DNA of 64,000 nucleotides, taken from the NCBI GenBank assembly GCA_963599995.1, contig CAVCAX010000060.1, positions 37,372 through 101,371 on the forward strand, written 5' to 3'. Below are positions 1-64,000 of the stretch, piece by piece. How positions within the stretch are numbered: the first letter of the stretch is position 1; every line of letters starts with the position of its first letter. A model generated the notes under the pieces. That model was not told where the DNA came from. It searched no databases and saw only the letters and a program-made list of their open reading frames with translations. Both the position numbers and the translations under genes were made by a program. This DNA comes from Coprobacillus sp. CAG:698 (GTDB lineage: Bacteria; Bacteroidota; Bacteroidia; Bacteroidales; Bacteroidaceae).

Positions 1-1248
1 TTCGGCTTCGATGAGATACATCTCCGCACTGCGGAAGAGGCTGTACGGCATCACACCCAGTCCGTCCTGACACTTGAACTTGAACGACATGTAGGCAAAC
101 ACATAGTTGGAAGCCGGAATATCGGGATGCAATCTGCGGGCGTATGCGTCCAGGTCTGCTTTGGCACGTCCGTTGTAGTTGGCTGTGGCGTGTGTGTAAT
201 AAGGCAGTGCATTTTCCTCTTCATCGTATGGATTGAGCCAAAGCTGGCGGCGGATGTCACTTGCCGGAAGCTTGTCGTACAACGTCTTGTTAATACAGGG
301 CGGATAATTCTTCATGAGCAGGTTGTCTGAGTTGTAAGCCAGGCGTACAGCGTAGGAAGAGTTGCCTAAGGTCTCTTCTGTACTGTCGTAGATGCTCCAT
401 ATCCACTCTTGGTTGGCGGTGCTGAATCCCCCGTTCAGGTATTCGTCGTTGCTCATGAGCGGGTAGCTGGCGCGTACCAAAGCTGCATAATGGGCAGCTG
501 TCTCCCAGTCTTCGCGGGTCAGTGCGGCGCGGGCGTAAATGGCATAGGCGGCATCGATGTTTATCTTGTGAGTCTCACCGGCTGCACGGCTGTGTCCTGA
601 AGCCTGATAGAGGTCTATGGCGCGGTCGAGGTCGTTGTACACCTGCCGGTAGCAGGCGGCCATAGAGGCAATGGGACAGTCTTCAGTGGAGGTTTCGAGA
701 CGGAGTACCACGCCGTCGGCTGCTCCGTTGTTGGAGTCGCACCAACGGGGAGCGTAGAATTGCAGTAATTGCAGGTAGCTGAAAGCACGGTAGGTGAGAG
801 CCTGTGCGTAGATGTATTTGAACTTGCTGCTCGCCTCCGGATTCACTTCGCTGAGGATGGTGTTGGCGTTGCTCACGATCTTGTAGTAGTAGTGCCACGG
901 ATAAGTGGTGATGAGACTGCTGGGGATGGCATGTGAGGCCCCGTTGAATATACTGTAATAGTTGTTGATGGGGTTGTACATGTCCGCTCCCGGCCAATCG
1001 GCATAGAAGAGGCGGATGGTACCCTCACCGTTGTAGTACACGTTGTTGAGCGAGTGTGCCGTATAGGTGGTTTTCATCAGCTTGGCCAGTCCGTTTACGG
1101 CATACTCGGCATAGTCTTCGCTCTTAAAAAGATCGGAGGGAGACACGGCGTTGGTGGGCGTGGTGTCCAAGTAGTCGCCTGCACAGGCTGTGCACAGCAG
1201 CGGCAGGCACAGGCAGGCTTTTATGAAGAGTTTATTCAGATGTTTCAT
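1..1248 (-). CDS. RagB/SusD family outer-membrane lipoprotein (3' end beyond window edge)
   Basis: Not in ORF track because it has no stop in the window. Manual translation from ATG at 1248: MKHLNKLFIKACLCLPLLCTAC-AGDYLDTTP (lipobox), YAQALTYRAFSYLQLLQFY, VYNDLDRAI, ending LFRSAEMYLIEAE (SusD C-terminal motif). Lies directly downstream of a susC. Confidence 0.93.
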   Translation of the reverse strand, partial: MKHLNKLFIKACLCLPLLCTACAGDYLDTTPTNAVSPSDLFKSEDYAEYAVNGLAKLMKTTYTAHSLNNVYYNGEGTIRLFYADWPGADMYNPINNYYSIFNGASHAIPSSLITTYPWHYYYKIVSNANTILSEVNPEASSKFKYIYAQALTYRAFSYLQLLQFYAPRWCDSNNGAADGVVLRLETSTEDCPIASMAACYRQVYNDLDRAIDLYQASGHSRAAGETHKINIDAAYAIYARAALTREDWETAAHYAALVRASYPLMSNDEYLNGGFSTANQEWIWSIYDSTEETLGNSSYAVRLAYNSDNLLMKNYPPCINKTLYDKLPASDIRRQLWLNPYDEEENALPYYTHATANYNGRAKADLDAYARRLHPDIPASNYVFAYMSFKFKCQDGLGVMPYSLFRSAEMYLIEAE

Positions 1249-1276
1249 TTGTATCGTCTTTTATCGGAATCACTTT

Positions 1277-4200
1277 TTAGAGGTTTATGTTTACACCGAG
1301 CGTGAATACGCGGGCAATGCTTGTGTAGTTACGCACCACGCCATCGAACGACTGTGCGGGGTTCAAGCCCTTACGCTTGCTCAGCAGGAAGGCATTCTCG
1401 ACACTGCCATACACGCGCATGGCACCCAGTCCCAACCGGCTGCTCCACATGGCCGGCAGACGGTAGGCGAGAGTGACGTTCTTCAAGGTGAAGTAGTTGC
1501 CGCTCACGAGGTAACGCGATGATGCTTCCGGAGAGTTGTATCCGTTGATGGTGGTATCGTAGTTTACTTGCGGCACTCCGTCGGGATCGATACGGCAAGG
1601 GGAGTTTTCCGTCATGCCCTCGGGTATTCCGTTCCATGCCTTGACCAAGTCGGTACTCAGTGCATGTACGGCGGCGGTACTCATCAGAGTACGGTACGGG
1701 AGGTCGAGCACCTTAGAACCGCAACTGAAGTTCATCAGGGCGGAAAGTGTGAGGTCTTTCCAACGCAGGGAGGTGGTGATAGAACCGTTGATCTTCGGTA
1801 ACGCATTGCCGCAACGTCCTTTGCCGGCATATTGCGGCTTGCCCACATAGTATTCACCGTTTATCTCGGTCCACTCTTCCGGAGCCAACGCCTTACGGCC
1901 TGTTACATCCTCGTCTGCATTGACAGGGTGGCCTTCGCTGTCGGCAATGAAGTAAGCATTGTAGTCGGGGCGGTATACAGCTTGTCCCGTCATCTGGTCC
2001 ACACCTTCATATTGATAGAGCCAGAAGTCATAGAAGCTTTCTCCCTCTTGCAGTTTGTAATAGTCGCCTACGAGGATCCCCTGCTCACGCTCTTTGTCCG
2101 GCAGTCGTCCCACTTTGTTTTTCGTCTTCCAAAGGTTTACTCCTACGTTCCACTGCCAGTCGCGGTTGCGTATCACATCACCGTCAATACTCAGTTCCCA
2201 TCCGCGGTTGGACATACTGCCCACGTTTTTCCATACGGTAGACTGTGCAGTCGATGAGTCGGTAGCTCCGGAAGAAAGCGGCTGGATGAACGAGAAGAGC
2301 AAGTCGTCCGACCGTTTGTCGAAATAGTTGAAGCTGAGATTTACCCGGTTGAAGATTCGGGTGTCCACTCCCACGTTCCAGGTGGAGTTCGTCTCCCACT
2401 TCAAATCTTTGTTCTCATTCTGTGTCTTGAAATAAGCTGCCGAGCCTCCGTATTCGGTAATGGAGCTATACAGTTGCATCCATTTGTAGAGACTGCCGCT
2501 GCCAAAGTTATCGTTACCCACCTGGCCGTAAGAGAAGCGCAGCTTGAGGTTGTTTATCCACGAAACGTCTTGCATGAACGCTTCGTTGGATACGATCCAC
2601 GATGCTCCCGCACTCCAGAAGTTACCCCAGCGGTTGTCGGTATAGAAGATGGACGAACCGTCGCGACGGAAAGAGGCTTCGAGGAAGTACGTGTCGTTGT
2701 AGTTATAGCGTGCACGGGTGAGGTATCCTTCCGTACGGTAGGTATCTTTGTAACCGGTTATGCTGTTCATGGTCGTGAAGTTGGACATCTCTGTGATACC
2801 GGGAATGCTTTCGTGTGTTTTTTTCAAGTAGCTGTAGTCACGTTGGTAGTCATAGTTCTCGTGTGCGGCCATCCATTCCACCAGGTGTGCACCGAAAGCG
2901 TGTCTCCATGTCAGCATCTGTTTCAGGTAGTATTCTTTGTATTTGCTGGTCTGCTCTACGAGGTTTCCGCTCACACTCTTGTAGGCACCTATTTCTCCGT
3001 TTCCGTATTCACGGTAGGTATAGTTGCGCAGGCTGGTGTTTCCTTGCAGTGAGAAAGTGAAGTCGCGCAGGAAGTTGATGTCCGCATACGCCTTTCCTGC
3101 AATGTTGTCGCTTGTGCTTCGGCGCATGTCCTTTTCCATCTCCAGCATGATGTGGCGTTCCACTGTTCCGAGATCGCCCGTGACACGGCTTACCGATCCG
3201 TCGTCATATTGCTTCTCTCCTTGTTCATCGAGGATGTAGTCACCTTTGGCGTGCAGCAATGCACCGTTGGCATCGTACACATCATTCATGTAGTGTTGGT
3301 GTACGGGGTAGATGGGAGCGATGCGGCGTGCAAAGTAGAAACCGTTGGAGGTTGAGGACGTTTGGTTGGCACTTATGGCACCCGCATTCCAGTCGGTCAC
3401 CTGTCGTGAGGCGTTGAGTGAAAGTCCTGTCTTTATCCATGGAGCAGGGTTGAAGTCTGCGCTCATTTGTCCGATGATCCGGTTGAAATTGCTCTTTTTG
3501 GCAAATCCCTTGTCATCGAGATATCCCAAGGAGAAGCGCAGATGGCTCTTTTCGGTACCTGTTTCACCGGAGAGGTTGTATTCCTGCCGGTATCCGTTGC
3601 GGGTATAGGGGTCATACCAGTCGAGGTCTTCTGCATAGCTGTCCAGTACTTGTGCGTCGGCAACCAAGTGTCCGTTTGCGTCGAACAGTTCGTTGTCGGC
3701 CTTGTTGAAGATATTGAGACCCAGCACTGTGGGTATCAAATCGTTGCTGGCAGCTACACCGGCTTCTTCGAGTGTCTTCCCTTGAGTGCTGACGAGTGAG
3801 TTGCGGTAGGACTGCCACATGGTCTCCATAAATTGACCGGGGTTCATGCGGTCGTAGTCGCTCTGTCCGCGGTGGCTGAATCCCTGACGGATCCCCAACT
3901 GGAGGGAAGTCCCGGTTTTTCTGGCTTTCTTGGTGGTGATAAGAATCACGCCGTTGGAGGCGCGGCTACCGTAGAGGGCACACGAAGCGGCATCTTTTAG
4001 CACGCTCACGCTCTCCACATCGGCGGGGTTGATATCGGTCATTCCTCCTGTGTAGGGCATGCCGTCTACTACGATGAGCGGGCTGTTGCTACCGTTGATG
4101 GAACTGTATCCGCGCACGCGTATTTGTGCTTCATAGCCCGGCTGCCCGATACCGTCTACTGCTTGTACGCCCGGTATGAGTCCGTTGAGTACGGAAGTGA

Positions 4201-4651
4201 CGGCGCTGACGGGGCGCATCTCGATCTGTTTGCTGTCCACCGTAGAAACGGCTCCCGTGAGAGATTTCTTTTGTGCAGTTCCGTAAGCCACCTGTATCAC
4301 CACGTTGTCCAGTAGATTTTCACTGGGACTTAGAACAATACGCATCAACTTGCGTTGCACGGGCACATTGACTGTCTGATATCCAATGTAGGAAACGGTT
4401 AAAACTTGTTGTTCGGAAAGAGGGGGATTGAAGGTAAACGTTCCGTTGAGATCGGAAATTTGTCCTGACTGCGTACCCTTCACTGTGATGGATGCACCTA
4501 CAAGCGGCTCACCGCTTTCTGCATCTACAACAACGCCGGAGGTACCATTGGCTTGTTGTGCATTTGCCTGAAGAATGTATAGAAATGAGCAAAGAAGAAA
4601 CGCACTCCATTTCGCAAATTCTTTTCGGCAATTCTTTGATGTTATAACCAT
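1277..4651 (-). CDS. SusC/RagA family TonB-dependent transporter
   Basis: 1124 aa. Signal peptide, CarboxypepD-like N-domain, plug motif DINPADVESVSVLKDAASCALYGSRASNGVILITTK, RRDGSS/NRWGNFWS motifs, C-terminal beta strand. Confidence 0.97.
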   Translation of the reverse strand: MVITSKNCRKEFAKWSAFLLCSFLYILQANAQQANGTSGVVVDAESGEPLVGASITVKGTQSGQISDLNGTFTFNPPLSEQQVLTVSYIGYQTVNVPVQRKLMRIVLSPSENLLDNVVIQVAYGTAQKKSLTGAVSTVDSKQIEMRPVSAVTSVLNGLIPGVQAVDGIGQPGYEAQIRVRGYSSINGSNSPLIVVDGMPYTGGMTDINPADVESVSVLKDAASCALYGSRASNGVILITTKKARKTGTSLQLGIRQGFSHRGQSDYDRMNPGQFMETMWQSYRNSLVSTQGKTLEEAGVAASNDLIPTVLGLNIFNKADNELFDANGHLVADAQVLDSYAEDLDWYDPYTRNGYRQEYNLSGETGTEKSHLRFSLGYLDDKGFAKKSNFNRIIGQMSADFNPAPWIKTGLSLNASRQVTDWNAGAISANQTSSTSNGFYFARRIAPIYPVHQHYMNDVYDANGALLHAKGDYILDEQGEKQYDDGSVSRVTGDLGTVERHIMLEMEKDMRRSTSDNIAGKAYADINFLRDFTFSLQGNTSLRNYTYREYGNGEIGAYKSVSGNLVEQTSKYKEYYLKQMLTWRHAFGAHLVEWMAAHENYDYQRDYSYLKKTHESIPGITEMSNFTTMNSITGYKDTYRTEGYLTRARYNYNDTYFLEASFRRDGSSIFYTDNRWGNFWSAGASWIVSNEAFMQDVSWINNLKLRFSYGQVGNDNFGSGSLYKWMQLYSSITEYGGSAAYFKTQNENKDLKWETNSTWNVGVDTRIFNRVNLSFNYFDKRSDDLLFSFIQPLSSGATDSSTAQSTVWKNVGSMSNRGWELSIDGDVIRNRDWQWNVGVNLWKTKNKVGRLPDKEREQGILVGDYYKLQEGESFYDFWLYQYEGVDQMTGQAVYRPDYNAYFIADSEGHPVNADEDVTGRKALAPEEWTEINGEYYVGKPQYAGKGRCGNALPKINGSITTSLRWKDLTLSALMNFSCGSKVLDLPYRTLMSTAAVHALSTDLVKAWNGIPEGMTENSPCRIDPDGVPQVNYDTTINGYNSPEASSRYLVSGNYFTLKNVTLAYRLPAMWSSRLGLGAMRVYGSVENAFLLSKRKGLNPAQSFDGVVRNYTSIARVFTLGVNINL

Positions 4652-4696
4652 GATATAAATTTTGTTTGTTAAGTAGTGTGTTAACTACATGTTTCG

Positions 4697-4704
4697 CAAA
4701 GTTA
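4697..4704 (-). promoter_or_regulatory. Bacteroidetes sigma-A -7 box (TAACTTTG) for susC-susD
   Basis: Matches TAnnTTTG consensus, ~45 nt upstream of the susC ATG. Confidence 0.6.
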
Positions 4705-5070
4705 ATATATAATGATTTAATTTAAATTTACGGGGAATGGGTAATTATGTTTGTTTAACTATTGTCGGGTTATAATTATACTTATTTAGAAATAAAGGCG
4801 TGTTTTGCAGTATATAGTATTGCGATTGGACACTTTTGGGGGATAAATTGGAATAAAAATACAAAGTACCCTTATTCTCTTTTCTACTTTCACATCGTAC
4901 ATGTTTCATGGCGTACACCGGTGAGTGGGTTCTGCTTTTTGTTTGTATGTATGTGTGTGTTCTCCAATCAGTAAGAGGACTGAAAGGTGTTGATAAGAAA
5001 GATAGCGGTCGGAAATGTAAATTTAATTTTGTGTAGTTGCGGAAAATGAAGCATGGATGGACAGACCGGC

Positions 5071-6138
5071 TTATAAAGTCAGTCCGTCCAGTAATTTCAG
5101 ATACAGGTCTACGGCCTCTTCCATCTCTTTCAGCATAACGTATTCATCTGCCGTATGTGAACGTGATGAACGCCCCGGTCCTATCTTTACCGATGGAAAC
5201 GGCATTAAGGCTTGGTCTGACAGGGTAGGAGACCCGAAAGGAACACGACCCAGTTTAATGGCTTTCTGCACAAACGGGTGCTTCTCCTCGATACGCGAAG
5301 AGTTGAGACGGAACGAACGCGCTTCGGCTTTGCAGGAGATGTGTTTCTTTATCTCCGCAAATAACTCTTCGTTGGAATACAGCTCGTTGCTCCGTACGTC
5401 TACCACAAACGTGCATCGGTCGGGAATCACATTGTGCTGGGTGCCGGCGTTGATTACCGTAATACTCATCTTTACAGGACCGAGCAGGGGAGATTCCTTT
5501 TCAAAACGGTAGTCCCGAAACCAGGCGATGTCATCCAATACTTTATAGATAGCGTTGTCGCCTTCATTGCGTGCGGCATGTCCGGCTTTTCCGGTAGCGG
5601 TCACGTCCAATACCATCAGGCCTTTTTCGGCAATGGCAGGTTGCATCTCTGTCGGTTCTCCCACGATGGCAAACGAGATGGGAGGGAGACCTTTTAATAC
5701 ACTCTCTATTCCGTCTTTACCGGAGACTTCTTCTTCACAGGAAGCCAGATAGATCAGATTGTATGATTGCTCTGTTCTGCATAGTTGCAGGAACACTTGT
5801 AATAAGGTAACCACACTGGCACCGGCATCATTGCTTCCCAGTCCATAGAGCTTTCCGTTTTCCTCTCTTGGAGTGAAGGGATCTTTCCGCCAGCCATTTA
5901 CGGGTTTCACCGTGTCGATGTGGGAATTGAGGAGTATGGTCGGCTTTTTCAGATCGAACATCGGACTGAGGCACCAGATGTTGTTGCCTTTACGTCCGGT
6001 TGTCATACCTTCCGCTTCGATATAATTCTGTAGATAGTCGGCTGCTTGTGCTTCTTCGCGGCTGACCGAGGGGATGGCTATAAGCGATTTAAGAAGGCTT
6101 ACGGCCTCTGTCGTTAAGTAAGATACATCGTATTTCAT
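5071..6138 (-). CDS. M20 family metallohydrolase, ArgE/DapE-like (acetylornithine deacetylase / succinylcitrulline desuccinylase type)
   Basis: Motifs LNSHIDTV, GLGSNDAG, SCEEE, IVGEPT, GKAGHAA, SHTADE. Confidence 0.9.
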   Translation of the reverse strand: MKYDVSYLTTEAVSLLKSLIAIPSVSREEAQAADYLQNYIEAEGMTTGRKGNNIWCLSPMFDLKKPTILLNSHIDTVKPVNGWRKDPFTPREENGKLYGLGSNDAGASVVTLLQVFLQLCRTEQSYNLIYLASCEEEVSGKDGIESVLKGLPPISFAIVGEPTEMQPAIAEKGLMVLDVTATGKAGHAARNEGDNAIYKVLDDIAWFRDYRFEKESPLLGPVKMSITVINAGTQHNVIPDRCTFVVDVRSNELYSNEELFAEIKKHISCKAEARSFRLNSSRIEEKHPFVQKAIKLGRVPFGSPTLSDQALMPFPSVKIGPGRSSRSHTADEYVMLKEMEEAVDLYLKLLDGLTL

Positions 6139-6142
6139 GCTG

Positions 6143-6150
6143 CAAACTTA
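6143..6150 (-). promoter_or_regulatory. -7 box TAAGTTTG, 4 nt before the M20 ATG (probable leaderless mRNA)
   Basis: Minus strand reads TAAGTTTG-CAGC-ATG. Confidence 0.6.
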
Positions 6151-6360
6151 CAGATAATTCTTGAAAAAGGCGATAGTTGCAGGTAGAAATACAATTTCTG
6201 CCGGAATGCTTTACCGGGAAGAATGCCGTTCACGACTTTATCGGATTTTACAAAATTCGATATGGACAAATGATACGGAAAGTGTGAATGGACTGACATA
6301 ATTCTTTTATATTGTGTTTTCTGCTAACGTGTACTTCGCTCAAAAAGGGGCAAATAGAGA

Positions 6361-6545
6361 AAAAAGTGCATAAAAGAATGTATAATATGCACTTTTTCCT
6401 GCATATTTCCAGGTAAAAGAGGATGAATATGCACTTTTCCCCGACCTATTAATGTGTTTTTCCCCGGTGAAAAGCTTCAGTTTCTCGTAGAGGAACGACT
6501 CGTTCCTCTACGAGAAACCATAAGAGTCTCTACGGGAAAAACATT
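6361..6545. repeat. Intergenic palindromic repeat cluster (REP-like)
   Basis: AAAAAGTGCATA...TATGCACTTTTT inverted repeat, a second AATATGCACTTTT copy, then ~22-nt units including a perfect 18-bp stem GTTTCTCGTAGAGGAACG-ACT-CGTTCCTCTACGAGAAAC at 6480-6518. Confidence 0.7.
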
Positions 6546-6891
6546 TTTCTCTTGGAGGGGAGCGCTTTTTACGCTAACAGTCAATCGAATTCAAATGGTT
6601 TTGAAGTGGAAAAAAGAATTGGATATGCGTATTTTTGAGATAAACGGCAAGTGAAATGCGGAAAAGACAATCTTGGTAATAGCTAATCTGTTATATGGGT
6701 AACTTTTGGATATGCCCAATACGGGAATGCGGAAGGTTTTTGGTGCCAGTCCACTCCTCTGCCTTAATAACGGAATCCTGCGGGATTTTAAATGTCATAT
6801 TGACATTTTGTACAGTCTCCGGAATAATCCTTGAATACTTCTTTCTTAAAGATTTAATTATGGGTATGGAATTAGTTTCAAATAAAACTAA

Positions 6892-6899
6892 TATCTTTG
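6892..6899 (+). promoter_or_regulatory. -7 box TATCTTTG for the acyl-CoA ligase gene
   Basis: Consensus match 28 nt upstream of ATG. Confidence 0.65.
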
Positions 6900-6927
6900 C
6901 CGTGTATTTACTAACACAACAAAAGAT

Positions 6928-8733
6928 ATGATTTATCATCATTTATCTGTCTTGGTTCATCGTCAGGCTGAAAAGTATGGCGAAAAGACAGCACTCCGAT
7001 ACCGGGATTATCAGACTGCACAATGGATTCCCATTTCATGGAACCAGTTCTCTAAAACAGTCAGACAGACCGCAAACTCTCTGGTGGCACTCGGTGTACA
7101 GGAGGAAGAGAATATCGGTATTTTTTCTCAAAACAAACCGGAATGCCTTTTTACGGATTTTGCAGCTTTCGCCAATCGGGCGGTGACTATTCCGCTGTAT
7201 GCAACGAGTTCTCCCGCGCAGGCGCAATACATCATCAATGATGCACAGATCCGTTTTCTTTTTGTCGGCGAACAATTTCAGTATGACGCTGCTTTCAGTG
7301 TATTCGGCTTTTGTCCGTCGTTGCAACAGATTATCATATTCGACCGCTCTGTGGTAAAAGACCGGCGGGATGTGTCTTCTATTTATTATGATGAATTTCT
7401 GGCAATGGGTGAAGGATTGCCGCGTAATGAGGTGGTGGAAGAACGTACTTCCCGTGCTTCGAACGATGACTTGGCCAATATCTTGTATACTTCCGGTACG
7501 ACGGGAGAACCCAAGGGTGTCATGTTGCATCACTCTTGCTTCCTTGAAGCCTTCCGCATTCACGATATTCGTCTGGTGGATATGTCGGACAAGGATGTGT
7601 CGATGAACTTCCTGCCATTGACCCATGTGTTCGAGAAAGCCTGGTGTTACCTCTGTATCCATAAAGGAGTGGAGATTTGTATTAACCTCCGCCCCGTGGA
7701 TATTCAGATGACGATTAAGGAGATCCGTCCGACTCTGATGTGCAGCGTACCGCGTTTCTGGGAGAAGGTTTACGCCGGTGTACAGGAGAAGATAGCCGAA
7801 ACGACCGGTATAAAGAAAGCGTTGATGCTCGATGCTATCCGTGTGGGTAAGATACACAACATAGACTACCTGCGTAAGGGGAAAACGCCCCCTTTGATGC
7901 TTCACTTGAAATACCGTTTCTATGAAAAGACGGTTTATTCATTGCTGAAGAAAACAATCGGTATTGAAAATGGCAACTTCTTCCCGACAGCCGGTGCGGC
8001 GGTTCCCGATGAAATCTGTGAGTTCGTACATTCGGTAGGCATCAATATGGTGGTGGGATACGGACTTACCGAGTCTACGGCAACCGTTTCATGCTTTCAG
8101 AACTCCGGGTATGAAATCGGTTCCGTTGGTACTGTCATGCCGGATGTAGAGGTGAAAATCGGTGAAAACAACGAGATTCTGCTGCGTGGAAAGACAATCA
8201 CCAAGGGGTATTATAAGAAAGCAGAGGCTACGGCGGAGGCTATTGATAAGGAAGGATGGTTTCATACAGGTGATGCCGGCTATCTGAAAGGGAATAACCT
8301 GTACCTGACGGAGCGCATCAAAGACTTGTTTAAAACGTCCAACGGAAAATATATATCTCCGCAAGCATTGGAGACCAAGTTAGCCGTCGACCGCTATATC
8401 GATCAGATTGCCGTTATTGCCGATCAGCGTAAATTCGTATCTGCGTTGATTGTACCCGTATATGGCTTTGTGAAAGATTATGCCAAAGAGAAAGGCATTG
8501 AATATAAAGATATGGAAGAGTTGTTGCAGCATCCCAAGATTGTAGGATTGTTCCGTGCCCGTATCGATACCTTGCAGCAACAGTTCGCTCATTATGAACA
8601 GGTGAAACGCTTTACGCTTCTACCCGAACCGTTCAGTATGGAAAGAGGAGAGCTGACAAACACATTGAAATTGAAACGTTCTGTAGTAGCCAAAAACTAT
8701 AAGGAACTGATCGATAAGATGTACGAGGAGTAA
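6928..8733 (+). CDS. Long-chain fatty acid--CoA ligase (AMP-dependent synthetase, FadD-like)
   Basis: ILYTSGTTGEPKG AMP-binding motif, GYGLTE, GWFHTGDAG, KTSNGKYISP, GELTNTLKLKR. Confidence 0.93.
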   Translation: MIYHHLSVLVHRQAEKYGEKTALRYRDYQTAQWIPISWNQFSKTVRQTANSLVALGVQEEENIGIFSQNKPECLFTDFAAFANRAVTIPLYATSSPAQAQYIINDAQIRFLFVGEQFQYDAAFSVFGFCPSLQQIIIFDRSVVKDRRDVSSIYYDEFLAMGEGLPRNEVVEERTSRASNDDLANILYTSGTTGEPKGVMLHHSCFLEAFRIHDIRLVDMSDKDVSMNFLPLTHVFEKAWCYLCIHKGVEICINLRPVDIQMTIKEIRPTLMCSVPRFWEKVYAGVQEKIAETTGIKKALMLDAIRVGKIHNIDYLRKGKTPPLMLHLKYRFYEKTVYSLLKKTIGIENGNFFPTAGAAVPDEICEFVHSVGINMVVGYGLTESTATVSCFQNSGYEIGSVGTVMPDVEVKIGENNEILLRGKTITKGYYKKAEATAEAIDKEGWFHTGDAGYLKGNNLYLTERIKDLFKTSNGKYISPQALETKLAVDRYIDQIAVIADQRKFVSALIVPVYGFVKDYAKEKGIEYKDMEELLQHPKIVGLFRARIDTLQQQFAHYEQVKRFTLLPEPFSMERGELTNTLKLKRSVVAKNYKELIDKMYEE

Positions 8734-8865
8734 TCTGCCGAACTGACATTAGAGTAAAGTTAAAAAATACGGGATGGTCTGTACCATCGGCTGATGTGGG
8801 GGAAAAGAATGTTATCAGGAGATACTTTTTATCTCCTGATTGTCGGATATGATAAGTAAAATCCC

Positions 8866-8873
8866 TATCTTTG
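8866..8873 (+). promoter_or_regulatory. -7 box TATCTTTG for the AAA-ATPase gene
   Basis: Consensus match 30 nt upstream of ATG. Confidence 0.6.
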
Positions 8874-8903
8874 TCTTTATAACCATTAATTCCCACCATA
8901 GCC

Positions 8904-10466
8904 ATGTTAGAAGACTACAGAAGGTATCCGATAGGGATACAGAACTTTGAACAGTTGCGCAACAACAATTGCGTGTATGTAGACAAGACGGATTTACTCT
9001 ATAAACTGGTACATACCGATCAGGTCTATTTCCTCAGCCGTCCCCGTCGTTTCGGCAAGAGTCTGCTTGTTTCTACGCTCGAAGCTTACTTCCAGGGAAA
9101 GAAAGAACTTTTCAAAGGGTTGGCTATGGAGCGTTTGGAGAAAGAGTGGGAGAGCTATCCGGTGCTGCGCATCGATTTCAGTATTAGTAAATATCTCTCA
9201 GCTCATTATCTGCGTTCTGCCATCAACTGGTTCTTGGAGCGGTGGGAGAGGGAATACGACTGCTGTGTGGAAGATAAGGGCACGCCTTTTAGTGTCCGGT
9301 TGGGTAATGTCATAGAGAGTGCCTATAAAAAAACGGGGAAAACGGTGGTAATATTGGTGGATGAATACGATTCTCCCATGCTCGACACCAACAGTGACGT
9401 GGCTTTGCAAAGTGAGCTACGGGGCATCATGCGTGATTTTTTCAGTCCTCTCAAGGGGTTGGGACAATATCTTCGTTTCCTCTTCATCACCGGTATCAGC
9501 AAGTTCAGCCAGATGAGTATCTTCAGCGAGTTGAATAATCTGCAAAACATCAGCATGCGTGATGACTTCAGCGCTATCTGCGGCATCACAGAGCAGGAGT
9601 TGCTAACAGAACTGAAACTTGACATTGAGCGGATGGCCGAAGCGAACAATGAAACTTTCGAGGAAGCATGTACTCATTTGAAACTGCGATATGACGGTTA
9701 TCATTTCAGTAAGAATTGCGTCGATATCTACAATCCTTTCAGTCTGTTCAATGCTTTCAATGCAAAAGAGTACAAGAATTTCTGGTTCTCTACGGGCACT
9801 CCCACTTTCCTGATAGACTTGCTTCGTGAGTCCAATTTCGATGTTCGTTCTTTGGACGGACTTACGGCTACTGATGAACAGTTCGATGCACCTACCGACC
9901 ACATCATCGACCCTATTCCGGTACTTTATCAGAGCGGCTACCTGACAATAAAGGGGTATGACCCTATTTTCCATCTTTACCAATTGGCCTATCCCAACGG
10001 TGAGGTGCGTTATGGCTTTACGGAGTCCTTGCTTCCCGGCTATGTGCACCGTCTCCCCCGCGAAAATACTTTTTATGTGGTTTCGTTCATCCGCGACTTA
10101 CGCAAGGGGGATATTGAGAGCTGTTTGGAACGTACCCGTTCTTTCTTCGCTTCGATACCGAATGATTTGGAGAACAAGACCGAGAAGCATTACCAGACCA
10201 TCTTCTATCTGTTGTTCCGCCTGATGGGACAATATGTGGAGACGGAGGTGAAGGCAGCCGTGGGGCGTGCGGATGCTGTGGTGAAGATGAAAGATGCCAT
10301 CTATGTCTTCGAGTTCAAGTTTGACGGTACTCCGGAGGAGGCGCTGGCACAGATTGACAGCAAGCAGTATGCCGTTCCCTATCAGGCGGATGGCAGGAAG
10401 GTGGTCAAAGTCGGTGTAAACTTCGACAGTGCCACCCGTACGATCGGAGAATGGATCGTGAGGTAG
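8904..10466 (+). CDS. AAA-ATPase-like protein with C-terminal PD-(D/E)XK nuclease domain
   Basis: YPIGIQNFE, YVDKT, Walker A SRPRRFGKS, Walker B ILVDEYD, YDGYHF, C-terminal GRAD...VFEFK...ALAQI...Y. Confidence 0.92.
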   Translation: MLEDYRRYPIGIQNFEQLRNNNCVYVDKTDLLYKLVHTDQVYFLSRPRRFGKSLLVSTLEAYFQGKKELFKGLAMERLEKEWESYPVLRIDFSISKYLSAHYLRSAINWFLERWEREYDCCVEDKGTPFSVRLGNVIESAYKKTGKTVVILVDEYDSPMLDTNSDVALQSELRGIMRDFFSPLKGLGQYLRFLFITGISKFSQMSIFSELNNLQNISMRDDFSAICGITEQELLTELKLDIERMAEANNETFEEACTHLKLRYDGYHFSKNCVDIYNPFSLFNAFNAKEYKNFWFSTGTPTFLIDLLRESNFDVRSLDGLTATDEQFDAPTDHIIDPIPVLYQSGYLTIKGYDPIFHLYQLAYPNGEVRYGFTESLLPGYVHRLPRENTFYVVSFIRDLRKGDIESCLERTRSFFASIPNDLENKTEKHYQTIFYLLFRLMGQYVETEVKAAVGRADAVVKMKDAIYVFEFKFDGTPEEALAQIDSKQYAVPYQADGRKVVKVGVNFDSATRTIGEWIVR

Positions 10467-10494
10467 GAAAAAGGTAAAATAAGAGATAAAAAAA

Positions 10495-10555
10495 GAGAGT
10501 TGAAAGTTACGGTGCGGCATAATAGCGCTGCCCGACTTTCAACTCTCAATTTTTT
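10495..10555. terminator. Hairpin between convergent genes (probable terminator)
   Basis: GAGAGTTGAAAGT (10495-10507) is inverted with ACTTTCAACTCTC (10535-10547); flanked by A-rich and T-rich runs. Confidence 0.6.
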
Positions 10556-10572
10556 AATTTAATGCCCCTGTT

Positions 10573-13494
10573 TTAGTATCCGAAGATTTCTTCCTGTGTC
10601 AATTCCCGGATAGGTCCTACTTCTTTCAGTTTTTCCATATCCAGTTCTTTCTTGTCACCGAGGATACAATATGTATAGGTGCGTCCTTTGATCCATTTCT
10701 TCTGGAAATCGATTACATCTTTCAATGTCATGTTCTGTGCATCGTTGTAGAGCTTGATACGGCTGTCTACATTTTCACCTAAGTCTTGGGCATTGATGTA
10801 CGACCAGATAATGTCACTTTTGATGATGCGTTCCGTACGCAAACGGGCGATAAGTCCCTCTTTGGCAAGTTTGAAAGCAGCTTCGGATTCCGGCATATTA
10901 TCGATGATGTCGTTGAATACTTTGATGGCATCGATCATTTTGTCGTTCTGAGTGGCTATCTGAGTCTGCAGCATATACGGGTATTTCAGATAAGACGGAC
11001 GGTTCAATCCGGCCCATGCAGAATATGCCAGTCCGCGACTTTCACGCATTTCCTGGAAGACGATCGAGTTCATGCCTCCGCCGAAGTATTCATTATACAT
11101 CTGACGGGACGGTTCGATCATCGGATCGAATTTGTCGCCACGGTTGGATAGCTGGGTCATATAAATCTGTTTCGCTTCGTAGGGTGCGATAAGGATCTGG
11201 GTAGTCGGAGTCTCCAGACGCGGGAACTCATTGCCAGCAGGAATGTCTTTCAGCTTTTTGGGTGTCTGATGGTTTTTGTTGATAACAGCCAGCAGTTCTT
11301 TTCCGCTTGCCGGGCCATAATACAGAATGCGATGTTTATAACTGTTCTGATTGTGGATGCGGTCTACCAGTTCCTGTGGATTCATGTTCTGCAGCTCGGC
11401 TTCTGTCAGGATGTTGGTAACCGGAGATTTCGGACCATACATACCATAGCTTATCAGGCGACGGAAATTCTGCATTTGGTTCAGTTTGGCATCCTTGCGG
11501 GACTTCAGTATGTCTGCCACCATATTGTCGTATGCCTCTTTATTGACTTGGGCGTCTGCCATCAGTTTTTCAAAAAGCTTCATGGCTTCGGGCATGTTTT
11601 CGTTCAGACCCGACAGCAAGACATAGGTACGCTCATTGCCCGGAACGACACGGAAAGTACATGCCAGGCGATAGAACTCACTCTTCAACTGTTCCGGAGT
11701 CATGTCGGAAGTGCCCAGATAGTCGATATAGTCGAATGCCGTACCGAGCGCTTTGTCATTGTAGTTACCCATGTCGAATACATAAATCAACTGGAAGAGG
11801 TCGTTGTTTGTATTCTGTTTGTACAATACAGGAATGTTTGATTTGGCTTTCAATTGGCTGAGGTCTTTCTTGAAATCAAGGAATACGGGCTCGATCGGTT
11901 TAACGTTGCTGTTCTGTATCTCTTTCAGGAAATCACTGGCAACATCGCGGTTCATGACGATCGGAGTGATGGCCGGCTTGGACATTTTCTTCTCATTGGG
12001 GTCTTGTCCTTGCTTCTTGTAGATAACGGCATAGTTCTGGTCCGTCAGATATTTGTTGGCAAAGGCAACGATGTCGGCTTTGGTCAGTTTGGCCATACGG
12101 TCGATGGCGGATACTTCGTCTTCCCATTTGATGCCGTTGACAAAAGCGTTCACAAACATATCTGCACGTCCTTCATTGCTCTCTAATCTCTGCATCTCAT
12201 AGAGCTTGAAGTTGTTGATATTGGCTTGCAGCATCTTTTCATCAAAGTCACCGGCACGGAGTTTGCTGATCTCTTCAAGCAACAGTTTTTTCACATCGTC
12301 CAGAGTCTGTCCTTGTTTGGGGCGTCCTTGCAGCATCAGCGCCGAATAGTCTGCCATGTCTAACGGATAACCGTAAGCCTGCAATACTTTCTGCTGCTGG
12401 TTGAGGTCGAGGTCGATAAGTCCGGCTTTGCCGTTATAAAGAATTTGCGATACCACTTGCAGTGTTTCGTATTCTTTGCTGGCGGCTCCCGGGAATCTCC
12501 ATGCCAACGTCAGGCTTTCAGCATCCGGTCCCAGCACTTCGCGTACGATCGGTGCCGTAATCGGCGTCTCTTTCGGGAGGTTTAATTTCGGCAGGTTCTT
12601 GTTGGGTTTCAGGTGTCCGAAGTACTTGTCGATGGTAGCGATCATCTCATCCGGATTGAAGTCGCCCGAAAGGCAGATAGCCATGTTGTTGGGCACATAC
12701 CATACCTTGTGGTAATTCTTGATGTTAGTGATGGAGGGGTTCTTCAGGTCTTCCTGTGTTCCTAACACGGTCTGAGTGCCGTAAGGATGATGGGGGAAGA
12801 GAGAAGAAAGCACCGTCTCGTATACCTTGCGCGGATCTTTGGTCAGTGACATGTTTTTCTCTTCGTATACCGTTTCCAATTCCGTGTGGAATCCGCGGAT
12901 AACGCAGTTTTCAAAACGGTCTGCCTGTATCTTTGCCCAGTTGTCTATCTGGTTGGAAGGAATGTCGTCTTCATAAACCGTCTGGTCGAAAGAAGTATAG
13001 GCATTGGTGCCGGTAGCACCGATGGCAGCCATCAGCTTGTCATATTCGTTGGGGATAGCCAGTTTGGAAGCTTCGTACGACAGGCTGTCTATTTTGTGGT
13101 AGATGGCGGTACGTGCTGCTTCGTCTGTGGTTTTCCGGTATATCTCGAACTGTTGTTCGATCTGGTCCAGTATCGGCTTTTCGGCTTCGTAGTTTTGTGT
13201 TCCGAATTTTTTGGTTCCTTTGAACATCAGGTGTTCGAAATAATGAGCCAGACCGGTGGTCTCGGCAGGGTCATTCTTACCACCTACCCGTACGGCAATA
13301 TACGTCTGTATACGTGGTTGTTCTTTGTTGACGGTCATATAGACCTTCAAGCCATTGTCGAGTGTGTAAATACGTGCTTTCAACGGATCGTTGGGCACTG
13401 TCTCGTAGCGGTAGTCTTTGAGAGAAGCGCTACTTACACTTGTCGCCATCAGAAGAAGTAGCGACAGGCAGGAAAATTTTAGTAGTTTATTCAT
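10573..13494 (-). CDS. M16 (insulinase) family zinc metallopeptidase, exported
   Basis: 973 aa. Signal peptide, GLAHYFEHLMFKGT (HxxEH), NAYTS, C-terminal QEMRESRGLAYS. Confidence 0.95.
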   Translation of the reverse strand: MNKLLKFSCLSLLLLMATSVSSASLKDYRYETVPNDPLKARIYTLDNGLKVYMTVNKEQPRIQTYIAVRVGGKNDPAETTGLAHYFEHLMFKGTKKFGTQNYEAEKPILDQIEQQFEIYRKTTDEAARTAIYHKIDSLSYEASKLAIPNEYDKLMAAIGATGTNAYTSFDQTVYEDDIPSNQIDNWAKIQADRFENCVIRGFHTELETVYEEKNMSLTKDPRKVYETVLSSLFPHHPYGTQTVLGTQEDLKNPSITNIKNYHKVWYVPNNMAICLSGDFNPDEMIATIDKYFGHLKPNKNLPKLNLPKETPITAPIVREVLGPDAESLTLAWRFPGAASKEYETLQVVSQILYNGKAGLIDLDLNQQQKVLQAYGYPLDMADYSALMLQGRPKQGQTLDDVKKLLLEEISKLRAGDFDEKMLQANINNFKLYEMQRLESNEGRADMFVNAFVNGIKWEDEVSAIDRMAKLTKADIVAFANKYLTDQNYAVIYKKQGQDPNEKKMSKPAITPIVMNRDVASDFLKEIQNSNVKPIEPVFLDFKKDLSQLKAKSNIPVLYKQNTNNDLFQLIYVFDMGNYNDKALGTAFDYIDYLGTSDMTPEQLKSEFYRLACTFRVVPGNERTYVLLSGLNENMPEAMKLFEKLMADAQVNKEAYDNMVADILKSRKDAKLNQMQNFRRLISYGMYGPKSPVTNILTEAELQNMNPQELVDRIHNQNSYKHRILYYGPASGKELLAVINKNHQTPKKLKDIPAGNEFPRLETPTTQILIAPYEAKQIYMTQLSNRGDKFDPMIEPSRQMYNEYFGGGMNSIVFQEMRESRGLAYSAWAGLNRPSYLKYPYMLQTQIATQNDKMIDAIKVFNDIIDNMPESEAAFKLAKEGLIARLRTERIIKSDIIWSYINAQDLGENVDSRIKLYNDAQNMTLKDVIDFQKKWIKGRTYTYCILGDKKELDMEKLKEVGPIRELTQEEIFGY

Positions 13495-13522
13495 ATCAAT
13501 GATAACAAATTAAATGTGAGAG

Positions 13523-13530
13523 CAAAGGTA
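13523..13530 (-). promoter_or_regulatory. -7 box TACCTTTG for the M16 peptidase
   Basis: Consensus match 28 nt upstream of ATG. Confidence 0.6.
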
Positions 13531-13543
13531 GCGGAATTTTGTT

Positions 13544-13551
13544 TATCTTTG
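13544..13551 (+). promoter_or_regulatory. -7 box TATCTTTG for prfB
   Basis: Consensus match, divergent from the M16 promoter. Confidence 0.6.
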
Positions 13552-13709
13552 CACGCTCGAGAGTAATAAAATGATTGGATAAAGTAAGAGCCTGTTTAAT
13601 TTTTGCTCAGCATTCTTTTATTTCAATCGTAAATTGTAAACCGCTAACGTACCTGTGTGATAAAGATCAGAGGATGGTCGTGACCATAGGGAATAAATTG
13701 TAAATTGAA

Positions 13710-14829
13710 ATGATTACTATTGAACAGCTTAAAGACGTGAAAGAGCGCACAGATGCGCTGAGGAGGTATCTTTGACATCGACGGGAAGAAAATTCAGGTC
13801 GAAGAAGAACAGTTAAGAACACAAGCTCCGGGATTCTGGGATGACCAGAAGCGTGCCGAAGCACAAATGAAAAAGGTGAAAAACCTGCAGAAATGGATCG
13901 AGGGGTATAATCATGTCAAGACGTTGAGTGATGAACTGGAATTGGCTTTCGATTTCTATAAAGACGATCTTGTCACCGAAGCGGAAGTGGACGACGGATA
14001 TGCCAAAGCACTGGAAGCTGTCGAGAACCTGGAGTTGAAGAACATGCTTCGCGGTGAGGCCGATCAGATGAGTTGCGTCTTGAAGATAAATTCCGGTGCC
14101 GGTGGTACGGAGAGCCAGGACTGGGCGTCCATGCTGATGCGTATGTATCTGCGTTATGCCGAGACGAATGGTTATAAGGCTACCATTTCTACTCTGCAGG
14201 AGGGTGATGAGGCGGGTATCAAAACCTGTACCATCCAGATAGAGGGTGATTACGCCTACGGCTATTTGAAAGGAGAGAATGGGGTGCATCGTCTGGTGCG
14301 CGTTTCGCCGTATAATGCACAAGGGAAACGAATGACCTCTTTTGCTTCGGTCTTCGTCACTCCGTTGGTCGATGACAGCATCGAGGTGAATATCGAACAG
14401 GCACGTATCTCCTGGGATACTTTCCGTTCGGGCGGTGCCGGAGGACAGAATGTGAATAAGGTGGAGTCGGGGGTGCGTTTGCGCTATCAGTTTAAAGACC
14501 CTTATACCGGTGAGGAAGAGGAAATCCTGATTGAGAACACCGAAACCCGTGACCAACCCAAGAATAAGGAAAACGCCATGCGCCAGTTGCGCTCTATCTT
14601 ATATGATAAAGAGTTGCAGCACCGTATGGCCGAACAGGCAAAGGTGGAGGCCGGAAAGAAAAAGATAGAGTGGGGTTCGCAGATACGAAGCTACGTATTC
14701 GATGACCGCCGTGTGAAAGATCACCGCACGAATTATCAGACTTCCGACGTCAATGGGGTGATGGATGGAAAAATCGAAGGCTTCATTAAAGCCTATTTGA
14801 TGGAATTTTCATCCGAAGAGCAAAATTAA
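13710..14829 (+). CDS. prfB: Peptide chain release factor 2, programmed +1 frameshift at CTT-TGA-C (13770-13776)
   Basis: ATG at 13710 gives MITIEQLKDVKERTDALRRYL then TGA. The +1 frame continues DIDGKKIQVEEEQLRTQAPGFWDDQK into the ORF-track protein, which has GAGGTES, SPY, GGQ and WGSQIRSYV. AGGAGG lies 3 nt before the slippery CTT. Confidence 0.97.
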
Positions 14830-14864
14830 TTTCTTCTTCTTTGGTTGGTTTGGATAATTATTCT

Positions 14865-14872
14865 TAGCTTTG
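14865..14872 (+). promoter_or_regulatory. -7 box TAGCTTTG for the small ORF
   Basis: Consensus match 30 nt upstream of the ATG at 14903. Confidence 0.55.
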
Positions 14873-14902
14873 TTAGCGTTGAACTTTAAAGCTAAAAACA
14901 AT

Positions 14903-15037
14903 ATGGGTAAGAATAAGAAAAAAGTAACACACACCCAAAAGGAGGAAGAACAGGCAAAACGTGTGCTCAAGATTATTGCTGTTTCACTCGTCATTCTGGC
15001 GCTTGCCATGATTATCGGTTTTTCTTTCGTGGGTTAA
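14903..15037 (+). CDS. Small 44-aa membrane protein (basic N-terminus, one C-terminal TM helix)
   Basis: MGKNKKKVTHTQKEEEQAKRVLKIIAVSLVILALAMIIGFSFVG*. Has an A-rich leader, its own -7 box and a terminator. Confidence 0.75.
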   Translation: MGKNKKKVTHTQKEEEQAKRVLKIIAVSLVILALAMIIGFSFVG

Positions 15038-15059
15038 AAGAATGCAGATTTTATAAATG

Positions 15060-15096
15060 GAGGCTGTACGGCTTGAGTACAGCCTCTGTTTTTTTT
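15060..15096 (+). terminator. Rho-independent terminator
   Basis: GAGGCTGTAC-7 nt-GTACAGCCTC followed by TG and a T run. Confidence 0.85.
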
Positions 15097-15124
15097 GCGA
15101 ATGTCAATCTACGGGGAGCTGTGA

Positions 15125-15199
15125 TGTAACCTGTTTGTAATGTGTAATACATTTGTAACCCGTTTGTCATAAGGATGTATGGGGATACCGTTACTTTTG
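15125..15199 (+). promoter_or_regulatory. Pho-box-like 11-bp-spaced direct repeats plus -7 box TACTTTTG (15192-15199)
   Basis: TGTAAC/TGTAAT at 15125 and 15136; TGTAAT/TGTAAC/TGTCAT/TGTAT at 15143, 15154, 15165, 15176. Confidence 0.6.
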
Positions 15200-15225
15200 C
15201 ACCGGAATATTAAGAGATAAACCTG

Positions 15226-16287
15226 ATGAGAATATTGGTTACGATGGGGGCAGGACTACTGCTGGCGACAACGGCTTTGGCACAAGTGAACGAAGAAGCC
15301 GTAGATGGGAAAAAACTGGATAAGGAAAAGATGGAATTGCACGACTATCTGCCGGCAATCCATGGAACGATCCGTGCAAAATACGAATATCAGACGGCAA
15401 CCGACGAAAGTCGTTTTCAAGTGCGGAATGCACGCTTCAGTCTGACGGGTAATGTACTCCCGATTGTGGCTTATAAAGCGGAGATCGATCTGTCCGATCA
15501 GGGGAAAATCCGTATGTTGGATGCTTATACCCGTATTTTCCCGATAAAGCATGTCAACTTTACAATCGGACAGATGAGGGTGCCCTTTACGATTGATGCG
15601 CACCGTTCGCCGCATGTACGCTTTTTTGCCAACCGTTCGTTTATCGGAAAACAGGTGGGTGATGTACGTGACGTCGGAGCTACTCTGGCTTATACCCGTA
15701 AAGATGCGTCCTTGCCGTTCATCCTTGAAGGCGGGTTGTTCAATGGTTCCGGACTGACAGAACAGAAGGAATGGCATAAAACATTGAATTATTCTTTGAA
15801 GGGACAACTTTGGTTTGCGAAGGGATGGAACCTTACGCTGAGCACTCAGATGATGAAGCCTGCCGAGGTACGCGTCAATATGTACGATGCCGGAATCTAT
15901 TATGAAACGGATAAATTCCATATAGAAGCGGAATATCTGTATAAGACGTATGGACATGACGCTTTTAAGAATATGCATTCGGTCAACAGCTTTGCCGTTT
16001 ATGATATTCCGCTTCGGCGCTTTTTTCATAAGATGTCTTTCCTGGCGCGTTATGATATGATGACGGATCATAGTGATGGGGTGGCAATGTCTGAAACGGA
16101 ACCGGATAAGTTGGCGATAACCGATTATGCCCGCCATCGTGTGACAGGCGGTCTGACTTTCAGCTTCTCCAAATCTTTTATTGCCGATATACGCTTGAAC
16201 TATGAAAAGTATTTCTATAAAAACGGAGGAATACCCGATCCGTCCGAACAGGATAAGTTAGTGATTGAATTTATGACGCGGTTTTGA
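15226..16287 (+). CDS. Porin, phosphate-selective OprO/OprP-like
   Basis: Signal peptide, FQVRNARFS, LDAY, IGQMRVPF, FANRS, RDVG, amphipathic strands, C-terminal Phe. Confidence 0.8.
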   Translation: MRILVTMGAGLLLATTALAQVNEEAVDGKKLDKEKMELHDYLPAIHGTIRAKYEYQTATDESRFQVRNARFSLTGNVLPIVAYKAEIDLSDQGKIRMLDAYTRIFPIKHVNFTIGQMRVPFTIDAHRSPHVRFFANRSFIGKQVGDVRDVGATLAYTRKDASLPFILEGGLFNGSGLTEQKEWHKTLNYSLKGQLWFAKGWNLTLSTQMMKPAEVRVNMYDAGIYYETDKFHIEAEYLYKTYGHDAFKNMHSVNSFAVYDIPLRRFFHKMSFLARYDMMTDHSDGVAMSETEPDKLAITDYARHRVTGGLTFSFSKSFIADIRLNYEKYFYKNGGIPDPSEQDKLVIEFMTRF

Positions 16288-16384
16288 AGCTCCTGATTCA
16301 GGAAGGATGATTTATGGGCGGTGATGTCGGAAAATAAATTAATTTCATTGTCCATTATTCATTATTCATTCCTATTTTTGCAGC

Positions 16385-16852
16385 ATGGCACAGGAAATTG
16401 AACGTAAGTTTCTCGTTTCGGGAGATTATAAATCGCAGGCTTTTGCGCAAAGCCGTATTATACAGGGGTACATAAGCAGTGCCCGGGGAAGAACGGTACG
16501 GGTACGGATCCGTGACGGCAAGGGGTATCTTACCATTAAAGGGGCTTCTAATGCTTCCGGAACCAGTCGTTACGAGTGGGAGAGAGAACTGCCGTTGAAT
16601 GAGGCCGAGGAGTTGATGAAACTTTGTGAACCGGGAGTGATTGATAAAACCCGTTACCTGGTCCGTAGTGGCGCACATGTCTTTGAAGTGGATGAGTTTT
16701 ATGGCGAGAATGAGGGACTTGTCGTGGCGGAAGTGGAATTGGGTGCAGAGGATGAAGCTTTTGTAAAACCTGCCTTTATCGGTGAGGAGGTGACGGGGGA
16801 TGTCCGCTACTATAATTCACAGCTAATGAAAAAGCCGTATACAACCTGGTAG
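16385..16852 (+). CDS. CYTH domain (triphosphate tunnel metalloenzyme) protein
   Basis: N-terminal EIERKF (ExExK), VRVRI, LTIKG, RYEWE, IDKTRY, EVDEF, VAEVEL. Confidence 0.93.
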   Translation: MAQEIERKFLVSGDYKSQAFAQSRIIQGYISSARGRTVRVRIRDGKGYLTIKGASNASGTSRYEWERELPLNEAEELMKLCEPGVIDKTRYLVRSGAHVFEVDEFYGENEGLVVAEVELGAEDEAFVKPAFIGEEVTGDVRYYNSQLMKKPYTTW

Positions 16853-16856
16853 CTTA

Positions 16857-16922
16857 AAGTCTGTTTTAATTCTCCTATTTAAGTTTTCATCAGCTTATTT
16901 TGAACTAAATTAAAACAGGCTC
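16857..16922. mobile_element. 66-bp MITE-like remnant with 15-bp terminal inverted repeats and TTA flanks
   Basis: Left end AAGTCTGTTTTAATT vs reverse complement of right end GAGCCTGTTTTAATT (13/15). TTA at 16854-16856 and 16923-16925. Confidence 0.55.
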
Positions 16923-16967
16923 TTAAAAATATCTGTATATTTGTTCGCATTCAAAAGAACAGTATAT

Positions 16968-18263
16968 ATGGAACAATTATATAACTATCTGCCGCGTGAA
17001 TTGGTTACCTTCATTTTGGTGACTTTATTTTCTCTTCTTATCGGTTTGTCACAGCGTAGAATCAGCTTGAAACGAGAAGGAGAAACGACCCTTTTCGGTA
17101 CAGACCGCACTTTTACTTTTATCGGTATATTGGGATATCTGCTTTATATCCTTGATAAAACGGACATGCGTCTGTTTATGGGTGGCGGTTTGATATTGGG
17201 GATATTGCTCGGGTTGAACTATTACGTCAAGCAGTCTCAATTTCATGTTTTTGGGATTACTACCATTATTATAGCCCTGATAACTTACTGCATTGCTCCC
17301 ATTGTGGATACGCAACCCTCGTGGTTTTACGTGATGGTAATTGTGACTGTGCTGCTGTTGACGGAATTGAAACATACGTTTACCGAATTTGCCCAGCGGA
17401 TGAAGAACGACGAGATGATAACCCTTGCCAAATTCTTGGCTATCAGTGGAATCATCTTGCCGATGTTGCCCGATAAGAACATTATTCCGGATATCAACCT
17501 GACGCCCTATTCCATTTGGCTGGCTACGGTGGTGGTTTCCGGCATTTCGTATCTGTCTTATCTTTTGAAACGTTATGTGTTCCGTGAGTCGGGAGTATTG
17601 GTGTCCGGCATTATCGGTGGATTGTACAGCAGTACGGCCACCATCTCCGTCTTGGCGCGTAAAAGTCGGCATGTACGTTCCGAGCAGGCTACCGAGTATG
17701 TGGCTGCCATGCTGTTGGCTGTAAGTATGATGTTCCTGCGGTTCATGATACTCATTTTTATATTTAGCCGTGAGATATTTGCAGGTATTTATCCTTATCT
17801 GCTTGCGATGGCTTTGGTAGCTGCCGCTATTGCTTGGTTTATTCATTCCCGACGGAAGAAAACAGACGGTGCCGAAAGTCCGGATGAGGAAGAGGACAGC
17901 AACAACCCGTTGGAATTCAAGGTCGCTTTGATCTTTGCGGGATTGTTTGTCGTGTTTACGGTACTGACTCACTATACGTTAATTTACGCCGGTACGGGAG
18001 GATTAAATCTTTTATCATACATATCCGGTTTTAGTGATATTACTCCTTTTATCTTGAATTTACTGCAAAATACGGGCAATGTAGCTGTGCAAGTCGTTAT
18101 GGCTTGCAGTATGCAGGCTATCGTGAGCAATATCCTGGTGAACATGTGTTACGCCCTGTTCTTTTCCGGGAAGGAGAGCAAGTTGCGCCCGTGGATTTTA
18201 GGTGGGTTCGGGGGTGTCGTGGCTGTAAATACAGTACTGCTATTGGTCTTCTATCTATTGTAA
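16968..18263 (+). CDS. MgtC/SapB family membrane protein with DUF4010 domain
   Basis: LLIGL.Q...GTDRTFTFIG, FGITT, ILPMLPD, SGISYLSY, IGGLYSSTAT, NPLEFKVALIF. Start moved to ATG 16968 because the ORF-track TTG at 16941 lies inside the -7 box TATATTTG (16936-16943). Confidence 0.85.
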   Translation: MEQLYNYLPRELVTFILVTLFSLLIGLSQRRISLKREGETTLFGTDRTFTFIGILGYLLYILDKTDMRLFMGGGLILGILLGLNYYVKQSQFHVFGITTIIIALITYCIAPIVDTQPSWFYVMVIVTVLLLTELKHTFTEFAQRMKNDEMITLAKFLAISGIILPMLPDKNIIPDINLTPYSIWLATVVVSGISYLSYLLKRYVFRESGVLVSGIIGGLYSSTATISVLARKSRHVRSEQATEYVAAMLLAVSMMFLRFMILIFIFSREIFAGIYPYLLAMALVAAAIAWFIHSRRKKTDGAESPDEEEDSNNPLEFKVALIFAGLFVVFTVLTHYTLIYAGTGGLNLLSYISGFSDITPFILNLLQNTGNVAVQVVMACSMQAIVSNILVNMCYALFFSGKESKLRPWILGGFGGVVAVNTVLLLVFYLL

Positions 18264-18402
18264 CTTGTTTTTGTTCGTTTACAGCTTTGTTTTTGTGTGG
18301 GGTTATGTGACCTGTTCAAAATTCATTTTTGTTCTCTTTTTATTTATTCTTAACTCCGAAAGTTTCGTATCGGGAGATAAACGGTTTATTTTTGTCAAGC
18401 TT

Positions 18403-18429
18403 TGTAACAAAATAGGTGATTTTGCGTCT
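18403..18429 (+). promoter_or_regulatory. Putative ECF-sigma promoter (TGTAAC-N16-CGTCT)
   Basis: AAC -35 and CGT -10 elements 16 nt apart, 30 nt upstream of the ATG. No TAnnTTTG seen next to the start. Confidence 0.45.
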
Positions 18430-18459
18430 TATAGGCTATAAAACTTCAACAAAAACAAC

Positions 18460-21003
18460 ATGAAAGACAAACTACTACTATGGGTATTGCTTATTGCATC
18501 TTGTGCAGGTTACGCACAAAACACGACGATTCCTTCTTGTATAGTAAAAGGTGTGCTCGTCGATTCACTTACTCTGGAGGGGGAACCCTATGCTACTATT
18601 AAAATTGTGGAGAAAAAGGATCCGGACACAGCGGTGAAGATGGCCGTAACCGATATGCAGGGAAACTTTAAAGAGAAAATGAGTGCCCGGCCGGGGATGT
18701 ATGTCATTACGATTACTTCGATAGGCAAAAGCACCGTCGTTAAAGATTTTGAGGTGAAACCGGGTGTGAAAGAGGTGGATCTGGGAACGTTGTATACGTC
18801 GGAGGCCACCAATGAATTGGGAGCTGTGGAGATTGTGGCTCAAAAGCCATTGGTAAAGGCAGATATCGATAAAATAGAATATAATGTGCAGGATGATCCG
18901 GATTCTAAAACCAATACTGTACTGGAAATGCTTCGTAAGGTTCCTCTGGTGACGGTGGACGGAGAAGACAATATTAAGGTAAACGGCAGCAGTAGCTTTA
19001 AGATTCATGTGAACGGTAAACCGGACAATATGATGAGCGATAACCCGGTGGACGTTCTTAAAAGTATGCCAGCCAATACAATCAAGCATATCGAGGTGAT
19101 AACCAATCCCGGCGCGAAATACGATGCGGAGGGAGTTGGTGGAATTCTTAATATTGTGACCGTGGACGGTAGCGGCTTTAAAGGCTATACGGCCACCTTT
19201 ACGGGAAGTGGCAGTAACACCGGTGGTGGAGGTAGTTTGTACACTACTATCAAGAAAGATAAACTGACGCTGTCTGCACGCTATAACTATAATGCGAATA
19301 ACTCTCCACGGAGCTATGCCGGTTCCATACAGCACCAGAAGCAAACGGTATCCGATGGAAGACAGGAAGAGACTGTGATTCAGTCTGAAAGTTCCAACAA
19401 GTCGAAGAATCATTTCCAAAGTGGTAATCTGGAAGCCAGCTATGAAATAGATACCTTACGTCTGATTACGATGGGCTTTGGTATGTATGGCGGAGGCGAT
19501 GATGGAACAGGACACGGCGAGACGGTGATGATGAATGCCGATCCGTTTTTTTCAGGAGTGCCCTACTACACTTATGAAAGTGACAATGAGAGCGACGGCT
19601 CATGGTATTCCGTTCGCGGCAATATCGATTATCAGCGTACTTCCCGCAAACTTAAAGAGCGCATGTTTACCCTTTCTTATAAGATAAATGCAAGACCGAG
19701 TACTTCCAACTCATGGTATGGGTATACACTGGGGCATGTAGAGCCGGGTTGGGAGGATTATGTGAACAAAACACTTGCCGGGCAACGCTCTGATGGAAAA
19801 CAGAACAGTTCGGAACATACTTTCCAAGCCGATTATACGACTCCCATTGCTAAAATCCATACGATTGAGACAGGGGTGAAGTATATCATCCGCAATAATC
19901 ATAGCGATAACAACCGCTATGATAAGGATGGCATTTACGATGAGGACAGAAGCAGCCATTATAAACATCTGAATGATATTTTAGCGGCGTATGCCAGTTA
20001 TGGCATTAATGTGAATAAGGTCTCGGGCCGGGCCGGCGTACGTTATGAAAGAACGATGCAGGATGTGAAATATACGGAAAAGCCGGAACAGAGTTTTAAT
20101 GCGAACTTCAATGACTGGGTGCCTTCTGCCAGCCTGGGTTACAAGATTACGGATATGTCGAACATCCGCTTGGGGTATAACATGCGTATCTGGCGTCCCA
20201 GTATCTGGTATCTGAATCCCTATTTGAATGATTCGAATCCGGCTCATATCACTCAAGGAAACGCCTCGTTGGAGAGTGAAAAAAGCCATGCCTTTAATCT
20301 GAGTTATAGCAACTTTACGCAGAGTTTTAATATAAACATGTCTTTGAACTACTCGTTCAATAATAATGGCATCGAGCGGGTGACCGATCTGATGAATGAT
20401 AGAGACATTCCCGGCTTGAGCAGTTATACGGGCAAAGAGGTACTTTATTCTACTTACCGGAACATCGGTAAAAGCAGCCATTTGGGACTGAGTGGCTATG
20501 TCAACTGGAACGCTTCTCCGAAAACCCGTGTGTACCTTAATCTTTGGGGAGATTATTCACGTCTGAAAAGCCCGTCTCAGAATCTGGAAAACAGCGGGTG
20601 GAATGTATTTGCTTATGGGGGTGTGCAACAGACATTGCCGTTGGATATCCGCCTTAGCGTGAATCTGATGGGTAGCACTCCGTATATTTCTCTGCAAGGC
20701 AAGGGGAGCAGTTTCTATGACTACAGCGTGAGTGTCAACCGCTCTTTCCTGAAAGAAAAACGGCTGACAGTGAGTGCTTTTGCCGGTAACTTCTTCAAGA
20801 AATACATGAAATATAAGAATACACTGTCCGGGGACGACTTTTGGCAGGAAAGCACTTCGCGCTATTCGCGCCAGCGTTTCGGGGTTAGCGTGAGCTATCG
20901 GATCGGTGAGCTGACAGCCAGCGTGAAGAAAGCTGCCCGTTCTATTGAGAACGATGACGTGAAGGGTGGCGAAGGCAGCGGAGGCCAGGGAGGATCGAAT
21001 TAA
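18460..21003 (+). CDS. TonB-dependent receptor-like outer-membrane beta-barrel protein
   Basis: Signal peptide, carboxypeptidase-regulatory-like N-domain, plug LRKVPLVTVD...IEVITNPGAKYDAEGVGGILNI, barrel motif RIWRPSIWYLNP...GN..L..E. Confidence 0.88.
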   Translation: MKDKLLLWVLLIASCAGYAQNTTIPSCIVKGVLVDSLTLEGEPYATIKIVEKKDPDTAVKMAVTDMQGNFKEKMSARPGMYVITITSIGKSTVVKDFEVKPGVKEVDLGTLYTSEATNELGAVEIVAQKPLVKADIDKIEYNVQDDPDSKTNTVLEMLRKVPLVTVDGEDNIKVNGSSSFKIHVNGKPDNMMSDNPVDVLKSMPANTIKHIEVITNPGAKYDAEGVGGILNIVTVDGSGFKGYTATFTGSGSNTGGGGSLYTTIKKDKLTLSARYNYNANNSPRSYAGSIQHQKQTVSDGRQEETVIQSESSNKSKNHFQSGNLEASYEIDTLRLITMGFGMYGGGDDGTGHGETVMMNADPFFSGVPYYTYESDNESDGSWYSVRGNIDYQRTSRKLKERMFTLSYKINARPSTSNSWYGYTLGHVEPGWEDYVNKTLAGQRSDGKQNSSEHTFQADYTTPIAKIHTIETGVKYIIRNNHSDNNRYDKDGIYDEDRSSHYKHLNDILAAYASYGINVNKVSGRAGVRYERTMQDVKYTEKPEQSFNANFNDWVPSASLGYKITDMSNIRLGYNMRIWRPSIWYLNPYLNDSNPAHITQGNASLESEKSHAFNLSYSNFTQSFNINMSLNYSFNNNGIERVTDLMNDRDIPGLSSYTGKEVLYSTYRNIGKSSHLGLSGYVNWNASPKTRVYLNLWGDYSRLKSPSQNLENSGWNVFAYGGVQQTLPLDIRLSVNLMGSTPYISLQGKGSSFYDYSVSVNRSFLKEKRLTVSAFAGNFFKKYMKYKNTLSGDDFWQESTSRYSRQRFGVSVSYRIGELTASVKKAARSIENDDVKGGEGSGGQGGSN

Positions 21004-21091
21004 AGAGCCTCCCCTTGTGACAACCTGTCGTTTTTAATCTGTCAAGCAATATTGGCATCTTTACCAAGTAGCTTGATTGCACCCTCTTCAT

Positions 21092-24000
21092 TTATTTATT
21101 AAATCCCAACTTCTTCAGTCCGTTCTGTACATCCGGATGGCTCATGAAGAGTTTCCATAACAGTCCTGTCCGGTAGTTCTCGATCATTACGGCTATGGGG
21201 CCTTGGTCGATGGCGAGATAACGTTGCGGATACCAGTTGTCTGTTTCGCTGAAGGCATCATAAAAGCCGTAGGGCCCGAACAGCTTATCTCCCATATCAT
21301 AAAGATGTCTCATCACTTCGAGGGAGTACTCCGGCGTATAGACGATGGACGATAAAGCTGCAGTGGGAGTGATTACTCCTGCATCCTCTTTCTCATTGGG
21401 TGCATGTGCGGCGTAGCCGTTTACGGAATAGCTGGCGGTCAATCCCCAACAGTCCGGACCGAAGCCCTTGTAGTGTTTCGGATTACGGATGCAGTAGGCG
21501 CGGTTGACTAACGTCAGGTTACGCATCTCATTGAAATAACTCGGGCAATATTCATCTTGCAGTCCTACGGGATCCAATCCCAAGAATGAATATTGCGCCC
21601 AGAAGAGCGGACCGGCTTCGCCGCCTTGATAACGGAGATGAAGTTCGATACCCTCCACTTTATGCGGGGATACAATGGCGCCGTTCTGTGCCCAGCCCTC
21701 ATGATATACAGCGGCAGGTACACCGTGTGTAGGCGATGCTGCGGCAAGTATATACATGATGAGGCACTCATTGTACCCATGAATCGGGAAGTCCATCTCC
21801 CAACCGTATTCGGGGCTCCAATGCCAGTAGAGTACATTTTGCCCTCCTTTGCGGTACCAGTTCCAATCCACCTCACGCCACAGTTTGTCTATTCTTTGTG
21901 CCAGCGCTTTCTCTTGCGGAGTGCCCTCAATATAATACTGATGTACGGCAAGCAGTCCTTGCATGAGAAAAGCCGTCTCTACAAGATCACCGCCATTGTC
22001 TTTCTGACCGAAAGGCTTTACTTTTCCGGTCTCGCCATACCACCAATGTGGATAGGCGCCTTTGAAGCGGTCGGCCCGTTCGAGAAAGGAGACTATCTTT
22101 TCCATGCGTGCCAGTCCGTCGGTACGGGAAACATATCCCCGGTCGATACCTGCCAGGATGGCCATGATGCCAAAACCACTACCACCCGAAGTGACAACAT
22201 CCGGTCCGCCGGCAGGATAGTTACCGTCTATATGAATGCGTTCCGGAGCAAGCCCGCTATTAGGCTCCGCACCATCCCAGAAATACAGGAAGGTTCTTCT
22301 TTCTACCGTATCCATCAGAGCATCTTGGTGGGAAGAGTCGGGGAGAGGCACCACCTTAAACCCCACCGTCTTCACATCCCGGCTATTCGGCCCTATCATA
22401 AGCTGGAAATCTCCCGGTTCTATGACATTTTGCAGGTCATAGTTGTAGAACTTCAGCATTTCGGGGGCTATTTTGAAGGTGACGGTACGTGTCTGTCCGG
22501 GTTGGAGATAGATCCTTTCGAATCCTTTCAGCTCTTTTACCGGCCGGGTGGTACTGCCTACAAGATCGCGGATATACAGCTGCACCACTTCTCCGCCGGG
22601 CAACAGTCCGGTATTGCTGACATCGATGGAGGCCGTGATCATACCTTGCATATCCATGCTCGGCTGGCTCAGGGAGATGTCGCTGTAAGCGAAAGTAGTG
22701 TAGGAGAGTCCGAAGCCGAACGGATAGAGCGGTTCGTTGGTGACATCCAGATAGTTGCTGCGGAACTTTTCGAACCATTTGCCGTCGTGTAACGGGCGTC
22801 CGGTATTCTTGTGTGCATAATACAATGGTATCTGCCCTACGTTTTGCGGAAAGCTCATGGTCAGTTTTCCGCTCGGATTGACACGGCCGAACAGTACGTC
22901 ACCAATGGCATAAGCCGCTTCGCTTCCACCAAACCATACATTGAGAATGGCCGGGACATGCTCCTGCTCCCAGTTCAGTATCAACGGGCGACCGGTAAAA
23001 AGCACTAAGACCACCGGTTTGCCTGTGGCTACCAATGCTTTCAATAGTGTCTGTTGCACATCGGGCAGGTGGAGATCTGTGCGGCTGCTGCTCTCTCCGC
23101 TCATTTCGGAGGATTCTCCAAGAGCGGCAATGATGACATCGGCTTTATTGGCGGTGTCCAGCGCTTCTTTCAATAGTTCGGCATCGGTACGATTGTCCCG
23201 GTTTAAGGAACGGCCGAACAGAGTGGCACGCTCTTCGTAAGCAGCATCGCTTATCAGGTTGCTTCCTTTGGCATATAGCAGGTTGATATTTGCACCGTTT
23301 TCCATCAGAGGAACGTACCAAGGTTCATTGGGTTGGTTGAGGGGCATTTCATCCATACGGCCCACCATTTCACGAAGTCCTTCAATAAGCGAGGGCGAAC
23401 GGTCCAGTACGGCTGCCACGCTCCAAGTACCCGGCATGTTGGTCCGGGTGTCTGCCAACGGGCCGATTACGGCAATAGTACCGGTTGGCTTCAACGGCAA
23501 GGTCTGGTTGTCGTTTTTCAGCAAGACAAAACTCTCGGAAGCGATACGGCGGGCGGCATCCCGGTGAGCACGCGTGAAGATGTCGCGTGCCGGACGTTTC
23601 GGGTCACAATATTTATAAGGGTCATCGAATAGTCCCAATTTGTATTTCGCTACCAGAATACGGCGGCAGGCGGTATTCAGAGTCGTCATGGACACCTTAC
23701 CCTCTTGAATGGATTTCTTCAGAGTGCCTACAAATCCGTCACTGACCATATCCATGTCCACGCCCGCGTTGATGGCGCGGGCAGAGACAGTCTGTAAATC
23801 GCCGATGCCGTGATCGGTCATTTCGGAAATTCCGGTATAGTCCGTGACGACGAAGCCGTTGAACCCCCATTGCCCGCGCAACACATCACTCATCAACCAT
23901 TTGTTGGCAGTGGCAGGCACGCCGTCCACTTCGTTGAATGAAGCCATTACGCTGCCTACTCCTGCTTCGACGGCAGCTTCGAAAGGCGGAAAATACTCAT

Positions 24001-24715
24001 TGTACATTCGCTGACGGCTCATGTCTACGGTGTTGTAATCACGTCCGCCTTCGGCAGCACCGTAGAGGGCGAAATGCTTTACACAAGCCATAATTTCATC
24101 GTTCCGTTTCAACTGGTCCGCGAGTTTTTCTCCCTGATAACCCTGTATCATGGCTCGGGCGATAAGTGACCCTAAGAACGGATCTTCTCCAGATCCTTCG
24201 GAGACACGTCCCCAACGTGGGTCGCGGCAGATGTCCACCATCGGGCTGAAAGTCCAGGAAATGCCGTCTGCACTGGCCTCGACCGCTGCGATACGGGCCG
24301 ATTCTTCAATGGCTTTCATATCCCACGTACACGATAATCCCAATGGAATGGGGAAAATCGTTTCATATCCGTGGATAACATCCATGCCGAATAATAAAGG
24401 TATGCCGAGACGGGAGTTCTCTACTGCCAACTTTTGTACATCCCGGATTTTTTCCACTCCTTTTAAGTTGAAGAGTCCACCCACTTCACCGCGTTTGATT
24501 TTTCCGGCGATGTCACTGCTCTTTGCCTGTCCGGTGGTGATGTCTCCGGTAACAGGAAGATTGAGCTGCCCGATCTTTTCGTCTACCGTCATCCGTTTCA
24601 TCAAGGCGTCGATGAAACGATTCATATCCTGTGGCGATTTTTGTGCTTGCATGTCACTGACACCTATACATGTTGCTGCAAGCAGAATACTGAAAGTTTT
24701 TATAAATCTGTTCAT
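21092..24715 (-). CDS. Fused GH3 beta-glucosidase (BglX-like) and GH144 (beta-1,2-glucanase / glucoamylase-like) protein
   Basis: N-terminal ~790 aa: MTVDEKIGQL, DVIHG, RDPRWGR, GEDP, CVKHF, VVTDY, SGESSSR, Fn3-like EVVQLYIRD. C-terminal ~410 aa: TFLYFWDGAEPNSGLAPER, GGSGFG, DNGGDLVET, LYWHWSP, GYNE, GPLFWAQYS, YLAIDQGP. Confidence 0.9.
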   Translation of the reverse strand: MNRFIKTFSILLAATCIGVSDMQAQKSPQDMNRFIDALMKRMTVDEKIGQLNLPVTGDITTGQAKSSDIAGKIKRGEVGGLFNLKGVEKIRDVQKLAVENSRLGIPLLFGMDVIHGYETIFPIPLGLSCTWDMKAIEESARIAAVEASADGISWTFSPMVDICRDPRWGRVSEGSGEDPFLGSLIARAMIQGYQGEKLADQLKRNDEIMACVKHFALYGAAEGGRDYNTVDMSRQRMYNEYFPPFEAAVEAGVGSVMASFNEVDGVPATANKWLMSDVLRGQWGFNGFVVTDYTGISEMTDHGIGDLQTVSARAINAGVDMDMVSDGFVGTLKKSIQEGKVSMTTLNTACRRILVAKYKLGLFDDPYKYCDPKRPARDIFTRAHRDAARRIASESFVLLKNDNQTLPLKPTGTIAVIGPLADTRTNMPGTWSVAAVLDRSPSLIEGLREMVGRMDEMPLNQPNEPWYVPLMENGANINLLYAKGSNLISDAAYEERATLFGRSLNRDNRTDAELLKEALDTANKADVIIAALGESSEMSGESSSRTDLHLPDVQQTLLKALVATGKPVVLVLFTGRPLILNWEQEHVPAILNVWFGGSEAAYAIGDVLFGRVNPSGKLTMSFPQNVGQIPLYYAHKNTGRPLHDGKWFEKFRSNYLDVTNEPLYPFGFGLSYTTFAYSDISLSQPSMDMQGMITASIDVSNTGLLPGGEVVQLYIRDLVGSTTRPVKELKGFERIYLQPGQTRTVTFKIAPEMLKFYNYDLQNVIEPGDFQLMIGPNSRDVKTVGFKVVPLPDSSHQDALMDTVERRTFLYFWDGAEPNSGLAPERIHIDGNYPAGGPDVVTSGGSGFGIMAILAGIDRGYVSRTDGLARMEKIVSFLERADRFKGAYPHWWYGETGKVKPFGQKDNGGDLVETAFLMQGLLAVHQYYIEGTPQEKALAQRIDKLWREVDWNWYRKGGQNVLYWHWSPEYGWEMDFPIHGYNECLIMYILAAASPTHGVPAAVYHEGWAQNGAIVSPHKVEGIELHLRYQGGEAGPLFWAQYSFLGLDPVGLQDEYCPSYFNEMRNLTLVNRAYCIRNPKHYKGFGPDCWGLTASYSVNGYAAHAPNEKEDAGVITPTAALSSIVYTPEYSLEVMRHLYDMGDKLFGPYGFYDAFSETDNWYPQRYLAIDQGPIAVMIENYRTGLLWKLFMSHPDVQNGLKKLGFNK

Positions 24716-24730
24716 GGTTAATAATTCTCC

Positions 24731-24874
24731 AATGTGCCAATATGCCGATTCTCATTCGGCATGGTAGTTTAAAAATGTAATTCACGAATTGAATAATTTA
24801 CTAATGAGCCGTTATGCTTATCGCCATCCGGCATGATTGCGCAGCCGATTGGTACATTGGCATATTGGCACATT
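24731..24874. repeat. 19-bp inverted repeat built from 9-nt units between susD and the GH3-GH144 gene
   Basis: AATGTGCCAATATGCCGAT (24731-24749) vs ATTGGCATATTGGCACATT (24856-24874), 18/19 complementary; right arm belongs to a TGGCACATT-like tandem run. Confidence 0.7.
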
Positions 24875-24883
24875 AGCACATTA

Positions 24884-26413
24884 TCAATAATCCGGATTCT
24901 GCACCAATACCCCTTTCGATTTATCTATCTCCGTTTGTGGAAGGGGTAGAAGGGCATTCTTGGGCTGGTAATTTGTTTTTCCGGCTTTATGCAATACCTC
25001 TTCGGCAATGCCCCACCGCACCAGGTCGTAGAAGCGGTCGAACTCCATTCCTAATTCCACACGGCGTTCGTGGCGGATGGCATCGCGGAGTACTGTTTGA
25101 TCCAGTGATTCTATTTTGGGCAGGACGTCCGGATGATTACCTCTTGCACGGGCCCTTACCATTTCAAGGTCAGCGTTGGCTTCTCCGGTCTTTCCGAGTT
25201 CATTGGCGGCTTCGGCAGCCATCAGCACTACATCGGCATAACGGATGAGGCGGATGTTCACCCAAAAACCTTTGTTGGTGTATTCACGGCGTAGGGCAGG
25301 GTCAGTGTAGGCTTTTTTGTTGAAAGCCCGCCCCATGGCTTGCGATACGGGCGATTCGTTATACGGGGTATTGGTGTTCTCGGGAGTGATCGGGTCTGTC
25401 TCGTTTTTGCGGAAGTAAAGAAGGGTGGCGTCCCGGCGCGGGTCTCCCGGTTCGTAGGCATCGTATAATTCCTGGGTTGCCATATTCCATCCCCAGCCCA
25501 AGTCCCATTGGTTGGCACCGCGCACTCCTTGTACTTCGCAGAATTGGCTGCCTATGACATCACTGGCCGGTAAAGCAGCCGTGGCTGTACATTGCAGTTC
25601 GAAAATCGAACCGCCACTGTTTTCTCCTTCGTCCGTAAATATTTTATCGTACGGTGTGTTCAGATTGTAAAGGCCGGATGCCATTACATCATTGGAGGCG
25701 ACATAGAGACTGTCCCAGTTGTTACGCATCATAAACGTACGTGCATGGAGCGAACGGGCAGCTCCCCAGGTGAGGCGTCCTAAAAAATCGGCAGTCCACT
25801 GTTCGGGCAGTAAGGCTTCGGCACCGGCCAGGTCCTTGTCGATTTGCTCATACAGCTTTTGGGCTGTCGTTTTCGGAACATTGGCTTCTGATGAATCGTT
25901 TACTTTGAACGTGATCAGGGGCACTTCACCAAAGGCGCGTACCAGGTTGAAGTAACAGTATGCACGGAAAAACAGGGCTTCTCCGCGGTTCCGGAGGTCT
26001 TCTTCGGTCAGCTTTCCGGCAACTTCCGCTTCACTTATCGATTCGAGTATGTCGTTACACTGAAAGATAATGGCGTAATTCTGATTCCAGTAAGCCCCGA
26101 GCTGTCCGTTGGTAGCCGTATACTTGAAGTCGTCATACATTTCAGCCACCTCCGATCCGTCACTGCTCGTACTGCCTTTCTCGGCGTCCTCGCTACGGAA
26201 ACTGTGAATGGCAAACGCGGGAGTCCCTGTCGTAATATCAAATTTACGCATCATTGTGTAGACGTTGTAAATCTTACCGTTTACCAAGGCATTCGGAGCG
26301 TCATCTTCCGTGAATTGTCCCTGCGGGCTGCGATCCAGGAAATCATTGCAACTTGTCACCATCATTGCTCCGATAGTCAGTGACAAGGGGAGTATATACT
26401 TATATAGTTTCAT
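24884..26413 (-). CDS. RagB/SusD family lipoprotein
   Basis: Lipobox VTSC-NDFLD, GEALFFRAYCYFNLVRAFGEVPL, IRYADVVLMAAEA, ERRVELGMEFDRFYDLVRWG, C-terminal QNPDY. Confidence 0.96.
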   Translation of the reverse strand: MKLYKYILPLSLTIGAMMVTSCNDFLDRSPQGQFTEDDAPNALVNGKIYNVYTMMRKFDITTGTPAFAIHSFRSEDAEKGSTSSDGSEVAEMYDDFKYTATNGQLGAYWNQNYAIIFQCNDILESISEAEVAGKLTEEDLRNRGEALFFRAYCYFNLVRAFGEVPLITFKVNDSSEANVPKTTAQKLYEQIDKDLAGAEALLPEQWTADFLGRLTWGAARSLHARTFMMRNNWDSLYVASNDVMASGLYNLNTPYDKIFTDEGENSGGSIFELQCTATAALPASDVIGSQFCEVQGVRGANQWDLGWGWNMATQELYDAYEPGDPRRDATLLYFRKNETDPITPENTNTPYNESPVSQAMGRAFNKKAYTDPALRREYTNKGFWVNIRLIRYADVVLMAAEAANELGKTGEANADLEMVRARARGNHPDVLPKIESLDQTVLRDAIRHERRVELGMEFDRFYDLVRWGIAEEVLHKAGKTNYQPKNALLPLPQTEIDKSKGVLVQNPDY

Positions 26414-26521
26414 ATCAAAATATTTAGTTTATTAATTATCCCTTTTTCTTCTCTCTCTTTTTTTTCTTCATCTTCTTACTTACACTTCCCTCTACACACT
26501 CTCACTTCTCTTTTTTGTGTT

Positions 26522-26693
26522 AAGTTGATTCTGGACGTGTAAGCCGCCGGTGCGGGATGGCTGTTGTTGTCCACTCCGAGGCGATGGTCGAATCACTTCT
26601 TCTGTTTAGAAAGTCAAGTTGATTCCGAATGTGTAAACTGCCGGTACGGGATAACTGCCGTTGTCCACTCCGAAGGCGATGGCCGAACCACCT
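26522..26693. repeat. Degenerate direct duplication of the last ~78 coding bp of susC
   Basis: 26522-26598 aligns to 26616-26693 with 13 substitutions and 1 deletion. Confidence 0.9.
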
Positions 26694-29600
26694 AATTCCG
26701 GAGTGTATCCGGTATTGTGTTTCCATGTTTTCAGGTTTTGCACGTTGAAGTACATTTTCAAGGCCTGCAAACGGACTTTGGAGATGAGTGCCTGATCGAA
26801 AGAGTATGCTAATTGCAGGTTGCGGATGCGGAAGAACCGTCCGCTCTCTACATAATATTCCGAATTTTCCCGGTTGATGGCATGTTTGGTATTCAATAGC
26901 GGTTGGCTGTTCGAGGTCCCTTCACCATGCCAACGGTCCAACCGTTGCTCCATGTAGTTGAACTGGGCGAAGTTGTAATTATCCCAGGTACGGTAAATCT
27001 GATTACCTCCTTGTCCCATCATTTCGATACTGAGATCCCAGTTCTTATAGGATACGCCCAGTGAAAGTCCGTAAGTGACGTCGGGAGTCGGATCACCGAT
27101 CATCGTACGGTCCTCCGGAGTGATCTTGCCGTCACCGTTCACATCTGCAAATTTCAGGTCTCCCGGAGTAACGGCAGCCAATGTATTCTCGGGAGAAGCG
27201 TCGATATCCGCTTCCGATTGGTATACTCCGTCCACTTTGTAACCGTAGAAGTAGCCGATGGGGTATCCGGCCATTGTGTAACTTTGATTCTTGTCGCCGG
27301 CTATGATGGAGTATCCTTCCTGTACGAGGCTTTTTACCTTGTTGCTGATAGTGGTCAGGTTGGCACTGACGGAGTATCCCCAGTCACCGATCCGGTCGCG
27401 CCAGGTGGCGGCAAGTTCTACCCCGCTGTTTCTGATTTCTCCCAGATTACCGATGCCCGGAATGGTGCCGGCGATGCCCGGAACTTCCGCAAGCAAGTCC
27501 TTGGTATTCTTCTTGTAGAAAACCCCTTCAAAGTGTAACCGGTTGCGCAGCAGGTTGGTCTCGAACCCCACTTCCCAGGCTTCTACCTTTTCCCAGCGTA
27601 AATCCGGATTCGGGAGGTAGGCCAGTTGGTATCCCGGGTAGATAATGGACGGTTTACCGAAAACGGCGGAAAAGGCATTCTTCAAGAGCGGTTCTGCCGG
27701 ATAGGCGGAACTTAAATTCTGATTGCCTAAAGTACCCCATGAACCCTTCAATTTCAGCATGTCCAGCCATTTGATATCTTTCATGAACGTTTCTTCACTG
27801 ATCAGCCAGCCTGCTCCCACGGAATAGAAGTTCTGCCACTGGTTGCCGGTGTACGAGAAGGCGGACGAACCGTCCCGGCGGTAAGAACCGTTGAACAGAT
27901 ATTTCCCTTTGTAGTTGTAGAGCACGCGGGCGAGCATGGATACGGTGGTCCGTTCCCATTGCGTGCTTCCGTTGGTGGCGGTAGCCGCATCGCCGATGCT
28001 GACGAACCATTTATCGGGATCATCGGGGATCACCAGACCGACGCCTTGTTTCCGGGCTCCGTCGAGTCGGCTTAGTGAGTTGTAATAAGTCGTGAAACCG
28101 GCCGTAGCGGTAAGGTTATGTGCACCGTCGGCAAAACTGTTGGTGTATGTCAGTACATAATCGCTCTGTACCTTCGTCTCATTCTGCTTGAACTGGCTGA
28201 CTTCCGTCTTGCCGGTTCCCAATGTCGAAACATCTCCTTTTACCGTCGGGTCGTATACCTTTATGACAGGCACATAGGTCCGTCCGTTGTCCGAAGCATA
28301 ATCCATCGAGAAGGTGGCACGTGCCGTAAAGTGTTTCAGGAAATTCAGCTCTCCGTATACACTGCCCGAAGCCCGGTAGTTTTCGGCTTTGGTGGTATTG
28401 GCTTTTAACGCCACATCCACCATCGGGTTGTTCATCTGCGCTTTCTGGAATTCGGGCAAGGCGGCGTAAAGACCGTATTCTGCATTGTACACCGGTGCTA
28501 TCGGAGCGGTGCGGATGGCTCCCAACACCTGCTTGGCATCAGCAGGCAACAGGCGCGCCCCGTTGAACTGGAAACCCACCTTGAAGTGGTCCGTCACCTT
28601 GTATTCATTGCTCGCATTGATCGTTACTTTGCTGAACTTCTCATGCTTGATGTTGCCCTGCTCGTGCGAATAGCCTACGCCCAAGTAGAAATTGTGCCTC
28701 TCTGAGGCGCCTGTGATACTGATGTTGTTGTTGGTGATAAATCCCGTCTGGAATATTTCATCCTGCCAGTCGGTATCGGCATTCCAATTGCTGAAATCGA
28801 AAGGCGGGTTTCCCTCGTTGGCGAGCTGTTCGGCATACAGCTCTTTGAATTGTCCGGCATTGGTCATGGCAATCTTGCCCGTCACTGATTTCCAGCCGAA
28901 AGAGGTGTTGATATTTACCCTTGTCTGTCCCTCTTTGGCCTTTTTGGTCGTGATGATGATGACACCGTTTGCACCACGTACTCCGAAGATGGCCAGTGAT
29001 GACGGGTCTTTCAGGACTTCCATCGATTCGATGTCTTCCGGATTGAGGAAGTTGATGTTGTCGTTGAAGAGTCCGTCTACAATATACAAAGGTGTGTAGC
29101 CGTTGATGGAGTTTGTACCCCGGATACGGATCTCCGGATCGTCTCCGGCGCGCCCGGTATTGATGATTTGCACACCGGCTATCTTTCCCTGCAAGGACGA
29201 TAGCGGGTTGGTGGCAGGTTTGTTGGCAATCTCTTCCCCTTTTATGTTGGTGATAGAACCGGTCAGGTCGCGCTTTTTGGCGCTGCCATATCCGATGACG
29301 ACGGTTTCGGCCAGCATTTGCGAGTCGTCTTTCAGCACGACGTTGATTACGGTTTGCAGTCCTACACGGATGTCTTGTTTCTGCATGCCGACGTATGAGA
29401 ATTCAAGTACGTTTTCCGGCATCACGGAGATGGAATAGTTGCCGTCGAGGTCTGTGACGGTTCCGCTTGCGGTACCCTGTATCAGTACCGAAACTCCGAC
29501 CAGGGGCTCGTTCTGCACGTCGGTCACCGTACCCGTCACCGTTTTCGGCTGGGCAAAAAGGGAGGAAGCGGTTAGTAACAGACATGCCAAGGCAAGGACA

Positions 29601-29716
29601 CTCCTTAGCCGGAAATTTTTCTTCTCTTTTTTAGGGAGAAGAGATTGTAAAGGTTTAGGTCTCATTGCATCAAATTTTACTATTATATGAACTACTTTAT
29701 TAGAATGTCTTTTCAT
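26606..29716 (-). CDS. SusC/RagA family TonB-dependent transporter (start may be the later ATG at 29665)
   Basis: VIGYGSAKKRDLTGS, NPEDIESMEVLKDPSSLAIFGVRGANGVIIITTK, RRDGSS, NPDLRWEK, C-terminal GINLTF. Confidence 0.97.
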   Translation of the reverse strand: MKRHSNKVVHIIVKFDAMRPKPLQSLLPKKEKKNFRLRSVLALACLLLTASSLFAQPKTVTGTVTDVQNEPLVGVSVLIQGTASGTVTDLDGNYSISVMPENVLEFSYVGMQKQDIRVGLQTVINVVLKDDSQMLAETVVIGYGSAKKRDLTGSITNIKGEEIANKPATNPLSSLQGKIAGVQIINTGRAGDDPEIRIRGTNSINGYTPLYIVDGLFNDNINFLNPEDIESMEVLKDPSSLAIFGVRGANGVIIITTKKAKEGQTRVNINTSFGWKSVTGKIAMTNAGQFKELYAEQLANEGNPPFDFSNWNADTDWQDEIFQTGFITNNNISITGASERHNFYLGVGYSHEQGNIKHEKFSKVTINASNEYKVTDHFKVGFQFNGARLLPADAKQVLGAIRTAPIAPVYNAEYGLYAALPEFQKAQMNNPMVDVALKANTTKAENYRASGSVYGELNFLKHFTARATFSMDYASDNGRTYVPVIKVYDPTVKGDVSTLGTGKTEVSQFKQNETKVQSDYVLTYTNSFADGAHNLTATAGFTTYYNSLSRLDGARKQGVGLVIPDDPDKWFVSIGDAATATNGSTQWERTTVSMLARVLYNYKGKYLFNGSYRRDGSSAFSYTGNQWQNFYSVGAGWLISEETFMKDIKWLDMLKLKGSWGTLGNQNLSSAYPAEPLLKNAFSAVFGKPSIIYPGYQLAYLPNPDLRWEKVEAWEVGFETNLLRNRLHFEGVFYKKNTKDLLAEVPGIAGTIPGIGNLGEIRNSGVELAATWRDRIGDWGYSVSANLTTISNKVKSLVQEGYSIIAGDKNQSYTMAGYPIGYFYGYKVDGVYQSEADIDASPENTLAAVTPGDLKFADVNGDGKITPEDRTMIGDPTPDVTYGLSLGVSYKNWDLSIEMMGQGGNQIYRTWDNYNFAQFNYMEQRLDRWHGEGTSNSQPLLNTKHAINRENSEYYVESGRFFRIRNLQLAYSFDQALISKVRLQALKMYFNVQNLKTWKHNTGYTPELGGSAIAFGVDNGSYPVPAVYTFGINLTF

Positions 29717-29804
29717 TCGTCCACCGTATCGGGTGACGGCAGAAATATTAAAGTGAACAAATAAGTAGTAAAAAAGATTCGGGCAAGAGTGTTAATGCTA
29801 ATTT

Positions 29805-30707
29805 TTAACACAGAGGAGGAAGTACCTCTTTGGCGTGCTTCATGCAGTGGAGTATGTCTGCTTCTGTTCCGCAGAACGGTCCTGATTTCTCTATTTTCAG
29901 CGTAGACATTGCAGCGGCAAAACGTCCGGCCTCTTCGATGCTTGCTCCGGCCGCCCGGCGATAAAGATAACCGATGGTATAGGTATCCCCACATCCGGTG
30001 GCGTCTGTGATGGCGGCGGGTTCATACGCCGGAATCTGATGGAATGTCTTGCCGTCGAATATCACGGAACCCATACTGCCAAAGGTCAGCAACACCTCTT
30101 TGACGCCCCATTCATGAAGTTTCCGGGCTGCTTCCGTTACATCGTCATATCCGGTCAGTACTTTCATCTCGTGCTCGTTGACTTTCAGAAAATGTACATA
30201 CTTCAGCGCTTCTCTCTTTTCCGCCCAGTCCACCGGATACACGCGGGTATCGCGTACTTCGCGGAGATAGCCCTGCGAATCGACGGCTACCAGCCCCTTT
30301 CCGGACAGGTATCTGATGACATCCACCGGAAAGTCATCGGCCAGCAGAGAACCCAAGTGATAGATATCCGCTTCAATATCTTTTAATTGTTGTGAGGTGA
30401 ACGGGTCTGCTTTGGCAAGCACCCTTTGTGTGCGGTCGTTCTGGTCTTCTCCGTATATATTTTCGAAATAGACGGAATGCCGGCTGGGAAGGGCTGTCAC
30501 ATCGATGCCGGCATTGCGCATTCTTTCCACTACGCCCAATTCGCTTTCTCCTACGGCGGTAACCAGCGTATAGTCGGTATCATTAAGATGACGCATGGCG
30601 TATGAACAATAATAAGCGGTTCCTCCCGGCATGTAAACGGTAGATTGCGGGGTTACCACTTTATCCAGGGTGATATGCCCGATGCAACAGAGGGTCTGTT
30701 TCTTCAT
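29805..30707 (-). CDS. PfkB family carbohydrate kinase
   Basis: CIGHITLD, PGGTAYY, KVNEHE, DATGCGDTY anion-hole motif. Start placed at MKKQTL (30707) because the ORF-track start lies inside the tRNA terminator. Confidence 0.9.
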   Translation of the reverse strand: MKKQTLCCIGHITLDKVVTPQSTVYMPGGTAYYCSYAMRHLNDTDYTLVTAVGESELGVVERMRNAGIDVTALPSRHSVYFENIYGEDQNDRTQRVLAKADPFTSQQLKDIEADIYHLGSLLADDFPVDVIRYLSGKGLVAVDSQGYLREVRDTRVYPVDWAEKREALKYVHFLKVNEHEMKVLTGYDDVTEAARKLHEWGVKEVLLTFGSMGSVIFDGKTFHQIPAYEPAAITDATGCGDTYTIGYLYRRAAGASIEEAGRFAAAMSTLKIEKSGPFCGTEADILHCMKHAKEVLPPLC

Positions 30708-30730
30708 TATTCTGTTCCTTTTGTTGAATG

Positions 30731-30763
30731 AAAAAGCCCTCAAGATATTTCTTGAAGGCTTTT
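30731..30763 (-). terminator. Rho-independent terminator after tRNA-Leu
   Basis: Minus strand AAAAGCCTTCAAGA-AATA-TCTTGAGGGCTTTTT. Confidence 0.75.
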
Positions 30764-30787
30764 AAAAATAAACTTGTAAGTAATATG

Positions 30788-30869
30788 TGCGGATGATAGG
30801 ACTCGAACCTACACGTCGCAAGACACCAGATCCTAAGTCTGGCGCGGCTACCAATTACGCCACATCCGC
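30788..30869 (-). tRNA. tRNA-Leu (TAG), CCA not encoded
   Basis: GCGGATG/CATCCGC acceptor stem, D-loop TAATTGGTAG, anticodon arm CCAGA-CTTAGGA-TCTGG, long variable arm, GTAGG-TTCGAGT-CCTAT T-arm. -7 box TATCTTTG at 30901-30908. Confidence 0.97.
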
Positions 30870-30951
30870 AAAAAGTATGGCTAAATCTCCTTTAGCGGTG
30901 CAAAGATAGGCATATTTTTTGTTTTCCCAAATGAAAGCGTAAGAAAAATAT

Positions 30952-31956
30952 TTATTTCAGCAATTCCCGTGCCTTCTCTATGATTGTGTCGATGCCTTTC
31001 ACCTCGTCTTCCAATAGCATGTCTATTTTTACATCCGGGCGGATCCCCCCTTCGGTCTGGTTCATGTCCCGGTCGAAGTGCGGGCTGGCAGAAAAGCGGA
31101 CTGTCCAGCCGTTGGGCAGTTCCGATGAAAAAGGCATACCTGAGCCACCTCCTGTCTTGTCGCCCACAATGACTACATTGGGCAGGCACTTCATGTGTCT
31201 CACAAAATCGTTGGTGGCGCTGTACGAATGCCGGTTGGTGAGCACGGCTACCCTCTTTTCCCAGCGGATGTTTTTAGACGGTTCCAGATAGATGGCATAA
31301 GGTCTTGAAAAATCGTGATGTCCGGGTCCGGTCTTGTGCTGGATGTATCCGGTCAGTATCTTTTCATTGGTGAAACGGGAGGCTATCTGGGTCGAGCTCG
31401 TTGCGTTGCCGCCGGAGTTCTGGCGGACATCGAAAATCAGCGCCTTGCAATCGGCCAGGTAAGAGAATACCATATCTAAGTCACTGTTCCCGATCCCGTC
31501 GGTAAATGTCTCGTAATAGATATAGCCGATGTTGTCATCCAGGATCCTGTATTTGAGACTCGCCACCTGACGGTAATTCCGTCCCAAATAGCGGATGTTT
31601 TCGATGAGCGATTCGTTGAAGTTGGCCGGGGAGTCGGTCCAGAAGTCAAAATGGCTTTGATTGTCTTCGGAAGTAAGGTTGACATGCCCGTCCTTGAGTT
31701 CAGACAGCATGTCGTTCATGACATCGAATAATTCCTGGTCGCTCATCTCCGGATAGAGACGGTTGCGGTACTCCGCTCCGATGGCGTTCCAGTCGATGTC
31801 CTTATAATCGAAAAAGCAGTATCTCTCATCGATGATCTTCCATAGCTGGTTGAAGTTGCCCTCCGGATCATTACCGTACTCTTCTTCTCTGATGCAGGCC
31901 GTCAGCCCGCCCAGACACATCAAAAACAGCAGCCATCTGATCATTCCCTCTTTCAT
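30952..31956 (-). CDS. S41 family peptidase lipoprotein
   Basis: Lipobox LTAC, LKDGHVNL, IFDVRQNSGG, LTNRHSYSA, VGDKTGGG, EGGIRPD. Confidence 0.9.
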   Translation of the reverse strand: MKEGMIRWLLFLMCLGGLTACIREEEYGNDPEGNFNQLWKIIDERYCFFDYKDIDWNAIGAEYRNRLYPEMSDQELFDVMNDMLSELKDGHVNLTSEDNQSHFDFWTDSPANFNESLIENIRYLGRNYRQVASLKYRILDDNIGYIYYETFTDGIGNSDLDMVFSYLADCKALIFDVRQNSGGNATSSTQIASRFTNEKILTGYIQHKTGPGHHDFSRPYAIYLEPSKNIRWEKRVAVLTNRHSYSATNDFVRHMKCLPNVVIVGDKTGGGSGMPFSSELPNGWTVRFSASPHFDRDMNQTEGGIRPDVKIDMLLEDEVKGIDTIIEKARELLK

Positions 31957-31997
31957 CTCTCATTCGTCTAATTGTAAATCGTCTAATCGTAAATCCC

Positions 31998-32861
31998 TCA
32001 ATACGCTCTCACAGCCGGAGGCAAGGGAGTTCCGTTTTTATTCCGGATCAGGTACATGTCTTTCACGAATCCCACCATGAATACATGTGAGTAAGTGTGT
32101 GTCTGGATATTGTTGACGTCCGATTGTTGCAGGTCCGCCATGTAGCTGAGCCGCAACTTGGCATACCGTACCGGAAAATCGACCGACAATATCTGGCGCA
32201 CGGAAGGTTGGTTGTGCAGTGAAGTGAATTGTATGACTCCGCCGGAGTTCCCTAACGTGAAGATCTCGTAATAAGATTGTCCGTAATGCGGTGAGAACAT
32301 GACCCCTGCCACCGGCACGTTCACCTGATAGCGGAACGTCAGAGGATACTTCTTTATTTTGGCGTGCCAGATGGCCATTGCAGAAGCGTCCAGATTGATG
32401 AACGCCCTTACTGAAGCCGGGTTGTTTGTATTGCGCAGGTTGTATACGAATCCACCGTTGATGTCTGCCAGCGCACCGGTCAGCAGCTTAAAGTTCTCGG
32501 TGATACGAAACTGGTAATGCAGTCCGTAATTCCAATTCACCAGTCCGTTGAACGTGTTGTTGTTTTCTGCCCGGTTGTGCGTATATCCGATGTTGGCCTG
32601 AAAAAAGTTTTGTACGGATACGTTTCCGTTCAATAGCTTTGTCATGCGCATCGTCTCCCGGGAGATACGGAAATCTACTCCTTGGTACTCCTGCGGTGAC
32701 AGGTAAGTGTCGTAGATGTTGGTATAACCCATCCCGTACGTGGTGGCGCGCATAACGTAGCGATTGGCCTGTTGTAAATCCGCTTGTGCATATATTCCAT
32801 GGCAAAGAGCAAGCAGGCAGCAGCCGGTCAGCCCCATTCTTAACAATATGTTCTTTTTCAT
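31998..32861 (-). CDS. DUF3316-like exported / outer-membrane protein
   Basis: Signal peptide from MKKNILL, DTYLSPQEY, YNLRNTNNPAS, FSPHYGQSYYEIF. Alternative start at 32873. Confidence 0.7.
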   Translation of the reverse strand: MKKNILLRMGLTGCCLLALCHGIYAQADLQQANRYVMRATTYGMGYTNIYDTYLSPQEYQGVDFRISRETMRMTKLLNGNVSVQNFFQANIGYTHNRAENNNTFNGLVNWNYGLHYQFRITENFKLLTGALADINGGFVYNLRNTNNPASVRAFINLDASAMAIWHAKIKKYPLTFRYQVNVPVAGVMFSPHYGQSYYEIFTLGNSGGVIQFTSLHNQPSVRQILSVDFPVRYAKLRLSYMADLQQSDVNNIQTHTYSHVFMVGFVKDMYLIRNKNGTPLPPAVRAY

Positions 32862-32888
32862 TGGCAACCCCAATTGATTTTAGATGAA

Positions 32889-35570
32889 TCAGAACAGTTT
32901 CATCTGTCCCGTCATTTCGTCCAGTATGTCTCCTTCACTTTTACCGTGGTCCGGGTCCAGTATCTCCGGCTCTTCCTCATTCCCCTCTTCCTTGTCCGCT
33001 GCCGGAGGATCCGGGAAACGGGTAGGCTCCAGTTCGTTGATCGTTTCCACGGTATATGTGGTGATACGTTTTCCCTTTGCCTTAAAGCCTTTCACGGCAA
33101 TAAACTCATCGGCGTCGATGATCATCGGATCGCGGAAACTGTCATGCCCTCCAAAGATAACCTCCAGACGCGGATAGTATTCGTCGGTCAGCAGAATCAG
33201 TCGGGTGGCTTTGTTGTCTCCCAGATAATTTTGCTTGCGGGCGGTGGTTTCAAAACAGAAGCGTTTCAGATACGGATAGTTCTGCTGGTCGGCATCATAC
33301 AGGGCGGCTGTCCACACCTTGTTACCGTCGAATTTCTCGACGATACTTACATTCTTCTCATAGTGATTGCTCACATCGAAATTGGTCGTATAGAATTCGC
33401 CGTTGTTCAGAACCACCAGGATGCTGTCGTCGCTTTGGAACTCTCCCAGATATTCGCCTCTGCCGTCGTAGTTAAGGCGCAACACATCCCGGTCGAACCA
33501 TACTTTCCGTCCACCCAAAGTAGACCCTCCCCGTTGCTTCAGGGTTATTTTATGTATTGGCAGACGCGTCAGGATAACGCCCTGCGCCTGACGGTTCTTG
33601 ATACCCACTTCGCTGAAGTCGCGCTCGAAGATGATGCGGCGTACGCGCGGATTGGGTTTTAGAGTTACCTTTATGATTTCGGCCTCTCCGTTAGGGTTGG
33701 CGCTGAAATAGGTAATCCGCGATTCCGGAGTCCCTTGGGTGACATCGTATTCACGGTCGCGTACGATGGAGGTCACGGCAAAGCGTTTGATGTAAGTCGT
33801 CCCCTCCTTCCCATCGCGGTAGGCCACGTTGTAGATGGTGCGCTTGTCGTTCTTCTTGAATACATTGATGTACAGCACGTTCTTACCTACGAATTTCTTG
33901 TCGGCAACCGGCGTTATCATGTATTTCCCATCCCGGTAGAAGATAATCACGTCATCCAGGTTCGAGCAGCAGGCCACGAATTCGTCTTTTTTCAGAGCCG
34001 TGCCGATGAATCCCTCTTCCCGGTTGATATACAGTTTCTCGTTGGCTTCTATCACTTTGGTGGCTTCGATGGTGTCGAAGTTGCGCAGCTCTGTCCGTCG
34101 GGGGAAGTCTTTGCCGTATTTGTCTTTCAGCATCTGATACCAGTCTATCGTGTACCCCACGATGTTGTCCAGATGCGCATCTATTTCGGAAATGTCCGAT
34201 TTCATCTTGGCGATAAGCTCTTCCGCCTTGTCGGTGTTGAATTTCAGGATGCGTCCCATCTTGATTTCCATCAGTTTCAAGATGTCCTCTTTGGTTACCT
34301 CCCGGACGAACTGCGGATAGAAAGGTGTCAGCCGCTTGTCGATGTGCTCGCATGCGGCGTCCATATCCTTGGATTGTTCAAATTCCTTGTCTTTGTAGAT
34401 ACGTTCTTCGATGAATATCTTTTCGAGCGAGGCGAAATGCAGGCTTTCCTGTAATTCTCCCTTGTGTATTTCGAGTTCCCGGCGAAGAAGAGAGAGCGTG
34501 TTGTCTACCGATTTTTTCAGTACATCGCTGACTTTGAGGAAGTGCGGTTTGTTGTCGTCGATGACACAGCAGTTGGGCGATATGCTTACCTCACAGTCGG
34601 TGAAGGCATATAGCGCATCTATCGTCTTGTCCGAGGAGGTGCCCGGCGCCAGGTGTACCAGAATTTCTACGTTGGCCGATGTGTTGTCATCTACCTTGCG
34701 GATCTTTATCTTCCCTTTATCCACCGCTTTCAGGATGGAGTCTATCACCGTGGTGGTTGTCTTTCCGTAAGGAATCTCTTTGATAGCTAAGGTCTTGTTG
34801 TCTATCTTGTCGATTCGGGCACGTATCTTTACCGAACCGCCGCGTTCTCCGTCGTTGTATTTGGATACGTCGATGGAGCCGCCTGTCTGGAAGTCTGGAT
34901 AGAGCTGGAAGTCCTCTTTGTGCAGATAGCTGATGGCGGCATCGCACAGCTCGTTGAAGTTATGCGGCAATATTTTGGAAGAGAGTCCGACGGCAATACC
35001 TTCCACACCCTGTGCCAGAAGCAAGGGGAATTTTACCGGCAGTGCGATCGGCTCTTTGTTTCGTCCGTCATAAGACAGTTTCCATTCGGTTGTCTTGGGA
35101 TTGAACACTACCTCGAGTGCGAATTTGGAGAGGCGTGCTTCGATGTAACGGGGAGCTGCCGCACCGTCACCGGTGAGGATGTTACCCCAGTTTCCCTGGC
35201 AGTCGATGAGCAGGTCTTTCTGTCCCAATTGCACCAACGCATCTCCGATGGAGGCATCGCCGTGCGGGTGAAACTGCATGGTGTGTCCTACGATGTTGGC
35301 GACTTTGTTGTAGCGCCCGTCGTCCAATCGCCTCATGGAGTGCAAAATACGGCGTTGTACCGGCTTCAGTCCATCCATGACGTGAGGCACGGCGCGTTCC
35401 AGTATCACATACGAGGCATAGTCCAGAAACCAGTTCTGATACATGCCTGTCAGTTGATGTTTTACGCTTTCGTTATGTGAGTCCGCCGGCTTATAGTCCG
35501 AATGTCCTTCGTTTCCTTCCGGAAGTTCTTTGTCCAAGTCGTCTTTCGATGCTTCAAAATCTTCGCTCAT
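32889..35570 (-). CDS. parC: DNA topoisomerase IV subunit A
   Basis: YASYVILERAVP..DGLKPVQRRIL, FHPHGDASI, AAAPRYIEARL (catalytic Tyr). No GyrA-box seen. Confidence 0.93.
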   Translation of the reverse strand: MSEDFEASKDDLDKELPEGNEGHSDYKPADSHNESVKHQLTGMYQNWFLDYASYVILERAVPHVMDGLKPVQRRILHSMRRLDDGRYNKVANIVGHTMQFHPHGDASIGDALVQLGQKDLLIDCQGNWGNILTGDGAAAPRYIEARLSKFALEVVFNPKTTEWKLSYDGRNKEPIALPVKFPLLLAQGVEGIAVGLSSKILPHNFNELCDAAISYLHKEDFQLYPDFQTGGSIDVSKYNDGERGGSVKIRARIDKIDNKTLAIKEIPYGKTTTTVIDSILKAVDKGKIKIRKVDDNTSANVEILVHLAPGTSSDKTIDALYAFTDCEVSISPNCCVIDDNKPHFLKVSDVLKKSVDNTLSLLRRELEIHKGELQESLHFASLEKIFIEERIYKDKEFEQSKDMDAACEHIDKRLTPFYPQFVREVTKEDILKLMEIKMGRILKFNTDKAEELIAKMKSDISEIDAHLDNIVGYTIDWYQMLKDKYGKDFPRRTELRNFDTIEATKVIEANEKLYINREEGFIGTALKKDEFVACCSNLDDVIIFYRDGKYMITPVADKKFVGKNVLYINVFKKNDKRTIYNVAYRDGKEGTTYIKRFAVTSIVRDREYDVTQGTPESRITYFSANPNGEAEIIKVTLKPNPRVRRIIFERDFSEVGIKNRQAQGVILTRLPIHKITLKQRGGSTLGGRKVWFDRDVLRLNYDGRGEYLGEFQSDDSILVVLNNGEFYTTNFDVSNHYEKNVSIVEKFDGNKVWTAALYDADQQNYPYLKRFCFETTARKQNYLGDNKATRLILLTDEYYPRLEVIFGGHDSFRDPMIIDADEFIAVKGFKAKGKRITTYTVETINELEPTRFPDPPAADKEEGNEEEPEILDPDHGKSEGDILDEMTGQMKLF

Positions 35571-35817
35571 ATTGGTTTGGGAATTGTCTGTTCAAGATTT
35601 ACTGAATTCTCAGTTGCAGGCAAAAATACGAAATTTATCGGGAAAAAATGCAAATCGTTCCAAAAAACAGAAGTAAGCCCCGTAAGCTTGGACAAATGTA
35701 ATATCGTATGCGGCCGCTTTATGGCATTATGGCTGCCGGCATTGCCATGACCCCACTCCGGAAACGGTAAATAAGATAAATTAATATCCCCGACACCCTA
35801 CTTATAAGATAAATGGC

Positions 35818-35825
35818 TATCTTTG
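35818..35825 (+). promoter_or_regulatory. -7 box TATCTTTG for glyS (divergent parC box TATTTTTG at 35621-35628, minus strand)
   Basis: Consensus matches upstream of both divergent genes. Confidence 0.6.
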
Positions 35826-35877
35826 TGGCGCTTTTTAGCTGAATAATGATTTCAAATTAATTAAAGATACAACAAAA

Positions 35878-37419
35878 ATGGCACAAGAAGACGTTTTTAA
35901 GAAACTCGTATCACATTGCAAAGAATATGGTTTTGTATTCCCTTCAAGTGATATTTATGATGGACTGGGAGCTGTATATGACTATGGTCAGATGGGTGTT
36001 GAGCTCAAAAACAATATAAAGAAATACTGGTGGGACAGCATGGTGTTGCTACACGAAAATATTGTCGGTATCGACTCTGCTATTTTTATGCACCCTACTA
36101 TCTGGAAAGCTTCCGGACACGTCGATGCGTTCAACGATCCGTTGATTGACAATAGAGATTCAAAGAAACGTTATCGTGCGGACGTGCTCATCGAAGACCA
36201 GCTTGCCAAATATGATGAGAAGATCAATAAGGAGGTAGCTAAAGCCGCCAAGAGATTCGGTGATGCTTTTGATGAGGCACAATTCCGCAGCACAAACGCC
36301 CGTGTTCTTGAGCATCAGGCCAAGCGCGACGCTCTTCATACCCGCTTTGCGAAAGCGCTGAACGATAATAATCTGGACGAACTTCGCCAGATCATCATCG
36401 ATGAAGAGATTGTCTGCCCGATCTCCGGAACGAAGAACTGGACGGAAGTGCGTCAGTTCAACCTGATGTTCTCCACGGAAATGGGTTCTACCGCAGATGG
36501 CGCCATGAAGATTTACCTGCGTCCGGAGACGGCACAGGGTATTTTTGTGAACTACCTCAATGTTCAGAAGACAGGCCGTATGAAAATTCCTTTCGGTATT
36601 GCACAGATCGGAAAGGCATTCCGTAATGAAATTGTGGCCCGTCAGTTCATTTTCCGTATGCGTGAGTTCGAACAGATGGAGATGCAGTTCTTTGTAAAAC
36701 CGGGTACCGAACTGGAATGGTTCAAGAAATGGAAAGAGATCCGTTTGAAATGGCACAAGGCTCTTGGCTTTGGCGATGATCACTACCGTTATCACGATCA
36801 CGATAAATTGGCGCACTATGCCAATGCCGCTACCGACATTGAATTCCTGATGCCGTTTGGCTTTAAAGAAGTGGAGGGTATCCACTCCCGCACCAACTTC
36901 GACCTTAGTCAGCATGAGAAATTCTCCGGCAAGAGCATCAAGTATTTCGATCCGGAATTGAATGAATCGTATACTCCGTATGTAATCGAGACATCTATCG
37001 GTGTGGACCGTATGTTCCTCAGCGTCATGAGTGCCGCATATTGCGAAGAGCAACTTGAAAGCGGTGAAAGCCGTGTCGTATTGAAACTGCCTGCCGCTCT
37101 TGCACCGGTGAAATTGGCTGTTATGCCGTTGGTGAAGAAAGACGGACTGCCTGAAAAGGCCCGTGAGATCATTGACGATCTCAAGTTCCACTTCCACTGC
37201 CAGTATGATGAAAAAGACAGTATCGGTAAACGCTATCGCCGTCAGGATGCCATCGGTACTCCGTTCTGCGTAACTGTCGATCATCAGACATTGGAAGACA
37301 ATTGTGTAACTTTGCGTAATCGCGATACGATGCAGCAGGAGCGTGTGGCTATCTCTGAACTGAATAACATCATTGCCGACAGAGTAAGCATTACTTCGCT
37401 TTTGAAAACAATCCAATAA
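35878..37419 (+). CDS. glyS: Glycine--tRNA ligase (homodimeric alpha2 type)
   Basis: WKASGHVDAF, YLRPETAQGIF, GKAFRNEI, FRMREFEQME, LAHYA, IGKRYRRQDAIGTP. Confidence 0.97.
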   Translation: MAQEDVFKKLVSHCKEYGFVFPSSDIYDGLGAVYDYGQMGVELKNNIKKYWWDSMVLLHENIVGIDSAIFMHPTIWKASGHVDAFNDPLIDNRDSKKRYRADVLIEDQLAKYDEKINKEVAKAAKRFGDAFDEAQFRSTNARVLEHQAKRDALHTRFAKALNDNNLDELRQIIIDEEIVCPISGTKNWTEVRQFNLMFSTEMGSTADGAMKIYLRPETAQGIFVNYLNVQKTGRMKIPFGIAQIGKAFRNEIVARQFIFRMREFEQMEMQFFVKPGTELEWFKKWKEIRLKWHKALGFGDDHYRYHDHDKLAHYANAATDIEFLMPFGFKEVEGIHSRTNFDLSQHEKFSGKSIKYFDPELNESYTPYVIETSIGVDRMFLSVMSAAYCEEQLESGESRVVLKLPAALAPVKLAVMPLVKKDGLPEKAREIIDDLKFHFHCQYDEKDSIGKRYRRQDAIGTPFCVTVDHQTLEDNCVTLRNRDTMQQERVAISELNNIIADRVSITSLLKTIQ

Positions 37420-37430
37420 AACCTTGACGA

Positions 37431-38048
37431 ATGAATAAAAAAATCTATTTATTACCAATTCTTTTACTGGCCTTGGCTTTTGTCTCTTGTGAGGAAACCA
37501 AAGAGGTGAGCATCTATGATAACTGGCAGGAACGCAACGAAGCGTTTATTGATTCCTTGTATAATGAATTCATGACGAACCGGGAAGCAAGCGGATTGGA
37601 CACTATTCATTTGTTGAGTGCTCCGGAAGATTATATCTTTTATAAGGAGAAGACTCCGGTAAAGGATACGCCGGCGGAAGGGGCTGATAAGGACGAGTAC
37701 ATCGAGGGATATGTATCGGAAGATATCCAGCCTTTCTACACGGATAGTGTATATATGTACTATAAAGGTTCTTTGATTATTGGTACCAGGTTTGATGGCT
37801 TTAAGGGAGAAAACCCGACGGCTTTTGACTCGCCGAGTAAGTTCAAAGTGAAAGAAGTTGTTACCGGTTGGACTGAAATACTTCAACGCATGAGTGTGGG
37901 AGAACGTTGGGAGGTTTATATCCCTTGGAAATATGGGTATGGTTCCAGTGGTGACGGCAGTATTTTAGGATATTCGACTTTGATATTTGATATGCAATTG
38001 TACGGTATCGAGAATCGAAGTTCGAATGCGCTGTCGATCTCGGATTAA
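37431..38048 (+). CDS. FKBP-type peptidyl-prolyl cis-trans isomerase lipoprotein
   Basis: Lipobox FVSC, YKGSL..G..FD, VVTGWTEILQRMSVGERWEVYIPWKYGYG, STLIFD. Confidence 0.92.
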   Translation: MNKKIYLLPILLLALAFVSCEETKEVSIYDNWQERNEAFIDSLYNEFMTNREASGLDTIHLLSAPEDYIFYKEKTPVKDTPAEGADKDEYIEGYVSEDIQPFYTDSVYMYYKGSLIIGTRFDGFKGENPTAFDSPSKFKVKEVVTGWTEILQRMSVGERWEVYIPWKYGYGSSGDGSILGYSTLIFDMQLYGIENRSSNALSISD

Positions 38049-38140
38049 GTGAGTAAACAGATACTCCCTATTCTTGTAAGATAAAGGAATAAGGGGATAA
38101 TACGAAGATAGATTTTTTAAATTTAAGGTTCGTTGCTTAT

Positions 38141-38213
38141 AGTCGTCCCTTAGGAAGCTATTGCTACATTGAGTGTCAATGTAGAATTGGTTTTCTAAGG
38201 GACGACTGTTTTT
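38141..38213 (+). terminator. Long imperfect hairpin with T tail (terminator / REP-like)
   Basis: AGTCGTCCCTTAG...CTACATTGA-GTG-TCAATGTAG...CTAAGGGACGACT followed by GTTTTT. Confidence 0.7.
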
Positions 38214-38603
38214 GTTATGGGGATTGGTTTATAAGGAAGAACTACGTGTTTTTCTGTGTTTCAAGAGGCAGTTTCAAAACAGGAGGGGTGTGTATGAGTT
38301 TCCAGAAGGTTATGTCTTGACTTTGACCAGGGACAAAAAAGAAAAGGTTATCGAAATTTTCGATAACCCCAAACTGAAGTTCTCTCCTGTTTTACCTAAG
38401 GCTTTTACAGAGAAAAGTCTTTATATGCTTACCACTATACTGAAAAAAACTACATAAACAACTATTTGAAGTGGTTTCTTCTTGACTTTACGTTCTTCTC
38501 CAAATCCGCCATCTAAATCGCTTATTTACAGCTTTTATACTGCATTTTGCTCTAACTTCCATTTTAAATACTTATTTTTGGCCAAACTCTTAATTCTGAA
38601 TAC

Positions 38604-40124
38604 ATGAAACACTTGCCGGTCTTTATTTCCCTGCTCTTCTTTGTCGGACATTCGTTTGCTCAATTACCGATACCCACTCCGGAAAAGGTACGGAACACAG
38701 GCGGAACATTCCACTTAAAAGACAAATGCCCCGTAGTATATGCCGCTGATCCATCGGCTGTTTATCTTGAGTTGCTCCGAAAGGATGTATTGGATGCTGC
38801 CTCCATACGGCTGTCTGATAAGAAACAGAAAGCGGCGGTTTGCTTCGTTTCTGATTCTTCCCTGCCTTCCGAAAGTTACAGAATTCATATTACGCAAAGG
38901 CGGATAGAGATACGTGCCAAAGACAATGGCGGCTTTATTTATGCCGTACAGACCTTGCGGCAATGGGTAAATCGGGATCAGGGGCATCCCACGTTTGTTT
39001 GTGCCGAAATAGCAGATAGTCCTCGTCTGAATTGGCGCTGTTTTATGCTCGACTCCGGACGGCAGTTTCAAAAAGTATCGACTGTCAAGAAGTATATAGA
39101 TATGGCCTCTTTGCTGAAGATGAACCGTTTTCATTGGCATCTGACGGAAGGATTAGGCTGGCGGATTGAAATCAAGCGTTATCCGGAGCTGGTGCAGACC
39201 GGAGCTTTTGTGGGAAAGGGAATCGGACAGCAGGGCTTTTATTCGCAGGATGACATCAGGGAGATCGTGCGATATGCGGCGGATCGGAATATTACCGTTG
39301 TTCCCGAAATAGATATGCCCGGACATGCCGAAGCAGCGCTTTCCGCCTATCCGCAATTGGGATGCTTCGGTACACCGGTGGAAGTTCCGGAAAACGGATT
39401 CACCCAAAACATATTTTGTGCAGGCAAGGAAAATACAATCTCATTTCTGAAGGCCGTATTGGATGAAGTATGCGAGCTGTTCCCTTCGGCATATATTCAT
39501 TTGGGTGGTGACGAAGCCCCTAAAGGAAACTGGAATAAATGTCCGGATTGTCAGCAGCTTATCAAAGAGAAAAGGCTGATGAATAGCCATGACCTTCAGT
39601 TGTGGTTCTCGTCCGAGATGGCCGGTTATCTGAAAACCAAAGGGAAGAAAGCTGTCTTTTGGGGAGATGTGGTTTATGAAGACGGTTGTCAGTTGCCGGA
39701 TAACGTAGTCATACAGTGGTGGAACTGGCGCGGCCACAAAGATCTGGCATTAAAGAACGCTCTACGAAACGGGCATCCGGTCATCTGCAGTACCAATTAC
39801 TACATGTACCTCAATTTCCCGGTTACTCCCTGGAGAGGATATAATGAAGACCGCACTTTCGATTTGAGGGATGTATACCTGCATAACCCTTCTTACCTGC
39901 CGGAAGAGAACCCGCTGATATTGGGCATGACTTGTGCACTCTGGACGGATTATGGAGTAACGGAGGATATGATAGACCACCGTCTGTTTCCGCGCATACT
40001 GGCTGTGGCCGAGCAGATGTGGCATAAGGGCACGCTATGCAGCTTCGATGTATTCTATAATAATGTATTGCAGAAGGAAAGCTGGTTTAACAGGCAAGGC
40101 TTTCAGTTCGGTCCGGCGTTGTAA
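38604..40124 (+). CDS. GH20 beta-N-acetylhexosaminidase
   Basis: Signal peptide, MLDSGRQF, FHWHLT, PEIDMPGH, catalytic HLGGDEA, LFPRILAVAE. -7 box TATTTTTG at 38573-38580. Confidence 0.93.
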   Translation: MKHLPVFISLLFFVGHSFAQLPIPTPEKVRNTGGTFHLKDKCPVVYAADPSAVYLELLRKDVLDAASIRLSDKKQKAAVCFVSDSSLPSESYRIHITQRRIEIRAKDNGGFIYAVQTLRQWVNRDQGHPTFVCAEIADSPRLNWRCFMLDSGRQFQKVSTVKKYIDMASLLKMNRFHWHLTEGLGWRIEIKRYPELVQTGAFVGKGIGQQGFYSQDDIREIVRYAADRNITVVPEIDMPGHAEAALSAYPQLGCFGTPVEVPENGFTQNIFCAGKENTISFLKAVLDEVCELFPSAYIHLGGDEAPKGNWNKCPDCQQLIKEKRLMNSHDLQLWFSSEMAGYLKTKGKKAVFWGDVVYEDGCQLPDNVVIQWWNWRGHKDLALKNALRNGHPVICSTNYYMYLNFPVTPWRGYNEDRTFDLRDVYLHNPSYLPEENPLILGMTCALWTDYGVTEDMIDHRLFPRILAVAEQMWHKGTLCSFDVFYNNVLQKESWFNRQGFQFGPAL

Positions 40125-40219
40125 GCATCCTATTCATCTCTTCCTGTAGCCGACTGTGGCAGTTCTGACATTACCGGACATGATAAATGTGCAACCGATG
40201 CAAAATAATTTCTTTCAAG

Positions 40220-40235
40220 TGTAATGTGGATTACA
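40220..40235 (+). promoter_or_regulatory. Palindromic operator TGTAAT-N4-ATTACA upstream of nrfH (candidate HcpR/Crp-Fnr site)
   Basis: Perfect 6-4-6 palindrome 51 nt before the nrfH ATG. Confidence 0.55.
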
Positions 40236-40286
40236 TATTTGTTTGCATCTTTTTCACTTCTTTGCGCAAACATTCTTCATGTCCTT

Positions 40287-40877
40287 ATGAAAGTAAAAGA
40301 AATTATTCATTGGTTACTTCCTTCCAGACGCCGGAAGATGGCTGTCATAGCCTTGTCCGGGCTGATTGTTGGCGGAGGGCTGCTTTTCTTGTATATGCTC
40401 CGGGCGCATACCTATCTGGGCGATGAACCGGCAGCTTGTGTCAATTGTCACATCATGGGGCCTTACTATGCGACCTGGATGCATAGCTCGCACGGGCGTG
40501 ACGCTACGTGCAATGACTGTCATGTACCGCATGAAAATCCGGTAAGGAAATGGGCATTCAAGGGAATGGACGGCATGCGTCATGTGGCGGTTTTCCTTAC
40601 CCGGGGCGAATCTCAGGTGATACAGGCCAATGATGAGAGCGCGGGAGTGATTATGAACAACTGTATCCGTTGCCATACGCAGTTGAATACCGAGTTTGTC
40701 TCTACCGGACGTATCGACTACATGATGTCTCAGACGGGCGAAGGCAAGGCTTGCTGGGATTGTCACCGTGATGTGGCGCACGGGCAGAACAGTCTTTCCA
40801 CCACACCGGATGCACTGGTACCGTATCCGGAATCACCTACACCGGAATGGTTACGTAAAATGATAAATAAAAAATAA
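40287..40877 (+). CDS. nrfH: Cytochrome c nitrite reductase small subunit (tetraheme, NapC/NirT family)
   Basis: N-terminal TM helix; CVNCH, CNDCH, CIRCH, CWDCH; directly upstream of nrfA. Start placed at MKVKEII. Confidence 0.95.
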   Translation: MKVKEIIHWLLPSRRRKMAVIALSGLIVGGGLLFLYMLRAHTYLGDEPAACVNCHIMGPYYATWMHSSHGRDATCNDCHVPHENPVRKWAFKGMDGMRHVAVFLTRGESQVIQANDESAGVIMNNCIRCHTQLNTEFVSTGRIDYMMSQTGEGKACWDCHRDVAHGQNSLSTTPDALVPYPESPTPEWLRKMINKK

Positions 40878-40891
40878 AAGATAGCACAATT

Positions 40892-42373
40892 ATGGAAAAG
40901 AAATTAAAGTCATGGCAAGGATGGTTATTGTTTGGTGTAACAATGGCGGTCGTGTTTGTATTGGGACTGGTAGTCTCTTCTTTGATGGAGCGCCGGGCGG
41001 AAATAGTCAGCGTGTTCAATAACAAGCGGGTGGAAATCAAAGGTATCGAAGCCCGTAATGAGATCTTCGGAGAGAATTATCCGCGTCAGTATGATACGTG
41101 GACACAAACGGCACAGACCGATTTTGAAAGCGAATTCAATGGCAGCGAAGCAGTGGATGTACTGGAAAAACGACCGGAAATGGTCGTACTTTGGGCAGGA
41201 TATGCTTTCTCTAAAGACTATACGACTCCGCGCGGACACATGCATGCTGTCGAAGACATTACACGCTCTCTCCGCACAGGGGCGCCGACGGATCCGCATA
41301 CCGGTCCGCAGCCTTCTACCTGCTGGACTTGTAAGAGTCCCGACGTACCCCGTATGATGGAAGCTGTCGGCGTGGATGCTTTCTATAATAACAAATGGGC
41401 GGCTTTGGGCAATGAGATTGTCAATCCCATCGGCTGTGCCGACTGTCATGAACCGGAGAATATGAAACTGCACATCAGCCGTCCGGCTTTGCGTGAAGCA
41501 TTTGCCCGGCAGGGAAAAGACATCGACAAAGCCACCCCGCAGGAAATGCGTTCGCTGGTATGTGCCCAATGCCATGTGGAGTACTACTTCAAAGGCGATG
41601 GCAAGTACCTGACATTCCCGTGGGACAAAGGATTTACCGTAGAGGAGATGGAGGCTTATTATGATGAGGCTGATTTTGCCGACTATACACATACATTGAG
41701 CAAAGCGCGCATTTTGAAAGCGCAGCATCCGGACTATGAAATTGCGAATTTGGGTATTCATGCGCAGCGTGGCGTGTCTTGCGCCGATTGCCACATGCCG
41801 TACAAGAGCGAAGGCGGTATGAAGTTCAGTGATCACCACGTACAAAGTCCGCTGGCAATGGTGGACCGTACATGCCAGGTATGTCACCGTGAAAGCGAAG
41901 AGACCTTGCGTAACAATGTTTACGACCGTCAGCGCAAAGCGAATGAGATCCGTAACCGTCTGGAACAGGAATTGGCGAAGGCGCATATTGAAGCGGAATT
42001 CGCCTGGAAGAAAGGAGCGACCGAACCGCAGATGAAGGAAGCGTTGGCACTGATCCGCCAGGCGCAGTGGAGATGGGATTTCGGCGTTGCCTCTCATGGT
42101 GGCTCTTTCCATGCACCGCAAGAAATCCAGCGTATTCTGGCTCACGGACTCGACAAGGCATTGTTGGCACGTCTCTCCATCTCCAAGGTCTTGGCCAATC
42201 ATGGATTTACAGGTGAAGTGCCCATGCCGGATATCTCTACAAAGGCAAAGGCGCAGGAGTATATCGGTCTCGATATGAAGAAAGAACACGAGAACAAAGA
42301 TAAGTTCATGAAAGAGCTTGCTCCGCAATGGCTGAAAGAGGCTAAGGCAAATGGCAAACTGGTTGCAATTTAA
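40892..42373 (+). CDS. nrfA: Ammonia-forming cytochrome c nitrite reductase catalytic subunit (pentaheme)
   Basis: Active-site CWTCK plus CADCH, CAQCH, CADCH, CQVCH; PRGH, CHVEYYF, KAQHPDYE, ASHG. Confidence 0.98.
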   Translation: MEKKLKSWQGWLLFGVTMAVVFVLGLVVSSLMERRAEIVSVFNNKRVEIKGIEARNEIFGENYPRQYDTWTQTAQTDFESEFNGSEAVDVLEKRPEMVVLWAGYAFSKDYTTPRGHMHAVEDITRSLRTGAPTDPHTGPQPSTCWTCKSPDVPRMMEAVGVDAFYNNKWAALGNEIVNPIGCADCHEPENMKLHISRPALREAFARQGKDIDKATPQEMRSLVCAQCHVEYYFKGDGKYLTFPWDKGFTVEEMEAYYDEADFADYTHTLSKARILKAQHPDYEIANLGIHAQRGVSCADCHMPYKSEGGMKFSDHHVQSPLAMVDRTCQVCHRESEETLRNNVYDRQRKANEIRNRLEQELAKAHIEAEFAWKKGATEPQMKEALALIRQAQWRWDFGVASHGGSFHAPQEIQRILAHGLDKALLARLSISKVLANHGFTGEVPMPDISTKAKAQEYIGLDMKKEHENKDKFMKELAPQWLKEAKANGKLVAI

Positions 42374-42480
42374 TTGAACCTTTCCAATAGCGGACTTTCA
42401 ATAGCAAGCGTTCAAGACAAGTTTCAATAGTACGGCTTTAACAGCAAACTTTTAACTGCAACTTTTCAACTTTTCAACTG

Positions 42481-43725
42481 ATGATGTGGCAAAAACCATG
42501 GGGATATAAAGAAGGGTTCGCTGTCTGCGGCGGACTCTTTCTTATCGGTACTTTCTGGCAGATACTACTTGGGAAGTGTACGCTTTCTGTGCTTGCATGG
42601 CCGGTAAATATATATGTGGGAGTAGGTTACCTGCTTCTGTTGATAATCCTGCACGTCTTCTTTCGCAAGTTTTACTTTGTCCGTTGGATGAGCAGCCCTC
42701 AGGCGGCAGTCACATCCATGATCTCTCTGGTCGTGATGACGGTCATAATGGGACTTGTCCGCCAATTGCAGCCGGAGGTTATGGTAACGGGCATTGATGC
42801 CTGGTTAGGATTCTCGCAGATGCTTTCCGCCTGCTCTTTCGTATTGCTTTTTCTGTGGTTTGTCACGTTGTTGGGAATGGTGATTCTCCGCCGGATACAT
42901 AATCGGTCATGGCGTGATATTCCGTTTTTTCTCAATCATGCCGGACTTTTTCTGGCATTGACCGGTGCCGTATTGGGAAGTGCCGATTTGCAGCGGCTTG
43001 AAATGACTGTCCGGACAGGCAAAGCCGAGTGGCGTGCGTTGAACCGGCAGAAAGAGATGGTGGAGCTTCCGTTGGCAATCGAATTGCATGACTTCACCAT
43101 AGATGAATACCCGCCTAAATTGATGCTGATCGATAATGAATCGGGGAAGGCTCTTCCGGAAGGGAGACCGGAGAATATTCTGATAGAGGATGATTGCAAT
43201 GAAGGGACCTTGTCGGATTGGGAGATTAAGATAGAAAACAAGTTGCCGATGGCTGCCGGTGTAACGGCCGGAGATACAATGAAATTTGTGGAATTCCATT
43301 CAATGGGAGCGACTTATGCACTTTATGTGAAAGTCAGGAATACAAAAGATGGCGGGCAATGCGAAGGCTGGGTGAGCTGCGGCAGTTTTATGTTCCCGTA
43401 CAAGGCACTTCGGCTGAATCGGGAAGTAAGCCTTATCATGCCCGAACGCGAACCGAAACGTTTCGCTTCCGAAGTGACTGTCTACACACAGTCGGGAACA
43501 CAAGTGGAAACGACGATTGAGGTGAACCGCCCGTTGGAGATGGAAGGATGGAAAATTTACCAGTTGAGCTATGATGAGGAAAAAGGGCGCTGGAGTGATA
43601 TCAGTGTGTTCGAGTTGGTCAGCGATCCTTGGTTGCCTGTGGTCTATACCGGTATATGGATGATGATAGCCGGTGCTGTCTGTCTGTTTGCATCATCACA
43701 CAAAAGAAAGGAGGAGAAGGCATGA
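42481..43725 (+). CDS. Cytochrome c biogenesis protein ResB/CcsB-like (system II)
   Basis: TM helices, FLNHAG, large periplasmic domain, EVNRPL...WKIYQLSYD, DPWLPVVYTG. Overlaps ccsA via ATGA. Confidence 0.85.
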   Translation: MMWQKPWGYKEGFAVCGGLFLIGTFWQILLGKCTLSVLAWPVNIYVGVGYLLLLIILHVFFRKFYFVRWMSSPQAAVTSMISLVVMTVIMGLVRQLQPEVMVTGIDAWLGFSQMLSACSFVLLFLWFVTLLGMVILRRIHNRSWRDIPFFLNHAGLFLALTGAVLGSADLQRLEMTVRTGKAEWRALNRQKEMVELPLAIELHDFTIDEYPPKLMLIDNESGKALPEGRPENILIEDDCNEGTLSDWEIKIENKLPMAAGVTAGDTMKFVEFHSMGATYALYVKVRNTKDGGQCEGWVSCGSFMFPYKALRLNREVSLIMPEREPKRFASEVTVYTQSGTQVETTIEVNRPLEMEGWKIYQLSYDEEKGRWSDISVFELVSDPWLPVVYTGIWMMIAGAVCLFASSHKRKEEKA

Positions 43726-44513
43726 GTTGGGATTTGTTCGGGCTGTTTGCAGCAGTCTCTCTTTGTCTTTGGGCGGTTGGGGCCGTTAGCGCCTGGAAAG
43801 GCAAACCGATGAGCAGGGTATTAGGCTTTACGTTGGCAGGGTTGCTTGTCTTCTTCAGCTTTATCCTGGGTATGTGGATTGCGTTAGAGCGTCCGCCGAT
43901 GCGTACGATGGGGGAAACCCGTTTGTGGTACTCTTTCTTCTTGCCGCTGGCAGGCATTATCACCTATGTCCGCTGGCGTTATAAGTGGATATTAGGCTTC
44001 AGCTTCGTATTGTCATTGGTATTTATCTGCATTAATCTTTTTAAACCCGAAATTCATAACAAAACGCTGATGCCGGCTTTGCAAAGTCCTTGGTTCGCAC
44101 CGCATGTCATCGTATATATGTTTGCCTATGCCATGCTTGGGGCAGCTGCGGTGATGGCGGTTTATCTGCTATGGATAAAGAAGAAACCGGCGGCCGAACG
44201 GGAAATGGAACTTTGCGACGAGCTGGTGTATGTGGGACTTTCGTTTATGACTTTGGGGATGCTTTTCGGTGCTTTGTGGGCAAAAGAGGCCTGGGGACAC
44301 TACTGGAGCTGGGACCCGAAAGAGACATGGGCAGCCGCCACGTGGATAGGGTATCTGTGTTACATCCACTTCCGGCTTCATCGACACAGAAGCCATCGCA
44401 AGGCGCTTGTCGGATTATTGGTCTGCTTTCTTTTACTTCAAATGTGTTGGTATGGCATCAACTACCTGCCTTCGGCACAAGGAACGAGCGTACATACTTA
44501 TAATTTAAACTGA
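43722..44513 (+). CDS. ccsA: Cytochrome c biogenesis protein CcsA/ResC
   Basis: PALQSPWFAPHV, WWD motif WAKEAWGHYWSWDPKETW, C-terminal SVHTY. Start at ATG 43722. Confidence 0.93.
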   Translation: MSWDLFGLFAAVSLCLWAVGAVSAWKGKPMSRVLGFTLAGLLVFFSFILGMWIALERPPMRTMGETRLWYSFFLPLAGIITYVRWRYKWILGFSFVLSLVFICINLFKPEIHNKTLMPALQSPWFAPHVIVYMFAYAMLGAAAVMAVYLLWIKKKPAAEREMELCDELVYVGLSFMTLGMLFGALWAKEAWGHYWSWDPKETWAAATWIGYLCYIHFRLHRHRSHRKALVGLLVCFLLLQMCWYGINYLPSAQGTSVHTYNLN

Positions 44514-44519
44514 TATAAT

Positions 44520-45788
44520 ATGAAACTGACTGCTATTATTTTTACCGGATTGGCTTTGTGCGCTTCTACTGTCTGTGCACAGGAAGAAAAGAACGAATTT
44601 AGCATTGATGCACAACTGCGTGCCCGTGGCGAATATCGCAATGGCGTACTTAGTCCGCGTGCCGACGGGCAGCTTCCTGCCTTTTTTATAAACAACCGTG
44701 CCCGTTTTTCACTCGGGTATAAGCGGGAACGTCTGCAGATGAAGTTTTCGGCCCAGCATGTAGGGGTGTGGGGGCAGGACCCTCAGATCGATAAGAACGG
44801 GCGTTTCATCCTTCATGAGGCATGGGCAAAGCTGGACTTGGGCAAAGGGCTCTTCGCACAGCTGGGGCGTCAGTCGTTGGTGTATGATGATGAGCGTTTG
44901 CTGGGCAGCCTCGATTGGAATGTGGCAGGACGTTTTCATGACGCGTTGAAGTTGGGATACGAGGCAGGGAAACATAAAATGCACCTGGTCCTTGCTTTCA
45001 ACCAGAACGATGAAAAGACGATAGGCGGCAGCTTTTATAACCCTTCGAATGCACAGCCCTATAAAACCATGCAGACCTTGTGGTATCATGGCAAGTGGGC
45101 CGAGGACTTTGATGCCTCTCTGCTCTTCATGAACGTGGGCTATGAGACAGGAACACCCGAAAAAGGAAGAACCAATTACATGCCTACCACCGGAACTTAT
45201 CTCACTTATACTCCCGGCAACTGGACACTGAACGGAAGCGCTTACTATCAGTTCGGCAAAAGAAAAGTCGGTGAGGATGTGAAAAAGGTTTCCGCCTATA
45301 TGTTCGGTGTGAAAGCGGGGTATAAAATCAACCGGCAATGGTCTGTCGGCATATTGACCGACTATCTGAGCGGTGATCCGGAAAGCAGCAAAGCCTCTAC
45401 GTTCGATCCGCTTTACGGTACACATCATAAGTTTTATGGCGGCATGGATTACTTCTATGCTTCTGCTTACAACAAGGGGTTGTGGGATAAGCAGTTGAGC
45501 GTTGATTTCAAACCGAATCCCCGTTGGGCACTGTCGTTGAATTATCATCACTTCTCTACGACTTATGACGTAACGGTAAAGGATGATAAAGGGCGTAGTC
45601 TCGGATCAGAGTTCGACCTGCAGGTAGATTACACCGTGATGAAAGATGTGAAACTGACCGTCGGTTACTCCACCATGCTCGGAACGAAATACATGGATGT
45701 GGTGAAAGGCGGCAGCCATGACGCCTGGCAAGATTGGGGATGGGTCTCTCTTAATATCAACCCGCGTATTTTCTTTACTAAATGGTAG
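44520..45788 (+). CDS. Outer-membrane beta-barrel, alginate-export (AlgE-like) family
   Basis: Signal peptide, LRARGEYRNG, GRQSLVYDDERLLG..DW, DYLSG, FDPLYGTHHKFYG.MDYF. Confidence 0.82.
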   Translation: MKLTAIIFTGLALCASTVCAQEEKNEFSIDAQLRARGEYRNGVLSPRADGQLPAFFINNRARFSLGYKRERLQMKFSAQHVGVWGQDPQIDKNGRFILHEAWAKLDLGKGLFAQLGRQSLVYDDERLLGSLDWNVAGRFHDALKLGYEAGKHKMHLVLAFNQNDEKTIGGSFYNPSNAQPYKTMQTLWYHGKWAEDFDASLLFMNVGYETGTPEKGRTNYMPTTGTYLTYTPGNWTLNGSAYYQFGKRKVGEDVKKVSAYMFGVKAGYKINRQWSVGILTDYLSGDPESSKASTFDPLYGTHHKFYGGMDYFYASAYNKGLWDKQLSVDFKPNPRWALSLNYHHFSTTYDVTVKDDKGRSLGSEFDLQVDYTVMKDVKLTVGYSTMLGTKYMDVVKGGSHDAWQDWGWVSLNINPRIFFTKW

Positions 45789-45839
45789 GAATGTAACTGA
45801 AAAAGAACTATTTTTGCCATATAACCAAAGAGTAATGTT

Positions 45840-46547
45840 GTGGTAAGAATCGATTTTACAGATGAGTATAAACAACTGCCATGGCAGATACCTCTTTTCC
45901 GGGACTTGGATATGAATGTGAAGCGTCGTTTAATGGACGAACTTGATGTTGTATTGTACAAAGTGTCCCGAAAAGAGGTGGTGCTGCAACAAGATACGCG
46001 TTGTAACCATTTGTATGTGTTGCTGAAAGGTGAATTGGAGGTTAATATCATCGATGTAGCCGGCAATCAGGTAAAGGTCGAGGAGATTATCGCTCCCCGC
46101 GCCTTCGCTACTCCGCATCTGTTTGGCGGGAATAATATTTTGCCGGCCACTTTTACTGCAAGCAAGGAGTCTGTTCTTCTGATGGCTACCCGCTCTTCGG
46201 TTTTCAAGCTGCTAAGCTCCGTGCCGCAGCTTCTTCACAGCTTTCTTTGTGTGACAGGCAACTGTAACAAATGCACCATTACCCGTTTGCGTATTCTCTC
46301 TTATAAAAATCTCCGCAGCCGTTTTATTTATTATCTCATGGAGCATTGTACCTCCGGCTATACGGCATTGTTAGAGCATAACCAGGCACAATTGGCCGAG
46401 TATCTGGGAGTTACCCGTCCGGCTCTCTCGAAGGAAATCAATAAGATGATAAGGGAAGGGCTTATCTCTGCGGATAAGCGGGAGGTTACACTGCTGGATG
46501 TGCAAGGGCTGATGGATATTCCCCCTCGAACCTCTTCCGAGAAGTAG
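45840..46547 (+). CDS. Crp/Fnr family transcriptional regulator (HcpR-like)
   Basis: cNMP-fold LYVLLKGEL; HTH QAQLAEYLGVTRPALSKEINKM..EGLI. -7 box TATTTTTG at 45809-45816. Confidence 0.9.
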   Translation: MVRIDFTDEYKQLPWQIPLFRDLDMNVKRRLMDELDVVLYKVSRKEVVLQQDTRCNHLYVLLKGELEVNIIDVAGNQVKVEEIIAPRAFATPHLFGGNNILPATFTASKESVLLMATRSSVFKLLSSVPQLLHSFLCVTGNCNKCTITRLRILSYKNLRSRFIYYLMEHCTSGYTALLEHNQAQLAEYLGVTRPALSKEINKMIREGLISADKREVTLLDVQGLMDIPPRTSSEK

Positions 46548-46580
46548 CGGGATGGATATTCTTCATCGAACCTCTTCCGA
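46511..46580 (+). repeat. 30-bp direct duplication of the regulator gene's 3' end
   Basis: 46511-46540 vs 46551-46580, 27/30 identical. Confidence 0.85.
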
Positions 46581-46616
46581 TAGGATAGATGAGGCAGCTT
46601 AACGGGAAGAGGGTGG

Positions 46617-46723
46617 AAAACATGTAGCATCTTTCAGAAAAAGACTTAACGTCCTTCGGAAAAAGACTTAGCATCTTTCAAAAAAACATATAGTATCTTT
46701 AAAAAAAAGACTTAATGTCTTTT
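46617..46723. repeat. Five degenerate ~21-22-nt tandem units (AAAAAGACTTAGCATCTTTC-like)
   Basis: Seen directly; each unit is weakly palindromic (AAAGA...TCTTT). Confidence 0.8.
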
Positions 46724-46758
46724 CATGGGCATGAGATAATGCCTTTATCCGATCTGTT

Positions 46759-46994
46759 TTTACCCCTTTCACCTCCTTCACCTTTTTCCATCAAAGTCTT
46801 TATCCATCGCAGATACAGGGTGAAAGCCCGCTCGGAACGGTACTTATGAACCGTGAATACGGTTTTCACGGATTATGGGCACAGTCGTCACCGACAGTCT
46901 GTACGGTGCTTGGCAAGACGGAGTGCCCTTTCACCCTCTATTGCCGATGAATAAGCCGATCGGGCAAAAAGGTGAAGGGGGTGAAAGGGGTAAA
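46759..46994. mobile_element. 236-bp palindromic MITE/REP-like element
   Basis: 29-bp terminal inverted repeats, 28/29 complementary (TTTACCCCTTTCACCTCCTTCACCTTTTT); a second imperfect inner inverted repeat around AGGGTGAAAG/CTTTCACCCT. No transposase. Confidence 0.6.
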
Positions 46995-47020
46995 TTTATC
47001 TCCAAAATGACTCGTTTTAC

Positions 47021-47202
47021 GGAATTCCGCTACTTTTCGCCTTTCATGGAATTCCGGTGTTTCCGCCTTTCATGGAATTCTGCTACTTCCTGCTTTCATG
47101 GAATTCTGCTACTTCCTGCTTTCATGGAATTCCGCTACTTCCTGCTTTTAACGGACTTCCGGAACTTTCAACTTATCATGGATTTTCGGTAGTTCCCGCT
47201 TT
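47021..47202. repeat. 26-27-bp tandem array (six units plus the murQ 3' end)
   Basis: Consensus GGAATTCYGCTACTTCCTGCTTTCAT; units start at 47021, 47048, 47074, 47100, 47126, 47153, 47180. Confidence 0.9.
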
Positions 47203-48003
47203 GTAAGCATCTACCGCTTTTTTGACAGAACCATGCATCAGCAGCAATGTTTTTGCCTGATCGTAATCCAGTCCGAGTTCCTCAACAATCATGCGCGTGC
47301 CACGGTCTACCAGTTTCTGGTTACTAAGCTGCATATTAACCATTTTATTGCCTTTTACACGTCCTAACTGAATCATAACGGAAGTGGTAATCATGTTCAG
47401 AATCATTTTCTGACCGGTACCCGATTTCATGCGGGAACTTCCGGTCACATATTCCGGACCGACAATCATTTCGATGGGGACATCGGCTTCTGCGGCCATC
47501 GGAGAATCCGGGTTGCTGGTGATACAACCGGTCAGAATGCCATGTTCCCGTGCGGCATGCAATGCTCCGATAACGTAGGGGGTGGTACCTGAGGCAGCAA
47601 TGCCGATCACGGTATCCTTATCGTTAATGTGGTGTTCTACCAGTTCTTCCCATCCCCGTCGGGTGTCGTCTTCAGCGTTCTCTACCGGGTTGCGGAGAGC
47701 GGTGTCACCTCCGGCAATCAGTCCGATGACCAATGTCGGCGGCATACCGAATGTCGGTGGAATCTCCGAAGCGTCGAGCACGCCCAAACGACCGCTCGTG
47801 CCGGCTCCCATGTAGAAAATGCGTCCCCCTTGTTTCATGCGCGGAACAATCAGGCTTACCAACTTTTCTATTTGCGGAATCGCTTTCTGTGTGGCAAGGG
47901 CTACTTTCTGATCCTCTGTATTGATGTCTTCCAGAATCTCCCGGATAGACTTCTTCTCTAAATCGTTGTAGAGCGAAGGTTGCTCTGTTATCTTGATGAA
48001 CAT
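47176..48003 (-). CDS. murQ: N-acetylmuramic acid 6-phosphate etherase
   Basis: GAGTSGRLGVLDASEIPPTF, ENAED, GIAASGTTPYV, GPEYVTGSSRMKSGTGQK, SNQKLVDR. Confidence 0.97.
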   Translation of the reverse strand: MFIKITEQPSLYNDLEKKSIREILEDINTEDQKVALATQKAIPQIEKLVSLIVPRMKQGGRIFYMGAGTSGRLGVLDASEIPPTFGMPPTLVIGLIAGGDTALRNPVENAEDDTRRGWEELVEHHINDKDTVIGIAASGTTPYVIGALHAAREHGILTGCITSNPDSPMAAEADVPIEMIVGPEYVTGSSRMKSGTGQKMILNMITTSVMIQLGRVKGNKMVNMQLSNQKLVDRGTRMIVEELGLDYDQAKTLLLMHGSVKKAVDAYKAGTTENP

Positions 48004-48088
48004 GTTGTGATTTATAAATAATAACTGATGAATAATAATTGATAATAACCGATAAATACCGTCTGAATACTGATTGATAAATGATGCT

Positions 48089-48925
48089 TTACGACTGATG
48101 AAAAGTCATGAGCCCTTGCATGGGGCTTTTGACGATGGTTGTTATCTGTATCCCCCATTCACGGGCGGCTTCGCGCAGCACGTCCTGGTAGTGATAGGCC
48201 ACGGAGCCGATGAAGTGAATCGGATGATTCCTGTAATCGTATTGCATGACGTTGCGCTGGAAGAAAGCCTTGAAGCTGCCGAGAACCAACGCATGTACAG
48301 AGGGTTCCTGAATGTTTTCCGCCAGAAATGGAGAAAGACTTGCCAGGAAACGGTTGGGGAACGGCTGCCGGTACACCCGGTCGATGATTTCGGGAGGGGT
48401 CAGTCCGGTCTTATGCAGGAATTTCTCTTTCAATTCCGGGGTCATCTGGTTTTTCAGTATGTCGCCTACCAGGAGCTTCCCCAATACGGCACCACTGCCT
48501 TCGTCGCCAAGAATGAATCCCAACGGCGAAACGTTGCTTACTATTTTTTCACCGTCGTAGAAACAGGAATTGGACCCCGTGCCTATGATACAGGCAATGC
48601 CCGGTTGATGTCCGCACAGTCCACGGGCCACGGCAAGCATGTCCGTGTTCACTTCAATGCCGTTGGGGGCATCGAGTTGTGCGGAGAGTGCATGGTGCAT
48701 CATCGGCACCTTATCCGGAACACAGCCGGCGCCATAAAAATAAACAGCATCGGGCACGTTCGTTCCTAAATGAGGAAGCAGTGCCGTAGCAATCTCATTC
48801 TCTATCTCTTCCTCAGATTGAAAGAAAGGGTTCATCCCTTTGGTAACGATTTGCCGGACGAGCTGTCCTTGCTCTACCATACACCAATCGGTCTTTGTAG
48901 AACCGCTGTCTGCTATTAATATCAT
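48089..48925 (-). CDS. BadF/BadG/BcrA/BcrD-family amino-sugar kinase (MurK-like MurNAc kinase)
   Basis: LIADSGSTKTDW, FYGAGC, ACIIGTGSN, LGDEGSG, FIGSVA; adjacent to murQ. Confidence 0.85.
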   Translation of the reverse strand: MILIADSGSTKTDWCMVEQGQLVRQIVTKGMNPFFQSEEEIENEIATALLPHLGTNVPDAVYFYGAGCVPDKVPMMHHALSAQLDAPNGIEVNTDMLAVARGLCGHQPGIACIIGTGSNSCFYDGEKIVSNVSPLGFILGDEGSGAVLGKLLVGDILKNQMTPELKEKFLHKTGLTPPEIIDRVYRQPFPNRFLASLSPFLAENIQEPSVHALVLGSFKAFFQRNVMQYDYRNHPIHFIGSVAYHYQDVLREAAREWGIQITTIVKSPMQGLMTFHQS

Positions 48926-50085
48926 ATCTTTATATATATTTTTTTCTTATACAATACGTAACCGATGCTCCAGTTGATAGCGATAAAGAGGAGCGCAAAT
49001 GCCAGTGAACCGGGATAATCGCCCAAGAACGGTTGGAGAATGGCTTTGTAAATATAGCTATGCAAGTTGGTAAGCGCCCCTTCGAACGGAACACGGAGGT
49101 TATCCGATAAAGAGGCAAGTATACCGGCCATGACATAGATGAAAAGCGGGTTTACACCGAACGATTCGAAGAAACGGCACCAAGACTTGTAGCCTTTTAC
49201 GTCGATGATCCAGATGAGTAATGCCAGAAAGCTGGAACCCAATCCACAGGTGACAATGGCGAAAGTGGGCGACCATATTTTCTTGTTGATGGGGCATCCG
49301 TAGCTGAGCAGGAAGCCCAGGAATGTCAGGATTGTTCCGATGAGGAACAGCCGCTCGAGTTTCTCGTTGATGTCTTTTACCTCCATCAGCAGTTTGCCTA
49401 CACAAAAGCCAATCAATACGTGGGCGATGGCAGGGATGGTACTTAACAACCCTTCCGGATCGATCCCGTTGTCGTTGTACATGTGCGCTTCACCTAACAC
49501 GGCACGGTCTACGACTGAAAGTATATTGGTACTGTTGTACTCGAATCCGTTACCGGTGACGAGCAGGATGAAGTAACCTGCCAGCAGGGTCACAATCAGG
49601 TAGGGGATGTACTTGTGTTTCAAGGTCAGGGCAACGATGGCCGTCGCTCCATAGCAGAGTGCCAGGCGCTGCATGACTCCTAAAATACGGATGTGGTCGA
49701 ATGTCCAGACGGACTGTCCGAGGCGGGAGAAGAACGGGATATCCTCGGTCGACAAGGAGCACCAGGTGCGGCAGAACATGGAGAACCATGCAAGCGCCAA
49801 TCCGATGGCGAAAATAACGATGGTGCGCTTGAGAATTTTCAGAGCGGCGGAGCGGCTGAATTCAAAATTGTATTTCCTGAGAGAAATGTAGGTCGATATT
49901 CCCATGATAAACATGAAAAAGGGAAATACGAGATCGGTCGGCGTCAAGCCGTTCCATTGGGCGTGTCTCAATGGTGCGTAGACATACGACCATGATCCGG
50001 GGGTGTTCACCAAAATCATTCCTGCAATGGTGATGCCTCTCAGTATGTCGAGGGCTAAGAGGCGTTTACTGGTTGTTTTATTCAT
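48922..50085 (-). CDS. NagX/HGSNAT-like multi-pass membrane protein (MurT-like candidate MurNAc transporter)
   Basis: RLLALDILRGITIAGMILVN.PG, HAQWNG.TPTDLVFPFF, GVMQRLA, DPEGLLST, PINKKIWS. Coupled to the kinase by an ATGA overlap. Confidence 0.82.
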   Translation of the reverse strand: MNKTTSKRLLALDILRGITIAGMILVNTPGSWSYVYAPLRHAQWNGLTPTDLVFPFFMFIMGISTYISLRKYNFEFSRSAALKILKRTIVIFAIGLALAWFSMFCRTWCSLSTEDIPFFSRLGQSVWTFDHIRILGVMQRLALCYGATAIVALTLKHKYIPYLIVTLLAGYFILLVTGNGFEYNSTNILSVVDRAVLGEAHMYNDNGIDPEGLLSTIPAIAHVLIGFCVGKLLMEVKDINEKLERLFLIGTILTFLGFLLSYGCPINKKIWSPTFAIVTCGLGSSFLALLIWIIDVKGYKSWCRFFESFGVNPLFIYVMAGILASLSDNLRVPFEGALTNLHSYIYKAILQPFLGDYPGSLAFALLFIAINWSIGYVLYKKKIYIKI

Positions 50086-50112
50086 TTTAGGTAGTTTTTA
50101 TGTGTTAAGTTT

Positions 50113-53052
50113 TCAGTTTGAACGACGGGGGGTGGTACATTCGTCTACGAGGTAGGCGATGGATACGTAGGTTACCCCTGTGTGGGTAGCCAGCCCTATT
50201 TCGCAGGTGCGGCTGTTGGAATATCCGGTCTGTACGCCTGCCTTTTCCAGTTGGGGGCGTAGCTTACGCAGTGCATAGCCGTTCACCTCCGGATGTGTGA
50301 ATCCTTTGTCTCCTGCAAAGCCGCAGCATCCCACCTCTTCGGGCACGATCACCCGGGTGGAGCATAGCCGTGCCAGAGAAAGGAGGGTGTCCGCCAATCC
50401 CATCCGGCGCATGGAGCAGGTGATGTGGATGGCTACCGGGCGGTCGACCGGGCAGAATTCCAACTTGTCGCGCAGGAAGGTATAGATAAACTCGGCCGGT
50501 TCATAGAGCTTCATCTTCCGGATGGTCTCACGCATGCGGTGCAGGCAGGGACTTTGGTCGCAGAGCACGGGGTATTTTCCCTCTTCGGAAGCCTCCCACA
50601 AGGCTTTTTCCAGTTCCGCCGATTTACGGTCGGCAATATCCGGCATGCCTTTGCTCTCCCAGATTGTGCCGCAGCAGAGTTTCTCCATCTCTTTCGGGAA
50701 GATCACTTCGTATCCGGCCTTTTGCAGGAGCGATAACATCTTGTCCACGAGTGGCTGTTTCTCTCTGGATTTCTTGGGAAGTCCCATCGTCTGATTGATA
50801 CAGCTCGGAAAATAAACGACCTTGTTTACCTGAAAGTCCTGTCTCTGTTGGGAGTTCTCCCTTTTCTTGTTGCTCTTGTTCTTGTAGCTCTTGGGCATGA
50901 AAGGAGTCCATTGCGGGATACCCAACAGATGATGCATTCCCGTCGTGAGGGTAAGCATTGCCGATGTGCCTAAAACGGTGTGCGCTGCATTGGCTAAGGT
51001 CAGCATAGGCCGCAGGCTGCTTTTTATACCGGCAAAGTGGTTGGCGGCAAAGTTGCCAATGGAGTAGGCGAAGCTGCCTTCCGGTAATTCCTGCTGACGG
51101 ATATAATGAGTCAGATCGCCCGTGTTGATTCCCATCGGGCAAGAGGTAGAGCAGAGACCGTCGCCGGCACAGGTCTGATTGCCGGGGTAGCGGTATTGCT
51201 TCTGCAAGGTTGCCAGTCTTTGGGGATCTTCACCGCTGGCTTTGAGGCGGGAGATTTCGCGCTGCAGCACGATGCGTTGGCGCGAAGAAAGGGTGAAACC
51301 GCAAGTCACGCAGTTCACTTCGCAGAAACCGCATTCGATGCACTTGTCTATCTTGCTGATGTCCGGCGTGCTCTTGCTGCTATCCGATGTGCTTTTACTG
51401 CTATCCGGTACACTCTTGCTGTTGCCCTCCGCTTGCCGATGAGAGCTGCCTAATAGTGGCAACGGCTTGAAATTCTTGATGTGGCAGTGAGGATCATCGT
51501 TGAAGATAACTCCCGGATTGAGTATATTCAGTGGGTCGAAGAGCGTTTTGACGGCTTGCATCAGGCGATACGCTTTCTCTCCCCATTCGTATTTTACGAA
51601 CGGAGCCATGTTGCGTCCGGTGCCGTGTTCTGCTTTCAGCGAACCGTCATATTTGTCTACTACCAAAGTCTTGACGTCATTCATCAGTGCCTCGTAGCGC
51701 TTGACTTCTGCCTCCGTACCGAAAGACTGGTTGATGATGAAATGATAATTACCTTCGAGGGCATGCCCGTAGATGCAGGCGTCATCGTATCCGTGGCGCG
51801 CTATCAGCTGTTGCAGGTCGGCGGTCGCCTCGGGCAGATCCTCGATGTGGAAGGCCACGTCTTCGATGAGGCTCGTGGTTCCCGGTTTCCGGGTTCCCCC
51901 TACGGAAGGGAATATGCCGGAGCGGATGGCCCAGTATTTGGAGTATTCCTCCGGCTTGTCCGTAAAGTGAACGGGGGTGTAGGTATTGAAAGGTTTCAGC
52001 GCTTCTTCTATGACGGTGATATTGGCGGCCAGCTCTTCTTTGCTGTGCGCTTTGGTCTCTGCCAGTACGGCGGTGAGGCCTTCGCCTGTCGGGTCATCGA
52101 CCGATGCCAGTGATTTCCAGTCGAGCAGCTCGGCGCCTTTCACAATCCATTCCTTCTTTTCGTTGGTCAGTCTCTTCAAGGCCACTACCGCCCGGCATGC
52201 CTCTTTGATCTCCTGGAAATAGAGCATGGCGCTGGCCTTGTACGGATAGTCGTATTCAGTGCGCATGGTGACTTCGGAAAGAAATGCCAGCGTTCCTTCC
52301 GATCCCACCATTAAGTGGGTGATGATGTCGAACGGGTCGTCGAATGTGACGAAAGGCAGTAAGTTCAATCCCGTTACGTTCTTGATAGAATATTTATAGC
52401 GGATCCGGTCGCTGAGTTCTTTGTCGGCACGGATCCGGTCGCGCAGCGATTGGATCTGTTTGATAAACTCTCCGTGCGTCATTAGGAATTCCTGTTTGCT
52501 GGCATCGTTGCCGGTGTCGAGCAGAGTGCCGTCTGCCAGTATGATACGGGCAGACAATAGCATCTTATCGCTGTTGGCATGCGTTCCGCAATTCATACCG
52601 GAAGCGTTGTTCATCACGATGCCGCCTATCATGGCACTTTTTACCGAGGCCGGATCCGGGGCGAATTTACGTCCGAATGGTCGCAGCAGTTCGTTGACAC
52701 GCTGTCCGATGATGCCGGGTTGCATGGTAATCCGGTCGTGGTCGGGAGAGATGCTGTATTTCTCCCAGTTCTTTCCGGCTATAATGAGAATGGAGTCGCT
52801 GATGGCTTGTCCGGACAGGCTCGTTCCGGCTGCCCGGAAGGTCACCGGTAACCGGTGCCGGGTTGCCGAACGCAATAAATCCGTTATCTCCTGTTCGTTG
52901 GCCGAACGAATGACAATCTGGGGAATAAGCCGGTAGAAACCGGCATCCGTTCCCCATGCCAGCCGACGTAATTCGTCAGTGTAGATTCTTTCTTGCGGGA
53001 TAAACCGTGAGATTTCCTGCAGAAAGGCCTGGTATTTATTCTTCTTATCCAT
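50113..53052 (-). CDS. FAD- and Fe-S-binding oxidoreductase, D-lactate dehydrogenase (Dld-II type)
   Basis: FRAAGTSLSGQ, PDPAS, NNASG, GSEGTL, GHALEGNYHF, KAEHGTGRN, LNPG; CIECGFCE..C and C..DGLCSTSCP clusters; CCG domains. Confidence 0.85.
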   Translation of the reverse strand: MDKKNKYQAFLQEISRFIPQERIYTDELRRLAWGTDAGFYRLIPQIVIRSANEQEITDLLRSATRHRLPVTFRAAGTSLSGQAISDSILIIAGKNWEKYSISPDHDRITMQPGIIGQRVNELLRPFGRKFAPDPASVKSAMIGGIVMNNASGMNCGTHANSDKMLLSARIILADGTLLDTGNDASKQEFLMTHGEFIKQIQSLRDRIRADKELSDRIRYKYSIKNVTGLNLLPFVTFDDPFDIITHLMVGSEGTLAFLSEVTMRTEYDYPYKASAMLYFQEIKEACRAVVALKRLTNEKKEWIVKGAELLDWKSLASVDDPTGEGLTAVLAETKAHSKEELAANITVIEEALKPFNTYTPVHFTDKPEEYSKYWAIRSGIFPSVGGTRKPGTTSLIEDVAFHIEDLPEATADLQQLIARHGYDDACIYGHALEGNYHFIINQSFGTEAEVKRYEALMNDVKTLVVDKYDGSLKAEHGTGRNMAPFVKYEWGEKAYRLMQAVKTLFDPLNILNPGVIFNDDPHCHIKNFKPLPLLGSSHRQAEGNSKSVPDSSKSTSDSSKSTPDISKIDKCIECGFCEVNCVTCGFTLSSRQRIVLQREISRLKASGEDPQRLATLQKQYRYPGNQTCAGDGLCSTSCPMGINTGDLTHYIRQQELPEGSFAYSIGNFAANHFAGIKSSLRPMLTLANAAHTVLGTSAMLTLTTGMHHLLGIPQWTPFMPKSYKNKSNKKRENSQQRQDFQVNKVVYFPSCINQTMGLPKKSREKQPLVDKMLSLLQKAGYEVIFPKEMEKLCCGTIWESKGMPDIADRKSAELEKALWEASEEGKYPVLCDQSPCLHRMRETIRKMKLYEPAEFIYTFLRDKLEFCPVDRPVAIHITCSMRRMGLADTLLSLARLCSTRVIVPEEVGCCGFAGDKGFTHPEVNGYALRKLRPQLEKAGVQTGYSNSRTCEIGLATHTGVTYVSIAYLVDECTTPRRSN

Positions 53053-53122
53053 TTTTATTTATATAAACAATCATTTTCTAAACAATCATTTTCAGACAAT
53101 TCCCGGAAGCATGAATACTTTT

Positions 53123-54418
53123 TCAGTACCGGGCATCAGCACCGCTCTCTTTTTTGCCATAGTCCGGATCGATCTTGATAAGTGCGCAAACGGCTATGGT
53201 GGCGGCACAGCAGATCATTACCCAGATAAAGAACTTCTCGTATCCGATGATCTCCTGCAACCACCCCGCCATCATACCCGGCAACATCATGCCCAGCGCC
53301 ATGAATGCGGTACAGATGGCATAATGTGCTGTCTTGTGCTCACCGTCGGAATAATAGATCAGGTAAAGCATGTAAGCCGTGAAACCGAATCCGTATCCGA
53401 ACTGCTCGATAAATACGCAGATATTGATTGTGAGAAGATCCTGTGGCTGGAAATATCCCAGATAGACAAAGGTAATGCAGGTGAGCGAGATGCTCCATGC
53501 CATTGGCCATAGCCATTTCTGCAATCCGCCTTTTGCCGCGCAGATGCCGCCGATGATTCCTCCGAGAGTGAGTCCGATGATGCCGATGGTACCGTATACC
53601 CAGCCTACTTCGGCCGTGCTCAGTCCTAACCCGCCTTTTTCAATGGGGTCGAGCAGAAAAGGGTTGATGAGCTTTACCAATTGTGCTTCCGGCAAGCGGT
53701 AGAACAGCATGAACAAGATGGCAATTCCGGCTTGCGGCTTGCGGAAGAAGCTTGCGAAGGTGGCAAAGAACTCTTTGAACAGGTTATTGGCAGTAACATT
53801 GCCCACGGCCGGCTTGTCGGATGCCGGATGGGGCAACAGGTAGCTGTGGTATAGATAGAATGCGATGAAGAGCCCTGCGAGGATATAGAACGTGATGCTC
53901 CACGCCATGGCTATGGTGGAAGTGCGCTTTTCCAGTTCGCCGGCCAGTACGACCAGAAGCCCTTGTCCGGCTATTGTGGCAATCCGGTAAAAGGTGCTTC
54001 GGATGCCGACATACATTGCTTGGTCCCGGACGCTTAATGCCAGCATGTAGAACCCGTCGGCGGCTATGTCGTGCGTGGCCGAACTGAAGGCAACCAGCCA
54101 GAATATGGCGAGGGTTGTCCGAAAGAAATCGGGCATCGGGAGGGTGAAAGCGATGCCGGCAAGTCCTGCTCCCACCAGGAGCTGCATGGTCACTACCCAC
54201 CAGCGTTTGGTTTTCAGCAGGTCGATAAAGGGGCTCCAGAATGGCTTGATAACCCAGGGGAGGTACAGCCAGCTGGTATATAGGGCGATGTCCGTGTTGG
54301 AGATGCCGAGCTTTTTGTACATGATGACAGAGATGGTCATCACGGCTACGTAAGGCAGACCTTGTGCAAAGTACAGGGTCGGTATCCAGGCCCACGGAGA
54401 CAGTTCTTTGTTTTTCAT
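53123..54418 (-). CDS. ampG: AmpG-family MFS muropeptide permease
   Basis: LYFAQGLP, LPWVIKPFWSPFID, SATHDIAADG. Start placed at MKNKELSPW. Confidence 0.85.
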   Translation of the reverse strand: MKNKELSPWAWIPTLYFAQGLPYVAVMTISVIMYKKLGISNTDIALYTSWLYLPWVIKPFWSPFIDLLKTKRWWVVTMQLLVGAGLAGIAFTLPMPDFFRTTLAIFWLVAFSSATHDIAADGFYMLALSVRDQAMYVGIRSTFYRIATIAGQGLLVVLAGELEKRTSTIAMAWSITFYILAGLFIAFYLYHSYLLPHPASDKPAVGNVTANNLFKEFFATFASFFRKPQAGIAILFMLFYRLPEAQLVKLINPFLLDPIEKGGLGLSTAEVGWVYGTIGIIGLTLGGIIGGICAAKGGLQKWLWPMAWSISLTCITFVYLGYFQPQDLLTINICVFIEQFGYGFGFTAYMLYLIYYSDGEHKTAHYAICTAFMALGMMLPGMMAGWLQEIIGYEKFFIWVMICCAATIAVCALIKIDPDYGKKESGADARY

Positions 54419-54431
54419 GATACAGGTCTGT

Positions 54432-55862
54432 TTAATATAATTTCTCAATAGCGGCACCGGTATAATAGTGCAGCAATATTTCGTTGTAAGTATACCCCTG
54501 TTCGCCCATAACGGCGGCACCTATCTGACAAAGTCCGACGCCATGCCCCCAGCCGGCACCTGTGAGAATGAATTTTCCGGGGATGCCGTCTTTAATTCCG
54601 GCTTTGTCCACGACGAACGCCGAACTGTATAAATGCGAAGGAGACAGGGTTCTCCGGATTTCCAATTCCTTGCCGATGATGAACGTCCTTTTCGTTCCGA
54701 TGATTTTCAACTTGGAGATACGGGCGGAGGTGCCGCGTTCGATAGGAATCAGGTCTATGATCTGTCCGTAGTCGATGCCGGAACGTTGGAGAATCAGTGC
54801 GGCAAGCTCTTCCTGCGTATATTCCACTCTCCAACGGTAAAAATCGGTGGTCTCCTGATCGTAATTGTTCAATACCTGACTGAGTATTCTCTTTTCTTGG
54901 GTATGGCAGAAGGCTTCCGGATAGTTTCGTATCCACTTCTCTGCTTCCGAATGGATGCGTAAGTCGGGGAGGAAAGTCGTTTTTTGGCTGTCCCGCCGTC
55001 CGACAAGGTAGGGGTGTCTTACATCTTCCCAGCAGTATTGAAACTCTTCGAGGGCTCCTCCGCAACATTTTGAGAAGCGGGCATCGCAGATTTTGTTGTC
55101 GAAAGTCAATACCTGCCCCCGGGTGGCTTGGACCGCTTGTGCCACGTTTTCAGTGGTTGCCCGGGTTATTCCTTGGTAGCGCTGGCAATGGTCGTCGGCG
55201 CATACGTCAAAGTGTGCGTGATCTTCCCGGTCGTACCATTTGATTCGTTCCGTCTTTACCTGTTCCGGTTCTTCTGTTTCTGTATTCGGTTGCCCGGGCT
55301 TTTCATTCTCCGCTTTTAGCTGTTTACTCTTTTCTTTTTTAGCTTCCAACTGATAGAGCAACCAGCTGCGTGAAATGACGGCATGGGCTTTCAACAGCTC
55401 CGGAGAGGCGGTCGCACTCATCTCCGAGGAGATGACACTGGTTAGATAATCTTCTATGCGGATGACATTGATGGCAGTTATCTTTTCATCTTCTACAATG
55501 AATTTCAGTGCTCCGTGAAAACGTTGGTTCTCTTTGCGTTCCCAATGGAAATGGATGCCGATTGTTACATCTGACAGTTCGAAAGAACCGGTCTCTTCCT
55601 GCAGAGGTTCAAACAGCAATTCATCGTAACGGTTGTTTTGCCAGAGAATCTTTCCGTTGTCAAAAAGAACAGATTGCTTTCCGGCAACTTCTTTATCATT
55701 GACGCATTTAGAAACTCTTTCACCGTTGACACTTCCGAGAACTTCTTTATTGTTGGCGTTTCCGGAAACTCTTTCATGGATGACGCGATAAGGCTCCGGA
55801 AAAGTAAACTCTATTCGGGTCTCGGACAGGATGCCGACATGTATCTCAGGCTCTTTCATCAT
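54432..55862 (-). CDS. SpoIID/LytB domain protein (lytic transglycosylase-like)
   Basis: EDYLTSVISSEM, LKAHAVISRS, DVCADDHCQRYQG, AV.ATRG, GAGWGHGVGLCQIGA, ILLHYY. Confidence 0.92.
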   Translation of the reverse strand: MMKEPEIHVGILSETRIEFTFPEPYRVIHERVSGNANNKEVLGSVNGERVSKCVNDKEVAGKQSVLFDNGKILWQNNRYDELLFEPLQEETGSFELSDVTIGIHFHWERKENQRFHGALKFIVEDEKITAINVIRIEDYLTSVISSEMSATASPELLKAHAVISRSWLLYQLEAKKEKSKQLKAENEKPGQPNTETEEPEQVKTERIKWYDREDHAHFDVCADDHCQRYQGITRATTENVAQAVQATRGQVLTFDNKICDARFSKCCGGALEEFQYCWEDVRHPYLVGRRDSQKTTFLPDLRIHSEAEKWIRNYPEAFCHTQEKRILSQVLNNYDQETTDFYRWRVEYTQEELAALILQRSGIDYGQIIDLIPIERGTSARISKLKIIGTKRTFIIGKELEIRRTLSPSHLYSSAFVVDKAGIKDGIPGKFILTGAGWGHGVGLCQIGAAVMGEQGYTYNEILLHYYTGAAIEKLY

Positions 55863-55899
55863 TGTTCTTTTAGACGTTTATAACTGTTCCTTTATCAGT

Positions 55900-56838
55900 T
55901 CACAATTGCTCTTTTATACGTTGTCTCAGTTTGCGAAACTCTTCCTTGCCAAGACAGACCTCTTCGAGTATGGATGCGACATCTGCTGCCGTCAGCTTTT
56001 CAAAATCTTTTTCCTGCGGAGTGATGAATACACCTCCCATATCTACGGATGCCGGACTGATGAGGATATTGGCATCTCCGGTTGCCGCATAGCAGGCCGG
56101 GCGGTGCTTGGCGCGTGGAAAGATACAAACCGTCCATCGGCTGTTCTCTGTCCATGCAAGAATGTTCATCATGGGTTCGTCTTCTCCCGGTTTGAGTTCC
56201 ATGGCGTTGTATATCACGTTGAACAGTGCGATGGCGTCTTCCCGTTTTCCGGCGTCTATCATCAAGGTTGCCCGTGGTGCGTCATCCAAATAAGAGAGAG
56301 AGGCTGTCTTGTGGGCGATGATCTCTCCGGCTTTCTTGTTTCTCCACTCTTGTTCGATCGGGAGAAAACCTTTACTTCCGGCCTGAAAATGAGCATGGTC
56401 GGGAGCAGAGGCACCACACCAGGGACCGTTGTAAAAAACGATATATTCTCCGGCAACAGCCGCCAGATCGAGCATGTCTCCGAAACGTCCTTTTATACGT
56501 TGGTCCACGTGCTCTGATGTCGGAATGGTGAGGTGCTTCGGGAATATCGGAAACGGGTTAACCAGTATCTGATAATTATCTTTGAATGGAATTCCTTTTT
56601 GCCGGGTCGGACGGTTGGCGGGGCAAAGAAAACATTTCCGCTCCTGTATGGATCGGGCATCGACTTTGGCGGCCGAAGAGACAATGCGTGCGGAATTAAA
56701 CTGTACTTTGTAACGTATCCCGTTTACATTCAGTTCTTTGGTCCTTACCCGGTCCAATGCGGCATAATTGTTCCTTGCCAGCTCCCACGTAGCGAGTTGG
56801 TCGGTTAGCAAATGTTCTATTCTTTGTTGGGTATCCAT
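55900..56838 (-). CDS. DUF4922-like protein (HxHxQ nucleotidyltransferase/phosphorylase fold)
   Basis: QFNSARIVSS, CFLC..NRP, LVNPFPIF..HLTI, YNGPWCGASAPDHAHFQ, SPASVDMGG. Confidence 0.78.
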   Translation of the reverse strand: MDTQQRIEHLLTDQLATWELARNNYAALDRVRTKELNVNGIRYKVQFNSARIVSSAAKVDARSIQERKCFLCPANRPTRQKGIPFKDNYQILVNPFPIFPKHLTIPTSEHVDQRIKGRFGDMLDLAAVAGEYIVFYNGPWCGASAPDHAHFQAGSKGFLPIEQEWRNKKAGEIIAHKTASLSYLDDAPRATLMIDAGKREDAIALFNVIYNAMELKPGEDEPMMNILAWTENSRWTVCIFPRAKHRPACYAATGDANILISPASVDMGGVFITPQEKDFEKLTAADVASILEEVCLGKEEFRKLRQRIKEQL

Positions 56839-56958
56839 TTTACTGCTTTCGGTTTGGTGTCTTTCTTGCTCTTCCTGGTTTGGTATCTTTCTTGCTGTTT
56901 CCGGTTTGGGTATCCTTCTCCCTTTCCCCGGTTGGAGTCATCTGTCTTCCTGTTTCGG
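56829..56958. repeat. ~26-bp degenerate tandem repeats bridging the GT2 end and the DUF4922 start
   Basis: Minus-strand units resembling CCGGAAACAGCAAGAAAGATACCAAA, about five copies. Confidence 0.7.
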
Positions 56959-58416
56959 GCAGCGGTTCATGGCGATGCGCGCCTGTAATTCCCAAGTACG
57001 GATCCGGTCTTTATACAAGTTGTGTCCGTTCATTTTTACAATATCCAGCGAAGCGTCGGAGTTATCGTCCCAACGGCGGCACAGATATACTACTTCGTAG
57101 ACACGGCCTATCTGATACCGGCGGGAGAGGTTGAGCCCGAGGGCATAATCTTCTCCATAGCTGGTGTTGGGGAGATTGAACTCTCGCAGCACCGGTGTGT
57201 AAAAAGCACGTGGAGCGCCCAGACCGTTAATACGCAGGGCATTGTTGCGTCCATTTTCGGGTGTCCATTCTTTGTGATCGATGATGCCCGGGGCGATCCT
57301 GTTCAGGTGGAAATCCGTCATCATGTAGGTGCCTACCACCATTGCACAGTTTTGTTCGTAGAATGCACGGATCATTGTCTTTAGGGTATTTTCGTCCTTA
57401 TACACATCGTCACTGTCCAATTGTACGGCGAATTTTCCGCATTTGTCATGGTGCACTCCGAGATTCCAACAGCCGCCGATGCCTAAGTCGTCGCGTTCGG
57501 GCAGGATGTGGATGAGGCGGTCGTCGGATGCGAATTCACGAATCGCCTCTGTTGTGCCGTCAGTGGAGTGGTTGTCGATGACGATGAGGTTGAACTTAAA
57601 GTCTGTCTTCTGGTTTAATACCGAACGGATGGCATCTCTGATGGTACGGATGCGGTTGCGTACCGGAATAATGACAGAGGCTTCGTACTCAAAACCGGCA
57701 TTGTCGAATTCTATCTTCCGGAAGTTGGGTGCCAGATAGCCGCCTATCTCTTTCAGATGCTCGGTGCAGGCCTGCTCCATCTCGATTTGTACTCCACGGT
57801 TTTTGGGGTCTACGTAATCGAATATTTTCTCACCGCTTTTTCGGGTATCGTTTTCTACTTCCGAGTAAAGGTACTCGTTGATGTGGACCAGTGATTCTTT
57901 TTGCGAGAGTTTCAGCCGCAGGTCGTACAGCCCGGCAAATCGGTAGTCGGCTTTCATGCGGGCGGCGGCTTCCTGCAGGGCGCTTGCTCTGTACAGCAAA
58001 ACCGATCCGAAGTTGAAATCATCGCGGAGACTGCCCAACTGGTAATCTATCACGGGTGCATCTTTCCGGATCCCTTCTGATACTTGGTAATGATCGGCGT
58101 ATACCATGCCGGCACCACTGTCTTCTGCTATGCGGACCATGCGCTCGAGAGCAAACATGCCCAGTTGCAGGGTGGTGTACTTCGTATAAAGCAGGGTGTA
58201 GCCGGCATTGGAGTGGGTTGCCATCGCATGTATGGTGGCAGTGGCATTGAGTGCCGGTACATGCAGAAGCCGGCATCCCCGGAGAGGGACAGCCGTGGTT
58301 TCCGTCGTTAACAGGTATATCTCTTTTACCAAGTCTGATGACTTCAAACCCTGTATGGTCTTTTCGGCCTGTGCCGCATCGGCAAAAGGAATGAAGCAGT
58401 TGATCGTAGCCTTCAT
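56938..58416 (-). CDS. Glycosyltransferase family 2 protein with an extra N-terminal GT-A-like region
   Basis: SVIIPVRN, IDNHSTDGT, QLDSDD (DxD), YGEDY. Confidence 0.88.
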   Translation of the reverse strand: MKATINCFIPFADAAQAEKTIQGLKSSDLVKEIYLLTTETTAVPLRGCRLLHVPALNATATIHAMATHSNAGYTLLYTKYTTLQLGMFALERMVRIAEDSGAGMVYADHYQVSEGIRKDAPVIDYQLGSLRDDFNFGSVLLYRASALQEAAARMKADYRFAGLYDLRLKLSQKESLVHINEYLYSEVENDTRKSGEKIFDYVDPKNRGVQIEMEQACTEHLKEIGGYLAPNFRKIEFDNAGFEYEASVIIPVRNRIRTIRDAIRSVLNQKTDFKFNLIVIDNHSTDGTTEAIREFASDDRLIHILPERDDLGIGGCWNLGVHHDKCGKFAVQLDSDDVYKDENTLKTMIRAFYEQNCAMVVGTYMMTDFHLNRIAPGIIDHKEWTPENGRNNALRINGLGAPRAFYTPVLREFNLPNTSYGEDYALGLNLSRRYQIGRVYEVVYLCRRWDDNSDASLDIVKMNGHNLYKDRIRTWELQARIAMNRCPKQEDR

Positions 58417-58418
58417 AT

Positions 58419-59876
58419 TCAGTCTCTTGTTTTATTTTTCTTAATCAGTAGGCAAAGTCCTATAAAAGTGAACAATGCGTTGAATATCAGCAGTTCGTAG
58501 CTGAACTGGTATCCGTTGAACCATTTTTCCGAATTCTCCTGCAAAATAAAACAAAGAATGGGAGATGCAATGGCTACTATGGGGATATATTTGTCGCGGA
58601 CTTGTTTCTTGGTGAAAATACCAAAAGCAAAAAGCCCTAAAATCGGACCGTAGGTATAACTGGCCAGAATGTAGACGGCATCGATTACACTGGTGTTGTT
58701 CAGCAGGTTGAATACGAAGATGACAATACCCATGGTGACAGCCATGCCGATGTGTACACGTTTGCGTATCTTCACCAGTTCGTTCTCTGCCTTGTTTTTT
58801 GCTCCCAGTATGTCTACTGTGAAAGAGGTTGTCAGGGCAGTCAATGCCGATCCGGCTGCCGAATAAGCGGACGAAATAAGTCCGATGATAAACAGCACGC
58901 CCACTATGGCGGGGAAATAACCGCCGGTAGCTATCATCGGGAATAATTCATCGCTCTTTGCGGGGTTCTCGATGCCGTGTTGTGCGGTAAATGTGTATAG
59001 CAGCACTCCTAACATGAGGAACAGCAGGATGATAAAGAACTGGGAAATGCCGCTGGTGATCATATTCTTCTGTGAATCTTTGAAATTCTTACAGCTTAAA
59101 TTGCGCTGCATCATATCCTGGTCCAACCCGGTCATTGCAATCATTGTGAACACACCTGCCAGAAACTGCTTGAAGAAGTAGCGCTTGTCATTCACGTCAT
59201 CGAAAAAGAACATACGGGAAAGGTCATTCTCGGAGATGGCGGTCAGCATGCCCCCGAAGCTCAGCTTAAGATCGGAAGCGATGTAATAGATGCATAAAAC
59301 CACGGATACAACCAGACAGAAGGTCTTCAGCGAATCAGTCCATATCAATGATTTTACGCCGCCGCGGAATGTGTAGAGCCAGACAAGTGCTACGGTGATA
59401 GTGACATTCAGAATAAACGGAAGATGGAACGGCTCGAACACTAACAGTTGCAGGGTAAGGCAAACCAGGAAGAGCCGCACGGCCGCTCCTAACATTTTGG
59501 AGATGAAAAAGAACCAGGCACCGGTCTTGTAGGAAGACAGACCGAACCGGTTCTCCAGATATTCATAAATGGATACCAAATTCATCCGGTAGAAAAGCGG
59601 TATCAGGACAAAGGCAATAATGATTTGTCCTGTGACGAAGCCGAGCACCATCTGCAGATAGGAGAATCCGCTGGCAGCTACCATGCCCGGGACGGACACA
59701 AAGGTTACTCCGGATATGCTGGAGCCGATCATGGCAAAGGCCACTACATACCAGGCCGATTTACGGTTTCCGACAAAGAAACCTTCATTGTCGGCTTTCC
59801 TGCCTGCGATGTATGAAACCGTAAACAGGATAATGAAATACGCTACGATTGTGATTAAAATAGAAACTGGAGTCAT
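58419..59876 (-). CDS. Sodium:solute symporter (SSS) family transporter
   Basis: FFVGNR, ISGVTFVSVPG, SIYEYLENRF, GGVKSLIWTD, GLDQDMMQR. -7 box TATCTTTG at 59965-59972. Confidence 0.93.
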   Translation of the reverse strand: MTPVSILITIVAYFIILFTVSYIAGRKADNEGFFVGNRKSAWYVVAFAMIGSSISGVTFVSVPGMVAASGFSYLQMVLGFVTGQIIIAFVLIPLFYRMNLVSIYEYLENRFGLSSYKTGAWFFFISKMLGAAVRLFLVCLTLQLLVFEPFHLPFILNVTITVALVWLYTFRGGVKSLIWTDSLKTFCLVVSVVLCIYYIASDLKLSFGGMLTAISENDLSRMFFFDDVNDKRYFFKQFLAGVFTMIAMTGLDQDMMQRNLSCKNFKDSQKNMITSGISQFFIILLFLMLGVLLYTFTAQHGIENPAKSDELFPMIATGGYFPAIVGVLFIIGLISSAYSAAGSALTALTTSFTVDILGAKNKAENELVKIRKRVHIGMAVTMGIVIFVFNLLNNTSVIDAVYILASYTYGPILGLFAFGIFTKKQVRDKYIPIVAIASPILCFILQENSEKWFNGYQFSYELLIFNALFTFIGLCLLIKKNKTRD

Positions 59877-60145
59877 GCGGTCATTTATAATTTAATGATT
59901 GGTGATTCATGAAGGGGAGATTGTCTTTTCATAATGTGTTATATCAAAGGAGGTTCTTTGTCTGCAAAGATAATGTATGATTTAATATTGAAAACATATA
60001 TTTTTATATTTTTAGAATTATAATCAATATTTTGCACGCCTATGCTTCGCGTTTGAGGAGGTGACAGGTAGGTGGAATGTGTATTTCCGTAAGGGTGGCC
60101 GGTGTGGCAGAAGCTATTGGGACCGGGGCGGTTATGCCGGTTCGT

Positions 60146-60994
60146 TTACAGCTCTTCCATGTTCATAGAATGAAACTCTATGAGTCCGTTCATGGGTGTT
60201 TCCTCTATGATATTCAATTCGACTCCAAAGCCTTTGGCCACTTCCCTCAGTATCTCGGAATAATGATAGGCGACTGAACCGATAAAACGGATAGGGTAGC
60301 TTTTATAATCATATTGGCATACATTGCGGGTAAAAAAGTTCCTTAAATTATTTATCAGTAATTCGTAGACATATTCATTATCCAGATAATCTGCAAGAAA
60401 ATAAGAAATGGTAGCCAAAAAACGATTGGGGAACGGCAGGTTGTAGACTGATTCCATCGCATCGTCTGCTGTGATACGAAATTTGTCGTAAAAATCAGCC
60501 GTGATATCTTTGGGAGCCAGTCCTTTTAATGCATCGGAAAGAAATAGCTTGCCCAAGACAGCCCCGCTGCCTTCATCGCCCAGGATGTAACCGGCGGCTT
60601 TTACGTTTTTAACAATGATTTTGCCGTCATAAAAACAAGAATTGGAACCGGTGCCTAAAATGCAGGCTATTCCTGCGTCGCATTTGAACAGGCCGCGTGC
60701 CGCCGCCAACAGATCGCTTTCAACTTGAATCGGGGTCTTGAACTGTGCAACCAATGAAGCTCCCAGGATATTCTTCTTTTCGTTGGAGGTACAGCCGGCA
60801 CCATAATAATAAACCTGCTCCAGTTTTCTTTTGAAGAAAGATGGGGGGAGTCCGAGCCTGACGCTCCGGCTTATTTCTCTTCTGGTTTGGAAAAAAGGAT
60901 TCAAACCTTCCGTGAAAGCTCTTTGGATAAGATGATTATCTTCAATCAGAGCCCATTCTGTCCTTGTAGAACCACTTTCTGCGATAAGTTTCAT
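60146..60994 (-). CDS. Second BadF-family amino-sugar kinase paralog
   Basis: LIAESGSTRTEW, GLNPFFQ, YYGAGC, ACILGTGSN, LGDEGSG. Own -7 box TATATTTG at 61023-61030. Confidence 0.85.
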   Translation of the reverse strand: MKLIAESGSTRTEWALIEDNHLIQRAFTEGLNPFFQTRREISRSVRLGLPPSFFKRKLEQVYYYGAGCTSNEKKNILGASLVAQFKTPIQVESDLLAAARGLFKCDAGIACILGTGSNSCFYDGKIIVKNVKAAGYILGDEGSGAVLGKLFLSDALKGLAPKDITADFYDKFRITADDAMESVYNLPFPNRFLATISYFLADYLDNEYVYELLINNLRNFFTRNVCQYDYKSYPIRFIGSVAYHYSEILREVAKGFGVELNIIEETPMNGLIEFHSMNMEEL

Positions 60995-61164
60995 TTCCCG
61001 ACTTGCTTTTTAGATTTGGATACAAATATATGATTTTCTTTGCAATGCTCCATTCTCATACTGAAAGAAAATCGCAGTAGGGTACTTAATGATTTTGAGG
61101 ACGGTTGCGTCGGGCTGGAACTGTCGGTGTGCTGTCTGCCACAGGGAGGTAGGGTATGTGAATA

Positions 61165-61207
61165 AGAAAGTCACCTCTGCTACAGAGGTCTGTGACAGAG
61201 GTGACTT
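61165..61207 (-). terminator. Terminator hairpin downstream of asd
   Basis: AAGTCACCTCTG...CAGAGGTGACTT stem followed by a T-rich tail on the minus strand. Confidence 0.7.
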
Positions 61208-61253
61208 CGGATGAATAATACTTTCGGATAAACAATACCTTCAGCCGGTGTTC

Positions 61254-62264
61254 TTATCCTACATTCTTTTCTTTAATCAGGTATTCGGCAATCTGCACGG
61301 CATTCAGTGCGGCGCCTTTCTTTATCTGATCGCCTACAATCCAGAATGTCAGTCCGCAATCGTTGGTCAGGTCTTTGCGGATACGGCCTACATACACAGG
61401 GTCTTTACCGGCAAGGAACAGCGGCATCGGGTACTCCTTCTCGGCCGGGTTGTCTTTCAGGACAAGACCCTCGCCTTTGGCAAATGCCTCGCGGGCTTCT
61501 TCTACCGAAACAGGACGCTCGGTTTCCACCCAGATGCTTTCGGAGTGTGCTCTCAATGCCGGAACACGCACGCAGGTAGCGCTGACTTTGATGTCCGAGT
61601 GCATGATTTTACGGGTCTCATTGTACATCTTCATCTCTTCCTTGGTATATCCGTTTTCTGTGAATACGTCAATTTGAGGAATCAGGTTGAATGCCAATTG
61701 ATAAGCGAATTTTTCTACCGTAACAGGTTCGTTAGCGAGTACCTGGCGGTATTGTTCGTAAAGTTCGGCCATAGCTGCTGCGCCGGCACCGCTGGCTGCC
61801 TGGTAAGTGGATACATGCACGGTTTTTATGTGTGAGAGCTGTTCGATGGCTTTCAATGCAACTACCATTTGGATGGTGGTGCAGTTGGGGTTGGCGATGA
61901 TACCGCGCGGGCGGTCCTTGGCATCGGCGGCATTCACCTCAGGTACCACCAAAGGTACATCGTTGTCCATGCGGAAAGCGCTGGAATTATCGATCATCAC
62001 AGCACCGTATTTGGTGATGGTTTCTGCGAATTCCTTAGACGTACCTGCACCAGCGGATGTGAAAGCAATGTCTACCCCTTTGAAGTCATCATTGTGTTGT
62101 AAGAGTTTGACCTCGATCTGTTTACCGCGGAAGGTGTATTTGCTTCCGGCACTGCGTTTAGAGCCGAACAAAACTAACTCGTCCAACGGAAAATTTCTTT
62201 CATCGAGCACGCGCAGGAACTCTTGTCCTACGGCTCCGCTTACGCCAACAATAGCTACTTTCAT
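61254..62264 (-). CDS. asd: Aspartate-semialdehyde dehydrogenase
   Basis: [63 protein letters not shown]. True start at 62264, with -7 box TAATTTTG at 62333-62340. Confidence 0.97.
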
Positions 62265-62406
62265 CTTTTTTTTCGTTTTAATTGAATATTGATTTTCCTT
62301 TTCTATTCTTCCGAATAGTAAATAATTGGCTGCAAAATTATAACATTCTGCCATATAATTGATAACTTTTTTGTTATTTTGCAGAGAAAACGTAAAACTT
62401 GGATAT

Positions 62407-64000
62407 ATGGAGTGGCTTGACCTTGACTTTAACCTACCTATAACGGACCCTACATGGATATTTCTCCTTGTACTTCTTATTATCTTGTTTGCTCCGATGG
62501 TACTGGGGCGCCTTCGCATTCCTCATATTATCGGCATGATTCTGGCGGGAGTGATGATTGGAGAACATGGATTCAATATATTGGCACGCGACAGCAGTTT
62601 TGAACTGTTTGGTAAAGTCGGACTCTACTACATCATGTTTCTTGCCGGACTGGAAATGAATATGGGGGACTTCAAGAAAAACCGGGGAAAAGCTGCGGTG
62701 TTGGGGTTGTTGGCTTTTGTCATCCCGATGGCATTGGGGTTCATTACCAATATGACCGTATTGAAATACGGTTTTATCACATCGGTTCTGCTGGCCAGTA
62801 TGTACGCTTCTCATACGCTGGTCGCTTATCCCATCGTCATCCGTTATGGGGTATCACGGCATCGCAGTGTCAGCATTGCTGTGGGGGGCACGGCAGTAAC
62901 GGATACCCTGACTTTGCTGGTTTTGGCTGTTATCGGCGGTTTGTTTAAGGGGGAGTCTTCGGAGATGTTTTGGTTGTGGCTGGTGGTGAAAGTCATTTTC
63001 TTGGGCTTTCTGATTATTTTCTTCTTTCCGCGCATCGGCCGCTGGTTCTTCCGCAAGTATGACGACAATGTGATGCAGTTTATATTCGTTCTTGCCATGG
63101 TCTTTCTTGGAGCGGGACTGATGGAATTTGTCGGAATGGAAGGTATCCTGGGAGCGTTTCTTGCCGGCTTGGTCTTGAATCGTCTCATACCGCATGTATC
63201 ACCGTTGATGAATCACCTCGAGTTTGTCGGGAATGCCTTGTTTATCCCTTATTTCCTGATCGGGGTGGGAATGCTGATAGATATCAAAATCCTTTTCGGG
63301 CATGGAGATGCTTTGAAGGTGGCTGTGGTGATGATTACGGTAGCCTTGATCAGCAAGTGGATTGCTTCGTGGCTGACTCAGAAAATATACAGGATGAAGG
63401 CGATCGAACGTGAACTGATGTTCGGACTCAGTAATGCCCAGGCGGCTGCAACCTTAGCGGCCGTATTGGTGGGATACAATATTATTCTTCCCGGTGGCGA
63501 ACGGTTGCTGAACGAGGATGTGTTGAACGGAACGATTGTCCTGATTCTGTTCACCTGCATCATCAGTTCGTTTGTCACGGAAAGAGCGGCGCGTAAACTG
63601 GCTATGGATGAAGCACAGCTGGATGCGGAGGATAAGAAAAATATTCCGGAGAAGATTCTGATACCGGTGGCGAATCCGGATACAATCGAGGAACTGATAA
63701 ATCTTTCTCTGGTGATTCGTGACTCTAAACAAAGGAACAATCTGATGGCATTGAATGTAATCAATGATAACAGCAGTTCCGAACATCTGGAGGCGAGAGG
63801 AAAGAGGAATCTGGAGCGTGCGGCTATGATAGCGGCATCAGCCGATGTCTCTTTGGCGCAGATTAGCCGGTACGACTTGAATATCGCTTCCGGCATTATC
63901 CACACAGCCAAGGAGTATGAGGTGACAGATGTGATTATCGGATTGCACCGTAAAGTCAATATTGTAGACTCTTTCTTCGGTAGCCTGGCAGACAGCCTGT
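62407..64000 (+). CDS. CPA2-family cation:proton antiporter with C-terminal USP-like region (3' end beyond window edge)
   Basis: Not in ORF track. Manual translation: [44 protein letters not shown]...[43 protein letters not shown]. Confidence 0.92.

Follow-up and report, generated by a model that had tools for sequence, protein, structure and literature searches.

When a FAD/Fe-S dehydrogenase is found among genes for the salvage of MurNAc, two questions arise: does this enzyme oxidise the lactate that MurQ would split off, and whose cell walls feed the pathway? The window analysed here, a stretch of 64,000 nucleotides from a Bacteroides genome close to B. salyersiae, harbors such a locus.

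Gene content of the locus

The locus consists of ten open reading frames, all on the minus strand. A sequence-only reading had described nine closely spaced co-directional genes and a second kinase upstream, and its limits, strand and families were borne out. The features, in the direction of transcription, are:

60146..60994, minus strand: sugar kinase, counterpart of Tannerella forsythia K1058 (phmmer top match 8oqk/8ow7, E 2e-136)
59926..60036, minus strand: promoter-like element of the operon, conserved in B. salyersiae
58419..59876, minus strand: sodium:solute symporter, SSS (PF00474, 91.4 bits; position common to relatives)
56938..58416, minus strand: GT2-fold protein in the position of T. 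forsythia 'gtf' (PF00535; position after PMC5388701)
55900..56838, minus strand: DUF4922 protein, Ap4A-phosphorylase-like (PF16269, 218 bits; PF19327 weak)
54432..55862, minus strand: SpoIID/LytB-domain protein (TIGR02669, 172.6 against a cut-off of 83.3)
53123..54418, minus strand: AmpG-like MFS permease (best family TIGR00901, under cut-off)
50113..53052, minus strand: FAD/Fe-S dehydrogenase, 979 aa, of Dld-II architecture (PF01565, PF02913, 4Fe-4S, CCG)
48922..50085, minus strand: NagX/HGSNAT-like membrane protein in the position of T. forsythia MurT (NF046061 under cut-off; PF07786)
48089..48925, minus strand: MurK, MurNAc kinase (phmmer to T. forsythia MurK 8oqw/8ow9, E 4e-121)
47176..48003, minus strand: MurQ, MurNAc-6-phosphate etherase (TIGR00274 and PRK05441 above cut-off)

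From SSS to murQ, the nine genes are separated by 2, 99, 37, 13, 70, 27, -4 and 85 nt, and the upstream kinase stands 269 nt from SSS. MurQ matches TIGR00274 with 312.8 bits (NCBIfam cut-off 302), and the SpoIID, DUF4922, GT2 and SSF matches exceed the Pfam cut-offs. The AmpG and NagX proteins score under their NCBIfam cut-offs (175.6 vs 350 and 127.4 vs 480 bits, respectively), so that their names are based on best match and position; the start of the AmpG-like permease was set at the ATG at 54418. By analogy with the T. forsythia AmpG data in PMC7670621, this permease likely imports GlcNAc-(anhydro)MurNAc fragments, and the NagX/HGSNAT-like protein, with about nine hydrophobic segments, may be regarded, by position only, as the counterpart of the MurNAc importer MurT. 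Judging from N-terminal hydropathy, there is no signal peptide in the GT2, DUF4922 and SpoIID proteins. MurK possesses the S-P-L lactyl pocket and is followed directly by murQ, while the upstream kinase has K-A-A at the same position; in PMC10465942, the S-P-L pocket is assigned to MurK and K1058 of T. forsythia is a slow MurNAc kinase.

The likeness to the ampG/murT-murK-murQ locus of T. forsythia, noted in the sequence-only reading, agrees with PMC5388701. As given in PMC5388701, PMC7670621, PMC10465942 and bioRxiv 10.1101/2021.12.02.470905, Tanf_08345-08385 encode a xanthan-lyase-like protein, gtf, gtf, lytB, ampG, namZ1/ybbC, murT, murK and murQ, with K1058 upstream, and the operon is one transcript by RT-PCR. 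The core order gtf-gtf-lytB-ampG-...-murT-murK-murQ is common to the window, with the NagX/HGSNAT-like gene at the murT position, and both kinases have counterparts. In contrast, the nine T. forsythia genes, as listed there, comprise no dehydrogenase, whereas the window has one where namZ would stand, is devoid of the lyase-like gene and possesses an SSS in addition. Furthermore, the host genome has murA and therefore, by this test, is not a MurNAc auxotroph.

The dehydrogenase

The dehydrogenase, a single-copy gene in the host genome, combines in one chain a flavoprotein unit (FAD_binding_4, PF01565, 105.9 bits; FAD-oxidase_C, PF02913, 155.1 bits) and C-terminal 4Fe-4S and cysteine-rich CCG regions (PF13183, PF02754), with the cysteine motifs conserved. 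The structure model (pLDDT 87) has mouse LDHD as its best fold match, with a TM of 0.88 on target length; folding the catalytic domain from its sequence alone gave a low-quality model (pLDDT 40), which was left out. Residues R377, H430, H437, E475 and H476 correspond to R347, H398, H405, E442 and H443 of mLDHD, the Arg-His-His-Glu-His site, and vary in none of the 117 homologues compared; the side pocket is hydrophobic (F381, I396, I439).

The B. salyersiae orthologue is 89% identical to the enzyme. The enzyme is 46% identical, over its full length, to an Azospirillum copy in a permease-dld-lldEFG operon, our proxy for the assayed Dld-II members; sister copies belong to lactate permease-LutABC operons, and two homologues in lctP-lutABC operons nest within the MurNAc-linked clade. 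Compared by description, the Dld-II enzymes in PMC4117512 (S. oneidensis Dld-II, HP1222 of H. pylori, and Cj1585c) are alike in the FAD-binding and C-terminal 4Fe-4S parts; unlike that set, as presented there, the window gene lies in a cell-wall sugar operon, and no lactate permease or LutABC set was found in the genome. E. coli YdiJ and mouse LDHD have the fold and the metal/FAD ligands in common with the window enzyme, and YdiJ the Fe-S extension as well, whereas mouse LDHD, as described in PMC10589216, is without Fe-S domains. Assignment as YdiJ, a D-2-hydroxyglutarate dehydrogenase, was rejected: NF049975 yields 147.7 vs 1350 bits, Ile439 stands where YdiJ has Arg, and the identity is 26% over about half of the length.

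Synteny and co-occurrence

The gene order with the dehydrogenase in the MurNAc cluster is common in Bacteroides. The gene is carried by 69 of 120 sampled Bacteroides genomes; 67 of the 69 copies directly precede murT-murK-murQ and the remaining two lie within the same cluster, so that this position is not a matter of chance. The expected synteny of Dld-II with murQ across Bacteroidales held for the Bacteroides copies but not throughout: among 80 GTDB loci, murQ lies within 10 kb in 50 and other cluster genes do so in 9 more; in 21 the dehydrogenase is located away from murQ. In an order-level sample, about 15 of 20 carriers have the dehydrogenase away from murQ, and murQ is present in 17 of the 20 carriers vs 30 of 200 non-carriers (raw counts, kinship ignored); stand-alone copies occur in genomes with murQ in all five cases tested. 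At the level of the phylum (n=300), the dehydrogenase was found in 45 genomes and murQ in 212, with both in 43 of the 45 carriers as counted by eye. The two are neighbours only in G245 and G686 among the 30 genomes with both coordinates listed, which confines the linkage to Bacteroidales in the genomes seen. The dehydrogenase is evidently dispensable, since 36 of 104 murQ-bearing Bacteroides are devoid of it and its gain and loss amount to 11 state changes on the MurK-MurQ tree. No lactate permease above cut-off was detected in 24 of 36 carriers and none was found in the host genome, as would be expected if the lactate arose inside the cell. In the literature searched, supplements aside, there was no description of a linkage between this dehydrogenase and MurNAc genes; the Tannerella supplementary locus figures could show the Bacteroides cluster.

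Fate of the lactyl group

The following sequence of steps can be envisaged: MurQ would release D-lactate, and the FAD/Fe-S dehydrogenase would oxidise it. Given the architecture, the active site, the synteny, the co-occurrence and the kin in lactate operons, it appears likely, with good though not overwhelming confidence, that the D-lactate split off by MurQ is indeed the substrate; the proposal that the enzyme captures this lactate, made from the sequence alone, passed all sequence tests run on these five counts. The same chemistry, in another phylum and in a peptidoglycan auxotroph, is described in PMC11652737 for Fidelibacter multiformis IA91, where cleavage of MurNAc-6P gives D-lactate that a D-lactate dehydrogenase converts to pyruvate. 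For the GlcNAc-6P half, no NagA above cut-off was found in the host genome, which is 86.55% complete.

The enzyme could, instead, be a general scavenger that reoxidises the D-lactate produced by fermentation (LdhA) or by the detoxification of methylglyoxal, with just the promoter in common with the operon. The host genome has LdhA-like and MgsA-like genes (the latter below cut-off), from which D-lactate could also come. Many homologues are free-standing or part of lactate operons, and two genomes (G372, 93% complete, and a B. avicola MAG) keep namZ-sss-dld-murK with no murQ found. We nevertheless consider this reading unlikely, since all 69 Bacteroides copies are inside the MurNAc cluster, rearranged loci of other families (G686, G334, G285, G149, G181) still hold the dehydrogenase beside MurNAc genes, and in the window lineage it outlasted the deletion of its neighbour namZ-b. 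The two roles are, besides, compatible and can coexist. Still less probable, in our judgement, is a preference for another 2-hydroxyacid, such as L-lactate, glycolate or a longer hydrophobic acid, in which case MurNAc use would not be completed. Such a preference is suggested by the close family member Cj1585c of C. jejuni, reported as an L-specific enzyme (L-iLDH) in PMC4117512, by mouse LDHD, which, according to PMC10589216, accepts many hydrophobic D-2-hydroxyacids, and by an Alteromonas homologue (41% identity) among sugar-acid catabolic genes; however, the metal/FAD site equals that of the D-specific enzymes residue for residue, the copies in lactate operons have the LutABC set adjoining, and the side pocket contains none of the D-2-hydroxyglutarate pocket residues.

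Foreign walls or own turnover

A polysaccharide utilisation locus is characterised by an adjacent SusC/SusD pair together with exported glycan-degrading enzymes. In relatives, the MurNAc locus is longer and also includes SusC/SusD, two muramidases of the NamZ type and a further three exported proteins, whose genes, all with signal peptides, encode a Golvesin-domain, a phosphoesterase-propeller and a PF00144/GDSL protein; of the 8 relatives with upstream DNA examined, 5 have SusC/SusD next to the locus, as do G038, G334 and G380. NamZ is in the operon in B. salyersiae and other relatives and not in the window, where susC/susD, namZ-a, namZ-b and the three further genes are all missing from the locus, which hence does not qualify as a polysaccharide utilisation locus. 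Orthologues of the missing exported genes were not found in the host assembly: its sole NamZ (C233), encoded elsewhere with a signal peptide, is a third paralogue, with 45-49% identity to namZ-a and 35% to namZ-b, whose own orthologues agree at 78-87%. An assembly artefact was rejected as the cause, the junctions being contiguous, a start-codon scar being left and the trimmed order being identical in an independent assembly (L052). Three forms of the locus were mapped: many gut Bacteroides have the long one, in which SusC/SusD and the exported muramidases are present; a short one is devoid of the dehydrogenase; the third is the trimmed one of the window.

What the window retains of the Bacteroidales locus for MurNAc salvage is its core of inner-membrane and cytoplasmic proteins. 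With the exported front end absent from the locus, this lineage likely reuses small pieces of wall instead of breaking down the walls of foreign cells; the pathway would handle products of the cell's own turnover and small fragments that others set free. The sequence-only reading had taken the three transporter types as a sign of foraging on foreign walls, a claim that found no support for the host genome, as the three inner-membrane transporters are also found in short loci without exported enzymes and the window locus lacks SusC/SusD, NamZ and the other exported genes; foraging suits the longer locus of the relatives better. That the host forages via the window locus is, accordingly, improbable. 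In its favor, the dehydrogenase mostly accompanies exported enzymes in the genus (namZ-b is present in 65 of 68 genomes with murQ and dld and absent from 31 of 36 murQ genomes without dld), and the incomplete host genome encodes, elsewhere, the signal-peptide NamZ and many SusC/SusD pairs. However, this association, strong by raw count, is non-significant in independent pairs, which allow for kinship (median p 0.25), and namZ-b is also a direct neighbour, so that a tie of the dehydrogenase to exported enzymes was rejected; the presence of murA and the gene losses, with the same order in L052, also speak against foraging.

Implications

Tentatively, and with rather less confidence than we attach to the D-lactate step, the ancestral Bacteroidales locus can be envisaged as a peptidoglycan utilisation locus, in which co-regulated SusC/SusD, two NamZ, other hydrolases that are exported, the three transporters of the inner membrane, MurK/MurQ and a D-lactate dehydrogenase of respiratory type would enable gut Bacteroides to use foreign walls as food, that is, as a supply of carbon and energy. 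The locus would be carried by more than half of the species of Bacteroides, the B. thetaiotaomicron lineage would have a short form devoid of the dehydrogenase, and the window lineage, stripped of the front end, would have kept the lactate-burning core and lived on fragments freed by others. If true, peptidoglycan feeding would bear on cell-wall turnover in the gut, immune-active muropeptides and D-lactate, and the series of long, short and trimmed loci permits its direct test. The dehydrogenase step, on its own a logical extension of known chemistry, would close the carbon balance of MurNAc catabolism and proposes a function, open to test, for the 'FAD-binding and (Fe-S)-binding domain-containing protein' that is widespread in Bacteroides.

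Promoter-like elements

Sigma-70 and terminator scans, with models ill-suited to Bacteroides, gave results near shuffle levels, and Rfam had no match at gathering score in 46000-62000. The promoter-like element spans 111 nt with 90% identity to the DNA preceding namZ-a of B. salyersiae; it contains TATCTTTG at 59965-59972, which we read as promoter-like by the -7 consensus, and a motif resembling it is found upstream of susC in two relatives. ATGAAAA at 59926-59932 is the leftover start of the deleted NamZ gene. The short gaps and the single conserved upstream element suggest that SSS to murQ, nine genes in all, are likely transcribed as a unit; TAnnTTTG matches inside ampG (53474) and murT (50018) were taken as chance. 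Another TAnnTTTG box, at 61030, precedes the upstream kinase, which probably has a transcript of its own.

Gene set of the locus

All ten genes that the sequence-only reading had assigned to this locus are present on the minus strand as described. The nine genes from SSS (58419-59876) to murQ (47176-48003) are spaced by -4 to 99 nt, and the upstream kinase gene (60146-60994) lies 269 nt from this run. In the profile search, MurQ is above its curated cut-off and SpoIID, DUF4922, GT2 and SSS are all above the Pfam cut-offs; the names AmpG and NagX are those of best matches with scores under cut-off. The downstream kinase matches Tannerella forsythia MurK (E 4e-121) and shares with it the S-P-L lactyl pocket (PMC10465942); for the upstream kinase the match is K1058 (E 2e-136). 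The host, whose assembly is 86.55% complete, is placed in Bacteroides because its dehydrogenase is 89% identical to the B. salyersiae counterpart. The genes for GT2, DUF4922 and SpoIID (54432-58416), all without a signal peptide, travel together, and the DUF4922 protein resembles Ap4A phosphorylases. AmpG of some relatives (L031:5527-7455, L033, L034, L036, L138) has about 630-640 aa, an addition of about 200 aa to the 431-aa form of the window.

Linkage of the dehydrogenase gene to murQ

The linkage of the dehydrogenase gene (dld) to the MurNAc cluster is real and well conserved. Among 120 Bacteroides genomes, each at least 90% complete, dld was found in 69 and murQ in 104 (one 34% match, in G386, was left out), and 36 murQ genomes are without dld; the B. 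thetaiotaomicron control gave no FAD-oxidase_C match. In 67 of the 69, the start of dld lies 3.9-5.4 kb upstream of murQ, on the same strand. The remaining two copies also belong to the cluster: one is at a contig end, and the other, in G372, comes before murK in a genome where no murQ was found. These counts and those of the wider samples are raw and ignore kinship. In the family sample (120 genomes), murQ is present in 23 of the 24 dld carriers vs 22 of the 96 others; 15 of the 24 copies are in operon context (2 cut by contig ends), and the rest adjoin a NamZ fragment (1), a MurU-like nucleotidyltransferase (1), lactate genes (3) or unrelated genes (4). Among the best 80 of 212 loci in a GTDB scan, 5 of which repeat family-sample genomes, murQ lies within 10 kb in 50, other cluster genes in 9 and neither in 21. 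In the order sample (220 genomes), murQ accompanies dld in 17 of 20 carriers vs 30 of 200 non-carriers.

Of the order-sample carriers, however, only G003 and G245 show the canonical gene order. In G334, dld belongs to the same cluster but occupies its other arm, behind SusC/SusD; the copies of G285 and G149 and one G181 copy adjoin a namZ. G686 carries dld in a head-to-head arrangement with murQ and two kinase genes.

The longer locus of relatives

In B. ihuae, B. graminisolvens, B. fluxus, B. hominis and G115, the locus extends further upstream, in the order K1058-like kinase, SusC, SusD, namZ-a, SSS, Golvesin-domain protein, phosphoesterase-propeller protein, GT2, DUF4922, SpoIID, AmpG, namZ-b, dld, murT, murK, murQ and a PF00144/GDSL gene. 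Of the 8 relatives whose upstream DNA was compared, 5 have SusC/SusD next to the locus; B. salyersiae has a different SusC-like gene beyond the kinase. By a hydropathy rule, used without a dedicated predictor, the genes missing from the window have signal-peptide-like hydrophobic N-termini in relatives (scores 2.3-3.7; kept soluble genes, 0.4-1.5). None of this exported set is in the window, nor did the 86.55% complete assembly yield an orthologue. What stands before the SSS gene of the window is the namZ-a upstream element of relatives, with the old start ATGAAAA at its end; the trimmed order recurs in an independent assembly (L052). A promoter/operator-like motif is found here:

59926-60036, minus strand (also L179:5797-5865 and L180:13979-14051): about 75 nt, AT-rich, ending in TATCTTTG

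This motif precedes namZ-a/SSS in many relatives and susC in two, which suggests, from the sequence, one regulon; recombination between the two copies could account for the fact that susC/susD were lost from the window.

The earlier view that three transporter types indicate foraging for foreign cell wall is not borne out for the window genome: its locus is without any exported gene, and retention of dld while every exported gene was lost argues against foraging by this organism. The genome has murA. In many B. thetaiotaomicron-like genomes a short locus has the transporters without the exported enzymes and without dld. By raw count, dld goes with namZ-b (65/68 vs 5/36), but in independent pairs on a 78-row MurK-MurQ tree the median p is 0.25.

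The dehydrogenase and its proposed role

The 979-aa dehydrogenase (50113-53052, minus strand) comprises FAD_binding_4, FAD-oxidase_C, 4Fe-4S dicluster and CCG domains, the same layout as that given for Dld-II in PMC4117512. Its structure model, built from a 32-sequence alignment (pLDDT 87), best matches mouse LDHD, A. woodii LctD and another D-lactate dehydrogenase. R377, H430, H437, E475 and H476 align with the five residues that PMC10589216 gives as catalytic in LDHD and are invariant in 117/117 homologues. A 21-nt three-copy repeat (51353-51421) encodes the stretch that links the flavin half to the Fe-S half, which has low confidence in the model.

The enzyme is probably a D-lactate dehydrogenase serving MurQ, the products of which are GlcNAc-6P and D-lactate (PMC5790795, PMC6165865). 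It would turn this D-lactate into pyruvate, and the electrons would pass to quinone; a fumarate reductase flavoprotein gene is present in the genome, and an NrfHA operon lies next door:

40224-46547, plus strand: operon for the nitrite reductase NrfH-NrfA, together with genes for cytochrome c maturation, a porin-like protein and a Crp-family regulator; it converges on murQ

The reported accumulation of D-lactate by engineered C. glutamicum on MurNAc shows why such oxidation could help.

That the enzyme acts on another substrate is quite improbable. Human D-2-HGDH follows closely in the fold matches, so that fold alone does not set the substrate, and Cj1585c is reported to be L-specific (PMC4117512); the side pocket is hydrophobic (F381, I396, I439), whereas D-2-HGDH has Thr/Lys/Asn at these positions and YdiJ has Arg at the last. 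E. coli YdiJ is 26% identical over 543 residues, vs 46% over the full length for an Azospirillum gene, the dld in a run of regulator, lactate permease, dld and lldEFG. The G114 and G066 copies, in lctP-lutABC operons, nest within the MurNAc-linked clade (FastTree, 118 rows), active-site residues being the same across contexts. It is unlikely, too, that the enzyme is a general D-lactate scavenger. The genome does have LdhA-like and MgsA-like genes; a lactate permease is above cut-off in 12 of 36 dld carriers, and neither it nor a LUD domain was found in the 86.55% complete window assembly.

The T. forsythia operon is one transcript, with AmpG importing GlcNAc-(anhydro)MurNAc (PMC5388701, PMC7670621), and, unlike the window locus, is described without a dehydrogenase; a similar cluster with two NamZ genes is mentioned for B. 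fragilis (bioRxiv 10.1101/2021.12.02.470905), Fidelibacter is stated to oxidise the D-lactate that MurQ yields (PMC11652737), and lactyl group use is proposed for mycobacteria (10.1101/312876, PMC13041923). Our search of the literature outside subscription journals and supplements found no paper that connects a Dld-II gene with the Bacteroidales MurNAc operon. The window adds the number of dld copies across the genus, the long form with SusC/SusD, and a lineage in which dld was retained but all exported genes of the locus were lost.

Related contexts and neighbouring elements

In B. neonati and a relative (L096, L099), a lactate operon is joined to the MurNAc cluster: lctP-lutABC comes directly after murQ and the PF00144/GDSL gene. 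The dehydrogenase gene adjoins that of a MurU-like nucleotidyltransferase in two Prevotella-like genomes (L043:4205-7768, with an AmgK-like kinase nearby, and L116), which gives this gene a second setting in cell-wall salvage. Two lactate operons encode, between dld and lctP (L035:7057-8277) or between lctP and lutA (L156:4520-5755), a protein of about 410 aa without a Pfam match, possibly an outer-membrane channel.

Downstream of murQ, a 250-nt element (46750-47000) with 29-nt terminal inverted repeats matches 21 contigs of the genome and is, by its sequence, MITE-like; plasmid and Rfam searches gave no match. Tandem repeats of 26 nt and 22 nt flank it, and the 22-nt repeat has matches on 37 contigs. 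In several relatives, too, a Crp gene comes after the MurNAc cluster. Elsewhere in the window lies:

21092-24715, minus strand: fusion of a GH3 enzyme and a putative glucoamylase (PF10091) domain, with a SusC/SusD pair upstream of it
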